Assembly (NCBI GenBank): GCA_016195275.1
Contig: JACPZZ010000001.1
Coordinates: forward strand, 3,046-67,045
Source of the DNA: Candidatus Aenigmatarchaeota archaeon
Lineage (GTDB): Archaea; Aenigmatarchaeota; Aenigmatarchaeia; JACPZZ01
Direction of reading: 5' to 3'
DNA: 64,000 nucleotides
The position numbers were made by a program, and so were the translations under genes. The notes below the pieces were generated by a model. The model was not told the DNA's origin. It did no database searches and was given only the letters and a program-made list of their open reading frames with translations. This document shows positions 1 through 64,000 of the stretch, one piece after another (position 1 is the first letter of the stretch; every line of letters starts with the position of its first letter).

Positions 1-575
1 TTTATGAGCCTTGTCATCTTTATACCCATGCCCTTGCTTCCGGGCTGGTTCGCTATATCTGTTCTGTTTACAGGATGCTCGTACAGCTGCAACAAAGTTC
101 TGTCTGTCAAAACGAGCCCGGAGATGTTTTTGCCTGTTGCTTCGCCTGATACTTGTTCGGTCTGAGGCTGGGTTAATTCTATCGCAGGCTGTGGTGTTTC
201 AATCTCTGCTTGCATATCTGCGTTTTCCTGTTGTGGCGTTTGGCGCGACGCTGCCGATTTACCAGTGCGTTGAGTAACATGGGTTACTGTTTCCCTGATT
301 GTTATCTGTGGTTTTGCCGGCTCCGGTTGTCCTGTTTCTTCCGGTTTTCCCGAATTTTGCAGTATGCCTTCAACCTGCTGCAGGAAATTGTTTATTGCCG
401 GATGCAGCCCTGCCCTTGTAATTTTCTCATGTTGACTGCTTGCTATTGGGCCTAAAAGCCCTTCGACTTCTCTGATGAAATCCTGTACCGGGGCGGGAAG
501 TTTTTCAAGTTCTATCAGTTCATCTGTTTCTGTGCCTAAAGAAAAAAGCTCCCTCAAGAGTTTACGTACAGCCAT
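1..575 (-). CDS. hypothetical protein, Gln/Pro/Glu-rich; the 3' end runs off the window
   Basis: Manual minus-strand translation from the ATG at 575..573 gives MAVRKLLRELFSLGTETDELIELEKLPAPVQDF... with no stop down to position 1. It is missing from the ORF track because no stop lies in the window. No family recognised. Confidence 0.4.
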   Translation of the reverse strand, partial: MAVRKLLRELFSLGTETDELIELEKLPAPVQDFIREVEGLLGPIASSQHEKITRAGLHPAINNFLQQVEGILQNSGKPEETGQPEPAKPQITIRETVTHVTQRTGKSAASRQTPQQENADMQAEIETPQPAIELTQPQTEQVSGEATGKNISGLVLTDRTLLQLYEHPVNRTDIANQPGSKGMGIKMTRLI

Positions 576-615
576 ATTTTTCCTTCTGATTTTATTTTGC
601 TTTCCAAATAATTAT

Positions 616-1644
616 CTATGCTGCTGCAGATTGGGAACCGTGTGTAGCTGTCCTGTAAAAATCTAGCTTATCGTAAAACTGGGTCGCTGTCAAATTGTTC
701 TGCTGTGTCACCCATTCTATGAATTCCAGCCCTTTTGCAGGGTCGACTGTGAATAATCCTAACATGTCCCTGTACGCCGTTGTTGGCTCATGGTCGCTGT
801 CCGGCACTCTTTTCAGGGCGCGGTATAAAACACCAGTCTTTTCTGGTGGGATACTGTTCCTAACAATTATCAACTCAGGATGGAACTCTGTATGCCCGCC
901 CAAAATATCCGCCAGTTCAGGGTCTTCCGCATATACAAGTTCAATCGAATTTACTGGCCCTGCGTATCTGGCCGTTTTCGTCACAGATATTTTTCCTTTT
1001 CTGCCACCTATTTCAAAGCCGTCCAATTGTGTAGCACCGTTTTTGTACGAGCTTAAATAACTCGCGACAGATGCTTTATTTTCGTCTGGAAACGCCTGAT
1101 AAACATCTTTGTAAGGTATCTCGCCTTTGCCTTCTATGGTTTTAATATACTCTCTAATTTTGTATCTCAAAGTGAGGTCAAAACTCGTGCCGAGTCCCTC
1201 TTTTTTTGCGTTTTTGGATAGGGTTATTAAGGATTGTGCGTGTTCTTTGCCTGCGTCTGTAAGCGCCAAAGACCCGGGCTTTACATAACCTTTATTTCTG
1301 GCGGATGTCAAGGCTGTGCTCAGTTGCCTGCTTGTATATTCCATGTGTGACATCAGATTTTCCCTGTCCGACGAGATTTGTGACAGGAGCACGAGCAAAC
1401 GTTCCAGTTTATTTTTCGGTCCAATCCCTGGTTGTAGGTCTGTCAATATTGCCTGTTCCGGCTGTGTCTCCATCGTGTCCGTTTTTGTTGAAGAGCTACT
1501 GGTTCTCACAAGCTCTTCGATACGTGATACAAACGTGTGGAATGCCCATGGAATCGATGCGGTTGGATCCGCATCCATTTCTCGATATAAGCTTTCGAGG
1601 GCTGCTTTTAGTCCTTCAAGCTCATTATGTGGTGTGTCGCCCAT
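616..1644 (-). CDS. hypothetical protein
   Basis: 342-aa ORF, co-oriented with the neighbouring ORF. No recognisable motif. Confidence 0.55.
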   Translation of the reverse strand: MGDTPHNELEGLKAALESLYREMDADPTASIPWAFHTFVSRIEELVRTSSSSTKTDTMETQPEQAILTDLQPGIGPKNKLERLLVLLSQISSDRENLMSHMEYTSRQLSTALTSARNKGYVKPGSLALTDAGKEHAQSLITLSKNAKKEGLGTSFDLTLRYKIREYIKTIEGKGEIPYKDVYQAFPDENKASVASYLSSYKNGATQLDGFEIGGRKGKISVTKTARYAGPVNSIELVYAEDPELADILGGHTEFHPELIIVRNSIPPEKTGVLYRALKRVPDSDHEPTTAYRDMLGLFTVDPAKGLEFIEWVTQQNNLTATQFYDKLDFYRTATHGSQSAAA

Positions 1645-1979
1645 GCTAAGGGATGGTTGGAAAGCTATAAATCTTACCTATGCGGGCTGTGTGAAGGAGC
1701 TGCTAACATGCGTTCGTCACCTGTCCTGCTCCGAGATTAAATACGACTGTGTTCTGGAACGGCTTGACAAAAGGAGGGGTGCGGCATTGACATCAAAATT
1801 GAAAAATTCTCGACGAGTTTTACGGGCCTGTTGCAAAAATGCGCGCCAGATGGTACCTGTGGTCGTGTGAAAAATGCGACGCCAAAGCCGGCTTCGGCCT
1901 GACCCATATGGAATGGGTTGACAGGAAAGACATTGACAAAATCAGGAAATTTTTTGGTTGAACTTTTAATAAAGGTCGC

Positions 1980-2768
1980 TCAGGCCCACATTTCCCTGAC
2001 TATTTCCGCTGAAATCCGGGCTATCATGCGTTCCGGTACAAAGACTTCCAAGGAAACTGTCTTATCATATTTTGTTTTTTTCAAATCATTTATTGTCTTA
2101 CGGAAATCGATCGACGCCACACCCACTGGCAAATGCTCGTCCATTTTGCCGTGGTTGTCGTGCATGTGCACGTGTTCGATTCGGTTGCCCAGTTTTCTGA
2201 TGTGCGCGGAGACGGATTTCATGCCGCCTTCTATGAAGGCGTGGCCGATGTCCAGATTGGCGCCCATGCCCCTGACTTTCGAAACGATGCGGCTGAAATC
2301 TTTCAACGACGGCATTTCAGTTGTGTTTTCCAGCATTACTGTCATGCTGCCACCGGCATAATCCACCAGGCTTTTCATGTTATCTATGTAATTTGCGATG
2401 ATCTCCCTGCGCATGGCTTTGTCTGATAAAACCGTGCTTTGCGAATGGGCGTGGAACGTTATTTTTTGCATGTTTATTTTTTTGCCTGCGTCGATGATTT
2501 TTTTGCATTCCTCTACCCAGGCTTTGCGAACTATTTCATGCGGGCTTCCCAGGTCTATCCACCACGGCGCGTGGCCCAGGACAAACATTTTGTGCCTGGC
2601 GATTATCCTGTTTATCCTTGGGGCCTTTTTTGCGATTGTCCTCGGGGCGCCGCCCGGCTCCTCGATGCCGACTTCAACAAAATCAAAATCAAGGGACGCT
2701 ATTTCCCTGATTTCCTGGACAACGTCGAAGGAAGGGTTTGTTGTGGTGCCGAACTTTGGCAGAGTCAT
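1980..2768 (-). CDS. xylose-isomerase-like TIM-barrel protein (sugar phosphate isomerase/epimerase or AP-endonuclease-2 family)
   Basis: 262 aa. The pattern of His/Asp/Glu metal ligands (HAHS, LENT, NLDIGH, HVHMHDN, SLE) is typical of this fold. Confidence 0.65.
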   Translation of the reverse strand: MTLPKFGTTTNPSFDVVQEIREIASLDFDFVEVGIEEPGGAPRTIAKKAPRINRIIARHKMFVLGHAPWWIDLGSPHEIVRKAWVEECKKIIDAGKKINMQKITFHAHSQSTVLSDKAMRREIIANYIDNMKSLVDYAGGSMTVMLENTTEMPSLKDFSRIVSKVRGMGANLDIGHAFIEGGMKSVSAHIRKLGNRIEHVHMHDNHGKMDEHLPVGVASIDFRKTINDLKKTKYDKTVSLEVFVPERMIARISAEIVREMWA

Positions 2769-3023
2769 AAAACTAGTTCTTTCAAGGCCAATTTAAAGGC
2801 CTTTTGGGTTCAACAAAAACGGCAACTTTATAGTTTCACAGTTTTAAAAACCTTACAACATTTTTAGATTAGAACTATCGACTTTTCTAAAATAAACAAG
2901 TGTGTGCGCCCACGAATTAGTGCAAATTCGCGTATCGTCTACATGCGTAAAAAGGTTCAACTTCGAATTTACTTTATTTAACTGTTCGATTATCACTTTG
3001 TTATTAGAATAACGATGGCGGAC

Positions 3024-3098
3024 GGGTCTATGGTCCAACCTGGTTAAGACGTCGCGTTCACATCGCGAAGGTTGAGAGTTCAAATCTCTCTGGACCCA
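3024..3098 (+). tRNA. tRNA-Val (anticodon CAC)
   Basis: Manual cloverleaf: GGGTCTA TG GTCC AACCTGGTTA AGAC G TCGCG TTCACAT CGCGA AGGTT GAGAG TTCAAAT CTCTC TGGACCC A. Confidence 0.9.
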
Positions 3099-3150
3099 AT
3101 CAAATCCCTTTCTTAAGAAGAAAGGTCTTTGAGAGCCCCAAAGAATCTTT

Positions 3151-3642
3151 TCACAAATTGGCCGACAGGTTGAATTTTGTTGATGCTATTTCTTCGCCGT
3201 TTTCCGCGTCGAAAATAACGGACACGACCTGGAAATTCTTGAGGAATATGCTGGCCTGCCACGTAGGACCGTTTTCCGTTTTGGAGTTTGTTGATGTGCG
3301 CAAAACCAGAACAATGCGCGATATGGAATTTTCATCTGTTTTGCCGCCGCACTTTTTCATAATGTCGTCCGCTTCCAGTCTGGTTCTCTCTATTTCCAAA
3401 GGCATTATCTCCGTCTCTTTCATCGGGGGCGACAAACCGGCAAATTCAAGGCTGTTTTCACGAAGGGAAAAAGACGCAAGTTCGTTGCGGGTTTTGTTGT
3501 AAAAATTGACTGTTGCCGTGTGGGCCGGCGATGACAGGGAACGCAAAATAAACATCACTGACGAAAGGAAGTAGTTTTCCGACTTTAATTCCGCGGCCTT
3601 ATCGCTGGCTCCTATCAGGCTTTTTATCTTTGGTATATCCAT
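3151..3642 (-). CDS. hypothetical protein
   Basis: 163-aa ORF between two tRNA genes. No motif recognised. Confidence 0.45.
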   Translation of the reverse strand: MDIPKIKSLIGASDKAAELKSENYFLSSVMFILRSLSSPAHTATVNFYNKTRNELASFSLRENSLEFAGLSPPMKETEIMPLEIERTRLEADDIMKKCGGKTDENSISRIVLVLRTSTNSKTENGPTWQASIFLKNFQVVSVIFDAENGEEIASTKFNLSANL

Positions 3643-3699
3643 TTAGACCAACGAACTAATACTTCAAATCAGCAGGATAAATAAATGCGTTGGTCGTTA

Positions 3700-3730
3700 G
3701 ACATAGATGCTCTGAGTATGCATCTATGTC
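3700..3730. repeat. 11-bp-stem hairpin 12 nt upstream of tRNA-Val(UAC)
   Basis: GACATAGATGC-tctgagtat-GCATCTATGTC. Confidence 0.7.
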
Positions 3731-3742
3731 AGCCTGCAACAC

Positions 3743-3815
3743 GGGCCTATGGTCTAGTGGTTAGGACGTCGCGTTTACACCGCGAAGATCGCTGGTTCGA
3801 ATCCGGCTGGGCCCA
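3743..3815 (+). tRNA. tRNA-Val (anticodon UAC)
   Basis: GGGCCTA TG GTCT AGTGGTTA GGAC G TCGCG TTTACAC CGCGA AGATC GCTGG TTCGAAT CCGGC TGGGCCC A. Confidence 0.9.
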
Positions 3816-3894
3816 CACCCCAAAACTAAGAGAGATTCCGCCGATGCGGAACTTGAATTAAATAAGTAAGGGAAAGGTAGACCGGTAGGAGACC

Positions 3895-3917
3895 GAAACA
3901 TACCTCTTGTATGTTTC
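3895..3917. repeat. GAAACAT/ATGTTTC hairpin about 10 nt upstream of tRNA-Ala
   Basis: GAAACATA-cctcttg-TATGTTTC. It belongs to the same arm family as the hairpins at 12833..13012 and 61780..61816. Confidence 0.65.
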
Positions 3918-3927
3918 AGTTTGAGCC

Positions 3928-4022
3928 GGGCCGGTAGATCAACGGTAGATCGCCACATTGGCATAAGGGAAAGAAAACTTCCAGAATTGTGGAGGCTTCG
4001 GGTTCGAATCCCGACCGGTCCA
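3928..4022 (+). tRNA. tRNA-Ala (anticodon GGC) with a canonical 23-nt intron (3964..3986, position 37/38)
   Basis: The acceptor GGGCCGG/CCGGTCC carries the G3:U70 Ala identity pair. The anticodon arm is CCACA TTGGCA^T...AA^T TGTGG. The bulge-helix-bulge reads TTGG|CA^T|AAG...CTT|CCAG|AA^T. The T arm is TCGGG TTCGAAT CCCGA. Confidence 0.85.
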
Positions 4023-4025
4023 AAT

Positions 4026-4151
4026 AAGCCTTCATAGGAAATCATAGATTTCCTATGCACGAAAATCTATGATTTTCGTTGTCTTTCGAAAGAAAGCCTT
4101 AACAGCGAAAATCAACGGATTTTCGCGTGTAGGAAACTAAAAGTTTCCTAC
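4026..4151. repeat. array of four short hairpins (GAAA/TTTC arm family) forming the 3' trailer of tRNA-Ala
   Basis: CATAGGAAATC-ata-GATTTCCTATG (4033..4057). CGAAAATC-tat-GATTTTCG (4060..4078). CGAAAATC-aacg-GATTTTCG (4106..4125). GTAGGAAAC-taaaa-GTTTCCTAC (4129..4151). Confidence 0.8.
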
Positions 4152-4170
4152 AGGGAAATGACGACACCCC

Positions 4171-5409
4171 ATGGGCGGACTGAGGGCGCTGCTTTTCCCG
4201 AATTACGCAAAAAGACTATTTATTAAGAGTTTTGGACAAAGACTAATCAGTGATCGAATGGAAAGTTTTGCTGTTCTGCTGATCGCGGCTGTGCTATTCC
4301 TTGGCTTCCTGTTTTTGGGGACGTATATGCTGGACGTACAATATTCCGGGCCTTCAGGAAAAAGGCCGTCTGCTGTGCGCATCGACTTAACGTCGTTCCC
4401 GCAATTCTTCCTCGGTTTTACAAAGGAGGACAAGGCAAGAACGATAAACTACGAAGATTTCTCCCTGGGTCTGGAATCTAACATGAAAATAAAGGAAGTC
4501 CTGGAGCAGGAAATATCCAGGGGTTTGTTCTCCAATGAAGAATTGTCCTTAGAAGTTGATTTAAACACTGCCACGGTGGCCGAAGCTGCGGGGGCCACCC
4601 TTGAATTTGAGGTCGTAAACACCAATAATTATGGAAATCTTGTTGTTTCATGGAACGGCAAAGAGTATTACAGCGACAAACCCGCTGTCGGCAAGATAAG
4701 CATCAAATTACCAAAAGAATCGCTGAAAAACGAGAACAGGCTTGCGGTAAAGTCCACAGGCCCGGGAGCACGCTTCTGGGCAGAGTCGGTTTATTCATTA
4801 AGGAACTTAAGACTTGATGTTGTCACGGTTTCAAAAAGAACGCTTTTCTTCGAGGTGTTTCCGGAAGAGGCCAGTGCATGGAGTTCTGGCGTGTTGAATT
4901 TCCGCAGGGCTGATTATTCCACCCAAACCGGCGTAATCAAGGCTTACGCAAACGGCAGGCTTGTTTACAACAGCTTTCCAAACGAAGCCGACAAAATTGA
5001 GATCGGGCCTGATGACATACGCCCTGGCACAAATATGATAAAATTCGAGTCGGAGGGCGGCACATTCTCCCTGAAAAATATTTTCCTGAATGTGTTTTTA
5101 TGGAAGAACCGCACTTCGGGCATAACGAAATCGTTTATGCTCAGCGAAGATGATTTGACGCTGTTGAACAGAAGCGGCTATTACGGCGTTGTGCAGATAA
5201 ACCTTGGAGAGGTGCTCAAGGCCGCGCCTATTGAAATAAAATTCCGCGGCAACAAGACGACGAAATCCGTTTTCATCACCGAATTGAAGGACCGCGTGAA
5301 TGCTACTTTTGGGACGGACCAGATCAGTATTGGAAACAACAGCATAACATTCTCAACAGACGGCTCGATGCGCGTTGATTCTGTTGATGTATTCATACAG
5401 GGTCGGTAG
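4171..5409 (+). CDS. membrane-anchored extracellular protein, function unknown
   Basis: 412-aa ORF. An N-terminal hydrophobic segment (FAVLLIAAVLFLGFLFLG) is followed by a beta-rich sequence. The stop abuts the next ORF. Confidence 0.55.
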   Translation: MGGLRALLFPNYAKRLFIKSFGQRLISDRMESFAVLLIAAVLFLGFLFLGTYMLDVQYSGPSGKRPSAVRIDLTSFPQFFLGFTKEDKARTINYEDFSLGLESNMKIKEVLEQEISRGLFSNEELSLEVDLNTATVAEAAGATLEFEVVNTNNYGNLVVSWNGKEYYSDKPAVGKISIKLPKESLKNENRLAVKSTGPGARFWAESVYSLRNLRLDVVTVSKRTLFFEVFPEEASAWSSGVLNFRRADYSTQTGVIKAYANGRLVYNSFPNEADKIEIGPDDIRPGTNMIKFESEGGTFSLKNIFLNVFLWKNRTSGITKSFMLSEDDLTLLNRSGYYGVVQINLGEVLKAAPIEIKFRGNKTTKSVFITELKDRVNATFGTDQISIGNNSITFSTDGSMRVDSVDVFIQGR

Positions 5410-5411
5410 GC

Positions 5412-6716
5412 TTGTCTGAGAAAGAAGACATCGAGAGGCGTGCACGGCTCATAGCGGACAGGAACAACGTGCCTGCGCCCGCGCCTGCAGCGCCGGTTGA
5501 CAGCCCGTGGAAAAAGATATTATACCGTGTCGTCTTGGTTTTAATCTATTTAATAACGATTTCCATTTTCAAATTCTGGGCAGCAGGATGGCTGTGGATA
5601 ACGGTCTTTGTTCTGATAGGGCTTTATTTATTCGCAAGCGGGCCGGCCGACACAACACAGTTTGTAACGTGGGCTGTTATTATCATTGTCTTGTTCGGCG
5701 GTTCTGGTTATTTGTTCACATTAAGCCCGTGGCGCAGCACGATAAACAATTACGTCGCAAGCGTCATGACTTCGTTCAATAAAATTGCTGAGGCTGCCGG
5801 CGATTTCACAGCGCAGGTAGACTGTTTGACGAAACCGACTCTGGAAAGATGCACTAAAATACCTGATGCCGGAACGACCCAGAAAACAAGGAAAGGCCTT
5901 GAGATAACAACGCTTTCCGCCGAGACTTCGGTGGCTGTTGGAAAAACGGCAAGGTTATTCGCTGCGATAAGGAATGAAGGAGAGGCCGATGCGGCTGTGA
6001 GAACCGCAAGGATGTACGGCGGCGAGGGCAAGGGATTCAAGTCTGCGGAAAATTTACAATGCTCCGGCTGCGCGATCGGGATAACGAACGAGGAAATAAT
6101 TCCTAATGCCAGGCGCGATTTAACTGCGGATATATCGATTCCCTGCGAGAAGATATCCACATTCCCTTATAGTTTGAATATTGAATATGAATACAGCGTG
6201 GGGGCGTCGTTGCCGATTGACGTGCTTAATTCAAAAGAATATGACGCAAAAATCGCTGATAAGGAACTGTTTTTAACACAGCCTGCGGCAGACTCGTCCA
6301 GCGGACCGGTGCGTGCGAGCATCGTTGTCGGCCTTGAAGGCTACCAGCCGATAAAAGGCGGGACCAAGAACATCCTTTTCGCTAAATTAAACAACCTGGG
6401 ATCCGGCCAGTTCAGGCTGAAAAGCGCTCAGCTGAAAACAGAATTTAACATATCCAACTGCAAGGTGAACGGCGCTGCTGTCAGCGACTCTAACAACCTT
6501 GTCGACCCGTCAGGCCGGTATTACGGGCCTGAAAAATTCATTTCAGTGAGCTGCGACATGAACGTTATGAATGTTGACGGGCAAAAAAGGTTTATCGCGA
6601 CAATAAACGCTATCTATGCTTACAACATAACAAGTTCTGCCAGCATGGCTGTGGATGAGACCGGTTTTGAATCGTGCAGGCCGACAACGACTGGCGGGGC
6701 GCCGCCCTCTCCGTGA
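5412..6716 (+). CDS. multi-pass N-terminal membrane domain plus an extracellular CARDB-like beta-rich domain protein
   Basis: 434 aa from a TTG start. There are three hydrophobic helices near the N-terminus. Segments such as ARLFAAIRNEGEADAA and ILFAKLNNLGSGQF resemble CARDB-type repeats. Confidence 0.55.
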   Translation: MSEKEDIERRARLIADRNNVPAPAPAAPVDSPWKKILYRVVLVLIYLITISIFKFWAAGWLWITVFVLIGLYLFASGPADTTQFVTWAVIIIVLFGGSGYLFTLSPWRSTINNYVASVMTSFNKIAEAAGDFTAQVDCLTKPTLERCTKIPDAGTTQKTRKGLEITTLSAETSVAVGKTARLFAAIRNEGEADAAVRTARMYGGEGKGFKSAENLQCSGCAIGITNEEIIPNARRDLTADISIPCEKISTFPYSLNIEYEYSVGASLPIDVLNSKEYDAKIADKELFLTQPAADSSSGPVRASIVVGLEGYQPIKGGTKNILFAKLNNLGSGQFRLKSAQLKTEFNISNCKVNGAAVSDSNNLVDPSGRYYGPEKFISVSCDMNVMNVDGQKRFIATINAIYAYNITSSASMAVDETGFESCRPTTTGGAPPSP

Positions 6717-6733
6717 CATCCTCCCACCACTAC

Positions 6734-6779
6734 ACAGGAAATCGTTGATTTCCTGTGCACGAAAACCATTGGGTTTTCG
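6734..6779. repeat. double-hairpin repeat, same family as 4033..4078 and 12608..12654
   Basis: ACAGGAAATC-gtt-GATTTCCTGT GCA CGAAAACC-att-GGGTTTTCG, directly after the stop codon of the 5412..6716 ORF. Confidence 0.8.
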
Positions 6780-7040
6780 TTGAAGCGTGTGGGCTTCCTG
6801 CGAGAGCGAAGTTGTATATCAGCCTACATCTTTCGGAGAGGTCTGACAGGACTGATTCCTGTTCTTCTGTTGGATTTATTTTTATCTGTTGCGTCAGTTG
6901 CATTACATCCCCTTTTGTTCTATGATGTATTTCTCTATTAGTTTATCCGAGATATGTCCGTGAGTTGAGACAAAATAGCTCCTTGTTTACGGTTCGCTCT
7001 CATCCCACCCGTAAACGGCGTGGATTTCCCGCTCACATTG

Positions 7041-7862
7041 TTAAGCCAGAACGGCAAGACGCAGCGTATCCCTTACGCCCGGCGCAAGACCGAGAATAAG
7101 AACCAAAATTTTGAAAAACGCCCTCAGTTCCCTGTTTTCTATTTCCCTGTCAAACGAATAAAGTACAAATCCTATCACCAACAGCTTCAGCGGAAATATG
7201 GCTGCCGGCCCGAAGGACTGCACCAACAATGCAGGCAGAAAATGTTGTTCCTTATAACCGAAGAAGCTCATTGACACAAATGTCGACGATGCGTCGAGCA
7301 TATGGGCGGATAAAATCAAGATATTTTCCTTTGTGACTATCTTAGGTAATTTTTTGCTAATCGCGAACATCGCCAGCGTGGATAATGAGAACGACAGTAT
7401 GATGTAAAATATGCCTGTGAAATTCCTCGCCTGCGAAAAAATGAATGCGATGATTAACGCTGACGGCAAAGCTGTTATAAATAAAAGGGTTTTCCAGTAT
7501 TCTATTTTGTAGAATTTTTGTATAACCAGAGCCGCGTACATGGAAACCAGGAACGCGGCGTACATCACAACCTGGATAAGCGGAGTTACCAGCAGAATGC
7601 TGCTTACTACTTTCATGTCGTCGAGTGTGTGAAGGCTGGAAGCAAGAATTGTGAAGGATGTGAGGACCGCAGCGAACTTTGCATCGACCTTTACGCGGTT
7701 TTTCAGGACTTTGGTGTAAAGCAGGTAATTTACGATGAAAAAAATCGCTGCATAGGTCACTGTGTTTACCGGGTTGTACTCGCCCGTCCTGTTGATTAAA
7801 GGGTAGATGAAGTAGGTGTTTATGAAATCTTCCAAAACCATGATTTTATATTTTGGTTCCAA
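7041..7862 (-). CDS. polytopic membrane protein, DUF63-like
   Basis: 273 aa with about 7 hydrophobic helices. The N-terminus (EDFINTYFIYPLINRTGEYNPVNTVTYA) resembles the archaeal DUF63 family as I recall it. Confidence 0.55.
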   Translation of the reverse strand: MEPKYKIMVLEDFINTYFIYPLINRTGEYNPVNTVTYAAIFFIVNYLLYTKVLKNRVKVDAKFAAVLTSFTILASSLHTLDDMKVVSSILLVTPLIQVVMYAAFLVSMYAALVIQKFYKIEYWKTLLFITALPSALIIAFIFSQARNFTGIFYIILSFSLSTLAMFAISKKLPKIVTKENILILSAHMLDASSTFVSMSFFGYKEQHFLPALLVQSFGPAAIFPLKLLVIGFVLYSFDREIENRELRAFFKILVLILGLAPGVRDTLRLAVLA

Positions 7863-7871
7863 ACTTATATT

Positions 7872-8744
7872 GTGAGAACCAGCTTTTTGCTTGCGTTGAT
7901 TGCGATGACCATAGTGGTTTCCGGATGCACCGACACTGTTGATGCAGGCAACGGAGGGCCGGATGCAATTAAAACCAACGAAGTTGTTGTCCTTGAAAGC
8001 GTCGAAGCTGTCCCAAATGAGATAAAGCCGGAAAGGAACTTCCTTCTCAGCGGATTTGCAACAAACAAGGCGAAAACAAAAATAAACAATATTGCGATAG
8101 ACCTGGCCGACTATTGCTCTTCGGTTTTTGATGTTGTAAAGACTTCATGCGCGCTGAATTCCTTTGACGGCTATCGCCACTGCTCGTTATCGCTGAATCT
8201 CGATGCGAGCAGCAAGTTCCAATGGAACTTCAAAGCCCCGCCTGCGAGCCGCACAGCAGGCCGGGATTTTGACTGCAACATGGTTGTAAAGACCAATTAT
8301 TCGTACAACGCTTACGGCTCTGTTGGTGTGATACTGGCCAATGACGCAGAGATAGCGGCCCGCGAAACAGGGCCTGCGCCTGTTACAGGCGACGGCCCGC
8401 TGAAAATTTACATAACCGTCGAGTCCGCGCAGCCTGTCGGGCGGGGCGAGACGTTTGACGTCAAGATTGTTTTGAAGAACGAGGGCGAAGGGGAAATTGA
8501 AAGGCCGGTACCGAGTTCCGGTATCAAGGTCAACAGGCCGGAAGGCCTGACAGGAAATTGCGACATGCCGGTTGCGATAACCATAACCAAGACGAAAAGG
8601 GAGTCTGAACCGATTTTCTGCTCATTTACGACACCGAACACGCTGCCGCCTCGTATCACAAAGTTTATCACAGCTGAGGCTGTTTACGATTACAAACTTA
8701 CAAGCTCCGTGCCTGTAAAACTGAAGGTAACCAAGGAATCTTAA
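7872..8744 (+). CDS. secreted lipobox protein (putative surface protein, CARDB-like)
   Basis: GTG start. Signal peptide plus lipobox: MRTSFLLALIAMTIVVSGC-TDT. Contains FDVKIVLKNEGEGEI, a CARDB-like strand pattern. Confidence 0.65.
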   Translation: MRTSFLLALIAMTIVVSGCTDTVDAGNGGPDAIKTNEVVVLESVEAVPNEIKPERNFLLSGFATNKAKTKINNIAIDLADYCSSVFDVVKTSCALNSFDGYRHCSLSLNLDASSKFQWNFKAPPASRTAGRDFDCNMVVKTNYSYNAYGSVGVILANDAEIAARETGPAPVTGDGPLKIYITVESAQPVGRGETFDVKIVLKNEGEGEIERPVPSSGIKVNRPEGLTGNCDMPVAITITKTKRESEPIFCSFTTPNTLPPRITKFITAEAVYDYKLTSSVPVKLKVTKES

Positions 8745-8840
8745 GGTTTAAATAAACGCGCAAGGAAACAATATATTACGGGTAGTTTAGAGTGTGCATG
8801 ACCTTTTCCAAAAAGGTCACTCAAAAGAGAATGTGAAAAA

Positions 8841-10259
8841 ATGCGATTTGCTATATTGGGAATAATTTTAGCCGTTATCGTTTCCGGATGCACCGACACT
8901 ACCAACGCATCAACAGGAACGGGCGGATCTGTTGTGATAAAATCATTTTCCGCTGACGAGACAAACATACTCGGCAATGACAAAGTAACACTGACTGCGG
9001 AAATAGAAAACACGGGCGATTCCAGAGCAACGGCTATTACGCTGCAGTTGCTTGAATTGGATGTAAAATGCACTGGGGCGGCCGTAACCGGCTGTGGTGA
9101 TTCTACACCAACGCAATGGGGCATAATTTCTGGGGATGTGTCAAAACAAATAAAATCCGGCCTTAGAATATCAACACCTGGCGAACAGACTGTCCCGATA
9201 CAAAACACGTGGAGGGTGCAGGCCCCCAAGATTCCCGCGAACATCGTGCAAACTTACGATGCGAAGACCAGAGTTTCTTACACCTATTCTACGTCCGCTT
9301 TGAAGCAGATAACAGTGATCACTTATGACGAATACCAGCGTGCCAAGGCTAAAGGAGAAACGTTCCCTGTCACTACAACAAAGTCTTCCAACGGTCCGTT
9401 GGGAATAGACGTCAAGGTTAATGAGCCTGTCAAGATAGAGGGTGGGACAACTAGTTTCATACTTACAATAATCGTTAACAATCTTGCAAATGGGTTCACA
9501 TTCACGGCCGGAACAGATGCAAATTTGCTAGCTAACAGGGACTGGATCAATGTCAACATTACGCTTCCGTCTGGACTTACAATGCTGGATACCGGGGATT
9601 GTACAACAATAACACGGCCCGGAGGCCTTGATGCACAACTTACCAGCAAGGGCAAGGCGTTTACGCTGTCCTGTGAGGTAAGCGCTACCGCACCAGCCGT
9701 TTCAACTGCCAGAACAGTTATCGTAGGAACCCAGTATGGCTATTTCACGGATTCTGCTAAGGTGAGCATAACCGTTACCGGAAAAACCAGTTACATTGTT
9801 GTACCGCCTGGACAGACACCACCTGCGGGCGGCGTTCCGGTTACACCAACACCTGGAGGTGTATTGGCTGATGTAACGCCGCCGTCGCCTGTGAAAGATA
9901 TTGCCACTACAAACCCTGTAAAGGAAACGAATGCGCAGGGCTTGGCTACAGGCAAATGGCTGACCACCTTAACCTTCACACAACCGGACGACAACGTAGC
10001 TGTTACAGCTTTTGAAATAGTGGTTGCCAAGAAAGACGCGCCCGGATTCCAGACACCAACCGCTGATAACTGGGCTGCGTTTGCCAAATATGCAACACCG
10101 CCGACTCCACAGAGCACAGGCAAACAGATAGCTGTAAGCAATGTGGTTTTGGATGGCAATACGCCTTACATTTTCTGTGTACGCGCAAAAGACGCTGCAG
10201 GCGGCCTTTCGTCTCTGGCCAATGCCTGCATAGAGAGGGTGACAACACAGGCCGGTTAA
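8841..10259 (+). CDS. secreted lipobox protein, paralogous N-terminus to 7872..8744
   Basis: MRFAILGIILAVIVSGC-TDT has the same lipobox context. It is followed by beta-rich domains and a Pro/Thr-rich linker (PPGQTPPAGGVPVTPTPGG). Confidence 0.65.
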   Translation: MRFAILGIILAVIVSGCTDTTNASTGTGGSVVIKSFSADETNILGNDKVTLTAEIENTGDSRATAITLQLLELDVKCTGAAVTGCGDSTPTQWGIISGDVSKQIKSGLRISTPGEQTVPIQNTWRVQAPKIPANIVQTYDAKTRVSYTYSTSALKQITVITYDEYQRAKAKGETFPVTTTKSSNGPLGIDVKVNEPVKIEGGTTSFILTIIVNNLANGFTFTAGTDANLLANRDWINVNITLPSGLTMLDTGDCTTITRPGGLDAQLTSKGKAFTLSCEVSATAPAVSTARTVIVGTQYGYFTDSAKVSITVTGKTSYIVVPPGQTPPAGGVPVTPTPGGVLADVTPPSPVKDIATTNPVKETNAQGLATGKWLTTLTFTQPDDNVAVTAFEIVVAKKDAPGFQTPTADNWAAFAKYATPPTPQSTGKQIAVSNVVLDGNTPYIFCVRAKDAAGGLSSLANACIERVTTQAG

Positions 10260-10272
10260 GGACAGCAGAATT

Positions 10273-11556
10273 TTATTTCACAAACTCGTCCAGGCCTTTT
10301 TGCCCGGATTTTTGCACTTCCCGATCTCCGTCAAACAGCGGCACGCCGTAAACGCCGTCATAGCCTGGTTTGAATTTTAACAAACCGCTTCTTGACCGGA
10401 TTATCGCGCTTGCGATTTTTTCGTGCGTGATTTTTTTTAAGTCGGCTTCATCCACGTTCATCAGTACGTTTAATTCAGTGCCGAAGCGCGAGATTATTTT
10501 ATCATGCTCTTCTGTGACTTTTTTCGAGTATAACGCATTCACACCGGTCACGTGAGAGATTATCTCGTACAACGATAATAATGTTTTGAAAGGGATAGCG
10601 TTTTCCGGAATGAAACCTGCTGGCCTATCTGCCAGTTGTTCTACACGGCTAAGCACGCCTATGGTTAACCTTCGTTTGCAGCGCGGGCAAATCCCACTGA
10701 TTTTTTTTGTCTCTTCAGGTTCGAACGCAACATTGCAGTCCCTGTGCCCGTCGAAATGGTATTTTCCGTATTCCGGCGAAGTTTCAATTGTATACAGAAA
10801 TTTTTCTTTGTTCTTGCTTTTGATAGCATTATGTATTTCTTCGTAAGTCGGTCTTTCTAAATCAAATACGTTCGCCTCTCTTCCAAGCCTCCACGGGTTG
10901 GCACTATGAGCATCAGAGGAACTCAGTAATGCAAACCTGTCCAATTTCGATAGTCTCCAATTCATGGAAGGATCGCTACTGAGACCGGTTTCGATTGCAA
11001 ATATGTTTTTTGTCTGATCCTTGTAACACTCTTTTATCGAATCAAATCCTGTTTTGCTTCCCCCGCAACCAAAAAATGGGGTCCAGTAATGGGCTGGGTA
11101 AACGAATATGTCTTTGGATATGCCCATCAATATCTCGACCAATTCTGGTGACGGTAAGCCGTTAAGAATGGGCCGACCGTCAGAAGAAAGGCCGCCATAT
11201 TTTTCCAATTTTTCATTTATCTGACCCATTGTTTCAAAGTCTGGCACATGAAACAAATGGTGAACCTTTCGTATTTTGCCATCTTGCTCGTATATAGTGG
11301 ACACTTCAGCGGTTATTATCCAAAAAATCCCATTGTATAAATAAACGCCCCTGTTTTCTGGCGGCCCCAATTTTTGTTTCAAAATTTTAAACCATTCTGG
11401 GTGGGTTGCGTCTCCAGTTCCCATCAGATTTAAACCTTTCAGCGCTGCGCCTTTGCTTATTGCTTCTAGATCCATCTGAGGGCTGGTTGCACGGGAGTAT
11501 TTACTATGTATCTGGAAATCGCATATAACCTGCATAATCATCTGTTTACTATCCAA
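10273..11556 (-). CDS. Endonuclease Q-like PHP-domain nuclease with a Zn ribbon
   Basis: The N-terminus DFQIHSKYSRATSPQMDLEAISKGAALKGLNLMGTGDATHPEW matches the EndoQ/COG1379 signature. An internal CPRCKRRLTIGVLSRV forms the zinc ribbon. Confidence 0.7.
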   Translation of the reverse strand: MDSKQMIMQVICDFQIHSKYSRATSPQMDLEAISKGAALKGLNLMGTGDATHPEWFKILKQKLGPPENRGVYLYNGIFWIITAEVSTIYEQDGKIRKVHHLFHVPDFETMGQINEKLEKYGGLSSDGRPILNGLPSPELVEILMGISKDIFVYPAHYWTPFFGCGGSKTGFDSIKECYKDQTKNIFAIETGLSSDPSMNWRLSKLDRFALLSSSDAHSANPWRLGREANVFDLERPTYEEIHNAIKSKNKEKFLYTIETSPEYGKYHFDGHRDCNVAFEPEETKKISGICPRCKRRLTIGVLSRVEQLADRPAGFIPENAIPFKTLLSLYEIISHVTGVNALYSKKVTEEHDKIISRFGTELNVLMNVDEADLKKITHEKIASAIIRSRSGLLKFKPGYDGVYGVPLFDGDREVQKSGQKGLDEFVK

Positions 11557-11559
11557 TGT

Positions 11560-12450
11560 TTAAATTGCCAGGTTGTATTTTGCTGGGTAAAACCAGTTCC
11601 CATCAGATTTTACATCCTCTGTTTTGATAACGAAACCTTTTGAATTGTATTTATGCAACATGTTTCGTATATGGCCTATTTTTCTTCCTAATAGCGGTAC
11701 CAGATCATTTGCTGTGAAATATCCCTTTGACTCTTGGATACTTCTCATGGAGGAGAAATAAATTTCGTTCACATGTTTTCTAGGAAACATTGACAGCTTT
11801 TTCAGGCCCACCAATTTATTAAGTTTATTACGCTTTTTTATGTGGCGCAAATTCAACATTTCGTTTAAACGTTCCAACCTCTCGAAAGAATTAATCTGTA
11901 TCTGCCAGCTTTTCCTCCAGACCCCGTTGGCGTGGCGGTATCGTCCATGCTGGTAAACCGAGCATTCGATGCCTATTTTTGACAGCAGCGTTCTAATATC
12001 ACAAATTAAATTGGACTGGCTTTCGCCTTCGACCACACATAACTTTATTCTTATGTAGTTGGCGTGCATGTTTACGGTTCCCTCATCGTCGATGATCTGT
12101 GATAAGAACTCCGCTATCTTGCTTTTGTTTAAACTGAATATGAATCCCGGCACGTGTGGGTTGTTTTCGACCTTCCTTCCAGGAATTAGTCCTATGTTTT
12201 CCAGACCTTTACCATATCTTGTTTGGTAAATAGATACGATCTTAACATCAGAATTTTTTGATTTCCTTCTTATGCTATATTTTAAATCTTTTCCAAAAAC
12301 ATTTTTAGCGTCCTTAATAAATCCGTAGATTAACCTACTATTAGAATTTGCATAATATGTTCTTCTCAGCCTATCCAAACAACCGTCGCCTAAAATGGCC
12401 CCGATTAATCTGACACCGCTTGTCGTGGTGAAATCAAATTCCTTTGGCAT
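11560..12450 (-). CDS. free-standing LAGLIDADG homing-endonuclease-like protein with a C-terminal winged-helix-like region
   Basis: Two LAGLIDADG blocks: VRLIGAILGDGCLD and IAEFLSQIIDDEGTVN. 296 aa, lying 3 nt from the EndoQ start and 71 nt from the tRNA-Ile 3' end. Confidence 0.75.
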   Translation of the reverse strand: MPKEFDFTTTSGVRLIGAILGDGCLDRLRRTYYANSNSRLIYGFIKDAKNVFGKDLKYSIRRKSKNSDVKIVSIYQTRYGKGLENIGLIPGRKVENNPHVPGFIFSLNKSKIAEFLSQIIDDEGTVNMHANYIRIKLCVVEGESQSNLICDIRTLLSKIGIECSVYQHGRYRHANGVWRKSWQIQINSFERLERLNEMLNLRHIKKRNKLNKLVGLKKLSMFPRKHVNEIYFSSMRSIQESKGYFTANDLVPLLGRKIGHIRNMLHKYNSKGFVIKTEDVKSDGNWFYPAKYNLAI

Positions 12451-12503
12451 TAATTCAGTTTTAACAAACTAGTTCTTCGCTTTTTCGATAGCGATGTTCC
12501 GAT

Positions 12504-12517
12504 AAAAAAATAAAAAA
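12504..12517 (-). terminator. oligo-T archaeal terminator after tRNA-Ile
   Basis: The minus strand reads ...CGGGCCCA CTCA TTTTTT A TTTTTTT immediately after the discriminator base. Confidence 0.6.
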
Positions 12518-12521
12518 TGAG

Positions 12522-12824
12522 TGGGCCCGACCGGAGTTTCCAAGCCTTTCCCTTTCCTGAAGGCCAAGGGTTTTCTTTTACCTTAAGGCTTTTCTTTTTC
12601 AAAGACAATGAAAACCATAGGTTTTCATGCATAGGAAATCATAGATTTCCTATGAAAGGCTTATTCGAACCGGCGACCTACGGCGTCTACGCAGCTTGAT
12701 CCGCAACGCCTTTGCGTTGCGCGCCTTATAAGACATGCGAGTTAGGAAATTGAAACCGGTGCATCCACAATAGCGCCGGTTTCCAGCTACAACACGTCGC
12801 TCTACCAAGCTGAGCTACAGGCCC
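12522..12824 (-). tRNA. tRNA-Ile (anticodon UAU) interrupted by three introns: 12794..12735 (60 nt, 29/30), 12725..12685 (41 nt, 37/38 or 38/39) and 12663..12536 (128 nt, T-loop 59/60)
   Basis: Exons join to a 74-nt cloverleaf: GGGCCTG TA GCTC AGCTTGGTA GAGC G ACGGT CTTATAA GCCGT AGGTC GCCGG TTCGAAT CCGGT CGGGCCC A. Intron 1 has a clean BHB (GCGA|CG^T ... TCGC|AT^G). Intron 3 is closed by AAGCCTTT/AAAGGCTT. Exon plus intron lengths sum exactly to 303 nt. Confidence 0.65.
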
Positions 12825-12832
12825 ACTGTTAA

Positions 12833-13012
12833 CTGAAACATATGCTGTTTGTATGCATATGTTTCTAGTTACTACGACTGAAGCATACCGAGGAAACTGA
12901 AACATACCGATACAGTATACGGTATGTTTCTAGCAGCCTATGCTTCCAGCTTTACGATATGCTTCTAGCTACTGACTGAAACATGCGCTATTGGTATTGC
13001 GCATGTTTCCAG
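12833..13012. repeat. array of CTGAARCAT...ATGYTTCYAG hairpins, partly nested, upstream of tRNA-Ile
   Basis: Hairpins at 12833..12868, 12897..12933 (nested inside the outer stem 12878..12949) and 12976..13012. An unpaired half-copy, CGATATGCTTCTAG, lies at 12955..12968. A conserved tail YAGYTRCTACG follows the copies. Confidence 0.8.
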
Positions 13013-13061
13013 TTGCTACGCTTTAATGAATTTCCGTCGCAAGCTTAAAAAGGGTTTGCTG

Positions 13062-13916
13062 TTACAGTTCGTACTTCTTGGTGTAGAATTTTTCGCCCTT
13101 GTCCAGATTCCGAAGCGGTTCCGGGAACAACGCCTCCAAACGTCCGTGAATTGCCGGAGAGGCTGCGAGTATTCCAAGGTCAACTATGTCCCATGATTTT
13201 TTACCGAAATTTGTGATTTTTAGCCCGCTTTCCACGGCTATTAAAGAAGCTGCGGCGTGGTCGAATATTTCTGTTAAGCCGTGGACAGCCGCGTCTATGC
13301 GACCCTGCGCTACCCTGCAAACGTCAAGCGCGGGTGAGAAATTAACCAGGCATACGTTAACATTCTCCTCCAGCTTCAACAGTTCCTTACGGTGATACTG
13401 AAACGTGCAGCCGACCAGGCATTCTTCCGTGGGCTTTTCCTTCGCGCTTTTTCCGATCAGTTTCCCGTTAAAAAATGCGCCGCCGCCTTTCTCGGATGTA
13501 AACGTCTCCCCGGTCATCGGGTTATATACTACCCCTACCATAGACTTTCCATTTTCGACGAGTGCGATTGAAACCGAGAAGTTGGGTATTCCAAACGAGA
13601 ATGCGCGTGTGCCGTCGATCGGGTCGACGACCCAAGTTTTGTTTCCTTTTTTAAACCCGGTTTCCTCCCCCAGAAAACCGTAGTCTGGATATTTTTCCAT
13701 AAGAAATTTTTTGATTGCGTTTTCGGATTCCAGATCCGCGTCCGTGACGACGTCCTTAATGTTTTTTGTTTTTACCTTAGGATTGTTGAATCTCTCCGAA
13801 AGTATTTTTCCTGCGGTTTCCGCCGCTTTGACCGCATCGTCCAGATGTGAATTCATAACTATTTTCAGATTATCGAACTTAAAAGGAAGACGCGTCATTT
13901 CAAATGTATGAAACAC
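13062..13916 (-). CDS. suhB: inositol monophosphatase / fructose-1,6-bisphosphatase family protein
   Basis: Motifs GFLGEETG, WVVDPIDGTRAF and FDHAAASLI (equivalent to WDxAA) are typical of the IMPase/FBPase family. Confidence 0.85.
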   Translation of the reverse strand: MFHTFEMTRLPFKFDNLKIVMNSHLDDAVKAAETAGKILSERFNNPKVKTKNIKDVVTDADLESENAIKKFLMEKYPDYGFLGEETGFKKGNKTWVVDPIDGTRAFSFGIPNFSVSIALVENGKSMVGVVYNPMTGETFTSEKGGGAFFNGKLIGKSAKEKPTEECLVGCTFQYHRKELLKLEENVNVCLVNFSPALDVCRVAQGRIDAAVHGLTEIFDHAAASLIAVESGLKITNFGKKSWDIVDLGILAASPAIHGRLEALFPEPLRNLDKGEKFYTKKYEL

Positions 13917-14807
13917 GGCATCGTAGAGTCTGTTGAAGAGGAGTTTGAAAACGCGGATTATCGTGTAGCTGCGGCAAAAGGGCTTTTCGATATGGTCGCG
14001 GCTGGACGCAATTCGCTCACTGTCAAAATCCTTGCGAACATAGATTCTGCGACAATGGGTGGGGCGTTGCGGTTATCTGCGGCCGCGTCGTCGCTGGATA
14101 CTAGGCCTATTTTCGTAGGCGTAAAAACCAGGAAAGGTGTTATTGAGGATTCTGTTTATCACAGGTTTGGGGTGCCGGCCGTTTCTTTGGCCGGATTGAA
14201 GGAAATTCTTTGCAACAGGGCATTAAATTATGTAGAGAAGGGCGGATCTGTTGTTTATGTCGACGGAGAAAAAATGAGGCGGCGGCGCGAGGCGCTGGGC
14301 CTCTCGTTAGGCAACGTTTCAATGAGCGTCGGCGTTTCGAGGAAATCGATTGCCGAGTACGAGAAAGGGGGCCGCACACGCCCGGAAATTGCGGAACGCA
14401 TAGAAAACGTTCTTGGAATACCTGTAACTATGAATAAATCACATTCAGAAAACTACAACAACAGGCATGAAAGGCTTTACGGCCTGGAGGCGTTTGTTGA
14501 CAGGAAACTAAAAAAGCTTGGCTTTGACACCACACCCATATCAGGGTCTGTTTTTAATATTGCGGCGCGGCACGACGATGTAATACTGGCAAACGTTTCG
14601 GAAAGCGGAAGAAATTTCCGCAGAAACGCTGTCATGCTTCATGGCATAGCCGAAGTAACCGGGAAACGCGCTGTTTTGGTTTCTGCTAAGTCTTCAAAAA
14701 ATTCCCTGGAAGGCGTGCCTGTGATAACTAGGGAGGAGTTAAACGATGTAGACGGCATTGAGAATTTCGAGGACATAGTCGACGAAAAGTTAAGCGCCGA
14801 CCTGTGA
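13908..14807 (+). CDS. archaeal HTH (XRE-type) transcriptional regulator, COG1395-like
   Basis: The central segment RRRREALGLSLGNVSMSVGVSRKSIAEYEKGGRTRPEIAERIENVLG is an XRE helix-turn-helix. The roughly 300-aa architecture is typical of the archaeal family. Confidence 0.7.
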   Translation: MKHGIVESVEEEFENADYRVAAAKGLFDMVAAGRNSLTVKILANIDSATMGGALRLSAAASSLDTRPIFVGVKTRKGVIEDSVYHRFGVPAVSLAGLKEILCNRALNYVEKGGSVVYVDGEKMRRRREALGLSLGNVSMSVGVSRKSIAEYEKGGRTRPEIAERIENVLGIPVTMNKSHSENYNNRHERLYGLEAFVDRKLKKLGFDTTPISGSVFNIAARHDDVILANVSESGRNFRRNAVMLHGIAEVTGKRAVLVSAKSSKNSLEGVPVITREELNDVDGIENFEDIVDEKLSADL

Positions 14808-14812
14808 TTATT

Positions 14813-14965
14813 ATGAAAGGACAGATGGAAATTTTTATTATAGTTGCTTTTGTAATTTCTGCGCTGTTTTTTGTTCGTGGGGTTATTACAGGCGATATTT
14901 CTTCCAACCTTTTAGGCGGCGTTTTTGCAGGCATTCTCATATTGGCTTTGATGACGGGCGCGTAG
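14813..14965 (+). CDS. small hydrophobic protein (50 aa), hypothetical
   Basis: Read manually: MKGQMEIFIIVAFVISALFFVRGVITGDISSNLLGGVFAGILILALMTGA, with two predicted TM helices. It is below the ORF-track size cutoff. Confidence 0.3.
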   Translation: MKGQMEIFIIVAFVISALFFVRGVITGDISSNLLGGVFAGILILALMTGA

Positions 14966-15094
14966 AACAATGGTCGCATGGTTCTGTCTGATGTGCGGTT
15001 GTTTTGGTTGAAATGCTGTTTTTGTCAGGATGGGTTGCTAAAGCATAAAATTTATATACCACCTAAGGGTATAACGGTATATGGGTTAAATACT

Positions 15095-15253
15095 ATGACT
15101 AAAGAAAAAATCACCATTAGATGCGAGTGTGGCAAAAAGATTAGTGGTTTCAGCCAAAAACACTTGGGGTGGAACAAAATTATACACGATAAATTCTCTA
15201 TCCGTCACCAAGAAACCATGAAATTGCTCAAAGAGAAGGGGCTATCAAAATAG
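15095..15253 (+). CDS. small hypothetical protein (52 aa)
   Basis: The internal Met (MTKEKITIRCECGKK...) is preferred. An AT-rich TATA-like box, AAATTTATATACC, lies about 40 nt upstream. Confidence 0.3.
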   Translation: MTKEKITIRCECGKKISGFSQKHLGWNKIIHDKFSIRHQETMKLLKEKGLSK

Positions 15254-15269
15254 TAGGAATTGATTAGTT

Positions 15270-15572
15270 ATGATCAACGCCAACTGGAAGAAATCGCTTA
15301 AAAAATATCTTATAGAAATCGTTCCTCATGCTATGAAACGGTCTATCGAAAGAAACTTCTCAATCGACAAGCTAAGAAAACTTTTATTTATGGGAAGATG
15401 GTTCGATGACCCGAAAAATGCTGATAAACGGTATATATGTATCTGCAAAGACGGTGAAGATTACTGGACAATATGCTTTGAGGTTTCCCATCCAGTAATA
15501 TTTATAATTACCTTTATACCATCAGATAATAGGGAGAAGCGGGCATTCGATAAAAAAAGTGATACTTTATGA
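15270..15572 (+). CDS. putative toxin, DUF4258-like
   Basis: 100 aa. The segment VPHAMKRSIERNFSIDKLRKLL resembles the H-A-x-x-R-x-x-x-R motif of DUF4258 toxins. A 4-nt ATGA overlap links it to the following gene. Confidence 0.45.
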   Translation: MINANWKKSLKKYLIEIVPHAMKRSIERNFSIDKLRKLLFMGRWFDDPKNADKRYICICKDGEDYWTICFEVSHPVIFIITFIPSDNREKRAFDKKSDTL

Positions 15573-15799
15573 TAAACTGTCCTCAATGCAAACATGCTAT
15601 GAAAATGGAATATCGGCCAATGACATTTACTATTAATCCAAATATTATTGTGCAAGATGTGAAAACTAATGTGTGCGGACGCTGTGGCATGGATAGCGTT
15701 TCGCAGGATGAGTACGAATTAGTTAGAAAAAAAGTTCATCGTGTTGCAAAAGTTGGCGGAAATTCATTAGTAGTTACCTATCTACACAAAGCTAACTGA
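15569..15799 (+). CDS. putative antitoxin, YgiT/MqsA-type zinc-finger protein
   Basis: CPQCKHAM...VCGRCGMDSVSQDEY is a CxxC...CxxC YgiT-type finger. The last 22 nt overlap the convergent transposase gene. Confidence 0.5.
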   Translation: MINCPQCKHAMKMEYRPMTFTINPNIIVQDVKTNVCGRCGMDSVSQDEYELVRKKVHRVAKVGGNSLVVTYLHKAN

Positions 15800-16782
15800 T
15801 AGCTGATTTTCCTCAGCAGCCCCACCCACCTATTCCTTCCAAGTTCAAGATCTATCCCGGCCATGCTCGCTGGCGTCATCCTTAACGCCATGTGCGGACG
15901 GACGAAGTTGTAGTAATTGCGGAAACCAGTCGAGAAGACCGCCTCACCGCCCTTAAACCCTCGCATGACCTTATCCCGCTCTCGGAACGTGCCGTGAAAC
16001 CGCTCTACGAGGTTGTTGTCAGGCTTCTTGCGGATAGTTTCCAGCCGTATATGCTGAACGCCTTTTAGCCAGTATTTGTGGGTGTGATATTCGTCCTTTA
16101 ACGCCTGTTCATAGCTGTTCAGACCGTCCGTAACCACGAACTTTGGGACGGTTCCGGCTGTCTCTTTGGCGAACCTTAGAATTTGGCTCGCCTCGCCTAT
16201 TGTTCGTCCATTGGTTACGTTGTTGGCTATCAAAAATCGGGTCTTTTCGTCAACCATGTTCCAGACCCACTTCTCCCTGCCTTCGGACTTGATAGCCTGC
16301 TCGTCCAGATGCCACGCCTCGCTTAGCCTCGGTTTTGGGTCTTTGGTATATTCATTGATCTTCTCTGTGAATTTGGTTATCCATTGCCTGACTGTTTCGT
16401 GGCTTACGACAACACCGTAGAACTGTTTTAGCGTATCTGCGATCTCACGCAACGACAAACCTTTGTAATACAAATCCATAGCCAGCGTTGCTATCTTGCT
16501 GTCAACGCTCAAACGTGCAAAAATGCTGTCTTTGATAAAGGTCTTTTTGCAGTCGAGACATTGAAACCTCTGCTTAACGCCGTTGGCTGTTTTCCTGTTG
16601 CCGTTTTTCTTGACGTTAACGGATTTGCAGTATTCACATTTCGTTTTATCCTCATCCGCAAACGGTATTGTGCTGTCGTCAACCTTAACCCTCATTTTCA
16701 GCAGAAATTCGACTGCGTGAATGTGCTTACATTTTTCTTTCCTATGAACGAAATCGGGATTTTGCTTGATTTTGTTATTCAT
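15778..16782 (-). mobile_element. DDE transposase gene (IS6/IS240-like, with an N-terminal zinc finger); IS boundaries not resolved
   Basis: 334 aa. Zn-finger CEYCKS...CLDCKK. Catalytic-core-like WHLDEQAIK...VVTDGLNSY...NNLVERFHGTFRERDK...YNFVRPHMAL. No convincing terminal inverted repeats found by eye. Confidence 0.75.
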
Positions 16783-16815
16783 TTTTTTACTCCACCATAT
16801 CTCTATATACTATAT

Positions 16816-16859
16816 AGTATATATACCCATTGGTATATATACTTACTGGTATATATACT
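16816..16859. promoter_or_regulatory. three copies of GGTATATATACT (one inverted, two direct) in the divergent transposase/ATPase intergenic region
   Basis: AGTATATATACC-catt-GGTATATATACT (a perfect 12-bp palindrome, 16816..16843), then tact-GGTATATATACT (16848..16859). Confidence 0.5.
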
Positions 16860-16888
16860 TGTAAGTTAATAATTTATGTTGATGCTAT

Positions 16889-18541
16889 ATGGGTGGACTA
16901 GGAGATCCGGTTATTGGTTCGGAGTTCATTAATAGGGAAGAAGAACTGGGAGTTCTGGATAGAAGGGTAGACTCTTTTATCAAAGAAGGGAAAAAGAGAA
17001 ACATTGCTGTGTTAGGGCTACGAAAGGTTGGGAAAACTTCTCTTATGCAACAATTTATAAAACACTACAAGAAAGAGTCTAACTTCTTAGCAATACCAAT
17101 TTATGTTCCAGAAGAAAACCCTAAAATTTTTGTAACCAAAGCCGTTGGTTTGACATTAATGTATTTGTTGAGAAAGAAGGGTCTCAGTATAGAATCTCCG
17201 ATAACGTTGAACTCTCTAGTAAATTTGGCGATAGCGGTTTTTCCAAAAACAGCTCAAACTGCTCTCGAAATATCTAGACAACCTGACATCAGTGAAGCTT
17301 TCAGTTCTGTTTTCGAACTATTCAAAATTGCACAAAAAGAATCGGGGTACTCAATTTTGGTTTGGTTAGACGAATTCCAAAGAATAGCCGATTACAAAAA
17401 ACATGTGAATGCTCCAATAGACACAATCAGAGAGATAGCTATGAACCAAGGAAAAGTCATGTATGTGATAGCTGGCTCTTCTATAGGCATGTTAACCAAG
17501 ATAATTGCGTCCACCGAGTCCCCGTTGTTTGGTCATTTTGAACAATTAAAATTGAAAGGATTTGATTTTGGTAATTCTAGAAAGCTGATATTACAAAGAC
17601 TTGATGGTTTGAGCATAGGAGAAAACGAAATAGGTTTCCTGTTCGAATTGACAGACGGCGTTCCTTTTTACATTGATCTACTTACATTCAGAATGAAAGA
17701 CCTAGCAACACAACACAGATACAAGTCGCTACCTACTAGCGTTTTGACCGATGCTCTTCTTTTAGAAGTATTCACTTCCAGTGGTGGTATATACTCTCAC
17801 TTAACCTCGCTCATAGACGAATCTTTGGGTAAGAAAGGACTCTCTAGATATCTGGAACTTATGAAGGCCATAGCCAGAGGTAATCATAGAAGTATAGACA
17901 TAGCTAGAAATTCTGAAATAGAATATACACAATTTCCAAAGTACATCAAACAGCTAATCGATTGGGATATAGTAATAAAGAAGGATGGAGAAGATACTTT
18001 TGGAACATATTATCTATCGGATACGTTGCTAGAATTTTGGCTAAAAGAGGTATTTTCGCTAAGAGAAGACGCTATAATTTCTGAAATATCTGAAAAAAGA
18101 AAACGTTTCAGGAGCAACGTAGAAAAAATAATTGAAGAATATAAAACACAGGTTGGGCTTGGGAACGAAGCCAGAATCAGAGAACTTTTCAAAGCGTTTG
18201 ATGGAAATATTTCGATTTTCGATAAAGTTCTACCAAAATTTGATTCTGTAACAATTATGAGATTACCGAACAATGAAGAGTTGGATGTTTTGGCAGTATC
18301 TAGTCAAGATAGATGGGCGGCTGAAGTAAAAGATATGCCAGTTGACGTTGGTGATATAAACGATTTCATTAGAAAAATTAATTTGTCGCCATTACCAATA
18401 AACCAAAAAATTCTAATCTGTCTTTTAGGAATAAACGAAGATGCACAAAAACTCGCTTTGAGTAATAAGATAGCCGTCTGGAAACTTGACGATGTGAATA
18501 TTCTAATGAAAGCTTACAGTAAATTTAGAATCACTATTTAG
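16889..18541 (+). CDS. archaeal ATPase family (PF01637-like) AAA+ protein with a C-terminal nuclease-like/DUF234-like domain
   Basis: FINREEELGVLDRR...IAVLGLRKVGKTSL (Walker A) ...VWLDEFQ (Walker B). 550 aa. Confidence 0.7.
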   Translation: MGGLGDPVIGSEFINREEELGVLDRRVDSFIKEGKKRNIAVLGLRKVGKTSLMQQFIKHYKKESNFLAIPIYVPEENPKIFVTKAVGLTLMYLLRKKGLSIESPITLNSLVNLAIAVFPKTAQTALEISRQPDISEAFSSVFELFKIAQKESGYSILVWLDEFQRIADYKKHVNAPIDTIREIAMNQGKVMYVIAGSSIGMLTKIIASTESPLFGHFEQLKLKGFDFGNSRKLILQRLDGLSIGENEIGFLFELTDGVPFYIDLLTFRMKDLATQHRYKSLPTSVLTDALLLEVFTSSGGIYSHLTSLIDESLGKKGLSRYLELMKAIARGNHRSIDIARNSEIEYTQFPKYIKQLIDWDIVIKKDGEDTFGTYYLSDTLLEFWLKEVFSLREDAIISEISEKRKRFRSNVEKIIEEYKTQVGLGNEARIRELFKAFDGNISIFDKVLPKFDSVTIMRLPNNEELDVLAVSSQDRWAAEVKDMPVDVGDINDFIRKINLSPLPINQKILICLLGINEDAQKLALSNKIAVWKLDDVNILMKAYSKFRITI

Positions 18542-18705
18542 TTGAACATAAAATAGCAACCGCCCCTGACAGCCGCCGTAGCAACCGTTGACCTGACAAA
18601 ACCGAAAACCGACAAGTATTTATATACGTGCATTTACATAAATTTAGTGATTAGATTATGAGGCGGGCAACGCCCGTTTCTTCGGTGGTTAGGGAGGTTT
18701 TTAGA

Positions 18706-20361
18706 ATGGTGAATGCAACAATGGCACAGATTGGCGGACAGCCTGTATTGATTTTGCCGGAAGGCGCTTTACGCACAACGGGCAAAGACGCGCAACGGAA
18801 CAATATTGCAGCGGCAAAGGCTGTGGGCGATGCGATACGCACAACACTGGGCCCGCGCGGCATGGATAAAATGCTCGTGGATTCTTTGGGCGATGTAGTG
18901 ATCAGCAACGACGGTGCCACGATTCTTAGCGAAATGGAAATAGAACACCCTGCAGCGAAGATGATGGTTGAAATATCGAAAACACAGGACGAGGAGGTTG
19001 GCGACGGAACGACAACTGTTGTTGTGCTGGCCGGAACAATGCTGAAAAAGGCTGAAGAATTATTGGACCAGGAGGTTCATCCTACGGTAATAACGAAAGG
19101 TTATCGGGTTGCGAAGGAAAAGGCACTTGAAGTTGTGAAGAGTGTTTCAAAATCAATTTCTGTCAACGACGAGGACAAACTTGTGCGCATCGCGATTACG
19201 GCAATGAGCAGCAAGGCCGTCGGGGAGAACCCGGAAAAACTTGCCCGCGTTGTTGTGCAGGCTGTCAAGGAAATTTCCGAAACAACCGACGGAAAAACTG
19301 TTATCGATGTTGAAAACGTCAAACTGGAAAAAAGACGGGGCGGCGGAATAATCGACACAGAGCTGATCAAAGGGATTGCGATTGACAAGGAGATTGTTCA
19401 CCCTTCAATGCCCAAGAAAGCCGAGAATGCGAAAATCGCTCTGTTGGACGCTGCGCTTGAAGTTAAAGAGCTGGAAACAGACGCGGAAATAAGGATAACG
19501 TCGCCGGAGCAGATGCAATCGTTCCTTGCAGAAGAGGAACGGATGTTAAAGGACATGGTTGAGAAGATCGCTGCCACGGGCGCCAATGTTGTGTTCTCGC
19601 AGAAAGGCATTGATGACGCTGCGCAGCATTACATGGCAAAGAAAGGAATACTGGCTGCGCGACGCGTGAAGAAATCCGATATGGACAAACTGGCAAGAGC
19701 GACAGGGGCAAAGGTCACTTCTAGCATCAATGACCTTAGCTCTGCGGATTTGGGTTTCGCAGGCTTGGTCGAAGAGAAAAAAGTTTCCGGCGAGCAGATG
19801 GTTTTCGTCCAGAAATGCAAAGATCCCAAAGCGGTTACGATATTGATACGCGGCGGTTCCGAGCATATTGTAGACGAAGTGGAACGCGCAGTAAACGACG
19901 CGATTAAAAGCGCTGCTGCTGCGATTGAAATGGGCAAGTATGTTGCGGGCGGCGGTGCGCCAGAGGCGGAAATAGCAAGAGTTTTGCGCAAATTCGCTGA
20001 AAGCTTCCCCGGACGCGAGCAACTCGCTATTAACGCGTTTGCCGATGCCATGGAAGTTATACCGAAAACATTGGCGGAAAACGCAGGGCTGGACACGATA
20101 GACATGCTGGTTAAGTTGCGTGCAGAACACGACGCGGGAAACGTTAATGCCGGTGTGGATGTTTTGAACGGAAGGATCAGCGACATGGAGAAGTTGAATG
20201 TCATCGACCCGCTGAAAACAAAGATACAGGCCATAAGCTCTGCGTCGGAGGCGGCGGAAATGATACTGCGAATAGACGACGTTATTTCAGCCAGCAAGTT
20301 AAACAAGGGCGGCGGCATGCCGCCCGGCGGAATGCCTGACATGTCCGGCGGCGAAATGTAA
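18706..20361 (+). CDS. ths: thermosome subunit (group II chaperonin)
   Basis: [42 protein letters not shown], and a C-terminal [17 protein letters not shown] tail. I placed the start at the ATG at 18706 because a GGGAGG lies about 10 nt upstream. The ATG at 18721 is also possible. Confidence 0.95.
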
Positions 20362-20847
20362 TAAAGTTTAACTTTATCTCCGAGAAGTCCCCTTTCGCAA
20401 GATGGGAGATGAAGGCGAACCGTATCGGAACACCACCAAGCCATGCGATTTATAAATTACTCGTGCCGAATAATACCATTGTCCACACGCAGGCGTAAAC
20501 GGTCGCAATAACGAATTTGCATGCATTCATGTGTTGCGTAAAGCCGAACTTGGCAAGAACATGCAGACAAACTACAAAGATTCTGCGTGTAATCCGTGAA
20601 TCAGGAAGCTTTGCGCGAAACGTGAAGTAGTTCACATAACTCCGCTTTCAAGCATTCAAATGCGATATGATTGTGTGCGAGAGGATGTTTTTGGCGACTC
20701 CCACAGTGATCTTCTGGCAGAATGGGTTATTCTCGGGTTGGAGAGACGAACAGGTGATTTAGGCCTTTCGCGCCGGGATCTGAGCATGAAACAGTAGCGC
20801 TTGACCGGTTTTAAAGTATTTATTGGTAGAAATCAAAATGTAAGTTA

Positions 20848-21342
20848 ATGAGCGAAACATCTGGTTCTGATGAATACGAAATTATAGCCATGACTCCGAT
20901 CAGGCGATTGGAAAGAAGGTTGGACCAGATAGAAGGCGGCACGAGTGCAAAGGAAATAAACAAGCTCGTTGATGAAATGATCGAACTAATCAAGGCCAAC
21001 CAACAGATAGTTGATGACCTGGTCAGGGCCAACCTTGATTTAAGAAATGAGATTTCCAGAATACCCGGCAAGATCGACGAGTTGATGGGAACGCTGAATG
21101 AATTTGTTTCGCTGCTTAAGGCGGCGTCGCAGGAAGAAGTTTCCGGCGGTTCCAGTGAAACGATGCGTCCGATTGCAGAGGGAATAAACCAGCTTGTTGA
21201 GTACACCAAGAAGACTGTTGAATCCAACCAGGCGATAATAAGCTCGCTGGACGAGATTGACAAAAGGCTGAAAAGGCTTTACGTTGTGCCGCCGAGGCCC
21301 ACGATAGGGACGACAACAAGCACATCTTTAATAAGGCGGTAA
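20848..21342 (+). CDS. coiled-coil protein, first gene of the pilus-like locus, function unknown
   Basis: 164 aa with heptad-like helical sequence. A TATA-like TTTAAAGTATTTATT lies about 30 nt upstream. Confidence 0.55.
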   Translation: MSETSGSDEYEIIAMTPIRRLERRLDQIEGGTSAKEINKLVDEMIELIKANQQIVDDLVRANLDLRNEISRIPGKIDELMGTLNEFVSLLKAASQEEVSGGSSETMRPIAEGINQLVEYTKKTVESNQAIISSLDEIDKRLKRLYVVPPRPTIGTTTSTSLIRR

Positions 21343-21366
21343 AATAAATTTAATGAAAGGGTTTTT

Positions 21367-21603
21367 ATGGCTAAGACTATAAAGGAAAATGTTTTTGTCG
21401 ATGTTTTTGTTCTGGTAATTGCGGCGATACTGGTTATCACCGGTTATCTTGTAATGATTCTTATGACAGGCATGCAGCAGGATAACGTTGCACGCGGCGT
21501 GCTGTTGCTTGCTTTGCTTACAATAGTATCGAGCATGATACAACTGGCTATGCTGGCCATGCTTGGAAAAATCAGGCAAAACTTGAAAGGTGGTAAGCAG
21601 TGA
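21367..21603 (+). CDS. small 2-TM membrane protein (module copy 1)
   Basis: 78 aa with two hydrophobic helices. Its stop overlaps the GTG start of the next gene (GTGA). Paralog of 22032..22268. Confidence 0.55.
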   Translation: MAKTIKENVFVDVFVLVIAAILVITGYLVMILMTGMQQDNVARGVLLLALLTIVSSMIQLAMLAMLGKIRQNLKGGKQ

Positions 21604-22031
21604 AAGGCATAACACCCGTAATTGCGCTTGTGATGCTGATGCTGATAACGGTTGGCATGGTAGGCATTGCCTACGCTTGGTTCTCTGGACTGCTGGTTAC
21701 TCAAACAGAGAAAGGTATTTCAGTACCGCCGGGCGGAGCTTACTGTGCAGGCGGAAAGATAAGCGTTCTGATACAGAACAACGGCGCGACGAGCAATGTG
21801 ATAGGCGCGGATGTCATTATTGCCCAGGTTGACGGCACTGATGTTCCTACAGATGGAGACTCAGGGCTCGACAACGAAAAAATGCCTGACACCGCCACCA
21901 TTGCACCTGGTTCTGCGGCATTAGTAATCCAGACATGGCAATGCGGCGGCGCAAGCTGCAGCTCGGGTTCGCACATTGTCCGTGTCGGTACGCGCACTGG
22001 CGTTGTCGAGTCGACAGCCTTCTGCAAGTAG
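21600..22031 (+). CDS. archaeal type IV pilin-like protein (class III signal peptide, Pilin_N/PF07790-like)
   Basis: N-terminus MKGITPVIALVMLMLITVGMVGIAYAWFSG. Confidence 0.75.
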   Translation: MKGITPVIALVMLMLITVGMVGIAYAWFSGLLVTQTEKGISVPPGGAYCAGGKISVLIQNNGATSNVIGADVIIAQVDGTDVPTDGDSGLDNEKMPDTATIAPGSAALVIQTWQCGGASCSSGSHIVRVGTRTGVVESTAFCK

Positions 22032-22268
22032 GTGAATTGTGTGGTAAAATCCAACGACCATAAAACCCTGACAAATACGTTTGTAACAGTTGTGGGTGTT
22101 TTGCTTGTAGTCGGCGGATATCTCCTGATAGGCGTGATGAGCGTACTCCCTGTCAGCGACAATGTGACCAAGGCGCTTGTGATGCTGGCTGTGCTCATAA
22201 TAATCTCAAGCATAACGCAGCTCGCGACGTTTTCGATCATCTCCAACGAAAAACGGGATAAAAAGTGA
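22032..22268 (+). CDS. small 2-TM membrane protein (module copy 2)
   Basis: 78 aa with the same topology and GYL motif as 21367..21603. Confidence 0.5.
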   Translation: MNCVVKSNDHKTLTNTFVTVVGVLLVVGGYLLIGVMSVLPVSDNVTKALVMLAVLIIISSITQLATFSIISNEKRDKK

Positions 22269-22273
22269 TTTTC

Positions 22274-22717
22274 ATGAGAAAAGGCATAACGCCCGTAATT
22301 GCCCTGGTAATGCTTATGCTGATCACAGTAGGCGTTGTGGGGCTTGCGTACGCATGGTTTTCCGGATTGGCTTCCACGCAGACGGAAAAGGGCATTTCGA
22401 TACCGCCGGGCGGGGCAAAATGCTATAAACTGGGCGGTATTAATTACGTTTCTGTAGCGATACAGAATAATGGGGCGGCTAGTAATCTTCTGAGAACAGA
22501 TTTCATTGTATCAACGATAAACGGCGTTGACTGCAGTTCGCACATAGCGACGTATTTCCCTGCTGCTGGAATAGCTCCGGGGGCCGGTGCGATTGTGTTT
22601 GCCGGCAGGGGCAGCGCCGCTCTTTGTGCTAACGGTTCAGCCTTTTCCGCAGGAACATACCCTGTGATGATCGGGACGCGCACGAACGTTGCGCAGACAC
22701 AGGTAATATGCACGTGA
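22274..22717 (+). CDS. archaeal type IV pilin-like protein, paralog of 21600..22031
   Basis: MRKGITPVIALVMLMLITVGVVGLAYAWFSGLASTQTEKGISIPPGG is nearly identical to its paralog over the first ~45 residues. Confidence 0.75.
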   Translation: MRKGITPVIALVMLMLITVGVVGLAYAWFSGLASTQTEKGISIPPGGAKCYKLGGINYVSVAIQNNGAASNLLRTDFIVSTINGVDCSSHIATYFPAAGIAPGAGAIVFAGRGSAALCANGSAFSAGTYPVMIGTRTNVAQTQVICT

Positions 22718-22805
22718 GCTTTGATAAAGAAAGCCTAACGGAAAGAAACTTTTTGGTGGGTCATATTTAATTTAACTGCCAACTAATAACTATCTAAGTG
22801 ATATT

Positions 22806-23450
22806 TTGAAAGGCCAGACCGAGGTAGTTACTTTCGTGCTTCTAGGCGGCGTAGTCGTCAGCCTTGTGGGCGCGGCTTACATGTGGGGCGCGCCTCTCAC
22901 TGAAAAAAGAAGCTCGTTAGCTGAGGCGGAAAGCATAAAGGCTTTTTTTTATGCCCTCAACAGCAAGATCAAGCAAATTGCGCAAACGTGCACCGGATCG
23001 TGCACGGAGACGATTGAACTTTCGCAGAAAGGGGTTTACAGCGCATTCAATGATGCGCAATTTTACCTTGACCAAGCCGAATGGTTTGAGTTCAACAACA
23101 GCGTAGTTCTGAACACGTCTGCGGCAAGAAATATTTACGCGCTTGACCGATGGATCGGCCTCAACACAGGCAACGTTGGGTACAGCGCGAACTTCGGCGA
23201 GCAGGAAGGCGTTTTGAAGGTAAGGATGTCAAAAAATCCGGCCGGAAACTATGAGGCTGTCTACCAGCTTTGGTACAGGGAAGTCGACACGCCGAACAGG
23301 GGGTTCAGGATAGATTTAGAGGTCGGCCCTGTGCAAAGCGCGACTTCTGGCAAAATTTCCATAACATTCGACGGCAGGTATGTCGTTGCCGGCGGCGCGG
23401 CCAACGGAAAGGATCTTGAGATAAGCATGGTAAAGATCAATTTCATATGA
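22806..23450 (+). CDS. pilin-like protein with a class III signal peptide
   Basis: TTG start. MKGQTEVVTFVLLGGVVVSLVGAAYMWG has the pattern K-G-Q followed by a hydrophobic helix. Confidence 0.5.
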   Translation: MKGQTEVVTFVLLGGVVVSLVGAAYMWGAPLTEKRSSLAEAESIKAFFYALNSKIKQIAQTCTGSCTETIELSQKGVYSAFNDAQFYLDQAEWFEFNNSVVLNTSAARNIYALDRWIGLNTGNVGYSANFGEQEGVLKVRMSKNPAGNYEAVYQLWYREVDTPNRGFRIDLEVGPVQSATSGKISITFDGRYVVAGGAANGKDLEISMVKINFI

Positions 23451-23528
23451 GCCTTCATCGTTGTGTTTGAAAAAGAAAGCCTCAATGGAAAGCTTTTGGT
23501 TTATCTTTCCGCGGACTGAAATGTTTTC

Positions 23529-23975
23529 ATGGCGAAATTTCTGCGCGGGCAGTACCAGATACTTGAGCAGGTCATACTGTTCGGCATAGGCCTGATAATA
23601 CTTACGAGCGTGTTTTCCATATTCAGCCTTCTTGGGGACAGGATAAACCTGGTTTCGGTGCACAACAATTTCCAGGAAGTGGGGCTGGCTGTGGCTTCGA
23701 ACCTAATTGAAGTTTACGGCCAGGGTAAATACTTCCACAATGCGAGCATTACGCTAGCGTTGCCGCGGGTTGTGGGAAACCGCCTATACCAGATAAGCAT
23801 AAACGACAACGGTGTGCACATCAACGCAACTGACAACGATGCTTACAGGGCATCTATAGGCGTGTACAACATTAACCGCACAGCAGGCTCTCTGTCAGGG
23901 GTGGAGTTAAGCGCGGCCTCTCCTATACGGCTTGTTTTTTACAACTCTACGAGGGAAGCGACACTGCGGAGATGA
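23529..23975 (+). CDS. pilin-like protein with a class III signal peptide
   Basis: MAKFLRGQYQILEQVILFGIGLIILTSVF has the pattern R-G-Q followed by a hydrophobic helix. Confidence 0.5.
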   Translation: MAKFLRGQYQILEQVILFGIGLIILTSVFSIFSLLGDRINLVSVHNNFQEVGLAVASNLIEVYGQGKYFHNASITLALPRVVGNRLYQISINDNGVHINATDNDAYRASIGVYNINRTAGSLSGVELSAASPIRLVFYNSTREATLRR

Positions 23976-24017
23976 CAGCAAACAGCTAATTTATACCAAA
24001 CAACGAAATAATTAATT

Positions 24018-27000
24018 ATGATGATAAAACTTAACACTCTGATGCGGAAGGCTGCGGCCAAAAAACCAATGGTGCAAAACGCACCGGTTGAAATAAAACA
24101 GGACGCGTCGAAGGCTGTTGTAAGGGCGATTTCCAAGGCTGTCCCGCCTGCAAGCGGCAAAAAATTAATTGTCCCCAGACAAAAAGTGAAACTTGTTGTA
24201 AAAAGACTTCTCGGCATCTCTTCCGGCAAAGAAAAGAAACCGGAAGACCCTTTTGAAGAACTTGTCAAAAATCCGCACGCATTGAAAAGGGCGGCAGAAA
24301 AGTACGGAGTTTCCGAAGCCTCTATAGAAGATATTTACAAACGCCTGCAAAGGCTGGAAGAGGGCAAGGGTGCGCATCTGGGAGCCGAAGACGCCATGAT
24401 GCTGCGAAACGAGCTGGCCTCGCTTAGAGCTGCGCCGGATTTCGGAAGGCTAAGCGACATAGACGAAATAAGGCAGGCTTTTTCAGAAATCGAAGGCAGG
24501 CTTGCCGGGGAGAGCGGCGCGGACAAGCTTCGCGAGGCGGAAATAGAGAGGGAAAGCATAATCAAATCAAAGGACGAGATTGAGAGAAAATATTACAAAA
24601 GGGAAATCGACGAGGCCACTTTCAAAAAAATGATGTCGGATTATGAACAGCAGCTGATAAAAACCGAATCCAAGATCAAAGCGTACAAGGCCGAAGGTAT
24701 TACATCGGAACCGCGGCCAAGCGTTAACATGAACAGGGTTTTTGAAAAATATGCCAAAGGGTTCAAGGCTGTTTATTTCCCTGCCTATCCGCAGATGGCT
24801 GTGCCGATGGCCATGCAGCCCGCCCAACAAACTGTGCAACAGACGCAAACATCCGAACTTATAAGGCCGCTCATAGCCGTGGAGAGCAGGACGATAATAT
24901 CGAAAAACGTCGTGGACGGCATGGAAATACCGGAACCCGAACGAAAAATTTCGCTAATGGAGACCGAAGAGCCGGAAAGCATGATGAACATAAACGTAGT
25001 TTACCCGCTGATACCGAGGGCTCCGGCCAAAGGGGAACTGGTTTACTCTTACACAAACATAAAATGGGATCCAAAAGAGAACGGGCTTGTTTACAGCTTG
25101 TTTGAGCCTGCTCTCACGCCGGAAGAAAAAAGGATATTAGCCAAGAGCAAAGAGTTGCTCGAAGAGAGGTTAAACATCGACCTGCGAAAACTTCGAAAGG
25201 TCGAAGCTGTAAACTATTTGATGAGACAAACGGATGAAGTTTTTTCCGTGATGGGCGTTAAGCTGGACCAGAAAAGGGTGGACGTGCTGAAATATTATAT
25301 CAGGCGTGATTTCGTCGGCCTGGAAAGAATAGACCCGATGATGAATGACCCAAACATAGAGGACATAAGCTGCGACGGAACGAACATACCTATCTACATA
25401 TTCCACAGGAATCCGTTGATAGGTTCCATAAGGACAAATGTAAAATTCCCTGACCAAAGATCCCTGGACACATTTACGGTGAAACTTGCGCAGAGAGCGG
25501 GCAAGGCCATATCTGTTGCAGAACCCCTGCTCGACGGGACATTGCCGGACGGTTCGCGCGTGCAAGCTACGCTAGGCACGGACATAGCAAGGCGCGGGTC
25601 CAATTTTTGCATCAAAGAAGGTTATGTGCAAATGTCTGACGGTTCAATCGAGGATATAAAAACGCTCTTTGAAAACTGGAAAAAATCCAATGGCGTTAGT
25701 ACCGATGAATTTGGAAATGAGCTTGCGGTTCCTATCAACTCCTACGCTGCCGGCGTCCATCATGACAGTTTAGAGCAAGAAAAAGGAAAGATTATCCAAA
25801 TATTAAAACTGCCGCCTCCCGAAAGGCTGGTCAGGGTTAGTTTCGCAGAGTGTGGTAAAACCAACTCGTGTTTAGAGGTAACCGAAAATCATATGTTTCA
25901 TGTCCTTACCGGGGCGGCGGGCATAGAAACACTAGAGTCCAATAAACTTAAGCCTGGCTTATGGGTTCCCGTTCCGGTACAGATTGAGGCCGAGGGCAAC
26001 CTTTCTGAAGAAGATTTTCTTGCCTCTGTTTTAAATTGTCTCAAAAACTCTGCCCCTGGCAGGGTTTATGTAAAAATTGACCAAAAAACCAAGCAGTATA
26101 TAACTTATTCTGATTCTCCCAATAAGCTGAAGGATATAAAAAGAGGCAAAACCACCAGCATGCCTATTGCAGAATTCCTGAAAAACTTGCAAATAAACAG
26201 GCAAAGCATTGATGATGTCAAGGCTGTTTATTGCATACTTAGAAACGGGAAAGAAGGCAGGGGGGCTGTTATAAGGGTGCCATTGAAATTAACGGAAAAA
26301 CTTGCTTATCTCGTGGGTTGGGTGGCGGGGGACGGGTCGCTTACTAAGGATAATATCAGCATACATACAGGCCTGAATGAAGATTATAAGAAATCAGTAA
26401 TGGGAACGATCAATGAATTATTTGGTATAAATGGTAAAACGTACAAAAATGATGAAAACAGAATTTATATCAATAGCAAAATCTTAGCAAAACTGATGCA
26501 TGAAGTTTTTGAGATTCCGTACGGTTACAAGTCTAGAAAAGTCGATGCGCCCAAGATTATCCAAAAATCAAAAAATATAATAGTTTCAAAGTTTTTACAA
26601 GGGCTGTTCGAGGCGGATGGAAGCCTTGGCAGCAACATCAATTTAACTACTTTTTCCAAGAATATGGCCACAAAAGTGATCTTCCTGCTTTCCCGTCTGG
26701 GTGTGTACTCTACCTTTAATACGGATGGAAATTGCCACAGGATTTATGTTCCTTCCGCCTATTACAGAAAGTTCTCGGAGAACGTGTTTTCCAACGATAA
26801 AATCGAAAACCTGGTGAAAAATCAAAAAAAGACGAAAATATCGAATGTCTTGCCGTCGCTCTTTTTGGATAATTTGCTGAAGCAATGTAAAGACAATGGA
26901 ATAAAATCGAATGCCATATCGCATATACTGCACCCTTCTGAGATAAGAAAAAGCGGAAAACTGACTTTTAGCAAAATCAAATCATTGAATACTTTGCTTA

Positions 27001-29582
27001 AGAGCCGCGTAGAAAATGATCTTACAAATGCCGTAGACAGGTTATTGAGGGGGGATCTGGAATTTAAAAGGGTGTCAAAAGTAGAGGTTTTAGACAACAA
27101 AAATGGATCGCCGGTCTATGATATCTCATGCAACCCTGTCACTTTTTACGTGGGCGGAAAAGATACGCCTCTGTTCGTGCACGATACAATAAGGAAATTC
27201 ACGGATGTGCCGCTGACACCCGTGGATATGATGAACTACGGGACAATAAACGCCACCGCGTTGGCTTACCTCTGGATGGCTGTGGAACAGGGCAAATCGG
27301 TTTTGATAGGCGGCTCAACGGCGTCCGGAAAGACAACTTTGCTTAACGTGCTTTCGCTTTTCATAAAGCCGACCAAAAAAATCGTTTCCATAGAAGACAG
27401 CGTGACCGGAGACTCCGAAATTCTGGTCAACAGGGGCGGGTCGTTTGAAAAATTGCCGATTGGAAAATTGGTGGACGAACAGATAGAGAAGTACGGCAAC
27501 GAAAAGGACGTCTTCGGCACGGAATACTGCCAAATGAATCCGGAGGGTGCGCAAGTTTTTGCCATGGATACCGAAGGGAAAATAAAACTTTGCCCGGTAA
27601 GATCCTTTGTCAGGCACCGTGTAAACAAAGACGTTCTTGAGGTCACAACAAGGGCCGGCAGGAGAATCAAAGTTACGGGTGACCATTCACTTTTTTCCCT
27701 GGACTTAAATGGAAAAATAGTTCCGGTAGAAGCGAGAAACCTGCTAAAGGAAAGTTTTATAGCGACGCCAAGAATATTGCCGCATAACACCGGAAGGCTG
27801 GAAAGCATCAACCTGTTTTCCAGAGTAAAAGATTTGGAAGGCGTATTCGTGGAAGGGGACGGATTGAAACATATCCCAATGCCGGAGTTGGTGAGGGCGG
27901 GCGCGACGGGATATCAAAAAAACAAATGCGTTACAGACGGCCTGCTTCCCGTGGAAATTTTCAGCAGGCTTGGCAACGCCGAAGAATTTGCCGGGGCGCC
28001 GGATGGACTTTCAATAAAGGCCGGGCGGGGAGGCAGGGGTGTGAAAGCTGTTCTCAAACTAACGGACGAGTTTTTGGTATTGGTCGGTCTTTGGCTTGCA
28101 GACGGGTGTTATGACAAAAATTCAGTTTTGATATCTGCTGCGAATGACGCCGAATGCAAATACTCCATAGAGCAGGCGGCATCCCAGTTGGGGCTGGGCT
28201 GCAAATACCATAGCGACGGGATAACGTACATTATAAACTCCGCCGTACTCAGACAGGCGATGGAAAAAACTCTCGGAATATGCGGCGGCGCGTATACGAA
28301 AAGGGTTCCCAACTGGGTGTACAATTTAGGGATTGAGCAGATTTCCTGCCTACTAAAAGGTTATTTCAGCGGGGACGGCTCGGTTTCAAAGGATGAGATA
28401 GAGGCAAGTTCTTCATCCATCGGACTGATTAAAGACATACACACCCTGATGCTAAGGCTGGGAATAATGTCGAGGTTTACTACCAAGATCAAAGAGCGCG
28501 ATAAAACCTATAGGATTCGGATAAGCGGCTCTGAAAACCTGAAGTTGTTCTGTGAAAAAATCGGTTTTTTGCAAAAATACAAGCAGGAAAAGCTGGCTAA
28601 CCGGTCCTTGGTCTTCGCAAACCATACCGTTACCGATGTTATTCCGGTTACGAAAGAATTTTTGAGCGCGCTGGCCGGGGAGGGCGCAATTTTTAACAGC
28701 AATTCATATTGGTACGGCAGTAAAATAGGCAGGAATGCCATGGGTAAAGCTGTTTTGCAGGGCGATGGCAAATTCTTGGACAAGGCAGCGCAGCTTGCAA
28801 ATTCGGATCTTCTCTGGGACGAGGTGCTGGAAATACGAAACCTAGGCAAAACAGACCTTTATGTTTATGACCTCAGCGTCCCGGGTTTTGAAAATTTCGT
28901 GTGCGAAAATGTGGTCGCACACAACACGCCGGAACTTAGGCTACCGCACCCTCACTGGGTGCCAGAGGTTGCGAGAACCGCGATATCCGCGACTGACGGA
29001 AAAAAGATGGGGGAGGTTGACATGTTCGACCTTTTGCGCGAAAGCCTGCGGCAAAGACCGGATTACATAATTGTCGGCGAGGTAAGAGGCAAAGAGGCGT
29101 ACGTCCTGTTCCAGCAGATGGCTTCGGGGCATCCCGGAATGTCAACTATACACGCTGACAGCATATCAAAGCTCGTGGACAGATTAACAACCCCCCCAAT
29201 AAGCCTGCCCGGCAACCTTATACAGAACCTTGACATACTGATATTCAGCGACACAACTTCGTTCAAGAACAAGAATGTGAGAAAGATAGACACCATAATG
29301 GAAATGTTGGGGTATGAAAACGGCGCGCCTGTCGGAAACGTCCTGTTCAAATGGGATCCTGTAAAAAATTATCTGCGCGTCGTGGGAAAAAGCGCCATAC
29401 TCAAAAAGATAGCATATTCGAGCAACATGTCGGAAAAGGCTGTGCGGGAGGAGATTTTAAACAGGGTAAAGGTTCTGGAATGGATGCAAGAAAGGGGCAT
29501 AAACGATTTCACTTCCGTGGCCAGGATATTCAGCATGTACAATTCCGACCCGGAAAAAGTCCTGAACGCGATTGGGCAGTAA
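24018..29582 (+). CDS. type II/IV secretion (FlaI/PilB/VirB11-KlbA-type) ATPase carrying two inteins; extein about 819 aa with a long coiled-coil N-terminal extension
   Basis: Extein motifs: ...ATLGTDIARRGSNF|TIRKF...GGSTASGKTTLLN (Walker A) ...KIVSIED|TPELRLPH (Walker B region) ...IIVGEVRGKEAYVLFQQMASGHPGMSTIHA. Confidence 0.9.
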   Translation: MMIKLNTLMRKAAAKKPMVQNAPVEIKQDASKAVVRAISKAVPPASGKKLIVPRQKVKLVVKRLLGISSGKEKKPEDPFEELVKNPHALKRAAEKYGVSEASIEDIYKRLQRLEEGKGAHLGAEDAMMLRNELASLRAAPDFGRLSDIDEIRQAFSEIEGRLAGESGADKLREAEIERESIIKSKDEIERKYYKREIDEATFKKMMSDYEQQLIKTESKIKAYKAEGITSEPRPSVNMNRVFEKYAKGFKAVYFPAYPQMAVPMAMQPAQQTVQQTQTSELIRPLIAVESRTIISKNVVDGMEIPEPERKISLMETEEPESMMNINVVYPLIPRAPAKGELVYSYTNIKWDPKENGLVYSLFEPALTPEEKRILAKSKELLEERLNIDLRKLRKVEAVNYLMRQTDEVFSVMGVKLDQKRVDVLKYYIRRDFVGLERIDPMMNDPNIEDISCDGTNIPIYIFHRNPLIGSIRTNVKFPDQRSLDTFTVKLAQRAGKAISVAEPLLDGTLPDGSRVQATLGTDIARRGSNFCIKEGYVQMSDGSIEDIKTLFENWKKSNGVSTDEFGNELAVPINSYAAGVHHDSLEQEKGKIIQILKLPPPERLVRVSFAECGKTNSCLEVTENHMFHVLTGAAGIETLESNKLKPGLWVPVPVQIEAEGNLSEEDFLASVLNCLKNSAPGRVYVKIDQKTKQYITYSDSPNKLKDIKRGKTTSMPIAEFLKNLQINRQSIDDVKAVYCILRNGKEGRGAVIRVPLKLTEKLAYLVGWVAGDGSLTKDNISIHTGLNEDYKKSVMGTINELFGINGKTYKNDENRIYINSKILAKLMHEVFEIPYGYKSRKVDAPKIIQKSKNIIVSKFLQGLFEADGSLGSNINLTTFSKNMATKVIFLLSRLGVYSTFNTDGNCHRIYVPSAYYRKFSENVFSNDKIENLVKNQKKTKISNVLPSLFLDNLLKQCKDNGIKSNAISHILHPSEIRKSGKLTFSKIKSLNTLLKSRVENDLTNAVDRLLRGDLEFKRVSKVEVLDNKNGSPVYDISCNPVTFYVGGKDTPLFVHDTIRKFTDVPLTPVDMMNYGTINATALAYLWMAVEQGKSVLIGGSTASGKTTLLNVLSLFIKPTKKIVSIEDSVTGDSEILVNRGGSFEKLPIGKLVDEQIEKYGNEKDVFGTEYCQMNPEGAQVFAMDTEGKIKLCPVRSFVRHRVNKDVLEVTTRAGRRIKVTGDHSLFSLDLNGKIVPVEARNLLKESFIATPRILPHNTGRLESINLFSRVKDLEGVFVEGDGLKHIPMPELVRAGATGYQKNKCVTDGLLPVEIFSRLGNAEEFAGAPDGLSIKAGRGGRGVKAVLKLTDEFLVLVGLWLADGCYDKNSVLISAANDAECKYSIEQAASQLGLGCKYHSDGITYIINSAVLRQAMEKTLGICGGAYTKRVPNWVYNLGIEQISCLLKGYFSGDGSVSKDEIEASSSSIGLIKDIHTLMLRLGIMSRFTTKIKERDKTYRIRISGSENLKLFCEKIGFLQKYKQEKLANRSLVFANHTVTDVIPVTKEFLSALAGEGAIFNSNSYWYGSKIGRNAMGKAVLQGDGKFLDKAAQLANSDLLWDEVLEIRNLGKTDLYVYDLSVPGFENFVCENVVAHNTPELRLPHPHWVPEVARTAISATDGKKMGEVDMFDLLRESLRQRPDYIIVGEVRGKEAYVLFQQMASGHPGMSTIHADSISKLVDRLTTPPISLPGNLIQNLDILIFSDTTSFKNKNVRKIDTIMEMLGYENGAPVGNVLFKWDPVKNYLRVVGKSAILKKIAYSSNMSEKAVREEILNRVKVLEWMQERGINDFTSVARIFSMYNSDPEKVLNAIGQ
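25608..27185 (+). mobile_element. intein 1 of the pilus ATPase (526 aa, LAGLIDADG homing endonuclease domain)
   Basis: Starts CIKEGYV after GSNF and ends PLFVHD before TIRKF. LAGLIDADG blocks: LAYLVGWVAGDGSL and SKFLQGLFEADGSL. The terminal residue is Asp (codon GAT at 27183..27185), not Asn. Confidence 0.85.
27399..28925 (+). mobile_element. intein 2 of the pilus ATPase (509 aa, LAGLIDADG homing endonuclease domain)
   Basis: Starts SVTGDSEILV after KIVSIED and ends NVVAHN before TPELRL. LAGLIDADG blocks: LVLVGLWLADGCY and LLKGYFSGDGSV. Confidence 0.85.
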
Positions 29583-29629
29583 TTTCACGCTTATTATTGA
29601 AAAATACCAACTTTTCGTTTAGTGACTCC

Positions 29630-30505
29630 ATGCTGAACAAAATAGCGTTCAAATACTTTGGCTGGCTCGTGAAGCCTTACCTCAAACATTTCGACCCGTT
29701 GAGGGAAGAATTGACAAAGGCCGACATGCGCATATCGCTGCACGAATACGTATCCAAAATGACGTTCGTCTCTTTTATGGTCCTGCTGCTCGGATGGCCC
29801 ACGCTTTCCTTTGTGTTGGGGCTTGCATTAGGGTATGCGCGCATCAGTTCGGTTGCTCTGGCAGTCACGCTTTCGTTCACCATATCCCTTATGCTAACCG
29901 TGGCGTCTTTTGTGGCCATGTACTATTATCCGTCGCTGTCTGCGAGCGGGAGGAAAAGAAAAATTGAAAATTCCCTGCCTTTCGGCACAATGTACATGGC
30001 CACCATAGCAAGTTCAGGCGCGCCGCCGGCCAAGATGTTTAAGATAATATCGGATTTTGCAGAGTTCGGAGAATTATCGCGGGAGGTTTCCAGGATATAT
30101 ACTGACATGGAAATATTCGGGATGGATATAAAGACCGCATTGCAAAAAGCGGCGGCTAGGACGCCGTCCGAGAAGTTCAAGGACCTCTTGTGGGGTTTGT
30201 CAACGATAATAACCACTGGGGGAAACATGAGCGATTACCTGCGCGAAAAATCCAAGGCTTACATGGCAGACTTCCGCAGAAGCATCAAGGATTATTCGGA
30301 ACAGATGTCCCTCTACATAGAAATGTACATAACGCTGATAATCGTAGGTTCTGTGTTTTTCCTTATCCTTAGCGCCGTGATGACCGCCATCTCTCCGACA
30401 TCGTCGATAATATCCATACAATTTTTCGTGATATTCATATTTCTCCCCATGATTTCGCTGGGGTTCATATTCCTTTCCAAGGGAATCTCGCCAACAGAGG
30501 ACTGA
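29630..30505 (+). CDS. FlaJ/TadC-like membrane platform protein (T2SSF domain), first half-gene
   Basis: I chose the start at the ATG at 29630, after the ATPase stop. Contains LPFGTMYMATIASSGAPPAKMF...DIKTALQKAAARTPSEKFKDLLWGLSTIITTGGNMSDYL. Confidence 0.75.
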   Translation: MLNKIAFKYFGWLVKPYLKHFDPLREELTKADMRISLHEYVSKMTFVSFMVLLLGWPTLSFVLGLALGYARISSVALAVTLSFTISLMLTVASFVAMYYYPSLSASGRKRKIENSLPFGTMYMATIASSGAPPAKMFKIISDFAEFGELSREVSRIYTDMEIFGMDIKTALQKAAARTPSEKFKDLLWGLSTIITTGGNMSDYLREKSKAYMADFRRSIKDYSEQMSLYIEMYITLIIVGSVFFLILSAVMTAISPTSSIISIQFFVIFIFLPMISLGFIFLSKGISPTED

Positions 30506-30506
30506 C

Positions 30507-31493
30507 ATGATAGACAAGATTAAAAAATACCTGCCGAAAACCGCGGATGAAAATGCCATTGCCATATATCCGATGATGCTGGCGCTGGCTTTGCTAATCA
30601 TAGGCATATTTTTCATAAAGACGGAGACTGGCACGCCGGACATAGGCGTAATAGGCAACCTGGTGTTTTTGTCTGTTCTTGTAATCGTAGGCCCGTACCT
30701 GATCAAAAGGTACCTGGACTATTCATGGATAAAAAGTTTAGAAGAGCAGTTTCCCAGCTTTTTAATGGACCTTGCCGAGTCTCAGCGGTCGGGGATGAAT
30801 TTGATACAAGCGCTGAGTTCTGCAGCGGATTCAAACTACGGAAAACTTACCCCGGAAATAAGGAGGATTGTCAACCATTACACATGGGGCGTGCCTTTTG
30901 AACGCGCGATCGAGATATTCATCAGCAGGACCGGAAATTCCGAGCTGATGACGCGCTCGATGAAGATAATCAAGGAAGCTTACGCGTCCGGCGGCAACAT
31001 AACATCCACACTGGATTCGGTTTCAAGGGATGTTTCTGTGATAAAGGACGCGGAAAAGGAAAAGAAGGCCGCATTGGGCCAGCATGTCATGGTAATGTAC
31101 GCGATATTTTTCATGTTCCTGATAATCGTGCTTGCGCTGACAAAGATTCTTATACCCATGTTCAAACAGCAGTCTTTCTCGCTGTCGGGTTCAAATTCGT
31201 TCGGTTTCAGCGACCCCTGCAGGCTTTGTCTGGGCTCGGGTGATCTTAACTGCACGCCATGCTCAATATACGGCGGTATTTGCAGCATGTTCGGAATAGG
31301 GGCCGGCGTCGGCTGCTACTACACTTCGTTGTTCTTCTCCATGCTCATGCTGCAGGGAATTTTCGGCGGGCTTGTTGCCGGACAAATAAGCGAAAACTCT
31401 GTTACGAGCGGCTTAAAACATTCAATGATAATGACAGGTATAGGGTTTGCCACGTTCAGCATACTAATAAGGATCGGCTTCCTCGGGTTTTGA
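30507..31493 (+). CDS. FlaJ/TadC-like membrane platform protein (T2SSF domain), second half-gene
   Basis: FPSFLMDLAESQRSGMNLIQALSSAA...PFERAIEIF...IIKEAYASGGNITSTLDSVSRDV. It also has a Cys-rich segment near the C-terminus. Confidence 0.8.
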   Translation: MIDKIKKYLPKTADENAIAIYPMMLALALLIIGIFFIKTETGTPDIGVIGNLVFLSVLVIVGPYLIKRYLDYSWIKSLEEQFPSFLMDLAESQRSGMNLIQALSSAADSNYGKLTPEIRRIVNHYTWGVPFERAIEIFISRTGNSELMTRSMKIIKEAYASGGNITSTLDSVSRDVSVIKDAEKEKKAALGQHVMVMYAIFFMFLIIVLALTKILIPMFKQQSFSLSGSNSFGFSDPCRLCLGSGDLNCTPCSIYGGICSMFGIGAGVGCYYTSLFFSMLMLQGIFGGLVAGQISENSVTSGLKHSMIMTGIGFATFSILIRIGFLGF

Positions 31494-31495
31494 AA

Positions 31496-32068
31496 ATGTC
31501 TTCAACAGTTAAAGGCCAATTTACAGTAGAGTTCATAATAGCCGTAGTGGCTTTCATAATCCTTGTTGTATATGTGATAAACTTTGTAAGCAGAGAAGTC
31601 CCTGCCTTCACCTCGCGCCACAATTCCGACTCGATAAAAGCAAGGGCGTTCCAGATATCGGAGTTCCTGATATTCGACGACGGCGCGTGGGACGCAGACC
31701 AGAACGATCCTCCGCGCACAGGCCTCTCGAGCGGGTATCACACCCTGAACAACACAAAGATAAAGTACCTGAATACTCTGTGTTCTACGGAAAACGGCTA
31801 CAAAAAAATACTTTCGAACCTTAACATAAACACGCATTTCACAATAACAGGGTACGCAGACTTCAAAAGTTACCTGCTGTCGGAAAACAGGTGCGCCGAT
31901 ATTTCAATCTTCGATTCCTCTTCCAAGCTTCTTTCGTGCCCGCCGGCCGGATCGCAGAACTGGGAATGCATGGTTACAAGAACAGATTCCACGGAAAGGC
32001 ACCAGATAGTTCGTTACGCCCCAAATACAACCGGCGGTGCCATAAACATTACGGTGGGTGTGTGGTAG
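31496..32068 (+). CDS. type IV pilin-like protein
   Basis: The internal ATG at 31496 gives MSSTVKGQFTVEFIIAVVAFIILVVYVINFV. This is G followed by QFTVE with Glu at +5, the classic prepilin pattern. Confidence 0.65.
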   Translation: MSSTVKGQFTVEFIIAVVAFIILVVYVINFVSREVPAFTSRHNSDSIKARAFQISEFLIFDDGAWDADQNDPPRTGLSSGYHTLNNTKIKYLNTLCSTENGYKKILSNLNINTHFTITGYADFKSYLLSENRCADISIFDSSSKLLSCPPAGSQNWECMVTRTDSTERHQIVRYAPNTTGGAINITVGVW

Positions 32069-32292
32069 TCAACTACCATCGAATAAATTCAACGGCTTGG
32101 TCTTATGGATACCAATTTAATCGCACTTCAAATTCCCCGAAAGGGGCAGAGCGCATTGGCTGTTTGTGAGAGAACTTGTGCAAGCCCAATCCGCTTGGAT
32201 AGCGATAATATGTTAGGCAATTTAAATATTTCGGTTACAGCGTTCCGATATGTCCAATTACTCAACGAGTTGAGGTCTCCGAGGCGATTATT

Positions 32293-34113
32293 ATGAAAGG
32301 CTTCGTACATATAATAGAAATAATCCTGTCGTTCTTGATGATACTTTTTGCGATGTCCCAGTTCTCCTCCCTATACACACAAGAAACGCCGTGGACAAGG
32401 AACTACCTTTCCCTGATATCCAAGGACATAATTTATACGGCAAATTTCCTGGGTGCTGACTGGCAGAATGCCTCTTTTGTTTCGTCGGCGCTGGAGAGTA
32501 TATTATTTTCCGATTTCATAGAATATGAGTTCGGCTTAAAAAACGCAATAAAGAGGAATATTATCGCAGGCTGTTTTTGCTCCTCTGGGGAGCTGGCAAA
32601 ACTGAAACAGCAATTGAGCGCATTCGATTTGAACGGGGCGAAGGTAAATTTCCAGGTTCTTGACATCGCGGGCGTGGCTGACTGGAACTCGCTGGACACA
32701 ATAATTTACGGAAATTATCAAAACATGGAAGCGAACAGGCAAAAAATACTCGACTTCCTGAAAAACGACAAAGGGCTGATGCTTTTATCGCCTTTGACAC
32801 AGGCGCAGATCGGTTCGGATTCTGTGCTGCGCGATGTATTCGGGTTAAAATGGATTACAAATCCTATTACAGGCTCGTCAACCGATGATATATTCGTGCC
32901 TAACTACGCGCAAAACGACAGCTATTACATCAAGAAATATTTCTACGGGTTTACGTCCAACGGCACTTCCAGCGTCCTGCTGTCGGATACGGGGCTGGGC
33001 CAGATTTCCTGTACCAATAACACGCACGAGGGTTCTCTGAAAACCAGGGATACGTCAAAAAAATTCTGGATAATTGACAGTTCCCAAAAGCCGGCCGGCG
33101 GGACGCATTGCGATTATGTCCTGTTTGTAGACGAGAACTCCGACAACAACATAGATTCAAACGAAGGGCCGTATATCGCCGGCGACGATTTTATTTTGAA
33201 CGGCTATTCGATGAAATTAAAAAGCATAAATACCGAAATTTACAACGAGAAGGTTGAAACAGAAACAGGGGCGGGCTGGGAGTTGGCCTCGGCTAATAGC
33301 CTGTGCACAGGCGAAGGAGATGATCTGTGCTCAGAAGACGAGGCTGTCTGGACGGATGACAGAGACAACACAATAACCATAACGCTCAATGTCAACAGGC
33401 CGGACAATTATGAAGTCTGGCTGCGGTCTTGGCGCGGCGCGAGCCCGGAGGAAAAGGAACAGGAGTATACAGTGTCTGTTGACGGCGGGGCCGAGGTTTT
33501 AGTAGACCCTTTTGTGCAGAGGGATCCTTCACCAACGGCTTTGTGGGGATGGAACCGTGTCGAAAATCCTGAAGGTTTCACAGTATTTCTGGACTTGGGA
33601 ACGCATACAATAAGCTTGAGAACACCAAAGGCCATAGAGGAACCGAAATGGAAAAGTTCTGCGGTTGACTGGTTATTTTTGCGCAACACAACTTTCGACG
33701 CGAAAAACAGCGTGGATTTTTCATTCAACCGCAATTATAAGTTTGTAGATTTTTCGCAGGCTGGACCTTACCCAAACGATGAAAAGGTTGACAGAATCGC
33801 GGTCGGCAGCGAAAACGAATACACGGACGGGGTGAATGACATCGGCCCTGTGGCCGCTGTCATTGTAAAAGACGGCGTGACAGAAAGAAGGGCCGGGCGC
33901 GCGGCATGGTTTGCGGCCAACCAGGGCGGCGAGGATTTCAAGAACCTTGTGCGCGCGGCTGTTGTGTGGGCGGCACAAAAAGAGCTTATAACCATAAAAA
34001 ACCCTTCTTTAGGCGGAAGCTCGACGCAATCGTACACGATACTGGAGACCGGCGATATGTTAAACCCGCACCGGATTTTTGTAACTCTGTGGTATTCGAG
34101 AAGGTTTGATTGA
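32293..34113 (+). CDS. large pilin-like or pilus-associated extracellular protein
   Basis: The N-terminus MKGFVHIIEIILSFLMILFAMSQF is class-III-signal-like. It is followed by about 580 aa of beta-rich sequence. Confidence 0.55.
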   Translation: MKGFVHIIEIILSFLMILFAMSQFSSLYTQETPWTRNYLSLISKDIIYTANFLGADWQNASFVSSALESILFSDFIEYEFGLKNAIKRNIIAGCFCSSGELAKLKQQLSAFDLNGAKVNFQVLDIAGVADWNSLDTIIYGNYQNMEANRQKILDFLKNDKGLMLLSPLTQAQIGSDSVLRDVFGLKWITNPITGSSTDDIFVPNYAQNDSYYIKKYFYGFTSNGTSSVLLSDTGLGQISCTNNTHEGSLKTRDTSKKFWIIDSSQKPAGGTHCDYVLFVDENSDNNIDSNEGPYIAGDDFILNGYSMKLKSINTEIYNEKVETETGAGWELASANSLCTGEGDDLCSEDEAVWTDDRDNTITITLNVNRPDNYEVWLRSWRGASPEEKEQEYTVSVDGGAEVLVDPFVQRDPSPTALWGWNRVENPEGFTVFLDLGTHTISLRTPKAIEEPKWKSSAVDWLFLRNTTFDAKNSVDFSFNRNYKFVDFSQAGPYPNDEKVDRIAVGSENEYTDGVNDIGPVAAVIVKDGVTERRAGRAAWFAANQGGEDFKNLVRAAVVWAAQKELITIKNPSLGGSSTQSYTILETGDMLNPHRIFVTLWYSRRFD

Positions 34114-34717
34114 CATGGATTTTTGTCCGAGGTGCGGCAAGGAAAACGAATTGATCGACGGTTTGTGCAGGGATTGTTTTGAAAAAACGAACGTGTTGGC
34201 CGAGTTCAAAGGGAATTTCGTGCAATGTTCCATATGCAAGCGATGGCTCTCCAAAGGGTCCTGGAAAAATTTTGACGAGTTTGTCAAGGACCATATCAAA
34301 CATAAGGGCACGCTAACCGGTTTTGAGGCCGACTACCACGGGAATTATTATACTATAAAATATTCCATAGATTACAAAAAAAATATTTTTGACGGAGAGC
34401 TGGAAGTGCATTCTTCGGTCAGGAGAATAACGTGCCAGAACTGTTCACGGGCCCGGGGAGGATATTACGAGGTCATGATACAGTTGAGAGGAAACTGGAA
34501 AAAACCTTTTGAGCACGCCAGCTGGGTCGGGACTTCTAAAACAGAACAGAAAAAAGAAGGCGTGGACCTTTACGTGATAAAATATGCGGAAGGTGCGAAA
34601 CTGGTAACGTTCTTCAAGAAGCGTTTTCGTCCCGAGGTTAAAGAATCGTCTTCCATGGCTGGCATGAAAGACGGCAGACACATCAGCAGGAAGACTATTA
34701 TGCTTAGGTTCAAATAA
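34106..34717 (+). CDS. NMD3-family protein (archaeal 60S/50S biogenesis-factor homolog)
   Basis: CPRCG...GLCRDCF...CSICKRW...CQNCSR is the four-CxxC N-terminal arrangement typical of NMD3. Confidence 0.65.
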   Translation: MIDMDFCPRCGKENELIDGLCRDCFEKTNVLAEFKGNFVQCSICKRWLSKGSWKNFDEFVKDHIKHKGTLTGFEADYHGNYYTIKYSIDYKKNIFDGELEVHSSVRRITCQNCSRARGGYYEVMIQLRGNWKKPFEHASWVGTSKTEQKKEGVDLYVIKYAEGAKLVTFFKKRFRPEVKESSSMAGMKDGRHISRKTIMLRFK

Positions 34718-34754
34718 TAGGAATGTAGATTAAGCTTGAATACATTGTGATATT

Positions 34755-35300
34755 ATGTCTCAGTTATACGTTGTTACTGGTGGGCCTAGTACTGGCAAAA
34801 CCCTGACGCTTGGTTATTTGGAACGAAGGGGTTTTTACGTTGTCTATGAGGCTGCAAGGATTATCATTGACGAGGATATGGCTAAAGGAAGGAGTTTGGC
34901 AGAAATAAGAGCGGATGAGATAGCGTTTCAGCGCAGAGCCCTGGAAATGAAAATTGAAGTTGAGAAAACTGTCCCGAGGGACAGGACTGTTTTTTTAGAT
35001 CGTGGCGTACCAGACAGTGTTCCATATTTACAAGTTTGCAGTGTTGACGTCATGGACGAAGTAAAACAAATTCTTGGGGATCAAAAACGATATCGCAGAG
35101 TATTTCTGATGGAGCATATCGGATTCAAAGGAGATTATGCGCGCACTGAAGATGGGTACAAATCACGGCTGTTAAGCAGATTATTGAAAGAAGTGTATCA
35201 AGAATTAGGTTACGATGTTGTTGACGTTCCTCCACTGCCTGCTGGCAGCGTTGAAGCATCGATAATTCAAAGAGGGGAATTTATTTTAAAAAGCCTTTAG
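34755..35300 (+). CDS. P-loop NTPase (AAA_28/NadR-like ATPase)
   Basis: YVVTGGPSTGKTLTLGYLERRGFYVVYEAAR (Walker A) and VFLDRG (Walker B-like). Confidence 0.6.
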   Translation: MSQLYVVTGGPSTGKTLTLGYLERRGFYVVYEAARIIIDEDMAKGRSLAEIRADEIAFQRRALEMKIEVEKTVPRDRTVFLDRGVPDSVPYLQVCSVDVMDEVKQILGDQKRYRRVFLMEHIGFKGDYARTEDGYKSRLLSRLLKEVYQELGYDVVDVPPLPAGSVEASIIQRGEFILKSL

Positions 35301-35401
35301 CCTGTACATTAACCTTCGCTTTTATGCTTGGGTTTGGATAGAGTCACAGACTCCAGTACGGAAGCGTCAGGTTATCTGTTCGCTGACAGATTTTAGGGCT
35401 A

Positions 35402-35450
35402 TTAGAAAACCTTTGGTTTTCTAATTGAGAAAATCTAACGATTTTCTCAA
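35402..35450. repeat. double-hairpin repeat, second copy at 63246..63292
   Basis: TTAGAAAACC-ttt-GGTTTTCTAA TTGAGAAAATC-taac-GATTTTCTCAA. Confidence 0.8.
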
Positions 35451-35828
35451 CGGTCACCGTTGCTTGTCGCGGGCTTGTAAACTCAAGCCCGAGCCCGAAA
35501 ACATTATGGAGTTCCTATACCGTTTACGGTCAATTCATCTACGGACTAAAGTCCATAGTTTTATTGACCAATGATAAACAAATTCGGCTCGCCTACGTTG
35601 AACATACTGAACCAAGAGCGGGATAAATTAAACGTAAAAAATGATGTTGGGTTGACTTTCAAAGGCCAGAATTTTAGAGTCCCCTACACTAAAACTTGGG
35701 GGTGTGGATAAAGACAGCCCCCTGACAATGAAAGACGATTTCAATAGGATCGAAATAGCGATAAACATGGGCTCTTTTTCCAAAGAGTATGATATAAAAG
35801 TCGGGGACCAAATAACTGTGATGGTGAA

Positions 35829-36113
35829 ATGATGGAAGAACAGCAGGAGCGTGTGCGATTACCGCGGCAGGGTGAAGTAATGGGTTCGGTTATAGAGCTG
35901 TTGGGCGGGGACAGGTTCAGGGTTGATTGCGCTGACGGGAAAGTTCGCATATGCAGGATACCAGGAAAGTTAAGGAAAAAAGTCTGGATACGCCCCAACG
36001 ATGTCGTGCTGGTCGAGCCGTGGAAGATCCAAGGCGATAAACGCGCCGATGTTGTGTGGAGATACACAGGCACGCAGGTTTCATGGCTCAAGAAACAGGG
36101 TTACGTGAAATAA
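35829..36113 (+). CDS. eif1a: translation initiation factor aIF-1A
   Basis: GEVMGSVIELLGGDRFRVDCADGKVRICRIPGKLRKKVWIRPNDVVLVEPW is the S1-like OB fold of eIF1A. Confidence 0.9.
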   Translation: MMEEQQERVRLPRQGEVMGSVIELLGGDRFRVDCADGKVRICRIPGKLRKKVWIRPNDVVLVEPWKIQGDKRADVVWRYTGTQVSWLKKQGYVK

Positions 36114-36147
36114 ACCGTACATCATTAAAATTTTACGAAGGATTTGC

Positions 36148-36642
36148 GTGATAGAGCTTGTAAAATTGCCGGAAGAAAGGAAAGCCGTTGTAATAGGCAA
36201 GAACGCCAGCGTAAAAAAAGGCATAGAAAAGATTACGGGTACGGAAATAACAATCGATGACGATGTCAAGATCGCGGGTGAAAATTCTATCGGGATAATG
36301 GATGCGAAAAACATAGTAATGGCGATCGGCCGCGGGTTCTCGCCGGAGAAGGCGTTAAAACTTTCGGGCGGCGAAAATGTGCTTGAGATTGTCAACTTGA
36401 AAGGGTACAACCCGAAGAAAAGGGTTACACAAAAGGCGCGTGTCATAGGTACGAAAGGCAAGACGAGGAAATTGCTCGAACAATTTACAGGCTGTGATGT
36501 TTCGGTATACGGCGATACAATATCAATCATAGGGGGCTGGGAATCCGCTGACATAGCAAAGCAGGCCGTCGAACAGCTTTTGTCAGGCCGCTCGCATGCT
36601 TCTGTATACAGATTCCTGGAAAAGAATGCTGTGGACAAATAA
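36148..36642 (+). CDS. KH-domain RNA-binding protein (Dim2/Pno1-like)
   Basis: GTG start. Two KH-like segments: VIGKNASVKKGIEKITG and VIGTKGKTRKLLEQFTG. Sitting next to aIF-1A is typical synteny. Confidence 0.8.
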   Translation: MIELVKLPEERKAVVIGKNASVKKGIEKITGTEITIDDDVKIAGENSIGIMDAKNIVMAIGRGFSPEKALKLSGGENVLEIVNLKGYNPKKRVTQKARVIGTKGKTRKLLEQFTGCDVSVYGDTISIIGGWESADIAKQAVEQLLSGRSHASVYRFLEKNAVDK

Positions 36643-36702
36643 ATTTCCCGTTGAACTTGGGAAAATTTATATATTATGACTGCTTATAATTAAGGGATTT
36701 CT

Positions 36703-39700
36703 TTGAGCGATAAAACAATAGAAAAGGCCGAGAAGGTCAAAAGCGCACAGGAGATGTCGCGGGACCAGAGGGAAATTTCCGTTTCGGAGTTTTTTGAGAA
36801 AAACAGACATCTTCTCGGCTATGACAACAAGGTGAAGGCGTTATTGACCGTTGTTAGAGAGGCTGTCGATAACAGCCTTGATGCTTGTGAAACGGCGCGC
36901 ATAGTCCCTGACATAAAAGTTTCTGTTAAGCCTGTTAATGACGTGAAGGACAGATACGTTATATTAGTCGAGGATAACGGGCCCGGGATTGTAAAACAAA
37001 ATATTGGCCGTGTGTTCGGAAAACTGTTGTTCGGGTCAAAATTTCATAAGCTTATCCAATCATTGACCGGGGACGAGCCTGTTTTTGTGATACGAAACGG
37101 CAAAACCGAAATAATACCGATAGGAAACCTAGTAAATTCTTACCTTCAACCCGAAGAAACTGAAAAGAACGTGTTAGATCATGATCTTCTTGTACCGGCT
37201 TTCGACCGTGAAACATACAAATACAGATTCGCGAGAGTGAGCCATGTAATACGGCACAAAAGGGAAAATGAGATTGTTAAGCTTACTTTAAACACAGGAA
37301 GGACTCTTAAAGTAACAGGTTGCCACAGCATATTCTCAATAAATCCTGCGACTGGCGGGCTTGAAGAAACCGAGGCAAGAAACCTAAAAATCGGGGACTA
37401 TATAGCGATTCCCAAAAAGCTGCCTTCTTTAGAGATTTCCGAAATTAACCTTCTGGACTACTTAAGTTACGAGCATATCAAAGACAACTGGGCTTACGTT
37501 TACGGCATAAACGGCGGTATTTTTGAAAAACTTATTGAAGGTGCTGAGGCTGTGCATAAAAAGACGGACAAGAGCAGAAAATATTACAGGCTGTTTACCG
37601 GAAACAAAGAACCCGTAGACATATTAGACGACAGCATGAAACAATACATGAACAAAAACTTCCTGCCAATTCAGCTTGTGCTAAAGCTGGGGCTGAAAGA
37701 CGCGGTAAAAGGCGGTTTCATCAAAACTTATTGTCGTGGCAAGGAGACGAGAATACCTGTTTCTCTGGAAATGACGGACAAACTGGCCAGGTTCTTGGGG
37801 TTGTTCGTGGCAGAAGGTCACAGCGATAAAAGGCAGATAGCACTGACCTTCGGCAGGCATGAAGACCATCTTATTGACGAAGTTCTTAATTTCGCAAGAA
37901 TATTCGGTTTGAATACCACCCTAGAACACAGAAAAAATTCCATTAGGATCAAGCTGTTTGGTAATATGTTCGTAAAATTTGTATCCGATGTTTGTGGTGT
38001 GGGCGCCCACAACAAAAAAGTGCCGGAGTTTGTTTTCAGAGCCGGCCACATCATGCGCCAGCACTTCTTGGACGCTATTTACCAAGGCGACGGCCACAAA
38101 GTGAAAGGAAGGAATAACATAATGCTCAATACAGTTAGCAAACGGCTTGCGAATGAAATAATGTACCTGTGGTCCATGCAAGGCATAGCCGCCTGCATAA
38201 CCAGCCGAACAAATAAGAACGGTTTAGGCAGATTCCCTTCTACCTGTTACGTAGTCAATGTTTACGGGAACGATATAAACAAATCCTTTGTTTATTCTTG
38301 CCCGAATACGGAAAGGACAGCAAGACAGATAGAATACGAGTCTGTAAAACAAATCTCCATAAACTCCAACCAATTGGTTAAGAGTAAGCTTATCGAGTCT
38401 GATATATTGATGGTTAAAATCAGGAACATTGAAACAATAAACGAAGGGCACGATCTCGTCTATGACCTTTCAGTTACAAAATCCGAAAATTTCGTTGGCG
38501 GTTTCGGGGGAATTGCATGCCACAACAGCCGCGGACAACAGGGCATAGGCATTTCGGGCGCAGTGCTTTATTCACAATTAACGAGCGGCAAGCCCTCTAA
38601 AATTGTTACGTCCACAGGCGACGGCAAGACGCATTACATGGACCTGATGATCGATACGTTCAAAAATGAGCCGGAAATTCTCAAGGAAGAGATAAAGGAA
38701 GGAAAAAGTTGGCACGGCGTCAAAGTCGAAATGGAGGTGGAGGGAAAGTACGTTGAACACCAGCAGTCAATTTCGGAGTATCTGAAACAAACGGCGATGT
38801 CAAATCCCTACGCAGAAATAATTTACGACTCGCCCAACGGCAAAATTAAATTTGAACGCTCGGTAAAAACGCTTCCCGAGGAGCCGAAATCGATTAAACC
38901 GCATCCGCACGGCGTAGAAATAGGAATTTTGAGGCGAATGCTCAAAACGACAGAAGCGCGCACGCTAACAGGGTTTTTCACAAGCGATTTTTCCAGGGTC
39001 GGCCAAAGCTCTGCAAAAGAAATAATAAGGCTTGCAAAGCTTGGCGACGATGTGGGCCCGAAAAACATAGACGGCCCGCAGGTAGAAAAGCTGTTTCAGG
39101 CAATACAACAGGTGCAATTGATAAAACCTCAGTTGGATTGTTTATCGCCTCTCGGGGAAAAATTAATAGAGGAGGGTTTGAAGAAACAACTGAAGCCCGA
39201 GTATGTTGTTGCAATAACGAGGCCGCCGGATGTTTACCGAGGAAACCCGTTCCAGATTGAATGTTGCACGGGGGATACAAAAATAATTTTGGAAAACGGG
39301 TCGGTTGTTGACATAAAAAATTACATCGAAAACGGTATGTTCAAAAAATACGACAAAGTGCTGTCAATGACAAAGGATCTAAAGATAAAACCCCAGAAGG
39401 TTCACGCTGTGCAAAAATTCAAAAATGTGCACAAGATCCTGAAGATAGAAACCAGGACAGGAAGGGTGCTTAAATTAACCCAGAACAACGAGCTTCCAAC
39501 GATAATCAACGGAGAAATAATATGGAAAGCAGCCGGCGAACTCGGGGCCGGGGATTTTGTAGCAACCCCGAGGAGACTGGCCGTTGACGGGAGAAAACCT
39601 CACATTTTGGAGTTAATGGACGAAGATTGTGTAAAGGTACATGATATAGAGGCTGTAAGATATTTGATGTCCAAATGCGCATCGAAATTTTACGGTATCA

Positions 39701-41361
39701 AGAATGTTGCAAAAAATCTTGGAATAGATTACAACACCCTAAAAAGTTACAACCGGAAGAACTCGTCAGTCGGCAGGCCGACACTTTCGACACTGAGAAA
39801 ATTGTGCGAGTTGTCAGGTTCCGATTACCCCGGCACGATGAAATCTGTCAAAGAAATATCCTACGCAGACAACGGTTTTCCGAATCCTGTGAAGATAACA
39901 GTGCCGGACGTATGCGAAGACCTGCTTTATGTACTGGGGCTGCTAAATTCCGATGGTTATATTAGCAAACGAGAAATCGTGTTTACAAATATCGATCCCA
40001 CGCTGCACGAGGCGTTTGCTCAAAAAACTGAAAAGTTATTCGGTATTAAAGTAAAAAGCTATAGACCGTTCACATCGTCGTTCTCAAATAAAACCGTGTA
40101 TAATGTGTTGCGGGTCCTTGAGGATCATCTTCCGGAGTTGGACGACAGTCTTATAGTTTCTTGGCTTAAAGGCGTTGCCGACGGGGATGGGTGGGTGGCC
40201 TGTAGAAAAGGAAAAATCAGATCTATAGGCATTGCCACCGCAAAAAGAAATGAGGCGGAATTTGTGCAAACAATGCTTTTGAGGTTGGGTATACAATCGA
40301 AAATTGAAAGGCAGCTTCCTAGCAACACCGTAGGAAAGACAGGGGACAGGATCATAAAAACATTGAAGCCGAAGGATAACATAGTCATATACGATTTCTG
40401 GAACGTTGCAAAGTTCGCCTCTTTAGTTGGTTTCAGACAGCAAAAAATGGCGAGAAGGCTCGCTGAATCCATTGTTAACACGATAGACTGCAAGCAACAG
40501 CATGATGTATTGGATGTTGGCGTATTACTCAAACGGCTGAGGCAAGAAAATGGCTTATTCCAACATTCCTTGTGCTTTTCGGATCAGACGATAAGGCAGG
40601 CGGAAAAATCTAACCGGATGCTAACGCGCAACAACTTACAGTCGTTGCTGACCTCGAAGCAGCTTAAGGGTGATGCCTACGGAGCCTTAAAGCTGCTGGC
40701 ATTCTCGGATATTCTGTGGGACAGGATAATCGGTATAACAGAGGTCCCACACGAAGAATATGTTTATGATCTTACTATGGAATCGGATAATTTTGTAGCC
40801 GACAATATCGTGATGCATAACTGCGGCATCGCTTATGGTGGCGAGCTGCCGGCGGAGTCTGTTGCGACATTGTACAGGTTCGCGAACCGTGTTCCGCTAA
40901 TGTACCAGGCCGGCGATTGCGCGCTGGCGAAGGCTGTTAGTGAAATTGAATGGCGCAGATACGGGCTGGAACAGGGTTCCGGTGCGTCATTGCCGACGGG
41001 CCCTGTTGTAATATTCATTCATATCGCGTCTGTTTGGGTGCCTTTTACATCCGAATCGAAAGAGGCGATTGCCTCATACCCGGAAATAATCAAGGAAGTA
41101 AAACTCGCACTCCAGGACGCCGGGCGAAAAATGAGCATTTACGTGAACAAGAAGAGAAGGGCCGGCGAGGCTGCGATGAGGATAAGCCTGTTTGAAAAAT
41201 ACATACCAGAAGTTTCCGACGCATTGGCAAGGTTAAGCGGCGCAGACAAACATAAAATCGCCTCTAAGCTTGAAAATATGCTAAAGAAGGGAAAAATCGT
41301 AATAGAGGATACGGGAGAACAGGAAGAGGACAAAAAAACCGCCAAGGAAGAGGATGAATAA
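36703..41361 (+). CDS. top6B: DNA topoisomerase VI subunit B carrying two inteins (extein about 543 aa)
   Basis: TTG start. GHKL motifs: VREAVDNSLDA, VEDNGPGI, GKLLFGSKFHKLIQ|SRGQQGIGISGAVLYSQ. Transducer: GNPFQIE|CGIAYGG. Confidence 0.92.
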   Translation: MSDKTIEKAEKVKSAQEMSRDQREISVSEFFEKNRHLLGYDNKVKALLTVVREAVDNSLDACETARIVPDIKVSVKPVNDVKDRYVILVEDNGPGIVKQNIGRVFGKLLFGSKFHKLIQSLTGDEPVFVIRNGKTEIIPIGNLVNSYLQPEETEKNVLDHDLLVPAFDRETYKYRFARVSHVIRHKRENEIVKLTLNTGRTLKVTGCHSIFSINPATGGLEETEARNLKIGDYIAIPKKLPSLEISEINLLDYLSYEHIKDNWAYVYGINGGIFEKLIEGAEAVHKKTDKSRKYYRLFTGNKEPVDILDDSMKQYMNKNFLPIQLVLKLGLKDAVKGGFIKTYCRGKETRIPVSLEMTDKLARFLGLFVAEGHSDKRQIALTFGRHEDHLIDEVLNFARIFGLNTTLEHRKNSIRIKLFGNMFVKFVSDVCGVGAHNKKVPEFVFRAGHIMRQHFLDAIYQGDGHKVKGRNNIMLNTVSKRLANEIMYLWSMQGIAACITSRTNKNGLGRFPSTCYVVNVYGNDINKSFVYSCPNTERTARQIEYESVKQISINSNQLVKSKLIESDILMVKIRNIETINEGHDLVYDLSVTKSENFVGGFGGIACHNSRGQQGIGISGAVLYSQLTSGKPSKIVTSTGDGKTHYMDLMIDTFKNEPEILKEEIKEGKSWHGVKVEMEVEGKYVEHQQSISEYLKQTAMSNPYAEIIYDSPNGKIKFERSVKTLPEEPKSIKPHPHGVEIGILRRMLKTTEARTLTGFFTSDFSRVGQSSAKEIIRLAKLGDDVGPKNIDGPQVEKLFQAIQQVQLIKPQLDCLSPLGEKLIEEGLKKQLKPEYVVAITRPPDVYRGNPFQIECCTGDTKIILENGSVVDIKNYIENGMFKKYDKVLSMTKDLKIKPQKVHAVQKFKNVHKILKIETRTGRVLKLTQNNELPTIINGEIIWKAAGELGAGDFVATPRRLAVDGRKPHILELMDEDCVKVHDIEAVRYLMSKCASKFYGIKNVAKNLGIDYNTLKSYNRKNSSVGRPTLSTLRKLCELSGSDYPGTMKSVKEISYADNGFPNPVKITVPDVCEDLLYVLGLLNSDGYISKREIVFTNIDPTLHEAFAQKTEKLFGIKVKSYRPFTSSFSNKTVYNVLRVLEDHLPELDDSLIVSWLKGVADGDGWVACRKGKIRSIGIATAKRNEAEFVQTMLLRLGIQSKIERQLPSNTVGKTGDRIIKTLKPKDNIVIYDFWNVAKFASLVGFRQQKMARRLAESIVNTIDCKQQHDVLDVGVLLKRLRQENGLFQHSLCFSDQTIRQAEKSNRMLTRNNLQSLLTSKQLKGDAYGALKLLAFSDILWDRIIGITEVPHEEYVYDLTMESDNFVADNIVMHNCGIAYGGELPAESVATLYRFANRVPLMYQAGDCALAKAVSEIEWRRYGLEQGSGASLPTGPVVIFIHIASVWVPFTSESKEAIASYPEIIKEVKLALQDAGRKMSIYVNKKRRAGEAAMRISLFEKYIPEVSDALARLSGADKHKIASKLENMLKKGKIVIEDTGEQEEDKKTAKEEDE
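37060..38526 (+). mobile_element. Top6B intein 1 (489 aa, LAGLIDADG domain), inserted in the ATP-lid motif
   Basis: Starts SLTGDEPVFV and ends GIACHN followed by SRGQQGIG. Blocks: LARFLGLFVAEGHS and RQHFLDAIYQGDGHK. Confidence 0.85.
39262..40821 (+). mobile_element. Top6B intein 2 (520 aa, LAGLIDADG domain)
   Basis: Starts CCTGDTKIIL and ends NIVMHN followed by CGIAYGG. Blocks: LLYVLGLLNSDGYI and IVSWLKGVADGDGWV. Confidence 0.85.
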
Positions 41362-41363
41362 AA

Positions 41364-42443
41364 ATGGCAGGCGAAGCGGTTAAAAAACTCGATAACCTGG
41401 GGAAGAAATTAGTCAAGGACATAGAAGAGGAGAAAAACCCCTCAATGACAATACCTTTACGGGCGCTGTCCAATGTTGTTTTCGACCGCCAAGACAGAAC
41501 CCTGAGAATAGGCGACAAGACTTTTGTAAGGTCCTTTTTCAATGTTGCGCACGCGAGGAAATTCTTACAGACCGTGGAAGTAGGGGCGATAAGCAAAGAC
41601 CTGTTAAACAACAACAAGCACGCCTCGCTGAGAGACGTGTTCTACATGGCTAAACGGACAATCCCGAACACAAAGATAAACGTTGTCGATGAACAACAGG
41701 AATCTGATAATGCGGTTGAAGATTTGGAAATGATAACCGGCTCGTGGCGCGAGCAGCTGCACATCAATGCGAACAAGTTGGGCGCTGTCGCAGGAAACGT
41801 GGTCGTCGAAGATGCCGGGGACACGATTGACTGGTCTAAATTAGGGTCCGGCGGCTGGTCGATACCTTCGAACATAGAAGAGCTGAAATTCAAGAAAGTT
41901 GATGCGAAATATGTCATATACATGGAAAAAGCGGCTGTGTGGGAACGATTAAACGAGGACAAGGTTTGGAAAAAATTAAACTGCATAATAATATCGTCGC
42001 AGGGGCAGGCGACCCGGGGGATAAGAAGAATGCTGCAAATACTCTCAACGCAATACAAATTGCCGATATATGTGCTTACAGACTTTGATCCCTGGGGAAT
42101 CTACATATATTCCGTGTTAAAATTCGGTTCCATTAACCTTGCCCATATTTCAGACCGGCTGTCGATTCCTAATGCAAAATTCCTTGGAATAACTGCTGAC
42201 GACATAGAAAAATACGACCTGAAAAAGCATTTCATCAATTTCAAGGACGTTGATTTTTCCAGGTTAGATCAGATAGGCTCGTATGACTGGTTTAAGAACA
42301 ACAAGGACTGGCAAAGGCAATTCAAGATGATGAAAGACTGGAAAGCGAAAGCTGAAATACAGGCATTGTCGGCGCGCGGCATTTCTTTCATTTCGGACAA
42401 ATACCTGCCTGACAAGATAAAAAACGAGGACTGGCTGGACTAA
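41364..42443 (+). CDS. top6A: DNA topoisomerase VI subunit A (Spo11 family)
   Basis: It sits directly after top6B. LRDVFYMAK holds the catalytic Tyr region. The Toprim segment is YVLTDFDPWGIYIYSVLKFGS. Confidence 0.92.
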   Translation: MAGEAVKKLDNLGKKLVKDIEEEKNPSMTIPLRALSNVVFDRQDRTLRIGDKTFVRSFFNVAHARKFLQTVEVGAISKDLLNNNKHASLRDVFYMAKRTIPNTKINVVDEQQESDNAVEDLEMITGSWREQLHINANKLGAVAGNVVVEDAGDTIDWSKLGSGGWSIPSNIEELKFKKVDAKYVIYMEKAAVWERLNEDKVWKKLNCIIISSQGQATRGIRRMLQILSTQYKLPIYVLTDFDPWGIYIYSVLKFGSINLAHISDRLSIPNAKFLGITADDIEKYDLKKHFINFKDVDFSRLDQIGSYDWFKNNKDWQRQFKMMKDWKAKAEIQALSARGISFISDKYLPDKIKNEDWLD

Positions 42444-42934
42444 AGGCGTCTTGTTAATTCAATGAACAGCTGTGTCAGCACAAGAATGACAGCTACAACG
42501 GCTACGATTGCTATCATCGGGCTTGGCGTTGTTTCATGCACGCTTCTTTCAACGAAAAACTCAAATGTCGCATTACCCTTTTTATCCGATTGCGATGCAG
42601 CAAATTCTATGGCATAATTTCCGCCTTCCGGGAACGTGTATCTGAAAATAGCAACGCTGTCTTGTTTTGCTTGGAACGATTCCGGCGGGAAAAGCGCCGT
42701 GTCTGTTTTCGATATCCTGATAATAAGCCTGTCCGGCACGGCCAAATCTCCTGTTGTAGCGTTGTACATGGCCAATGTCATGGTTACATAGTCCAAAGAT
42801 TTCGGCGCTGCCAGATCCATACCAAACTCGAACAGGAAACCGTTAGATTCTTTTGTGTATTTTACACCCGAATCCGCGTAAGAGTAGCTTGCCATCAAGA
42901 TAACCAAAATTATCGCAGGCAGAAAAGTTTTCAC
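42440..42934 (-). CDS. secreted protein with a C-terminal membrane anchor, function unknown
   Basis: Signal-like MKTFLPAIILVILMASYSYA and a C-terminal helix IAIVAVVAVILVLTQLFI. Confidence 0.5.
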   Translation of the reverse strand: MKTFLPAIILVILMASYSYADSGVKYTKESNGFLFEFGMDLAAPKSLDYVTMTLAMYNATTGDLAVPDRLIIRISKTDTALFPPESFQAKQDSVAIFRYTFPEGGNYAIEFAASQSDKKGNATFEFFVERSVHETTPSPMIAIVAVVAVILVLTQLFIELTRRL

Positions 42935-43162
42935 AATATCTGTATTAAGTATGGGCTGCGCGGGTAATATATTTCCGTTTAATGGCGTTCCTCATCTATT
43001 ACAGCATGCTCGACCTGCAAAAATTGTCCGGCAGGCTTGACCATTCTATCCTGCTGGTCTTGATAATTTTTGTCTGGCTCGCATTCAGGTTGTACGACGC
43101 GGCAGGGTGAAAAACGTCATAAAATCGGACGCGCTCTGACCGGCCGCAGACTGCCAAACTAA

Positions 43163-43172
43163 GCTATTTAAC
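43163..43172 (+). promoter_or_regulatory. candidate TATA box for tRNA-Asn
   Basis: GCTATTTAAC lies about 35 nt upstream of the tRNA 5' end. Confidence 0.4.
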
Positions 43173-43202
43173 CTTACACCGGATAAACTAGATTCTAGTG
43201 CT

Positions 43203-43382
43203 GCCCCGGTAGCTCAGACTTCTTTGCCGCTTTAAAGGCAACGAGAAGGAGCAATAGGTAGAGCGCATGGCTGTTAACTGCGAAAGCTACGCTGTGTCTT
43301 TCGGTTGGCTGCGACCATGAGGTACTGTTATCGGGCTGCCCGAAAAACAGGCACAACGGTTGTTCGAGTCAACCCTGGGGCG
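43203..43382 (+). tRNA. tRNA-Asn (anticodon GUU) interrupted by three introns: 43218..43254 (37 nt, D-loop 15/16), 43277..43313 (37 nt, 37/38) and about 43324..43356 (33 nt, variable loop 47/48)
   Basis: The spliced 73-nt product is GCCCCGG TA GCTC AGTAGGTA GAGC G CATGG CTGTTAA CCATG AGGTC GGTTG TTCGAGT CAACC CTGGGGC G. The D-loop intron has a perfect BHB (GCTC|AG^A|CTTCT...AGAAG|GAGC|AA^T). Lengths sum exactly (73 + 107 = 180). Confidence 0.75.
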
Positions 43383-43385
43383 CAC

Positions 43386-43399
43386 TTATTTTTTTATTC
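43386..43399 (+). terminator. oligo-T terminator after tRNA-Asn
   Basis: TTATTTTTTTATTC begins 4 nt after the discriminator base. Confidence 0.6.
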
Positions 43400-43463
43400 T
43401 ATTAATAGACGGCCCAGACCCGTTGACCAACTAGTTAATTAAACCAGCTTTTTAACTTCTTTT

Positions 43464-43685
43464 ATGATATTAGCGAATTACAAAGACAGATCCGGCGAGA
43501 AAATAAAGATAAGAACGCCTAAAATCGGCGATGCGAAAGAGATGGCCGGAAGCTACTACAGGAAAAGTTTGGAAACTCACAAACAACTCCTGAAAAGTGG
43601 GGAAATATACCCTATCGTGGACAGCGATGGAGTTAGAAGATGCTGTGATTGCGGGTTTGAGTTGGATAGCCTGATTGAGGATTGA
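43464..43685 (+). CDS. small hypothetical protein
   Basis: 73-aa ORF with no motif apart from a CCDC cluster. Confidence 0.3.
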   Translation: MILANYKDRSGEKIKIRTPKIGDAKEMAGSYYRKSLETHKQLLKSGEIYPIVDSDGVRRCCDCGFELDSLIED

Positions 43686-43687
43686 TA

Positions 43688-44509
43688 TTATGGACTGGAT
43701 AACCGAGCAGCCATGTTATAACTATTTATTGGGTGTAAGAAACGGCGACTATAAATCTGCTGGCCTTTGATTCCAAGTTTTTCAATAACATCTTTTACAG
43801 TGTGTTCACCAAATCTTTGACTTTTATTTTTTGATACTGGTTTTTCGGCCTTCGTTTTCCCCGATTTGCCAGAATATATCTCCCATAATTCTTTATTCTT
43901 TTTGATCAAACTTTGTGCTTTCTCCGTTAAAGCTACGCCAAAATTTTCCACAGGTCGTACCAATTCTAGGCTTCTGCAGAGATAGTGATCTAATATCTGC
44001 GTTGGATCTCCAATCACAGTCTTCATAACTTTATCTGATTCGCCGAGCAAGATATCACACGTTCTTAAAAACTTGCTCATAAAAGCTGGCTGGTCTGGCG
44101 TGGAGGAGACGATTACAGCCGACAGAACTATTCCTAGCGAGTTTTCCAAGCCTTCCAGGCCAAAACTTCGGGAAAGCTCATCCCAATAGTTGTCAAGGAG
44201 AATTGATGCCATGTCCTGATTTGTTATTGTTGTCAGGTTATTTCTTAAAAGCTTGTCCTCTAACTTCTCTGTGAATATGGCCAACCTTTCATCCTTTATT
44301 TCGATTATCCCTGCGTTCTTCAAATGTTCCATGTCTCTGTTAAAGCTGGGGAACATTGCAGAAACTATGTCAACCGGAGCAGAACCTCCTGCCTTGAACA
44401 TGAACCACAGTACATCTGATAACTCATTGATTTTTGGCGATAATTTTAGAAATTCTTTTGAGAAGGTTTGCCTTGTCAGTTCGACTATATCTTCTTTTAC
44501 CACTCTCAT
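43688..44509 (-). CDS. unknown-function protein, paralog family member 3 (winged-helix-like N-terminus, basic tail)
   Basis: 273 aa. Shares ELTRQTFSKEFLKLSPKI...TPDQPAFMSKFLRT with 44534..45253. Confidence 0.6.
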   Translation of the reverse strand: MRVVKEDIVELTRQTFSKEFLKLSPKINELSDVLWFMFKAGGSAPVDIVSAMFPSFNRDMEHLKNAGIIEIKDERLAIFTEKLEDKLLRNNLTTITNQDMASILLDNYWDELSRSFGLEGLENSLGIVLSAVIVSSTPDQPAFMSKFLRTCDILLGESDKVMKTVIGDPTQILDHYLCRSLELVRPVENFGVALTEKAQSLIKKNKELWEIYSGKSGKTKAEKPVSKNKSQRFGEHTVKDVIEKLGIKGQQIYSRRFLHPINSYNMAARLSSP

Positions 44510-44533
44510 TACTTTTAATTCATCCTAAAGAAT

Positions 44534-45253
44534 TTATACGAATTCCATCTCTTCTTTTACTCTTATAGGCTCCTCGGTCTCAACGGGTTTTTCTTCCTTT
44601 TTCGCCACCGGCTTTATTTTGATATCTTTCTTTTTGCTGCTGTAGAGCTCTGATAGTTCATTGTCCATCTGTATTAACTGCTTAGCTTTTTCAGAAAGAG
44701 CCACTCCGACATTTCCAAAAGGCTCTACAAGGTCGAGAGGGAAAATATAGTTGTCCAAAACCAACCTCGGGTTGCCGAGCACGCCTTCCAGTTTCAACTC
44801 TCCAATAATGTTGGCAGAGGTTCGCAGTACTTTGCTCATAAAAGCTGGCTGGTCTGGCGTGGAGTTCGCGATTATTCCCGACAGTGTTGCCGATAGCGAA
44901 TTTACAAATTCCTCCATCCCAAAACTGTCCAGCAATTTGTCTAAATAGTTGTCTAATAGTATCGATGTAACATCAGATTCTGTTATATCCCTCAAATCTT
45001 TACTCAACAGTTTTTCCTCAAACTTTTCCTTGAGAACTACCAGGTCGCTATTCATTTCGATCAAGCCTGCTTTGATCATCCCCTGTGAATCTTCATTGAA
45101 ATTTGGAAATCTTACAGATATGGCATTCGTATGGGTGAAACCGCCTGTCTTAAAAACAAACCATAGGATTTCTGAAATTTCTCGTATTTTTGGCATCAAT
45201 CGAAGGAACTCTTTTGAGAAGGTTTGCCTTGTCAGTTCGACTATCCTTTCCAT
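44534..45253 (-). CDS. unknown-function protein, paralog family member 2 (Lys/Glu-rich tail)
   Basis: 239 aa. MERIVELTRQTFSKEFLRLMPKI...TPDQPAFMSKVLRT...KKKDIKIKPVAKKEEKPVETEEP. Confidence 0.6.
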   Translation of the reverse strand: MERIVELTRQTFSKEFLRLMPKIREISEILWFVFKTGGFTHTNAISVRFPNFNEDSQGMIKAGLIEMNSDLVVLKEKFEEKLLSKDLRDITESDVTSILLDNYLDKLLDSFGMEEFVNSLSATLSGIIANSTPDQPAFMSKVLRTSANIIGELKLEGVLGNPRLVLDNYIFPLDLVEPFGNVGVALSEKAKQLIQMDNELSELYSSKKKDIKIKPVAKKEEKPVETEEPIRVKEEMEFV

Positions 45254-45606
45254 GGTATTATTTTACCCATAAAAGTTAAATACCCATGTTTTGTAAGAAC
45301 CCTATAGGGTAGTATCACCAAATTACATAATTTGAGGGGTGGTGATACCAAGTGATAGTTAGTAACTCTGGGTTATTAAGGTTTGCTTCAAAGTGCTTTA
45401 GGCTGGTGCCAAAGGTGATGCCAGAATATTCTTCCAAAAAGGAATATAACCAAAGATAGAAGAGCGAGGCTGCCACTTCATCTGTAAAGAGGAAATATGG
45501 TGATAATGTAAGTTCAGGGGGATGAGGCTCACGGCTTTTGTTTACATGTGGACAGAGATTCAAGGGGTTTTATTGTAGGATTTATACAGAGCAAATACCT
45601 ATCGAT

Positions 45607-46374
45607 TCAAACCCACGGAAAGTACTGCCTTAACTTTCTCAACCTCCCTTCCTCTTCTTTACTGTAATATTTTATCACAGGTTTTTCTGTCGGTTTTTCA
45701 ACAGGCTTTTCTTCTTTCTCAACCGCTTCTGGCTTATATTCTTCTTGATAAGCCTTAAAAACTTCTTCGTCGTTGCTAATCCTTTTCACAGCTTTTTCGG
45801 AGAGGTTTATCATAATTCCATCTTCTATTTTTATAAGGCCCAGAAATCTATTCAGATAATAATTAAGAATTTCCTTGCATTCAATAGGCGGGGCATTCCA
45901 TGTCCTGGTGGACTCCCTGTATATACGCCCAACAAACGCAGGCTTTTCGGGAGTTGCGTATCTGATGATTAAGGATAGCACGGTTGTTATGAAATCCGTT
46001 AATTTGTTTCTGCAAAATCCTATTAGCTTTTGTCCGGCATACCCGAATGTCAGCTCAGCAAACATATCTTTTGTCAACGGCTCTTTGTCTATGATAAAAT
46101 TTGCAAACTGTTTATCCAAAGATAAAAAAACGTTTGTGTCTTTATTTTTGCCAAGTGTCCCGAGCGCATGCCACACAATCAGCTTCATTTCAGAAAGAAA
46201 CATGATTTTATTTTCAATGGCCTCATCGACTTCAAGCTGGAATGTTACAAATTTCATAGGCACGACAGCTCCAATCTTGTGCAACGCCCACAGTATATCT
46301 ATATAACCCAATGCTCTGGGCGAAAGCTTGAGAAGATCTTCGGCAAATACAGCTTCAACCCTTCTAAGTTCCAT
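45607..46374 (-). CDS. unknown-function protein, divergent paralog family member 1 (Glu/Lys/Pro-rich tail)
   Basis: 255 aa. LLKLSPRALGYIDILWAL...ATPEKPAFVGRIYRES...EEYKPEAVEKEEKPVEKPTEKP. It starts 34 nt downstream of the MinD/ParA gene. Confidence 0.6.
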   Translation of the reverse strand: MELRRVEAVFAEDLLKLSPRALGYIDILWALHKIGAVVPMKFVTFQLEVDEAIENKIMFLSEMKLIVWHALGTLGKNKDTNVFLSLDKQFANFIIDKEPLTKDMFAELTFGYAGQKLIGFCRNKLTDFITTVLSLIIRYATPEKPAFVGRIYRESTRTWNAPPIECKEILNYYLNRFLGLIKIEDGIMINLSEKAVKRISNDEEVFKAYQEEYKPEAVEKEEKPVEKPTEKPVIKYYSKEEEGRLRKLRQYFPWV

Positions 46375-46408
46375 ATATGGATATTAATTTCGAAGATTAA
46401 AATGATTA

Positions 46409-47266
46409 TTACGCGCCTCTCCCCAATTTTTTAAAGTATCCTAAAAACCTTTTTATCAAGCCCGGCTTTTCTTTGGGTTCTATGGCAGGCTCTCTGAACG
46501 ACTCACCAAATCTCCCAACGCCTTTATCTTTTTCCGGTTTTTCTCCAACCAGACTTGCGGCGAGTTGTATATATGCTTGGCTTGCCCTGGAACCAGGATT
46601 TGATAATATTACCGGGGTTTTTGAGTTCACGCTCTGTAGAATACTTTCATCCTCCGGAATAGACCCAATTATAGGTAAGGCTGTTAATCTTTCTACTTCA
46701 CTTTCTGATAGCTCATAATCCTTTCCTTTTACTCTGTTCATTAAAACACCAATGGGTTCGATATCGGCAACACCGTCCTGGGTCAGCTTAATGGAGAGGT
46801 TCACGATTTTTGCAACGTCAACCGCCGAAGGTATGAAAGGATTCGCAATAAAAAGCACTTTATCACATGCCTTCAAAGCCATCAAAGCCTCTCTATCAAT
46901 ACCAGGCGCAGAGTCAAGCAATACGATGTCAAACATTTCCGACAAATTCTTTATAGTTTTTGTAAAAAGTTCATGGTCTATTCCTTGTAGATCCTGTATA
47001 TTCAAAGAAGCTGGTATTATCCGAAGACCGGAAGGATGGATGTACAATGCTCCAGCCAACGATGCCCTGTTCTGCAAAACTGAATTTAGTGTTATTGGTG
47101 TAATGTAAATTCCAAGATATAAACCAATATGGGCCGTGGTAAGATTACAGTCCACCAGGGCAACTTTTTTATTAAAGTGCTCTGTTAGGGCTAATCCAAG
47201 GTTTATAGCAGTCGTCGTTTTCCCAGCCCCGCCTTTTCCGCTAACTATACCGATAATCCTACCCAA
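46409..47266 (-). CDS. MinD/ParA-family deviant Walker A ATPase with a C-terminal amphipathic helix
   Basis: GIVSGKGGAGKTTTAINLG (deviant Walker A) and IVLLDSAPG (Walker B). The C-terminus PGLIKRFLGYFKKLGRG resembles a MinD membrane-targeting sequence. Confidence 0.85.
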   Translation of the reverse strand: MGRIIGIVSGKGGAGKTTTAINLGLALTEHFNKKVALVDCNLTTAHIGLYLGIYITPITLNSVLQNRASLAGALYIHPSGLRIIPASLNIQDLQGIDHELFTKTIKNLSEMFDIVLLDSAPGIDREALMALKACDKVLFIANPFIPSAVDVAKIVNLSIKLTQDGVADIEPIGVLMNRVKGKDYELSESEVERLTALPIIGSIPEDESILQSVNSKTPVILSNPGSRASQAYIQLAASLVGEKPEKDKGVGRFGESFREPAIEPKEKPGLIKRFLGYFKKLGRGA

Positions 47267-47320
47267 AGCATCACACCACTGATTTTAGATTGATCCTGAG
47301 CTTTAAATGGTTTTTGTATT

Positions 47321-47644
47321 TTAATTTTCCTTGTTGGATGGTTTTTGAGGCGGCGCGATAGAAACTAGTGGCTGAGAATCTGCTTTTAGCGCATCGTTGT
47401 TTTGATTTTTCCCCTTTCTTTCAATTTCTTCTGAATAATGCTTTCGCACGTTTTCATCCCAAGCTTCCATTAAGCCATAACCAAGCATTGTTGCCATGCC
47501 TGCAATTGCGGCCCTTAAATTAATGCCGATCAATGGGATGCCTGAAAGGGTGATCACAACATCTGCGTTAATAACAACCCCTGTATCCAGAATAGCATTC
47601 AGAAGGTCCACCAGTTTGTAATTCAAGTCTCTTTTCGGTTCCAT
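47321..47644 (-). CDS. gvpM: gas vesicle protein, GvpA-family minor component (GvpJ/GvpM-like)
   Basis: LVDLLNAILDTGVVINADVVITLSGIPLIGINLRAAIAGMATM is the GvpA/J/M core. I cannot separate J from M by eye. Confidence 0.75.
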   Translation of the reverse strand: MEPKRDLNYKLVDLLNAILDTGVVINADVVITLSGIPLIGINLRAAIAGMATMLGYGLMEAWDENVRKHYSEEIERKGKNQNNDALKADSQPLVSIAPPQKPSNKEN

Positions 47645-47648
47645 TCAA

Positions 47649-48461
47649 TCAACCCACAAAATGGAAGGGGGGCCAGGGCCCAGAAAATCGAACAGATAGT
47701 CCATGTATTTTATTGGTCTCTTCCAAGAACTTGCCTAAGGCTTCGATTTTGCTATTATGCACGAGACAGGATAGATTTAGAATCATCTCTTTGTCTTTCC
47801 ATTTTCCATCTTCTATATTAATTGTTTTTTCGGCTTTCATTTCTTCCGCAGAGTCTTTAACCTGATCACAAATTTTTTTAGAATATTCTTTATAATATTC
47901 CTCCACCTTCCTCCTTGTTTCATTGATAACTATCAGCTCAAGTTTTTTCTGAAGAACGTAAGCAATGCCCTTGGGCTTCGTTTCAATGTCCATTTTTAAC
48001 CTTTGAATTTCCTCGTTGGTGCTTTCAATTTCTTGGCTAGTGGAACCAGTATCCATGAAAATTTGAATATCGTATTCTGCTTTTCCGTCTAATCTTTCTA
48101 AACTGTTTTTAAGCTTGTGATACTCCGCGCTTAACCATTTCCTTACGTCATCCTCGGTTCCTTTGATTATAGTGTCAAAGGCAAACGGAACGACAGCGCC
48201 GAATTTTTTTGCTGCTGCGTCAATCGTATACAGATGCGAAAAAAGCCACGATTTCACCTCTTCCTCTTTGTTTGATTTGTATGGTTTAGCCAAGCATTTG
48301 TGGACTATGACGCCTATGTCCTTATATAGTATGGCATACACCCTATTATTCCCTATTCCTATGTTCCCAAAACCGGTTTCTGCGCCGCAATTGGTTACAC
48401 AATAGAGATATACGCCTTCGCCAACACTCTCTTCACATTTAACATCATTCACTTTTTTCAC
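47649..48461 (-). CDS. gvpL: gas vesicle protein GvpL/GvpF family
   Basis: GVYLYCVTN...FGNIGIGNNRVYAILYKDIGVIVH...FSGPWPPFHFV. Confidence 0.8.
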   Translation of the reverse strand: MKKVNDVKCEESVGEGVYLYCVTNCGAETGFGNIGIGNNRVYAILYKDIGVIVHKCLAKPYKSNKEEEVKSWLFSHLYTIDAAAKKFGAVVPFAFDTIIKGTEDDVRKWLSAEYHKLKNSLERLDGKAEYDIQIFMDTGSTSQEIESTNEEIQRLKMDIETKPKGIAYVLQKKLELIVINETRRKVEEYYKEYSKKICDQVKDSAEEMKAEKTINIEDGKWKDKEMILNLSCLVHNSKIEALGKFLEETNKIHGLSVRFSGPWPPFHFVG

Positions 48462-48762
48462 CCTGTGGTTCCAAATACACCAACTTCAGAAACATGTTGC
48501 TCAAGGTTTCTCTTAATTTTTCCCTGTTTTTAAAATGATTTTCCCCTTCAACCTTCATCTCTATGCCATTGTCAGAATTTGTAACTACAATCACCGGGAA
48601 TCTTTTGATGGAATGCTTCTTTATGTACCTTACAAAATCCATTTCCCTGGCCCCTATCTTGTCCACATGAATTTTGCTTTCTTCGTGGAGTTCATCGAGA
48701 ATGCCCTCTGCCAATTGCGTATCTTTATCTTTTATGCTGTATATCAACCTTGTAATTATCAT
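48445..48762 (-). CDS. hypothetical protein within the gvp operon
   Basis: 105-aa ORF whose stop overlaps the gvpL start. No known Gvp family recognised. Confidence 0.5.
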   Translation of the reverse strand: MIITRLIYSIKDKDTQLAEGILDELHEESKIHVDKIGAREMDFVRYIKKHSIKRFPVIVVTNSDNGIEMKVEGENHFKNREKLRETLSNMFLKLVYLEPQGEKSE

Positions 48763-48766
48763 GCCG

Positions 48767-49297
48767 TTACCTTTTCTTCATTTTTACAGACAAAAAACCT
48801 TTCTCTTCACCTTTCCTGTATTCTATTTCTACATCTTTGACATAGCATTTTAATGGAACTTCTTTACGATATTTTCCATCTTTTGTTTCTATGATAAGCT
48901 TTTTACCTATAGGGTAGACTTTTAAATCGCTTTCTTCTACAGGCGGGGTTTCCTCCCACACAACTATAGTCTTAATGTCCTCTTCTTTCTTAGGAATTTC
49001 TCCTGTTACCAGCGTTCTTACAGAATAAGAATATTCTATACGCGGTTTGCCTGACCATCCTTTCTCCAGCCTAGACTTTATCTCTTTATCGGTTTCTTCA
49101 ACCCTTTTCTGGAGTTCTGGGGACGCTTTGATTAACTTGCTTACAAATTTTCCTAACCCGGGGATAAAGTTGCCCACGAGTTCCTCTACCGAAGAGATTT
49201 CAGGCTTCTTTTCCTTCTCTTTTTCAAGTTTTTCTGTTTTCTTTTCAAGTTCCTCTATCCTTTCCTTGTCTTTTTTCTTTTTTTTCATTCGCTTCAC
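48767..49297 (-). CDS. GvpH-like / Hsp20-like protein with a Lys/Glu-rich N-terminus
   Basis: 176 aa. The C-terminal ...LIIETKDGKYRKEVPLKCYVKDVEIEYRKGEEKGFLSVKMKK resembles the alpha-crystallin beta7-beta9 pattern. Size and position fit GvpH. Confidence 0.45.
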   Translation of the reverse strand: MKRMKKKKKDKERIEELEKKTEKLEKEKEKKPEISSVEELVGNFIPGLGKFVSKLIKASPELQKRVEETDKEIKSRLEKGWSGKPRIEYSYSVRTLVTGEIPKKEEDIKTIVVWEETPPVEESDLKVYPIGKKLIIETKDGKYRKEVPLKCYVKDVEIEYRKGEEKGFLSVKMKKR

Positions 49298-49300
49298 TCT

Positions 49301-49615
49301 TCATTCGTATGCGGCTACTTTCCCCTCGTTTTGAATGTCCATCTCTCCTATAGCGCTGTTCACTATTTTGTCAAGATCGCCGTTAATGGAATTAACTGTG
49401 TCCTCGAGGTCATTTTCTTTTTTGATATGCCTGATGGTATCATCTAAATCTATCAGGGCATTGCCTAATTTTTCAACTTCTTCTCCGGTCAACCTGCCCA
49501 ACTCCATCCTTCTTATTGCCTGATGCTCTAATGCGTCTTTGATTATCTCAACAAGTGTAATTACTAAACCAAGCAATCCCTTTTTGAGGTTATCCTCATC
49601 GATTTTGACAGTCAT
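49301..49615 (-). CDS. gvpK: gas vesicle protein GvpK
   Basis: LKKGLLGLVITLVEIIKDALEHQAIRRMELGRLTGEEVEKLGNAL. I placed the start at the ATG that forms an ATGA overlap with the upstream stop. The track start at 49651 is the alternative. Confidence 0.8.
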   Translation of the reverse strand: MTVKIDEDNLKKGLLGLVITLVEIIKDALEHQAIRRMELGRLTGEEVEKLGNALIDLDDTIRHIKKENDLEDTVNSINGDLDKIVNSAIGEMDIQNEGKVAAYE

Positions 49616-49947
49616 GCCATCACAGCAACCCTTTTCTTGCATTTTGGGCAACCATGTCCTTCAAAAAACCTTTTTCCTATCAATTCTCCACACGTGGGGC
49701 AATACGTCAAGTCTCCTTGTTCTCTCAGCGCTTTCCATCCTGGAGCATCATAATTAACTCCTGAAGGAAATTCCAGGCCGTACTTTGCTGCTGTTGCGAG
49801 CGAAGCCAGGGTTGCCCTTATTTTTATTCCCAGCAGTTCGGTGCCAGCAACTGATACAACAATGTCCGCGTTTATGACTATGCCTTTGTCTAAAAGTTTA
49901 ATTAACGCTTCAGGAAGCGTCATGACTTCTCTATTATGTGTTATCAT
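49612..49947 (-). CDS. gvpJ: GvpJ-like (GvpA-family) protein fused to a C-terminal CxxC...CxxC zinc ribbon
   Basis: LPEALIKLLDKGIVINADIVVSVAGTELLGIKIRATLASLATAAKYG is the GvpA/J core. The C-terminus is ...YCPTCGELIGKRFFEGHGCPKCKKR. Confidence 0.75.
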   Translation of the reverse strand: MITHNREVMTLPEALIKLLDKGIVINADIVVSVAGTELLGIKIRATLASLATAAKYGLEFPSGVNYDAPGWKALREQGDLTYCPTCGELIGKRFFEGHGCPKCKKRVAVMA

Positions 49948-50324
49948 AGCGCTTTTCCCTCATTTCTATTTGAGGTGGCGGATTTTAACCTCATTCCGTA
50001 CAATCTTTTTTTTGGTTGTATATCAGAATATCTGGGCCTTGCAGGGATTGTTGAAAATTTGCATCCCAACCTGTCTCCTCTTTTTTCAGGTTGTGATGAA
50101 AACGCTGAAGGGTTTAAGTTTTTTGGCCTGCCCGCTTTCTTCATAACCATTAATCGTTTATTGAGATTCACTTTTCTAGCGTATCGAATACTGTTCTGGA
50201 TTAGACTTGACCTCGCCCTGTCCCTCCACATCTGCATTTTCTTTTTCGTTTTTGCTATTATATTTTTTCTGCGCACGCCTGTCCTCATAATTTTGCCAAC
50301 GGAGAAATTTCCTATAGGTCCCAT
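49944..50324 (-). CDS. highly basic hypothetical protein in the gvp operon (possible GvpI analog)
   Basis: 126 aa, very Lys/Arg-rich. It fills the gap between gvpG and gvpJ exactly, with overlapping start and stop codons on both sides. Confidence 0.4.
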   Translation of the reverse strand: MGPIGNFSVGKIMRTGVRRKNIIAKTKKKMQMWRDRARSSLIQNSIRYARKVNLNKRLMVMKKAGRPKNLNPSAFSSQPEKRGDRLGCKFSTIPARPRYSDIQPKKRLYGMRLKSATSNRNEGKAL

Positions 50325-50614
50325 TATGCAACGCCTCCTAATATGTCCATCCTCTGGTCTAATTTCATCTCCCTTGCTTTTACACCCAGTTCCAGCTTCT
50401 CTCTCAAATCAGCATCAATTATTTTGTAATCTTCTTCAGTCCTTTCTCCAATTTCAAAAAGCAATCTGTTTTCTTTTATCATATCTTTGATTTTCGGAGG
50501 ATCATACGCTTCCTTATAGGCAAAATCCCGTATGAGTTTGAATAAAGCAATAGTGTCGAAGGGCAGTATGGAAATGCCAAGAAGCCTTAAAACAATATCA
50601 TCTATGATGAACAC
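50324..50614 (-). CDS. gvpG: gas vesicle protein GvpG
   Basis: MFIIDDIVLRLLGISILPFDTIALFKLIRDFAYKEAYDP...FEIGERTEEDYKIIDADLREKL matches the GvpG pattern. Confidence 0.7.
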   Translation of the reverse strand: MFIIDDIVLRLLGISILPFDTIALFKLIRDFAYKEAYDPPKIKDMIKENRLLFEIGERTEEDYKIIDADLREKLELGVKAREMKLDQRMDILGGVA

Positions 50615-51277
50615 CTACTCGCCTCCTCCTATTTTTATTTTTACAAAATTGTATGGTGGCCAAGGTCCGGTATACTGAATCTTTGGAGCGAGCATTTTTT
50701 CCACCTCATCCACTTCTTTGGAAAATTCCTTAATTTTATTTTTTTCAACCAAGAATGACGCATTCAGGAGCAGCCTCTCGCTAAATAGTTTGGCGTTAAC
50801 AGACTCTACGGCTTTTTTCTTAAGCGACTCAAAAATATACGAAGCGAACTGGATTTTCTTTTCTCCAAGCAATTCCATAAGTTCTTTGCCCAAGACGATC
50901 TTAATTCCGAGCTCAACTTTGTTGTCTAATAATGCCAAAGATTTTTTAATCGCATCATAGCTTTTCTCTAGCACCGAAAGCAGGACTTCTTTATCTTTAA
51001 ATGCCATGCCAAACGCCATCGGTATCACCGTATGTTCTTTCATAACCAGAGTGGCAACTTCATTGTGCGCTTTTATGTTTTCTTCGGTTGATTGATAATC
51101 TGTCAGGGGCGTGTCGCTTACAACAGCGGATATTCCTTTATAAGGAATGGTATAGACTTCGCTGAAATTTCCAATTCCCTTGTTGCCAAAACTTGCTGGT
51201 TTCTCGGTGTTGGCAATTATGCAGTAAACATATTTTCTTTCTTCTATTACGGGATCTTTTCCTGTTTTCTTACTCAT
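50615..51277 (-). CDS. gvpF: gas vesicle protein GvpF
   Basis: KYVYCIIAN...FGNKGIGNFSEVYTIPYKGISAVVSD...YTGPWPPYNFV. Confidence 0.85.
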   Translation of the reverse strand: MSKKTGKDPVIEERKYVYCIIANTEKPASFGNKGIGNFSEVYTIPYKGISAVVSDTPLTDYQSTEENIKAHNEVATLVMKEHTVIPMAFGMAFKDKEVLLSVLEKSYDAIKKSLALLDNKVELGIKIVLGKELMELLGEKKIQFASYIFESLKKKAVESVNAKLFSERLLLNASFLVEKNKIKEFSKEVDEVEKMLAPKIQYTGPWPPYNFVKIKIGGGE

Positions 51278-52121
51278 AGTTAATCATCTGTTTTTTATTT
51301 CTATAATCTGACAACAAGAATTTGGTCAGAATGCCGCTGATCTTGATATGTTCCTCAAGGCTATCTTTTACTTCATGCAAAGAAATATCAACAAGTTTGT
51401 AGATCTTCTTTTTTACAACATACTCATATTGTATCATGCCCTTCTTTTCCAAAGTATGAAGGAGTGGGTATATCGTGCCTGGGCTGAGAAATACGTTGAA
51501 GTTTTTATGCACCGCCTTTATCATATCCGTACCACACATGGGCTTATTCATTAGCAAAGCAAAGATTATCATTTTCAAATCGTTTTTCACATACCGCTCT
51601 ATGGAATCATCTTTGATAACCTTGTCAATAGACTCGGACGATAAAATTGAAATATCGCCTGACGTGAGTATTAGCTTGTCATGATGTGCCACTAAATCCT
51701 TGATAATGGCTGGGTCTATCTTTGTAACATCATATACGCATGATATTGAAGAATTCTTTTGGAATCCCTCTGTCAGGCACTTTTCGTATTTGGCGTGGTC
51801 TTCTTTAGCGATTGAGGCAGCGTCAAAAATTATCTTCAGCTTTCTTTTGCCAGGTTTTAGCGTGCTTAATTTTTCCGGTCTTAATATGGATATATTTGCT
51901 CCCAGTCCATTAAATTTTTTCATTCCGCTGTCAGGGTCGTCATTGGTTACATAGATCACTTTTTCATTTTTTTCTGTTGTAGCCAAAAGTGATGCTTGAA
52001 GCGCACCTTTGTCAATATCCGGGGTATAAAAAACTAAGCCGTGCTTAAAATTGCCCATATCAGATAAAATTGATTTTACATCCAATTTTCCCGAGTTCAT
52101 ACTATTTACCCCTCTCATCAA
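51270..52121 (-). CDS. putative gvp regulator: N-terminal KaiC/RecA-like domain without an obvious P-loop, plus a C-terminal PadR-type winged helix
   Basis: The C-terminus IIFALLMNKPMCGTDMIKAVHKNFNVFLSPGTIYPLLHTLEKKGMIQYEY is a PadR signature. Paralog of 54895..55896. Confidence 0.6.
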   Translation of the reverse strand: MMRGVNSMNSGKLDVKSILSDMGNFKHGLVFYTPDIDKGALQASLLATTEKNEKVIYVTNDDPDSGMKKFNGLGANISILRPEKLSTLKPGKRKLKIIFDAASIAKEDHAKYEKCLTEGFQKNSSISCVYDVTKIDPAIIKDLVAHHDKLILTSGDISILSSESIDKVIKDDSIERYVKNDLKMIIFALLMNKPMCGTDMIKAVHKNFNVFLSPGTIYPLLHTLEKKGMIQYEYVVKKKIYKLVDISLHEVKDSLEEHIKISGILTKFLLSDYRNKKQMINYE

Positions 52122-52404
52122 TCAAGTCTGACCTGCGTCTTACCATTATTTGCCTGTAGTTCAAAAGTTTACCGCCAGGGCTGAACTCCAATTCATACCT
52201 ACCGAGAAGATCCTGAGTGTCCGGAACAGCCTTTCTTTCCAATGTTTCTATCACAGCTTTCCATCCCTGGTCATCTTTGACAACACTCACAATTTGTTCT
52301 ACCGGCTTGTTTACCAAATCTTTCAATGCAGAAAGCCCCAATTTACCTATCTCCACCGGACTCTTTTTCTCCTGTATTATCTCACGGGATGTAGATTTTT
52401 TCAT
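52102..52404 (-). CDS. gvpO: gas vesicle protein GvpO
   Basis: VEQIVSVVKDDQGWKAVIETLERKAVPDTQDLLGRYELEFSPGGKLLNYRQIMVRRRSD matches the GvpO pattern. Confidence 0.75.
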   Translation of the reverse strand: MKKSTSREIIQEKKSPVEIGKLGLSALKDLVNKPVEQIVSVVKDDQGWKAVIETLERKAVPDTQDLLGRYELEFSPGGKLLNYRQIMVRRRSDLIDERGK

Positions 52405-52747
52405 TTACGATCTCCACCGGCTTGCCGATCCAAGTTTTTATCCCCGCTACTATATCATAACCTTCTAATTTTTCTGCTAATTTGTAGTATTTAACAAATC
52501 TGTAAAGCCTTTGGAGGGTCGACTTGCCACGACCTAGAGGTATGACATCAACCGTGTGATCAGGTTTAATACAAGTATAAAAAGTTTCCTTTACCGATTC
52601 CCCGTCCTTTTTTGCTGTCACAACAATAATTTCTGTGTCGTGAAAACCAACCGGTGCCGGCTTCCTAGGAAGGCTGCTTATCCTTACAATTTTTACGTTG
52701 CTTATTACTCCCCGGTCTTTTTTCAAGTTTTTCTCTTTTTGAACCAT
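52382..52747 (-). CDS. unknown protein in the gvp operon, short paralog
   Basis: 121 aa. Shares a domain of about 110 aa with the C-terminus of 52749..53459 (VKIV.I....RKP.....D..II......G...K.TFY..I.P...........K.......F..YYKLA..LE.YD...). Confidence 0.6.
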   Translation of the reverse strand: MVQKEKNLKKDRGVISNVKIVRISSLPRKPAPVGFHDTEIIVVTAKKDGESVKETFYTCIKPDHTVDVIPLGRGKSTLQRLYRFVKYYKLAEKLEGYDIVAGIKTWIGKPVEIVNEKIYIP

Positions 52748-52748
52748 A

Positions 52749-53459
52749 TCAAATTACCTCCGGGATTACAATTTTACCAGAGCTGTCTATTTTAACCGTT
52801 TTTCCCTTCCACCCCTTGGATTCCTCAATAACATCGTATTCTTCCAAGTTATCCGCCAGCTTGTAATACCGAAGGAAATTGATGAATTTTTGCTGGGTAG
52901 GAGTCTTCGCACGGCCATATTTTATACCGAGCATCCCGCCCGGCTCAATATAAGCGTAAAATGTTTTTTTCTCTTTTTTCCCTTCGGGAGTTTTTATTGT
53001 TATGATTATCGCGTCAGATTCTGAACTAAAAGCCGCGGGTTTTTTCCTCCACATATCCCTGATCTTTACAATTTTCACATCCTCTATCACGGGTTTTCTT
53101 AATCCGGCTTTGAATTTTTCCTTCTTCGGCTCTTGTAATTTCGGTTTTTCTTTCGGCTTGGACGGCTTTCTCACAACCTCCTCCTTTTCAACTCTGGTTT
53201 CTGGTTTTTCCGGCTCTTTAATCAGTCCTTCCGGAATTTCTATTATGGGTTGCGTGGGAATTTCTCTATGTTTTTCTAGTTCTAAAACCACAGTTTCTTT
53301 AATCTCTGCAGCAGCTTTAGGTTCCTCTATCCAAACCTCTTCTTTTCCCTCTACGTCAACTTTGCTAATCTCCTCTTTTTCTTTGATTTGATCCCTGAGG
53401 AGCTCAATCTCTTCCTCTTTTAATCTTTGCTTAGATGTTTCAGATGCCTGCCAAGTCAC
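52749..53459 (-). CDS. unknown protein in the gvp operon, long paralog with a Glu/Lys-rich N-terminal region
   Basis: 236 aa. About 120 aa of low-complexity E/K/P-rich sequence precede the shared C-terminal domain. Confidence 0.6.
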   Translation of the reverse strand: MTWQASETSKQRLKEEEIELLRDQIKEKEEISKVDVEGKEEVWIEEPKAAAEIKETVVLELEKHREIPTQPIIEIPEGLIKEPEKPETRVEKEEVVRKPSKPKEKPKLQEPKKEKFKAGLRKPVIEDVKIVKIRDMWRKKPAAFSSESDAIIITIKTPEGKKEKKTFYAYIEPGGMLGIKYGRAKTPTQQKFINFLRYYKLADNLEEYDVIEESKGWKGKTVKIDSSGKIVIPEVI

Positions 53460-54526
53460 TAAATCACACTTTTTATAATTTCTAATTTTTTTGAAAGATC
53501 AGCCGTCCCCTTTGTCTTGGTAACAATTATATCGGTAAGGATTTGCTCTAAATTCTCTGAACCGGATTCTTTAACCGCTTGTCCAACCATGATGGCGGCC
53601 CTTGTGCCCGGCCTTTCCGCTTCTGGTAATTTTGCCCTTAATGTCCTGACTGCTTTCACAATTTCCTTGGCTAATTTTGTTGATACTTCAGAGCGGACCT
53701 CAACGATTTTAACCTCGGTATCAAAGTCGTAGAAATCCATATACACCCCTATCATTCTATCCAATAAAGCGTCTTGAGGTCTGTGCACGCCGGCATATTC
53801 AACAGGATTGCTTGTGAATATTGCCCTAAAATCAGGGTGGACTTTTACGTATCTTTCTTTCCCGAAATGGGTGGGAAGTTCCAATATGCCTTCTTGAAAA
53901 ACAGAAAGCAAAACATTGTTTGCTACCGGCAAACTCCTGGAAAATTCATTGTAAACTAAAGTGAAGCCAAACTTGCAAGCTATCGTAAGAGGGTTGTCAA
54001 CCCAATCAGCGCTCAGTGTGTCGTGGGATTTGAAAACATTATGGATATATTTGTCCCTCAAACTTTCAACTTCTACTTGAGAATAACCTCCGATCAGGTC
54101 TGTAGTTGTCATCTGTCCGTCCCCATTTATCCATACTGTGGACCTGCCCAGCTCTTTTGCCACTTGCATTGCTATCGTTGTTTTTCCACACCCCGTGGGA
54201 CCAATTATGTGGACAGGATGCCCGATCTTGAGCCATATTTTTATCCTTTTTTTTAATTGCTTAATTTCGGGTGTTTCCACAAAGTTTTTAATTTGAGGAA
54301 CAAGGTAAGCAGGATTTTCTTTAATAGGTAGACCTTCGACCCCTATTTCATCCGTGGGGGCCAGCGGTCTGATGTAAGATGAAGTTTCCTTAGCCCTTAA
54401 TTGATTAAGACGATGAGGCCTCAGGCCCATGATCTTTTTAAATTGCCTTTCTTTCCTTTTCGTTTGTATATCTTTGTGAACTTGCTCACCAATAACTTTT
54501 CGAGGATGATCAGACGGTTTTTCCAT
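53459..54526 (-). CDS. gvpN: gas vesicle protein GvpN (AAA+ ATPase, MoxR/CbbQ-like)
   Basis: HPVHIIGPTGCGKTTIAMQVAKELG (Walker A), LVYNEFSRS (Walker B), 355 aa. Confidence 0.9.
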   Translation of the reverse strand: MEKPSDHPRKVIGEQVHKDIQTKRKERQFKKIMGLRPHRLNQLRAKETSSYIRPLAPTDEIGVEGLPIKENPAYLVPQIKNFVETPEIKQLKKRIKIWLKIGHPVHIIGPTGCGKTTIAMQVAKELGRSTVWINGDGQMTTTDLIGGYSQVEVESLRDKYIHNVFKSHDTLSADWVDNPLTIACKFGFTLVYNEFSRSLPVANNVLLSVFQEGILELPTHFGKERYVKVHPDFRAIFTSNPVEYAGVHRPQDALLDRMIGVYMDFYDFDTEVKIVEVRSEVSTKLAKEIVKAVRTLRAKLPEAERPGTRAAIMVGQAVKESGSENLEQILTDIIVTKTKGTADLSKKLEIIKSVI

Positions 54527-54649
54527 TACATTACCTTTTTTATGATCGTTATTAGGATAGATAAGGTTTTTGTTTTGATTATTGTATCGAATTTCGATTT
54601 TAAAAATGAAAAATAAGCTTAAATATAGCCAAATTTAATTAATTAAATA

Positions 54650-54700
54650 GATTAATTAGATTAAGCTGGTTAACTAAGTTGAATTAACTGGATTAATTAG
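54650..54700. promoter_or_regulatory. four copies of a G(A/G)TTAA(T/C)TAAG-like motif in the divergent gvp intergenic region
   Basis: GATTAATTAG (54650..54659), GGTTAACTAAG (54668..54678), GAATTAACTG (54681..54690), GATTAATTAG (54691..54700). Confidence 0.4.
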
Positions 54701-54709
54701 CGTGATGAG

Positions 54710-54892
54710 ATGTTTAAATTAGAACGGAAGACGTCTATAGAAAAGCAAATGGCATGCGACATTTGTGAAAAAGCCACAGGCAAAGGCAGCCCGATGAATG
54801 TTTTCAGGTCGCCTCTTGCCTATACACATATTATCAACGTCTGTGACAACTGTATCCCCAATTTTCCCAAATCATTTATTAAGAAGGGTTAA
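54710..54892 (+). CDS. small zinc-ribbon protein, hypothetical
   Basis: 60 aa with CDICEK...CDNC, directly upstream of the PadR-like regulator. Confidence 0.35.
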   Translation: MFKLERKTSIEKQMACDICEKATGKGSPMNVFRSPLAYTHIINVCDNCIPNFPKSFIKKG

Positions 54893-54894
54893 AC

Positions 54895-55896
54895 ATGATG
54901 AGAGAAAAAATGTCAATTCCGGCGGACGGGAGTATAATAATTTCAAATAAATTGGGCTGGGGCGACCGCTTGCTTTTATTATACGGGGATAATGTAGATC
55001 CCTGTCCTGTCTTCCAATCTTTTGTAAATAACGGGTTAGCTGATGGGAATCTCTGCCTGTACGCTTTTGACGCTACTAGTAATAAATTATTCTTGGGGGA
55101 GGGGGGAGAAGGTCCCAATCTTCGTGCAGTCCCTTTGAGAAAACATGGCCCGGATTTATTAGAAAAATTTTATAACAATCTTAGAACGATAACTACTCGT
55201 ATCAATGCTGGAGAGCATAATGGGCTAAGGATATTGATAGATTTTGGTAAAATAATCAATAGTTCCAATTCAACAGATATCATAGATTGTGAAAGAGAAA
55301 TTTTAAGAAAAACCAAACAATCTTCGCGTATGATGAAAAAATCTTGGTCCAAACTAGGTTTCAAGCGTTATAAAAACGCATTTAAAGAGAAATTTCCAAT
55401 CATCGCACTCACAGCGTATAACATCACATCTATTGATAATGAAAGCATTGAAACTTTAATAGGCCTGCATGATAAAATTGTGGTTTCTGAACAAAATAAA
55501 TTTATCGCACTTTTGCCAAATTTTACTGGCAATCGAGAGATAAGCGTGAAAAATTCTTTAGACATTATTTCAAAAGAAGCTGTAGAAGAGTTTGTTAAAA
55601 AGAATCTTGAGAGCATAATATTGGCGATGTTGTATGGAAAAGCAATGTGTGGTTATGATATGATTAAAATAATCTCCATGCGTTACCATACCTTTGTAAC
55701 CCAGGGAACTGTTTACTCTATCCTATATTCCCTTGAGAAAGGGGGAATTTTAAAAAAAGAGACCATGCCTGATAATAAAACAAAGGTATTTATTTTGACT
55801 GAAAATGGAAGAAATGTTGCCAAAAATAAGCTAACGGAGTTCACCAAGATTTTAGAGTACACGTTTTCCATTTTAAAATTGAACAATCAATTTTAA
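54895..55896 (+). CDS. putative gvp regulator, paralog of 51270..52121 (degenerate KaiC/RecA-like N-domain plus a PadR-type winged helix)
   Basis: C-terminus ILAMLYGKAMCGYDMIKIISMRYHTFVTQGTVYSILYSLEKGGILKKE. N-terminus GDRLLLLYGDNVDPCPVFQSFVNNGLADGNLCLYAF. Confidence 0.6.
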   Translation: MMREKMSIPADGSIIISNKLGWGDRLLLLYGDNVDPCPVFQSFVNNGLADGNLCLYAFDATSNKLFLGEGGEGPNLRAVPLRKHGPDLLEKFYNNLRTITTRINAGEHNGLRILIDFGKIINSSNSTDIIDCEREILRKTKQSSRMMKKSWSKLGFKRYKNAFKEKFPIIALTAYNITSIDNESIETLIGLHDKIVVSEQNKFIALLPNFTGNREISVKNSLDIISKEAVEEFVKKNLESIILAMLYGKAMCGYDMIKIISMRYHTFVTQGTVYSILYSLEKGGILKKETMPDNKTKVFILTENGRNVAKNKLTEFTKILEYTFSILKLNNQF

Positions 55897-56076
55897 AAAA
55901 GTTTTTTTCTCGTGTCGAAACTGGATACAGATCACGATATTCTTTTTAGATGATCTTTTGATATGTAATTTAAAAGATAATGCTTAAAACAGCCCATTTC
56001 TATATTCTGATTAAAGTGTTAGAGACGAGAAAAGGCGAGTCTCTGATAATATATAAAATTGATAGGAGGGCTATAA

Positions 56077-56304
56077 GTGGCAACACCAACTGGGCCAAAC
56101 GTTTCAAGTTTGGCTGAAGTATTGGACAGAATTTTGGATAAGGGAGTAGTAGTAGATGCATGGGTAAGAGTGAATCTAGTCGGCATAGAGATACTATCCA
56201 TAGAGGCTAGAATTGTGGTAGCGTCGGTGGACACATTCTTGCATTATGCAGAAGAAATGACCAAGATAGAACAGGCGGCATTGGCAGTTCCTGTTCCTGC
56301 CTAA
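56077..56304 (+). CDS. gvpA: major gas vesicle structural protein GvpA
   Basis: GTG start 8 nt after [59 protein letters not shown] is the canonical GvpA sequence. Confidence 0.95.
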
Positions 56305-56370
56305 ATTTGAAATTTGGGATGAGCTGAAAAGCGATGAGTCCATTTAATAATTATTAGGGAGGAGTATGAA

Positions 56371-56658
56371 ATGACAGATAAAGAAACAGCAACTGGGACG
56401 ACTGTAAAAACGTTACAGGGGGATATAAAGAAAGAACTCCGAGACTTTGAGGCGAACAGCAAAGAATTCAACAATAGTGTTAAGGACCTTCACGAAGCTA
56501 TGGAAATGAAAGCACACGAGTGGCAAGAATACATGTCCAAAGAATTCAAGCCTTCACTTCAAAGGATGCACGGAGCTGTAAGAAAACTGGTAACAAGGAT
56601 GGAGAAAAAATCGAGCGAATTTCAAGAATATGCAAAGGTGGATTTTTGGGGAGAATAA
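56371..56658 (+). CDS. small helical protein after gvpA (positional GvpC candidate)
   Basis: 95 aa with a GGGAGG Shine-Dalgarno. Predicted all-helical and charged, with repeated E(W/F)QEY(M/A)(S/K) elements. Confidence 0.5.
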   Translation: MTDKETATGTTVKTLQGDIKKELRDFEANSKEFNNSVKDLHEAMEMKAHEWQEYMSKEFKPSLQRMHGAVRKLVTRMEKKSSEFQEYAKVDFWGE

Positions 56659-56704
56659 CCCCATTTAATTTTTTAATTGTGGTTTAAACTAACGGAGGAA
56701 GAAA

Positions 56705-56974
56705 ATGATATTCGGAACTGGTATAGATTTGGGATTAGCCCTATTGCTGGCCGTCGTGTTCGTAAAATATGCGGGCATAAAGCTGGGCAACAGGCCATTG
56801 AATCTTCTAACTGCAGGTGCGATGTTTTTCATACTAGCGGGGGTTCTCAATGGAGCGAACCTAGGTTTTACATTGCCAGCAATAGTTGACACAGCCCTGA
56901 ACACCATAGGCGCAATAGCGGTTGTACTAGGAGTTCTTTGGTCGGCTTGTTTGTTGACAACAGCCAAGAAATAA
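56705..56974 (+). CDS. small 3-TM membrane protein
   Basis: 89 aa with a GGAGG Shine-Dalgarno and hydrophobic helices throughout. Confidence 0.5.
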   Translation: MIFGTGIDLGLALLLAVVFVKYAGIKLGNRPLNLLTAGAMFFILAGVLNGANLGFTLPAIVDTALNTIGAIAVVLGVLWSACLLTTAKK

Positions 56975-57284
56975 GATTCCGGAGTACAGGTGTGGGATGG
57001 CAGGACTTGGGGTAAAGGAGCGTTTGATAGCTTGCCAAGAATTTAAACCAGAGCTCTTCTAAAATTGTCACAATCGCTTCAAAATACACGTGGAACGTGG
57101 GTGGGAAAATGGGCTTTGTTAAATACGCTGAAAAATTAACCGCAATTTGGTGGGTAAAATGGTGAAAAATGGCAGATAAATCAAAAAGTCACTATTTGAG
57201 AAGGGCTAGGGCGTTTCGGCGTAGAAGCATTTCCCGCGCTATGAATAATGGGTATAATAGTTATAGTTGATCAGGGCAAAATAA

Positions 57285-57617
57285 ATGACTAAAAGTACGC
57301 AGGGAGTTTACCTGAGAAGGCTCGGTGCACAAAGACATAGAACTAGCATGCTAAATAAGATCGGAGATTTTAAAAGAGAGAACGTTTATCCGAAGTTCAC
57401 ACTCATGCACGCTGCATGGAAAGAAGAAAACATCGCAGAACTGAAAAAACGAGTATATCCTAAACTCACCCAAGCTCACGCTGGTTATAAACCCAAACTT
57501 CTACCTTCCTTCACCAAGCAAGGGCGCATGAATTGGAAAAAATGGCATAAGAAAAGTTATCTGGATAAAATCGCATATGCCGAGGGCAGACTGAAAAAGG
57601 AAGAGTTAACTATCTAA
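57285..57617 (+). CDS. basic hypothetical protein with an internal VYPK-x-T-x-x-HA repeat
   Basis: 110 aa. ENVYPKFTLMHAAWK and KRVYPKLTQAHAGYK. Confidence 0.4.
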   Translation: MTKSTQGVYLRRLGAQRHRTSMLNKIGDFKRENVYPKFTLMHAAWKEENIAELKKRVYPKLTQAHAGYKPKLLPSFTKQGRMNWKKWHKKSYLDKIAYAEGRLKKEELTI

Positions 57618-57654
57618 TGACGCTTATTTTACATCGAAAACCAAAATATTTATT

Positions 57655-58140
57655 ATGTCAAATACTGAAGATCCAATAAAACCCCTGAGGGAAATAAATG
57701 TTCTTGGAAAGGGAGAGACTAAACAGCCTTTCCCGATTTCAGGAATGAAATGGAAGGGGTTATATTATTTTATTTTTGTGGATGATTTACAGCAACTATT
57801 AAAAATCAATGAAACATATAAATCTATTCGAAAACCAAAATTACTAGAACCTTTACGAGAAGTAAGATTAGTGGGTGGGGGAAATGTCGTAGGATATAAG
57901 CCTTTTCTGTACAAAGGTAGGCAATGTGTATGTATTCTTGTAGAACATCTTAAGCGATTAATAAAAATAAACAGAGAATATAGAAAACTATTGCGAAAGG
58001 GGATACGTAAAAGACCTAGGCCAAGGAAGATAATAGAAGTAAAACCCAAGCACACTGAGTTAATAGAAAAAGGGCTAGAAGCTAAAAAATTAAACCGAAG
58101 AAAAAGAAAATACCGAAGAAAGTTAAGCCTAAACCTGTAA
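57655..58140 (+). CDS. hypothetical protein with an internally duplicated domain of about 50 aa and a basic tail
   Basis: PLREINVLGKGE...YYFIFVDDLQQLLKINETYK is repeated as PLREVRLVGGGN...CVCILVEHLKRLIKINREYR. Confidence 0.5.
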   Translation: MSNTEDPIKPLREINVLGKGETKQPFPISGMKWKGLYYFIFVDDLQQLLKINETYKSIRKPKLLEPLREVRLVGGGNVVGYKPFLYKGRQCVCILVEHLKRLIKINREYRKLLRKGIRKRPRPRKIIEVKPKHTELIEKGLEAKKLNRRKRKYRRKLSLNL

Positions 58141-58472
58141 AAAGGATCAGGAAAAGCCCAAAGAAAAAAATTAGAAAAATAAAACCTAAGCCAAGAAAAA
58201 TTGTTAGGCCGAAGAAACGAGTCAAGAGAAGCGCTAGAAAACCAAAGTCTATTCCTAAGAAGAAAAGAAAGATTACAAAACCAAAGAAAGTTAAGAACGT
58301 CAAGCGTGCAAAGAAGCCCAAAAAAGTTTCTAGAAAAATTAAAAGAGGGCTAGAAAAAATAAAGAAAAAGGTTGTGCAAAGGAAAAAAATTATGAAGCCT
58401 AAGATCATTAAGTCACAAGCATCGAAATTGCTTAAGACTTTAAAAAGAATCTTTACAATAGAAAGAGTGTGA
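58086..58472 (+). other. Lys-rich (KPK/KKP repeat) ORF of 128 codons in the -1 frame with no usable start codon; possible frameshifted continuation of 57655..58140
   Basis: The frame opens at 58086, inside the A6 run 58084..58089. It reads KIKPKKKKIPKKVKPKPVKRIRKSPKKKIRKIKPKPRK... to TGA at 58470..58472. Confidence 0.45.
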
Positions 58473-58474
58473 AT

Positions 58475-58762
58475 ATGCCTGTAAGAGTGGATAGAAACCG
58501 CCTTAAAGAGTCTTTGGACACAGTTATATTGTCGTTTCTGAATAAGAACGCAATGAACGATAAAGATATACCAGAGCTTATTTATAAAAAATTCGGGGTA
58601 TATTTCAGTAATAAAACAATCAACGAATTTCTTGCTTCTTTGGAAAAGAATAAGCTGATAAAGGGCGCAATTGCAAAAAAGGAAAAGATATATTCCATAA
58701 CTGAAAATGGGAAAAAGGCAATCAAAGTGACAGGTAAATTATTGAAAGAACTTGGCTTGTGA
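58475..58762 (+). CDS. small winged-helix (PadR/MarR-like) DNA-binding protein
   Basis: LDTVILSFLNKNAMNDKDIPELIYKKF...INEFLASLEKNKLIKG. Confidence 0.5.
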   Translation: MPVRVDRNRLKESLDTVILSFLNKNAMNDKDIPELIYKKFGVYFSNKTINEFLASLEKNKLIKGAIAKKEKIYSITENGKKAIKVTGKLLKELGL

Positions 58763-59038
58763 TTGCTTTCTCTTTTTCTTATATTTCTTGGCCTCTACTA
58801 ATTCCTTCTCTATCCATCGCACTCCTTTCAGAATTAAAGCCAAAATAAATACTGGTGCTCCCAGTATTACAAATAAAAACAGCCCAAAACCAAGTAGAAT
58901 TAAACCAACGATCAACAACGGTACCCCTATCATTGCGGATAAAGCTAAAAATCCTAGAAACGTGCCAGCCAACGCCAACAACCCCAAACCAATGATTATT
59001 AGGACTACTGCTGATAGAATCTTTCTCAATATTTTCAT
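58739..59038 (-). CDS. small polytopic membrane protein
   Basis: 99 aa with 3 hydrophobic helices and a basic C-terminus. Confidence 0.45.
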   Translation of the reverse strand: MKILRKILSAVVLIIIGLGLLALAGTFLGFLALSAMIGVPLLIVGLILLGFGLFLFVILGAPVFILALILKGVRWIEKELVEAKKYKKKRKQSQAKFFQ

Positions 59039-59044
59039 ATATCA

Positions 59045-59342
59045 GTATTGTTCTTCGTGATAAATGCCATCGTTCTGTCTTGTCGATAGTGGTGGGTCTT
59101 GTCTTGCTTGCAACTATATGCTCAATCCCCTTGTCAATACAAAACTGCTTGAACGCGGATGTACGATTAGTATCATGGAATTGAGTTCCTTGGTAGGTCA
59201 ATGTCTGTACAGGAAATCCAAACCTTTCGCCAGCCTTTTCCAACAGCAATTGCGTTTTTGAATGGAGAGATGCCTCCTTCCGACTCAGACTGGATAAAGT
59301 ACCATGTAATAGATGCTGTATTGACAAGTTTGGGTCTTGCAC
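59045..59342 (-). pseudogene. fragment of an rve-type (DDE) integrase/transposase core
   Basis: ...LTYQGTQFHDTNRTSAFKQFCIDKGIEHIVASKTRPTTIDKTERWH resembles the TDNG.EF...GI.H...P.TNGK.ER region. The N-terminal catalytic Asp residues are absent. Confidence 0.5.
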
Positions 59343-59487
59343 AGCGTGAAGTCACCACAAATCGCAAAGGTAAAAATTTCAGGTATGCCTACAGATTGAC
59401 TGAAACAGCTCACGACTCGCTAAGGATTTAGAGGCTGAGCTAAATGAAGACACCGTCTGAAAAAGTGACCGAAAAAGCGAATTTAAC

Positions 59488-59703
59488 TCATTGTTTCTTT
59501 AAAAGACCGGTTTTGGATGCGTAATAGCCCGCGGCTACAAGTAATAAAATAACACCCGCGATTGTATGCACGGAATGGTCAAGGTCAAGACCAATACCTG
59601 AACTTACATGCACATTATGTGGGGCCAACAAATAGAAAGCGCCTAGGATTGCTAGTATAACTAGAACCACCCAGTCTGCTTGCTTGGGTTTTTGCTCTGG
59701 CAT
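59488..59703 (-). CDS. small 2-TM membrane protein
   Basis: 71-aa ORF with two hydrophobic helices. Confidence 0.4.
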   Translation of the reverse strand: MPEQKPKQADWVVLVILAILGAFYLLAPHNVHVSSGIGLDLDHSVHTIAGVILLLVAAGYYASKTGLLKKQ

Positions 59704-59836
59704 GATTACTTTTTGTTTTTATTGCTTATAAACTTCGGCAGGGTAACATAGGTAATTATATTCTTAACGCCCTCGTTAAGTAAGGAAGAATGCCAATCGC
59801 TGTAGATGACAGAAGCGTCATATTCACCCGACTTGA

Positions 59837-60394
59837 TTAAAATAACGGCTGTCTAATCTGCCTAGAACGCTCCAAAATTTCAAGCTTTAATTTGTTTATC
59901 ATTTCCTCTTCTACGCTTGTATGAACAGTTTTTAACCCGCAGTTCGGGCATACCATTTCCCAATGCTCATTGTTCGGAACACGCTCTATAAAACCTCTGA
60001 CTTTGATCTCCGTTAAGTGGGTAATTCCACAGTTCCGGCATTTCATCAAAACCTGAGCCATGCCTTCCAGCGTTTTCACAAGGCCCAGCTTGGTTTCTAT
60101 CTCAGCGTCCAAGGCTTTGTTATGTTCTTTCAGCTTTATTGCATCCTGAATATGGCCGACCATGTTTTCTTTAACGAATTGATTGAGAAGTTTCATCCAC
60201 TCCCTGTACCATCCAATGTATGCATTGTAATAGTTTGCAACCGTTTCCCTGTCCAATCCCAGTATTTCCCGAATCTGTTCTGTTGTAACTATTTTAGGCA
60301 TGTAAACCCCTACCATGTAGCCATACGTATACGCTTTATACCGGAAAAACATCGCGTTTTTCCGCAGTATTTCCGCATTTATACTAATTTTCAC
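59837..60394 (-). CDS. hypothetical zinc-ribbon protein
   Basis: CRNCG...CPNCG. The true start may be the internal MPKIVTTEQ. Confidence 0.45.
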   Translation of the reverse strand: MKISINAEILRKNAMFFRYKAYTYGYMVGVYMPKIVTTEQIREILGLDRETVANYYNAYIGWYREWMKLLNQFVKENMVGHIQDAIKLKEHNKALDAEIETKLGLVKTLEGMAQVLMKCRNCGITHLTEIKVRGFIERVPNNEHWEMVCPNCGLKTVHTSVEEEMINKLKLEILERSRQIRQPLF

Positions 60395-60488
60395 TAATTA
60401 GATAATACCGGAATATCAAAAACATATCACGGCGGATTAAAATACGCGCCCGAAATCTCCCAGTTGACTTTCAAAATCGATCCTCTTT

Positions 60489-61754
60489 ATGGCAAAACCT
60501 CACATCAACGTTGTTTTTGTCGGCCACGTAGATCACGGCAAATCCACTTTGGTAGGCCGAATTCTATACGACTCCGGAAAAATCCGCGAGGATGAGATTA
60601 ACAAATTAAAAGCCATTGCCAAAGAAGTCGGCAAAGAGACTTTCGAGTTTGCATTTGTGATGGACGTAACCAAAGAGGAAAGGGAACGAGGCGTCACGAT
60701 TGACATAAACTGGAAGGAAATTGACACGCCAAAAAACTACATAACTATTATCGATGCGCCCGGACACCGCGACTTCATAAAAAACATGATAACGGGCGCA
60801 AGCGATGCCGACGCTGCCGTATTGGTTGTTGATGCGGACGCGGGCTTGCAGCAGCAGACAAAAGAGCATCTTTTTTTAACGCGCACGCTTGGAATAGACC
60901 AGCTGGTTGTCGCGGTAAATAAAATGGACAAAGTAGGATATGCGAAAGACAAGTTTGATAGGATAAAAAACGAGATTGAAAAACTTTCGAAACTTGTCGG
61001 GTACCAAAACATCGATTTTATTCCCGTTTCCGCGTATGTCGGCGACAATGTTGTCAAGAAATCCGATAAATTGGGCTGGTACAACGGACTGACGCTGTTT
61101 GAGACGCTCGACAAATTAAAGGAACCGGAGAAGCCGGTTAACAAGCCTTTACGCATGCCTGTTGACAAAGTTTACAGCATCAAAGGCATTGGAACAGTTC
61201 CGATTGGCCGCATAGAGACCGGAAAAATGAAAATCGGTGACGCGGTAGCGTTTGAACCGTCCGGCGCAAGGGGCGAAGTCAAATCCATCGAGATGCATCA
61301 CAAACAGTTAACGGAAGCGCAGCCCGGAGACAACATCGGGTTTAACGTGAAAGGCGTTGACAACAAGCAGATCAAACGGGGCGATGTGATGGGAACACCT
61401 GCAAACGTTCCAACGGTTGTCGGCACAAAAGGCTGGATAGAAGCGAAGATTGTAGTTTTAGACCACCCAAACGGCATATCCGCAGGGCATGTGCCATCAA
61501 TGTTCGTACACACAGCCGACGTGCCTGTCCGCATCATCGAAATAATAAGCAGGATAGACCCCGCTTCCGGCCAGGAGGTTGAAAAAAACCCGAAGGTCGT
61601 AAAAACAGGCGAGGCCGCTATATTGAAAATGCAGCCGCTTGTGCCTGTGGTAATAGAAAAGTCCTCGTTCATACCGCAATTGTCCAGATTTGCGTTACGC
61701 GAGGGCGGGATGACAATAGCTGCGGGTGTATGCACAGAGATTAATAAAGGTTGA
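60489..61754 (+). CDS. tuf: translation elongation factor aEF-1 alpha
   Basis: VVFVGHVDHGKSTLVGRILY, IIDAPGHRDF, NKMD and SAY motifs. 421 aa. Confidence 0.97.
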   Translation: MAKPHINVVFVGHVDHGKSTLVGRILYDSGKIREDEINKLKAIAKEVGKETFEFAFVMDVTKEERERGVTIDINWKEIDTPKNYITIIDAPGHRDFIKNMITGASDADAAVLVVDADAGLQQQTKEHLFLTRTLGIDQLVVAVNKMDKVGYAKDKFDRIKNEIEKLSKLVGYQNIDFIPVSAYVGDNVVKKSDKLGWYNGLTLFETLDKLKEPEKPVNKPLRMPVDKVYSIKGIGTVPIGRIETGKMKIGDAVAFEPSGARGEVKSIEMHHKQLTEAQPGDNIGFNVKGVDNKQIKRGDVMGTPANVPTVVGTKGWIEAKIVVLDHPNGISAGHVPSMFVHTADVPVRIIEIISRIDPASGQEVEKNPKVVKTGEAAILKMQPLVPVVIEKSSFIPQLSRFALREGGMTIAAGVCTEINKG

Positions 61755-61779
61755 CAGCTAGAAACAGATGGGTATGGGG

Positions 61780-61816
61780 CTGAAACATATGCCATACGAA
61801 AAGCATATGTTTCTAG
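61780..61816. repeat. CTGAAACAT...ATGTTTCTAG hairpin 7 nt upstream of tRNA-Phe
   Basis: CTGAAACATATGC-catacgaaaa-GCATATGTTTC(T)AG followed by TTACGAC, then the tRNA. Confidence 0.8.
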
Positions 61817-61823
61817 TTACGAC

Positions 61824-61897
61824 GGGTTCGTAGCTCAATCCGGGAGAGTACACGGCTGAAGCCCGTGCTGTTGGGGGTTCAAATCCCTCCGAACCCA
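61824..61897 (+). tRNA. tRNA-Phe (anticodon GAA)
   Basis: GGGTTCG TA GCTC AATCCGGGA GAGT A CACGG CTGAAGC CCGTG CTGTT GGGGG TTCAAAT CCCTC CGAACCC A. Confidence 0.9.
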
Positions 61898-62117
61898 CTG
61901 TTTCATTTTCTCCTTCAATGAATTTTTTTACGTGGTCTGCTTCATTACTGCAACGCCCTAACAGGCTTGAGAACAAAACATTTGGCAGGCGTACCTTCCA
62001 ACACCAACTCAAGCGCCCGGTGTGCGCTGGAACCCACAACGATTCTTTGCTTGTTGATCTTACGGCAGATGCAAACGACGCGTTCTCCCTGAATGCCATC
62101 GTTGACACCTGTAAGAA

Positions 62118-62426
62118 TCATGCAATTACCTTCTTTTCCTTTACGAGCTCATCGATAATCTTGATCGCAGTCTCAATGTCTATCCCAACTTCAGACGCAA
62201 CTTCGTCAGCGTAGATATTAGGTTTTTGTTTAATAATTCTGAGAACCTCGGATTTTATTTTCGCGGTAGGAAGTTTCTTGGGAACAACGAACTCGAATTC
62301 GCGAAGCTTTGAACGCACTGCATCTCTCAAAAAATCCGCTACATTGAGATAATAGCCAAGCTTAACCAACTGCTCTAACCGCTCCCTTTCCGTCTCTGCT
62401 AAACGAACGCCGGACACTGCTTCCAT
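62118..62426 (-). CDS. ribbon-helix-helix (CopG-like) plus winged-helix transcriptional regulator
   Basis: VRLAETERERLEQLVKLGYYLNVADFLRDAVRSKL is an RHH. The C-terminus is IYADEVASEVGIDIETAIKIIDELVKEKKV. Confidence 0.55.
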   Translation of the reverse strand: MEAVSGVRLAETERERLEQLVKLGYYLNVADFLRDAVRSKLREFEFVVPKKLPTAKIKSEVLRIIKQKPNIYADEVASEVGIDIETAIKIIDELVKEKKVIA

Positions 62427-62601
62427 ACAAGCTTAATGGAACCGCTGCCTTAAATTGTTTACGGTTGTAAACGTCCGATACGAAGAGAATTGTGCCCGTG
62501 GCTATGACACTTCGGGACCAAGAGTTATGATCCTAGGGTAGAAAACGCCCCGAACTGCTCTTTTTATATTGAATTTTGGATATTCATTGATGGTTGTTAT
62601 T

Positions 62602-63213
62602 ATGCAGAAAAAAGAAGAATCGGAGCTGGAAGAGAACGCTTACGTAGAGGACAAAAGTTTTACAGAACTCGGTAAAGGTGAACCCCTAAAAGGCGAGCTG
62701 ATTGAAAACCGCGTCATAGTTTTTTCGCACCCTCTGCTGAATGAATTTTTTGAGCATGGATACGGAAAATTCGCGGAAAACCGCTTGGAACTTTCTTTTG
62801 TTGAAGCTCTTTACCTAGCTGACAAAGGAAAACTTGTTGTAACCGCCAAAGGCAGGAAATTGAATTTCGAAGAGCTTTTAAAAATTGCGAACGAAACGGA
62901 CAGGGAGATACACACAACTTACACTGTTTACAAGGATCTCCGTGAAAGAGGGTTAACGATCAAAACCGGTTACAAATTCGGCTGCCACTTCCGCGTTTAT
63001 GAGCGCGGGGTCAAAATAAAGCGCGGTCCGAAAGAAGCGCACGAACACACTAAATGGATTGTACACGCTGTTGCCGAAGATTACACATGCTCGTTCCCTG
63101 AATTGTCGCGCGCTGTGCGATTGGCGCATAACATACGCGCCAAAATGCTTTGGGCCGTGGTCGATCAGGAAAACGACGTGACGTACTACCAGATATTGCG
63201 GATCAAGCCGTGA
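62602..63213 (+). CDS. endA: tRNA-splicing endonuclease EndA (single catalytic-unit length, about 200 aa)
   Basis: YTVYKDLRERGLTIKTGYKFGCHFRVYERG...HEHTKWIVHAV...ELSRAVRLAHNIRAKMLWAVVD holds the catalytic Tyr/His/Lys regions. The ATG at 62590 and the TTG at 62569 are alternative starts. Confidence 0.85.
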   Translation: MQKKEESELEENAYVEDKSFTELGKGEPLKGELIENRVIVFSHPLLNEFFEHGYGKFAENRLELSFVEALYLADKGKLVVTAKGRKLNFEELLKIANETDREIHTTYTVYKDLRERGLTIKTGYKFGCHFRVYERGVKIKRGPKEAHEHTKWIVHAVAEDYTCSFPELSRAVRLAHNIRAKMLWAVVDQENDVTYYQILRIKP

Positions 63214-63229
63214 AACAGACAGTCATAAA

Positions 63230-63314
63230 CTGAAGCATATCGTAATTAGAAAACCTATGGTTTTCTAATTGAGAAAACAGCTGTTTTCTCAATACTGTAT
63301 CGATATGCTTCTAG
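63230..63314. repeat. nested hairpin element: the outer stem CTGAAGCATATCG/CGATATGCTTCTAG encloses the double hairpin 63246..63292
   Basis: The inner hairpins TTAGAAAACC-tat-GGTTTTCTAA and TTGAGAAAAC-agc-tGTTTTCTCAA match 35402..35450. The conserved tail TTGTTACG follows. Confidence 0.8.
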
Positions 63315-63317
63315 TTG

Positions 63318-64000
63318 TTACGCCTTCTCTGTTCTGCCGCCGATTTCCTTTTTCCCGGACAATAACGCCAGCATGGCATACAGGTTTAAAAAAATCTGCA
63401 ACCCTGAAAGGGCGACGAAGGAGGGCAAGGAAAATACCACGTCTTTTGGCTTTAGGAATTTTATGGCCGAACATAGGTATGTTATGAAGCCGGCAAGCGC
63501 GGCAAGCGCGAAATACTGGTTAGACGTTAAAATAAAAAGCGACATGAAGGCTGCTGAAATGGGGGGCACGTAACCGAACACTATTCCAAGCGGCGCCAGT
63601 GTAAACCAGTCTTTTAGCCTGAATTCACGCAACAGTTTGCTGATTTCTGCCTGCTCTCCAAGGGTCCACCTGAGCTGCTGCTTTAGGTACCATTTGAATT
63701 TTGGCGGGGCCTGTTCGCGGCATTTGGCATCTACAACGGAAACTTTTTTCCCGGCAAGGTAAAGCCGGAATGTCATGTTCGCGTCTTCCAAAACAGCCTT
63801 CCTGAAGCCGCCTATTGCATGCAAGGTTTTTTTGCTTATCACATAATTCTTTCCTTGTATTATTCCAGTGCCCAAAAAGCGCGAAAATACGTATTGTGCA
63901 TAGTTCGTGAACGCTGTTTGCAGCCTGAAAACCATGGCGGTTGGGGTTGAACCTTCTTCGACCGTAATGCCTGTGGCAACCCCGTGTTCGCCTATGGAAC
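63318..64000 (-). CDS. family 2 glycosyltransferase; the 5' end runs off the window
   Basis: EDANMTFRL...QQLRW is the GT2 ED and Q-x-x-RW pair, followed by C-terminal TM helices. The frame stays open upstream of the annotated Met to position 64000. Confidence 0.75.
   Translation of the reverse strand, partial: SIGEHGVATGITVEEGSTPTAMVFRLQTAFTNYAQYVFSRFLGTGIIQGKNYVISKKTLHAIGGFRKAVLEDANMTFRLYLAGKKVSVVDAKCREQAPPKFKWYLKQQLRWTLGEQAEISKLLREFRLKDWFTLAPLGIVFGYVPPISAAFMSLFILTSNQYFALAALAGFITYLCSAIKFLKPKDVVFSLPSFVALSGLQIFLNLYAMLALLSGKKEIGGRTEKA

Follow-up and report, generated by a model that had tools for sequence, protein, structure and literature searches.

The window, by which we mean the whole 64,000-nucleotide stretch of DNA analysed, carries a gas-vesicle (gvp) gene cluster on two divergent strands inside a genomic island. 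Families were called with curated Pfam and NCBIfam profiles, and comparisons with Halobacterium proteins were made by phmmer, BLASTP and hhalign. The features are as follows.

About 43203-43382: tRNA-Asn flank, left border of the island
About 43396..60484, no strand: genomic island with gvp genes, about 17.1 kb, flanked by tRNA-Asn and EF-1α
46409..47266, minus: MinD/ParA-type ATPase gene (PF01656, PF10609), inside the island, 54 nt 3' of gvpM
47321..47644, minus: gvpM (PF00741 E 7e-14; phmmer with Halobacterium GvpM, E 1e-19, its best match in this genome)
47649..48461, minus: gvpL (PF06386 E 1e-56, full length)
48445..48762, minus: unk105, accessory gene flanked by gvpL and the gvpH-like gene, lineage-restricted
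48767..49297, minus: small heat-shock protein of GvpH-like type, with a coiled-coil N-terminus and an alpha-crystallin domain
49301..49651, minus: gvpK (PF05121 E 2e-21)
49612..49947, minus: gvpJ with C-terminal CPxC...CPxC zinc ribbon (PF00741 E 1e-12; Halobacterium GvpJ, phmmer E 2e-18)
49944..50324, minus: gvpI homologue (BLASTP against Halobacterium pNRC100 GvpI, E 6e-12)
50324..50614, minus: gvpG (PF05120 E 1e-8; Halobacterium GvpG, phmmer E 7e-11)
50615..51277, minus: gvpF (PF06386 E 2e-47)
51270..52121, minus: regulator R1, directly upstream of gvpF (PadR E 2e-8, above cut-off; MEDS E 1e-4, below cut-off)
52102..52404, minus: gvpO (PF05800 E 6e-19; Halobacterium GvpO, phmmer E 2e-14)
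52382..52747, minus: unk121, stand-alone domain copy and paralogue of unk236
52749..53459, minus: unk236, Glu/Lys/Pro-rich N-terminal half and C-terminal gvpN-gvpO-linked domain
53459..54526, minus: gvpN, AAA+ ATPase, first gene of the accessory operon (TIGR02640 E 4e-99, 331 bits, above cut-off; PF07728 AAA_5)
54527..54709, no strand: divergent promoter region, separating gvpN from the Zn60/R2/gvpA arm, with TCGAATTTCGA (54587-54597) and TTAATTA-type repeats
54710..54892, plus: Zn60, orphan, a putative 60-aa CxxC...CxxC ORF, 2 nt upstream of R2
54895..55896, plus: regulator R2, R1 paralogue upstream of gvpA (PadR E 4e-10; MEDS E 3e-5, below cut-off)
56077..56304, plus: gvpA, single copy, major shell protein (PF00741 E 6e-16)
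56371..56658, plus: hel95, of the post-gvpA family, with two helical repeats of ~33 residues and the ending ...EYAKVDFWGE
56705..56974, plus: TM89, small lineage-restricted 3-TM protein
57285-57617, plus: basic ORF of 110 aa, continuing the gvpA arm
57655-58140, plus: basic ORF of 161 aa, continuing the gvpA arm
60489-61754: EF-1alpha gene, right border of the island

On the minus strand, 14 genes that overlap, abut or are separated by no more than 4 nt form one tightly packed operon from gvpN to gvpM, and gvpA is transcribed divergently, in an arm that also encodes a regulator, a helical repeat protein and small proteins that are basic or membrane-spanning. This packing on two divergent strands had been described in the initial annotation, and profile searches place GvpN, O, F, G, J, K, L, M and A where it had them. 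Its extent of 47321-56974 does hold the cluster but proved too short, as the gene set runs on to about 58140, probably 58472, and past 47321 to the MinD gene. Eight genes (A, F, G, J, K, L, M and O) suffice for vesicle formation in haloarchaea; all are intact here, with GvpN, a GvpI homologue and the GvpH-like protein also present, and the 1.07-Mb assembly has no GvpA-family genes beyond those of the cluster. GvpA is 74-87% identical to its counterparts in Methanothrix, Methanosarcinales and Bathyarchaeia, and GvpN, which shares 47% identity with the Halobacterium protein, groups with its DPANN (Nanoarchaeota/Woesearchaeota) counterparts (SH-aLRT 96) within an all-archaeal clade. The Cys4 tail of GvpJ, noted earlier, is widespread in archaeal and bacterial GvpJ, being kept in Methanothrix, Bathyarchaeia, Desulfoluna and Desulfatiglandales.

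At least five ORFs had been counted as unassigned; at the Pfam and NCBIfam level eight have no Gvp-family match, and five of these now fall to GvpI, to a GvpH-like protein or to families conserved across gvp clusters, with several members indeed outside every described Gvp family. The supposedly unassigned "basic ORF" is, judged by its sequence, a GvpI homologue. It is 29% identical to pNRC100 GvpI across 100 aa, is the single match of a Halobacterium GvpI query among the genome's 13,406 ORFs (E 5e-8), shares with that protein the motif ST[IV]P..P[KR]YSD..[KR]RLYG.RL and, like its Halobacterium counterpart, lies immediately upstream of gvpJ. We identify the Hsp20-like ORF as the equivalent of methanogen-type GvpH: its family profile matches the small heat-shock protein of PDB entry 4rzk (E 1e-12), the ORF scores on the NCBIfam archaeal Hsp20 profile (E 2e-4), and its identity to the Methanotrichaceae gene flanked by gvpJ and gvpK (L004, L018) is 31-33%, the L004 protein scoring on both Pfam HSP20 and GvpH. 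Against GvpH of Halobacterium, hhalign gave a weak match (probability 42%, E 3e-4).

Between gvpN and gvpO lie two members of a rare undescribed family, unk236 and unk121, without a Pfam, NCBIfam or PDB match. The C-terminal 120 aa of unk236, which matched no family in Pfam or NCBIfam, align with this N-O-linked family, and homologues occupy the same interval in Methanothrix, Hadarchaeota, Methanosarcinales, Bathyarchaeota and DPANN loci. A profile search with the unk121 family across 1.84 billion representatives returned just 57 matches at E<=1e-3. Its AlphaFold2 model (pLDDT 83, pTM 0.76) matched no PDB fold (best E 0.18, TM 0.29), nor did its sequence match a PDB entry.

R1 and R2 align with one another and share an architecture in which the DNA-binding domain, a winged helix homologous to that of GvpE and PadR, follows a degenerate N-terminal domain of P-loop-like (MEDS) type in one fused protein, the MEDS assignment lying under the Pfam cut-off for both. 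The initial annotation had seen neither GvpD nor GvpE; GvpD indeed has no homologue by sequence, but for GvpE the statement is wrong at the domain level, as the winged helix of the regulator family aligns to Halobacterium GvpE with a probability of 97.3% (hhalign, E 2e-11). Halobacterium GvpE itself scores as PadR, and its best match in the genome is R1 (E 8e-9). In the AlphaFold2 model of R1 the C-terminal domain resembles PadR/LmrR structures (TM 0.7-0.8, scaled to the target), and the N-terminal domain resembles RecA/F1-type and ORC ATPase folds. The latter domain spans about 160 aa and, although RecA/P-loop-like in fold, has no Walker A motif. The motif TCGA-N3-TCGA occurs twice in the window, once within the divergent promoter region (54527..54709), and seven related loci (L003, L005, L006, L007, L008, L010 and L012) have it some 90-260 bp ahead of gvpA or gvpN; it was not found in the gvpA promoter of this cluster, nor in L041, a distinct relative with a gvp cluster on a 135-kb chromosomal contig.

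Directly after gvpA, 16 related loci encode a helical repeat protein of 57-386 aa ending in Y-x-K/R-x-F-Y/W-G. An HMM of these tails has hel95 as its sole significant match among the 13,406 ORFs (E 8e-6; next 0.33), and the repeat lag in hel95 is 33. Neither of the Pfam GvpC repeat families is among the Pfam matches of hel95, and none matched seven longer members of the family (L002-L018); from position and conservation, we regard hel95 as a candidate GvpC analogue. Position and conservation are likewise the basis on which accessory roles are given to unk105 and TM89. Searches found no Pfam/NCBIfam family or PDB match for unk105, whose four homologues are 65-83% identical and which has a homologue (P0010) at the equivalent gvp-cluster position in both contigs examined (L041, L042). 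TM89, with no Pfam/NCBIfam family, has an orthologue at the equivalent position in L041 (63% identity), where it is followed in the same order by orthologues of the two basic ORFs (no Pfam family; 71% identity for the 110-aa and 55% for the 161-aa ORF). The 161-aa ORF, last of the gvpA arm, corresponds in L041 to a single ORF of 309 aa, such that it appears truncated or frameshifted here. The R2 orthologue of L041 (56% identity) is also divergently placed. Zn60 matched no Pfam/NCBIfam family, nor anything in related loci including L041 by tblastn.

The flanks of the island were compared with congeneric genomes. In G235, G237 and G238 the flank alignment (76-83% DNA identity over long flank segments) runs to window position 43395 and picks up again at 60484-60489, with only about 0.2-1.2 kb separating the aligned flanks, and in G234 and G236 the two flank genes are 0.8-1.9 kb apart versus 18 kb in this genome. 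GC content is 0.39 at 43688-56974, a value as low being reached in 0.6% of 13-kb genome windows (mean 0.4545), whereas the flanks agree with the genome. Because all five of these congeners (G234-G238) show an empty insertion site and GC is low, we conclude that the island was inserted horizontally, having been gained by one species of small-genome groundwater archaeon (the source sample is a groundwater metagenome). Across the phylum, gvpA was found in 3 of 371 genomes and in none of six congeners.

Taken together, we assign a probability of roughly 0.8 to the locus being a complete gas-vesicle island of the methanogen/uncultured-archaeon type, horizontally acquired by a groundwater archaeon. 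To our knowledge, many genomes with gvp clusters have never been seen making vesicles, and the island could be real but silent or decaying cargo, recently transferred, from which a reduced-genome host makes no vesicles. This we consider unlikely. It would fit the lack of the cluster in each of the six congeners and in 368 of the 371 genomes, the departure of the island from the composition of its genome, the apparent truncation of one gvpA-arm gene relative to L041, the little room for vesicles that cells of such a size class may offer, and the failure to find the locus in any RNA run. Yet every one of the ~20 core-cluster ORFs is intact, start and stop codons being coupled, and a load of 17 kb, about 1.6% of the 1.07-Mb assembly, is unlikely to persist unused. 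Moreover, L041 keeps the full architecture with proteins 56-86% identical, pointing to purifying selection on all members, including those without an assignment.

The same relative bears on whether the contig was mis-binned from a methanogen or a member of the Bathyarchaeia, making the DPANN host an artefact. The closest named relatives of GvpA and GvpN do include Methanothrix and Bathyarchaeia, and island GC is unlike that of the genome; but the flanks have genome-like GC and lie with the island in one 69-kb contig, their Topo VI-A, tRNA-Asn and EF-1alpha genes being syntenic with congeners (genomes of 0.6-0.9 Mb) at the DNA identity given above, and the L041 cluster adjoins LeuRS, FtsZ and Spt5 genes whose best matches are in this genome, leaving mis-binning exceedingly improbable. 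The reading of the initial annotation as a wholly new cluster type, lacking GvpD/GvpE regulatory logic and organised unlike any described cluster, could draw on the missing GvpD, on the eight ORFs without a Pfam/NCBIfam Gvp family and on a gvpA divergent from gvpN, seen among the compared loci only here and in L041. It is nonetheless largely refuted, and we hold it to be quite improbable, given the published methanogen order (PMC9501494) and ~20 MAG loci with the same backbone, the GvpI homology, the GvpE-domain alignment and the five of eight unknowns now placed. About half of the supposed novelty dissolves, with the N-O order, a GvpE-type domain, GvpI and the GvpJ zinc tail recognised from other clusters; the order is near a described type and some unknowns have been placed, but others stay unplaced.

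If the island is such a complete vesicle system, GvpA would form the ribbed shell, with GvpJ and GvpM, together with F/L/G/K/I, organising nucleation and assembly. GvpN and GvpO, probably joined by both N-O-linked domain proteins (to judge from their position and conservation), would enlarge the vesicle, the GvpH-like protein would hold hydrophobic subunits soluble, and the post-gvpA repeat protein may coat and stiffen the shell as GvpC does. Both regulators would act at the AT-rich divergent promoter region, possibly through the TCGA-N3-TCGA element, their degenerate P-loop domain presumably sensing a signal that is coupled to gvp expression.

Among known systems, R1 and R2 share with GvpE/PadR-family factors the winged-helix signature LSPGT[IV]YP.L..L...G and the LmrR/PadR structural match, and differ by the added ~160-aa N-terminal domain without Walker A; a literature search found no gas-vesicle regulator with such a P-loop-like and GvpE/PadR fusion. 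The layout is, as had been noted, unlike the haloarchaeal one (gvpACNO and gvpDEFGHIJKLM). Like the vac region of Halobacterium salinarum pNRC100, the cluster has two divergent units, a GvpI directly before gvpJ, a GvpE-type winged-helix regulator directly before gvpF, and A, F, G, J, K, L, M, N and O; in contrast, N and O here go with F-M rather than A, GvpD and Halo_GVPC repeats are absent, the GvpE-type domain occurs twice and fused to the degenerate P-loop/MEDS-like domain, and the likeness to GvpH is marginal. In Bathyarchaeia and Nanoarchaeota/Woesearchaeota MAG loci (L001-L016, unannotated public assemblies) the order is A-N-O-[MEDS/PadR regulator]-F-G-J-K-L. The regulator that separates O from F belongs to the family of R1 and R2 and, unlike here, gvpA is co-directional with gvpN. 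The Nanoarchaeota/Woesearchaeota GvpN is sister to that of the window, whereas the Bathyarchaeia loci lack GvpI and, except L014, the N-O-linked gene, and add a third GvpF/L paralogue.

The closest fit is the methanogen type. N and O leading the accessory genes, presented earlier as a departure, is already the methanogen layout, the order in Methanosarcina barkeri being gvpAAA-NOFG-JHKLM (Pfeifer's review, PMC9501494 Table 1), and is common to ~20 archaeal MAG loci. The backbone N-O-F-G-J-(K/H)-L-M recurs in Methanothrix, Bathyarchaeia, Hadarchaeota and DPANN MAGs, Nanoarchaeota and a same-class genome share the gene order, and L041 has the identical architecture, divergent arm included. "Non-classical" therefore does not describe the known backbone, but does hold for the inverted single gvpA, the K/H swap and the extra genes. 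With M. barkeri and Methanothrix thermoacetophila (Mthe_0055-0073) the cluster shares N-O-F-G-...-J-...-L-M, the GvpJ Cys4 tail, the Hsp20-like "H" gene and a helical repeat gene after gvpA, and both are without GvpD and Pfam-type GvpC. Both also have a gene between gvpN and gvpO, unannotated in the methanogen: Mthe_0056 is gvpO and Mthe_0058 gvpN in the table of PMC10470525, in which Mthe_0057 is not listed, and related Methanothrix/Methanotrichaceae loci hold an unk121-family gene there. Here, by contrast, gvpA is single, on the opposite strand and with its own regulator, K precedes H, the N-O-linked domain is present twice, a GvpI homologue, an in-operon MEDS/GvpE-like regulator, unk105, TM89 and the MinD gene are added, and the host is a small-genome groundwater archaeon, not a methanogen. 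The cluster is thus a variant of the known methanogen type, with homologues of two "haloarchaea-only" proteins and two conserved, undescribed accessory families.

Six-frame ORF listing together with Pfam and NCBIfam profile scans placed every gene of the initial annotation at its coordinates, and the claim of a gas-vesicle cluster was borne out, with GvpN, O, F, G, J, K, L, M and A all recovered by profile. A GvpA-family major shell protein (PF00741) of ~70–80 aa, one of the marks of a gvp cluster, is present. The cluster members and one candidate promoter element are as follows:

From 54526, minus strand: gvpN, AAA+ ATPase, start of the operon, TIGR02640 equivalog (331 bits, cut-off 267)
Between gvpN and unk121, minus strand: unk236, 236 aa
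Between unk236 and gvpO, minus strand: unk121, 121 aa
Downstream of unk121, minus strand: gvpO, PF05800
51270–52121, between gvpO and gvpF, minus strand: R1, 283 aa, PadR domain
Between gvpG and gvpJ, minus strand: basic ORF, gvpI homologue, 126 aa
Between the gvpI homologue and gvpK, minus strand: gvpJ, with a Cys4 tail
After gvpK, minus strand: Hsp20-like ORF, 176 aa
Between the Hsp20-like ORF and gvpL, minus strand: unk105, 105 aa
Down to 47321, minus strand: gvpL then gvpM, end of the operon, from profile scans
Divergent arm, plus strand: Zn60, 60 aa, Cys4
54895–55896, divergent arm, plus strand: R2, 333 aa, PadR-domain paralogue
56077–56304, plus strand: gvpA, 75 aa, PF00741 E 6e-16, 74–87% identity to archaeal GvpA
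56371–56658, divergent arm, after gvpA, plus strand: hel95, 95 aa, helical
Divergent arm, after hel95, plus strand: TM89, 89 aa, three transmembrane segments
54587–54597: candidate element TCGAATTTCGA, one copy in the 183-bp divergent promoter region (gvpN promoter)

The minimal haloarchaeal vesicle set, gene by gene, is A, F, G, J, K, L, M and O. All eight were found here by Pfam and by phmmer with Halobacterium proteins, none with internal stops, and in the published account the minimal set amounts to 8 of 14 genes (PMC9501494). Adjacent genes on the minus strand either overlap, adjoin directly or are separated by no more than 4 nt, PF00741 genes number three in the whole 1.07-Mb, 34-contig assembly, all at this locus, and each cluster member except Zn60 is kept in at least one independent genome. 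The gene set is complete and intact, with operon structure. The locus is a real and probably functional gas-vesicle island, whose host is unusual and whose organisation varies on a cluster type already known. Searching each ORF against Pfam and NCBIfam left eight with no Gvp family. The Cys4 tail of GvpJ is not peculiar to this locus, since it is conserved from Methanothrix to Desulfoluna.

Evaluating the genomic setting, we found that the core (43688–56974, 13 kb) has a GC content of 0.39, compared with 0.4545 (SD 0.024) for the genome on average, making it essentially the lowest-GC stretch of the assembly, and that PF00741 occurs in 3 of 371 genomes of the host phylum and in none of six congeneric species. 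The flanking genes, Topo VI-A (41364–42443) and EF-1alpha (60489–61754), share 84–98% identity with their congeneric counterparts, where they lie 0.8–2 kb apart versus 18 kb in the window. DNA alignment to three empty sites set the left junction at 43395, within ~13 nt of the 3' end of tRNA-Asn (acceptor-stem halves GCCCCGG and CTGGGGC visible), and the right junction falls just upstream of EF-1alpha, so that ~17.1 kb was inserted. The 3' end of tRNA-Asn does not recur as a direct repeat on the far side of the island, and neither end (43396–43690, 59837–60394) yielded an integrase, transposase or att repeat; an ORF at 58779–59342, considered as an rve-type transposase remnant, was rejected as having no Pfam match. 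The gvp unit has moved, as the same cluster on the contig of a distinct relative (L041) adjoins LeuRS, FtsZ and Spt5 instead. In a quick maximum-likelihood tree of GvpN, the window and L041 sequences form the sister group of those from Nanoarchaeota/Woesearchaeota (SH-aLRT 96), inside a clade that is archaeal throughout, while the sequence from G217, a genome of the host's own class, paired with a Methanosarcinales sequence (SH-aLRT 100); this separate grouping suggests more than one entry of gvp into the class.

The reads come from groundwater metagenomes, none of the RNA runs contains the locus, and genome sizes in the host phylum (0.4–2 Mb) fit the DPANN assignment. Two other DPANN MAGs with gvpN/gvpO (L009, L016) have record titles containing '0.1um' or '0.1_MetaG', which hints that they derive from 0.1-um filter fractions and that cells passing coarser filters carry gas-vesicle genes.

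Toward the right end of the island, several further ORFs were observed. The rightmost, 185 aa long, has a sub-threshold match to a TFIIB-like zinc ribbon (E 4e-5), and a 97-aa ORF at 58469–58762 is a third small PadR-like winged-helix protein (PadR E 6.5e-4, below cut-off). The ORF at 57655–58140 (161 aa) has an L041 orthologue that is a single 309-aa ORF (55% identity over the first 128 aa), so the Lys-rich tail, for which the window would need a -1 shift, belongs to the ancestral protein. In the window (57655–58472) the gene shows either a frameshift, a sequencing error at the A-run or recoding. Internal repeats of ~50 aa (PLRE..L.G.G...) occur twice in the protein.

Two of the ORFs lacking a profile assignment could be related to haloarchaeal accessory proteins. 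The basic ORF matched Halobacterium pNRC100 GvpI (BLASTP E 6e-12), was the sole match to GvpI among 13,406 stop-to-stop ORFs of the genome (phmmer E 5e-8) and shares with it the C-terminal motif ST[IV]P..P[KR]YSD..[KR]RLYG.RL; by these comparisons it is a GvpI homologue, and among the fetched loci such homologues were confined to DPANN-type ones. A true alpha-crystallin domain is evident in the Hsp20-like ORF, whose family profile matched a PDB small heat-shock protein (4rzk, E 1e-12). This ORF is the counterpart of a gene lying between J and K in Methanotrichaceae (L004, L018), the L004 protein scoring weakly on both HSP20 and Pfam GvpH (PF05455; 21.4 bits for GvpH, cut-off 22), and the family's relation to haloarchaeal GvpH was marginal (hhalign probability 42%).

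The initial annotation had reported neither a GvpD nor a GvpE homologue, and these two claims fared differently. PF03551 (PadR) scored above cut-off for R1, for R2 and for Halobacterium GvpE itself; a 13-member alignment of the R1/R2 family aligned with GvpE residues 80–150 (hhalign probability 97.3%, E 2e-11); and the best match of GvpE in the genome was R1 (phmmer E 8e-9), which sits directly upstream of gvpF, the place of gvpE in haloarchaea. In an AlphaFold2 model of R1 (pLDDT 75), the C-terminal domain superposed on LmrR/PadR with TM 0.7–0.8 relative to the target. Profile and model comparisons thus agree that R1 and R2 carry a PadR-type winged helix homologous to GvpE, and the reported lack of a GvpE homologue does not hold at the domain level. 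The R1/R2 family is rare, with 22 clusters in a word-limited search, none of them named.

The lack of GvpD, on the other hand, was upheld by Pfam, BLASTP, hhalign (E 0.4) and genome-wide phmmer. The N-terminal domain of the R1 model is a six-stranded alpha/beta fold matching RecA/F1-type and ORC ATPases, and Halobacterium GvpD matches KaiC in Pfam. We considered this domain as a GvpD homologue and rejected it, as BLASTP, hhalign and genome-wide phmmer gave no sequence relation to GvpD; the model supports a common membership in the broad P-loop/RecA-like fold class only. No Walker A motif was found in R1/R2 family sequences, and MEDS (PF14417) scored 22.5 and 24.2 bits in R1 and R2, under the Pfam cut-off of 29.8, with a precomputed PF14417 match in seven database homologues of the regulator family. 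In the MAG 'archaeon isolate Yes46-13', a 411-aa protein ~4 kb from gvp genes (L030, 11375–12610, minus strand) combines a receiver (REC), a MEDS-like and a PadR domain. This protein represents the gvp regulator in a two-component-style form, and its receiver domain supports a signalling role for the family.

The divergent promoter region also holds TTAATTA-type repeats. TCGA-N3-TCGA, the motif of which TCGAATTTCGA is the copy in the gvpN promoter, recurs in seven related loci, each time 90–260 bp ahead of gvpA or gvpN. We treat it as a lead only, because it is missing from L041 and from the window's gvpA promoter and shows no enrichment across the window (2 copies versus 0.94 expected).

Sixteen loci have, immediately downstream of their last gvpA, a gene for a helical repeat protein of 57–386 aa that ends in Y-x-K/R-x-F-Y/W-G, with repeat periods of 18/25/43, 32–33 or 57–58 residues. 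With an HMM of this tail built without the window, hel95 was the sole significant match in the genome (E 8e-6, next 0.33). Like GvpC, hel95 is placed after gvpA, is helical in composition and contains ~33-residue repeats (two copies). The Pfam GvpC repeats (PF01304 and PF05465, Halo_GVPC) matched neither hel95 nor seven longer family members, with Halobacterium GvpC as control at E 3e-74, so we rejected membership in GvpC and retain the family, from its position, helical composition and repeats, as a candidate functional analogue.

A second recurrent family is linked to gvpN and gvpO: unk236 and unk121 have a common ~115-aa domain, whose gene occupies the interval from gvpN to gvpO in Methanothrix, Hadarchaeota and Methanosarcinales, in DPANN loci and in a single Bathyarchaeota locus. 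Only 57 proteins came back when 1.84 billion representatives were searched by profile, and longer members of the family have no informative fused domains. The predicted structure of unk121 is confident (pLDDT 83), with no Foldseek match in the PDB (best E 0.18) and no sequence-profile match. The published gvp table of M. thermoacetophila lists Mthe_0056 (gvpO) and Mthe_0058 (gvpN) but not Mthe_0057 (PMC10470525), which we infer to be a member of this family. Outside L041, only a handful of short metagenome contigs carry orthologues of TM89 and of unk105, the latter having no Pfam, NCBIfam or PDB match; the search for Zn60 homologues found none anywhere, and Zn60 may not be a gene. Separately, six Bathyarchaeia loci (L003, L005, L007, L008, L010, L011) conserve a basic ORF of ~53–70 aa between the helical gene and gvpN (...AVNA.ERD.KI.WLRK.RE...RPQRVRMLWV.DL...), with no counterpart in the window.

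By analogy with haloarchaeal and bacterial systems, GvpA would form the shell and J, M, F, L, G, K and I a nucleation complex; growth would be supported by N and O, perhaps with the unk121/unk236-domain protein, the sHSP-like H would act as chaperone and hel95 would reinforce the vesicle externally. R1 and R2 would be GvpE-type regulators, with predicted binding to the 183-bp divergent promoter region. More ambitiously, non-halophilic archaeal clusters may have their own undescribed parts list and serve to make DPANN vesicles, a joint reading to which we assign a probability of about 0.3. It holds that a single polypeptide with a degenerate KaiC/RecA-like sensor and a GvpE-type winged helix would be a functional fused GvpD-GvpE with TCGA-N3-TCGA as operator; that the repeat protein would replace GvpC, anchored by its C-terminal Y-x-K/R-x-F-Y/W-G; that a new-fold protein would partner GvpN and GvpO; and that ultra-small DPANN cells would build working vesicles with this kit and float in groundwater.

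Research on gas vesicles treats them as buoyancy organelles and also engineers them into acoustic and MRI reporters, an effort for which new compact gvp clusters and new shell-binding proteins are being actively mined. If the joint reading is true, DPANN would gain its first reported buoyancy organelle, and vesicle formation would raise questions of organelle size limits in ultra-small cells and of episymbiont positioning in the water column. A groundwater archaeon with a 1-Mb genome retains a 17-kb island for gas vesicles. GvpI and the GvpE DNA-binding domain, haloarchaea-specific according to reviews, appear in distant non-halophilic archaea, which alters the evolutionary reading of the regulatory and accessory set. 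Among the 'unrelated spacers' of methanogen clusters are two conserved families, one a candidate GvpC substitute and the other a candidate GvpN/GvpO partner. The literature searched, itself of incomplete coverage, gave no GvpE-PadR link and no paper on gas vesicles in DPANN lineages except via haloarchaeal hosts, a silence that is no proof of novelty.

To place the locus among known cluster types, we mapped all window proteins onto 30 loci from a GvpN scan of species genomes. Among archaea one arrangement recurs, A(n)-[helical gene]-N-[unk121]-O-[regulator]-F-G-J-...-K-L-M; it was seen in Methanothrix/Methanotrichaceae, Methanosarcinales, Bathyarchaeia, Hadarchaeota and Nanoarchaeota/Woesearchaeota MAGs. 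N and O at the head of the accessory genes are a described methanogen type, since M. barkeri is listed as gvpAAA-NOFG-JHKLM (PMC9501494, Table 1; Pfeifer 2022 review). A new cluster organisation is ruled out by this recurrence and by the published type, and the organisation called non-classical in the initial annotation is so relative to the haloarchaeal gvpACNO layout but fits the methanogen order. About half of what would have counted against that annotation was found: the order matches a type already described, and known Gvp families account for three of the 'unknowns', with two conserved families and two lineage-restricted genes still undescribed. Two further loci, L038 and L041, come even closer to the window. 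In G217 (L038), the order on one strand is A-N-unk121-unk121-O-regulator-F-G-GvpI-like. L041 (JAIYGV010000004.1, a 135-kb NCBI contig) repeats the whole window architecture gene for gene, down to unk105, the R2-gvpA-helical-3TM arm on the divergent strand and another two basic ORFs, at 56–86% protein identity for most members (41% for hel95). Features particular to the window and L041 are a lone, inverted gvpA accompanied by a regulator of its own, the placement of K ahead of H, and the extra genes. The L041 GvpM orthologue (11113–12048) has 311 aa versus 107 aa in the window, with a C-terminal extension giving weak PH/Vps36-GLUE-like matches.

Compared with the haloarchaeal vac region, the window has the basic GvpI gene directly upstream of gvpJ in common, whereas the gvpA-C-N-O operon was not found, N and O lying opposite gvpA at the head of the F–M genes, and no GvpD (PF07088, PF20440) is present. 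In the classical vac region of Halobacterium pNRC100 (L040), a ParA-family gene (10436–11200) lies 28 nt downstream of gvpO, paralleling the window's MinD gene, which follows gvpM at a distance of 54 nt. The methanogen type lacks gvpD, gvpE, gvpC and gvpI (PMC9501494); the window, too, is without GvpD and Pfam-type GvpC, but it does encode a GvpI homologue and a GvpE-type domain. Its 3–4 tandem gvpA precede gvpN co-directionally, whereas the window has a single gvpA on the opposite strand. With N-(x-x)-O-(R1)-F-G-(I)-J-K-H-(x)-L-M on one strand, the K/H swap is the sole order change from the methanogen type, and the locus is a well-documented variant with testable new parts rather than a new kind of system.

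Follow-up and report, generated by a model that had tools for sequence, protein, structure and literature searches.

The gas-vesicle cluster and the gvpJ-Zn gene

The window, meaning the whole stretch of 64 000 nucleotides analysed here, comes from an Aenigmatarchaeota (DPANN) archaeon of groundwater having a genome of about 1.1 Mb, and it carries a complete gas-vesicle (gvp) cluster. This assignment of the host agrees with its aEF-1alpha, which has 87% identity to proteins bearing the name of that phylum. Read on the minus strand and in the order of transcription, the cluster starts with gvpN, two unknown ORFs, gvpO, a gene for a PadR-type regulator and gvpF, continues with gvpG, a basic 126-aa ORF, the gene studied here (gvpJ-Zn), gvpK, an Hsp20-like ORF and a 105-aa ORF, and ends with gvpL, a GvpM-like gene and then a MinD-like gene, with gvpA being divergent at about 56.1 kb in the window. 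This gene order is the haloarchaeal F-G-H-I-J-K-L-M order, the position of gvpH excepted, and the gvp cluster of the closest relative was found to be syntenic with that of the window. A search for RNA-seq evidence returned no run. The features referred to in the following are listed here, with their positions in the window.

43688-56300: the whole gvp island.
49612..49947, minus strand: gvpJ-Zn, a complete ORF of 111 aa, with ATG at 49947-49945 and TGA at 49614-49612.
49804..49911, minus strand: GvpA-family core, residues 13-48, comprising the end of alpha1, beta1 and beta2, as assigned with Pfam.
49759..49818, minus strand: alpha2 and the GvpJ/M signature, residues 44-63, RATLASLATAAKYGLEFPSG, with counterparts of the RAAIA and EYGL motifs.
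49702..49758, minus strand: linker, residues 64-82, with N65 and W71 conserved and a helix predicted at 69-78.
49639..49701, minus strand: four-Cys ribbon, residues 83-103, CPTCGELIGKRFFEGHGCPKC, as assigned by alignment, an AF2 model of the ribbon alone and Foldseek.
49615..49638, minus strand: short basic tail, residues 104-111 (KKRVAVMA), as assigned by alignment and charge counts.
49944..49947, minus strand: ATGA overlap 5' of gvpJ-Zn, joining the stop codon of the basic 126-aa ORF to the gvpJ start.
49612..49615, minus strand: ATGA overlap 3' of gvpJ-Zn, joining the gvpJ stop codon to the probable ATG of gvpK (Met13 of the listed TTG ORF).
49301..49615, minus strand: gvpK, directly downstream (PF05121, 76 bits).
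49944..50324, minus strand: the basic 126-aa ORF, directly upstream in a GvpI-like position and coupled to gvpJ by the ATGA overlap.

Residues 13-48 of the encoded protein matched the Pfam family Gas_vesicle (PF00741) with E=1.3e-12 and 48.1 bits, to be compared with a gathering score of 25, and a family profile matched the GvpA shells 8gbs (2.6e-14) and 7r1c (5e-13), in this case within the core only (residues ~7-60). A full-length AF2 model, having a mean pLDDT of 71, showed the alpha-beta-beta-alpha core that was expected, with its elements predicted at H11-20, E23-34 and E37-49. The protein also carries RATLA (residues 44-48) and KYGL (residues 55-58), which are motifs of the RAAIA and EYGL types; according to Jost et al. 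(PMC8716928), these two motifs are found in GvpJ and GvpM and are absent from GvpA. In an alignment of 55 sequences, the invariant residues of this signature block were A45, S49, T52, A53, A54, G57, P61 and G63, and the AAKYGLEFPSG block containing KYGL was near-invariant among the 55 relatives. When ranking the NCBIfam models, halo_gas_GvpJ came out best at 86.4 bits, followed by GvpM at 44.1 and GvpA at 36.6, with the best score being below a cut-off of 125 in a narrow, haloarchaea-specific model of the 'exception' type. By its sequence, and by its position behind gvpG and the GvpI-like ORF and ahead of gvpK, the gene at 49612..49947 is an orthologue of GvpJ, a minor GvpA-like shell protein.

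The protein contains four cysteines in total, i.e. C83, C86, C100 and C103, arranged as CPTC-x13-CPKC. An earlier note on this DNA had described it as a GvpJ-type protein of the GvpA family with a C-terminal four-Cys ribbon, and this description was borne out by Pfam, by the motifs and by the presence of the Cys motif in each of the 120 best homologues. Its four-Cys motif was likewise correct but its spacing was not, as the spacer between 'CPTCG' and 'CPKCK' is 12 residues and it is from C86 to C100 that 13 residues are found.

Two further ORFs of the island deserve mention. The basic 126-aa ORF ahead of gvpJ-Zn gave no family match; its slot is that of the haloarchaeal gvpI, and it was kept ahead of gvpJ at the loci L084, L085, L040 and L055. 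A 60-aa ORF on the plus strand (54710-54892) has another four-Cys pattern, CDIC-x25-CDNC, and lies between gvpN and a divergent gene for a PadR-type regulator (54895-55896), 3 nt upstream of the latter. It had no match in Pfam and may encode a small Zn-binding partner of that regulator.

Conservation, distribution and origin of the fusion

Searching 5.8 billion proteins, we obtained 968 relatives of similar length, and in the best 120 of these, in which the motif was checked, C-x2-C-x13(14)-C-x2-C was present at the same alignment position without exception, which far exceeds chance. The 55-sequence alignment had C83, P84, C86, C100 and C103 invariant, with W71, G99 and W105 being conserved to at least 90%. 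Scanning prokaryotic genomes, one for each species, gave 409 stretches encoding a GvpJ relative, from which 80 loci were fetched, and together with 2 loci from the closest relative these formed a set of 82. All 82 had the ribbon on the GvpJ gene within a full gvp cluster, with the usual slot being after gvpF/gvpG and before (gvpH)/gvpK/gvpL/gvpM. Against a 68%-identical relative, dN/dS came to about 0.15 in the core and about 0.32 in the tail as a whole, with a value of about 0.2 in the ribbon and with dS near saturation, and the tail of gvpJ-Zn is under purifying selection. The earlier note had allowed for homologs that end before the ribbon or that lack its cysteines; neither was seen, as the ribbon was reached in all that were examined and the four Cys were invariant, and the fusion is conserved both in the 120 best homologues and at the 82 loci.

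An artefactual origin of the C-terminal part, through a frameshift, an assembly error or a run-on into gvpK, could be suggested by the 40 nt over which the listed TTG-start gvpK ORF overlaps gvpJ, but it is so improbable that it can be set aside, because invariant Cys, synteny, dN/dS and read support make this a genuine fusion: every homologue and locus keeps it, gvpJ and gvpK are separate genes in unchanged order in the closest relative, selection acts on the tail, 98% of the sampled words of the stretch were present in two independent groundwater metagenome runs, and with the ATG at 49615 the overlap is reduced to a classical ATGA. This ATG is likely the true start of gvpK, as judged from the sequences, because the GvpK Pfam domain begins at residue 15 of the TTG ORF, two residues past the ATG, and because the GvpK of the closest relative has 106 aa with its start just past gvpJ.

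Ribbon-bearing GvpJ was found in archaea (Methanothrix, Methanoperedens, Methanoregula, Hadarchaeota, Bathyarchaeia and Micrarchaeota) as well as in bacteria (Dehalococcoidia, Bacillota, Desulfobacterota, Bacteroidota, Ignavibacteriota, Thermotogota, Nitrospirota, Planctomycetota, Zixibacteria and Atribacterota), with its carriers being mostly anaerobes. Using tblastn on plasmids, the same fusion was found in Streptomyces sp. SGAir0924, Natronococcus occultus SP4 and Natrinema zhouii. Because aerobic Streptomyces and haloarchaea carry the fusion, ribbon-GvpJ is not anaerobe-specific, and the idea of an anaerobe-only distribution, and with it that of an oxygen-sensitive site, was weakened. Such fusions were unfamiliar to the author of the earlier note, but they are not rare: of the 409 species genomes having a GvpJ relative, at least 80 carry one, and these belong to many phyla of archaea and bacteria. 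Databases name these proteins generically as 'gas vesicle protein', with some JGI entries being labelled Zn-ribbon.

Two of the plasmids, from Streptomyces sp. SGAir0924 (L086, 5974-8567) and from Natronococcus occultus SP4 (plasmid 2; L087, 5959-8526), hold short cassettes of ribbon-GvpJ, a second GvpJ/M-like gene, gvpK and gvpL/F. No gvpA, gvpN or gvpO was annotated within 6 kb of these cassettes, which look like orphan 'J-K-L-M' modules in aerobes. Tandem pairs of ribbon-GvpJ, with one copy of ~107-114 aa and the other of ~128-143 aa, were seen at L030, L050, L068 and L073 (Bathyarchaeia and a genome labelled Micrarchaeota), and their short copies formed a separate, very divergent clade of the tree.

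In a tree of 89 ribbon-bearing GvpJ proteins, phyla were freely mixed, and the window protein was placed together with one close relative on a long branch within an archaeal group that included Hadarchaeota, Methanotrichaceae and Methanoperedens. Among 301 sampled genomes of Aenigmatarchaeota, GvpJ was found in the window's own genome only, with one further genome giving a weak match to the GvpA-family core only, and four genomes of the same genus gave no match. Clusters of gvp genes are rare in this phylum. Because of this rarity, and because of the placement of GvpJ in the tree, the gvp cluster of the window was probably acquired horizontally.

The four-Cys ribbon and its other carriers

Two CxxC knuckles with invariant Cys are present in gvpJ-Zn, and the full-length AF2 model placed a helix (69-78) after the core and then, at the knuckles, two short strands with a further helix, with a ribbon pLDDT of 76-79. 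When the ribbon was modelled alone, using 78 tails, its core reached pLDDT 88-91 and comprised a pair of short strands together with one helix. The top matches of this ribbon model in the PDB, as found using Foldseek, were all Cys4 Zn modules, at E ~0.5 and TM 0.5-0.6 with none of them significant; the nearest folds were the N-terminal Zn domain of AccD, PolD DP2, L32/L33-type ribosomal proteins, HVO_2753 and RNA polymerase I ribbons. A search of the PDB with the full-length model gave no informative match. No zinc-ribbon model of Pfam or NCBIfam reached its cut-off (C1_1 at 16.3 bits vs 26.5; RpoP at 17 vs 63), and the ribbon families seen below cut-off in the relatives were DZR, Zn_ribbon_3, HypA and Cys_rich_CPCC. 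Because the profile matches were sub-threshold and the fold matches non-significant, we use the name zinc-ribbon-like for what is, from sequence and models, most likely a Cys4 module having its four Cys chelating one Zn(II).

Two further candidates were considered as relatives or models of the ribbon. By profile, the tail of gvpJ-Zn matched ribosomal eL43 weakly (E=0.0095, profile positions 56-109); homology between them was set aside, with this match probably being due to chance together with generic ribbon similarity. PF28085 was rejected as a model of the GvpJ ribbon, as it matched only 2 of 120 relatives. The ribbon of archaeal and eukaryotic eL43 has an 'AGRYGARYG' stretch ahead of it that resembles the AAKYGLEFPSG of GvpJ.

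The scaffold of the ribbon is fixed, consisting of the Cys, P84, G99, one or two hydrophobic positions and a G-W, with surface residues between the knuckles varying widely. The clade of the window protein departs from the family in several respects. A 2-residue insertion in the linker is specific to this clade, and the G-W after the last Cys, conserved to at least 90% in the family, is absent from it. The net charge of the ribbon in 120 family members had a median of -1 and a mode of -2, i.e. acidic, whereas in the window clade the ribbon is +1 and the tail +3, i.e. basic. Because the G-W has been lost and the ribbon is basic instead of acidic, the partner or role of the ribbon in this clade may differ from the family norm.

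A profile of the ribbon alone, run against 1.84 billion representatives, gave 192 matches at E<=1e-3. Among the best 149 of these 192, which were inspected, we found GvpJ-type and long GvpA-family proteins with a C-terminal ribbon, the long ones probably being of GvpM type as far as their sequences tell, as well as many small one- or two-ribbon proteins and Hsp20/GvpH-like fusions. GvpJ was the only carrier of the ribbon at 71 of the 80 loci and in the window; the other 9 had one more gene with a ribbon, which was a gene for a long GvpM, an ORF with two ribbons placed directly behind gvpJ, or a GvpH-like gene. The protein that bears the module throughout is therefore GvpJ. An obligatory ribbon-ribbon pairing with GvpM or with free ribbon proteins, considered as a general rule, was rejected, because a single carrier at 71 of 80 loci is at odds with pairing as a general mechanism.

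Some of the other carriers had the module in a different setting. In P0303, P0317 and P0323 a CPxC...CPxCGW ribbon was located at the N-terminus of small Hsp20/alpha-crystallin-like (GvpH-like) proteins, and a recurrent family of ~90-120 aa ('VLDVIY...VASFSG...') had the same ribbon at its C-terminus.

Proposed role and comparison with known proteins

Nucleation is the main open question of the gas-vesicle field, and GvpJ is a prime candidate for the seeding or capping of vesicles (PMC9994262, PMC11445434). GvpJ, GvpM and GvpS are the proposed nucleators (PMC9994262), and the contact between GvpA and GvpL of B. megaterium needs GvpJ, GvpK and GvpS, which are proposed to be seeding factors (PMC11445434). 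Our overall reading, resting on analogy with such systems and in our judgement reasonably probable, is that the window gene encodes a GvpJ orthologue that acts as a seed or cap protein and bears, on the side of the cytoplasm, a knob for docking that is stabilised by a metal.

GvpJ is proposed to act as the seed of the vesicle and to be located in the first bicone or cap. We assume, by analogy with GvpA, that the hydrophobic beta-hairpin faces the gas and that alpha2 and all that comes after it face the cytoplasm, in which case the ribbon would be a knob on the cytoplasmic face. It would form a mini-domain of ~25 residues, with its four Cys most likely holding one Zn(II), standing out rigidly from the outer face. 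The soluble seeding factors GvpL, GvpK, GvpG and GvpH-like proteins would dock on it and so be recruited by GvpJ, and/or neighbouring GvpA, GvpJ or GvpM subunits would be in contact with it, and the ribbon could then be seen as a folded equivalent, and replacement, of the essential C-terminal tail with which the GvpJ of haloarchaea binds its partners. What the data show is the gene with its family, its conserved fusion under purifying selection, its slot in the cluster and its wide distribution, whereas the binding of a metal by the ribbon, its outward orientation and its docking role are what we infer. The earlier note had suggested that the ribbon is exposed, either on the vesicle surface or at a nucleation point, which is plausible by analogy with what is known of GvpA and GvpJ (PMC9994262, PMC11445434). 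The occurrence of the ribbon on both soluble and shell proteins would fit a shared interaction module.

Taken further, and here we are tentative, finding it possible but rather doubtful, the CPxCG...GCPxCGW ribbon might be a metal-dependent docking code dedicated to gas vesicles, shared by Gvps and free ribbons that together build a nucleation complex seeding the bicone. In this lineage of clusters GvpJ would always be a carrier of this code, and in some clusters the code would also be found on long GvpM, on chaperones of the GvpH-like kind and on free proteins with one or two ribbons. If this were true, the step in the making of gas vesicles that is least understood could be approached through the ribbon, as a defined element open to mutation and tagging.

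The other roles that we considered differ in how well they agree with the data. The ribbon could be mainly steric or structural, with no specific partner, its knob barring GvpJ from the GvpA ribs, confining it to the cap or seed and setting the geometry of the first bicone. Such a role would suit a module found on GvpJ alone at 71 of 80 loci, with variable surface residues on a fixed scaffold, and GvpJ and GvpS remain in urea-washed bicones, as proposed tip components (PMC11445434). We hold it to be unlikely, however, as a purely steric role leaves unexplained that the module recurs on soluble proteins outside the shell (free ribbons and Hsp20-like fusions), and as the GvpJ of haloarchaea works with an unstructured, partner-binding tail.

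A metal or redox switch is also conceivable, in which the Cys4 site (Zn or Fe, rubredoxin-like) would make nucleation respond to oxygen, to the redox state or to the supply of metal. Knuckles of the CPxCG type are common to rubredoxins, and most carriers are strict anaerobes of sediments and groundwater, but the spacing of the knuckles in rubredoxins is much longer than the 13 residues of the ribbon, ribbon-GvpJ is also borne by Streptomyces, which is aerobic, and by the haloarchaea Natronococcus and Natrinema, and the clusters have no consistently present gene for a redox partner. Taken together, we find a redox switch quite improbable.

Binding of nucleic acid, either its own mRNA or DNA, which would couple the synthesis or localisation of GvpJ to translation or to the nucleoid, is very improbable in our view. 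The nearest neighbours in sequence and fold are ribbons of ribosomal proteins and polymerases, and the charges of +1 and +3 in the window clade would agree with it; nevertheless, the module is borne by a very hydrophobic shell-type protein, and as most family members have a ribbon with a net acidic charge, the nucleic-acid contact that the earlier note had put forward is unlikely as a general role.

A conserved and probably metal-bound tail on GvpJ would be of use in several ways. The ribbon offers an interaction surface that is testable, and in engineered acoustic-reporter clusters it would be a natural site for mutagenesis or tagging. It could possibly also account for the failure of some mined clusters in heterologous hosts, either through metal loading or through oxidation of the Cys in aerobic hosts. 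The window furthermore provides a record of a complete gvp cluster from a tiny archaeon of the DPANN group, in which clusters of this kind are very rare.

The closest comparison is with the p-vac GvpJ of Halobacterium salinarum, which like gvpJ-Zn has the alpha-beta-beta-alpha core with motifs of the RAAIA and EYGL types, is ~60-63% identical to it over residues 11-67, where the tblastn alignment ends at 67, and is likewise encoded before gvpK in an operon of the F-G-(H)-I-J-K-L-M type. The two proteins differ in what follows. Halobacterium GvpJ has no cysteine and its last ~41-50 residues form an acidic, cluster-specific and apparently unstructured tail, whereas gvpJ-Zn has a conserved linker and the Cys4 ribbon. 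In the work of Jost et al. (PMC8716928), the C-terminal part of Halobacterium GvpJ is essential, with a deletion of 5 aa giving a Vac- phenotype, its fragment 47-114 binds GvpG, GvpH and GvpL, and only the N-terminal part of GvpJ is described as conserved between archaea and bacteria. Judged by its sequences, the ribbon family contradicts this N-terminal-only conservation for a large set of clusters. Earlier work on GvpJ used proteins with unconserved tails, and the C-terminal region therefore looked cluster-specific and uninformative; across a large and phylogenetically wide set of clusters, sequences and models instead point to a strongly conserved, folded and probably metal-bound tail. In the literature that we searched, no description of a GvpJ-ribbon fusion was found, the zinc motif encountered there being chiefly the zinc finger of GvpC, and the ribbon-bearing GvpJ is a real and conserved form of a known protein that is apparently undescribed.

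The shell protein GvpA (8GBS from Anabaena and 7R1C from Bacillus megaterium) has a core homologous to that of gvpJ-Zn, but it ends soon after alpha2, builds the bulk lattice and is without the YGLEFPSG motif and the ribbon. The beta-hairpin of GvpA faces the gas space and GvpC binds to the outside of the vesicle (PMC9994262, PMC11445434). Haloarchaeal GvpC, likewise a gas-vesicle protein, has a reported Zn-finger motif at its C-terminus, on the outer surface (PMC9501494). Unlike gvpJ-Zn, it is an alpha-helical repeat protein outside the GvpA family that stiffens the mature shell, and the two motifs are unrelated.

With the small Cys4 ribbons of RpoP/Rpb12, eL43/L37ae, the N-terminal Zn domain of AccD and HVO_2753, finally, its best though non-significant neighbours, the GvpJ ribbon has in common two CxxC knuckles with ~13 residues between them and, as predicted, short beta strands around a small hydrophobic core, and it differs from all of these in its own signature, W-x11-CPxCG-x5-LL-x2-GCPxCGW.
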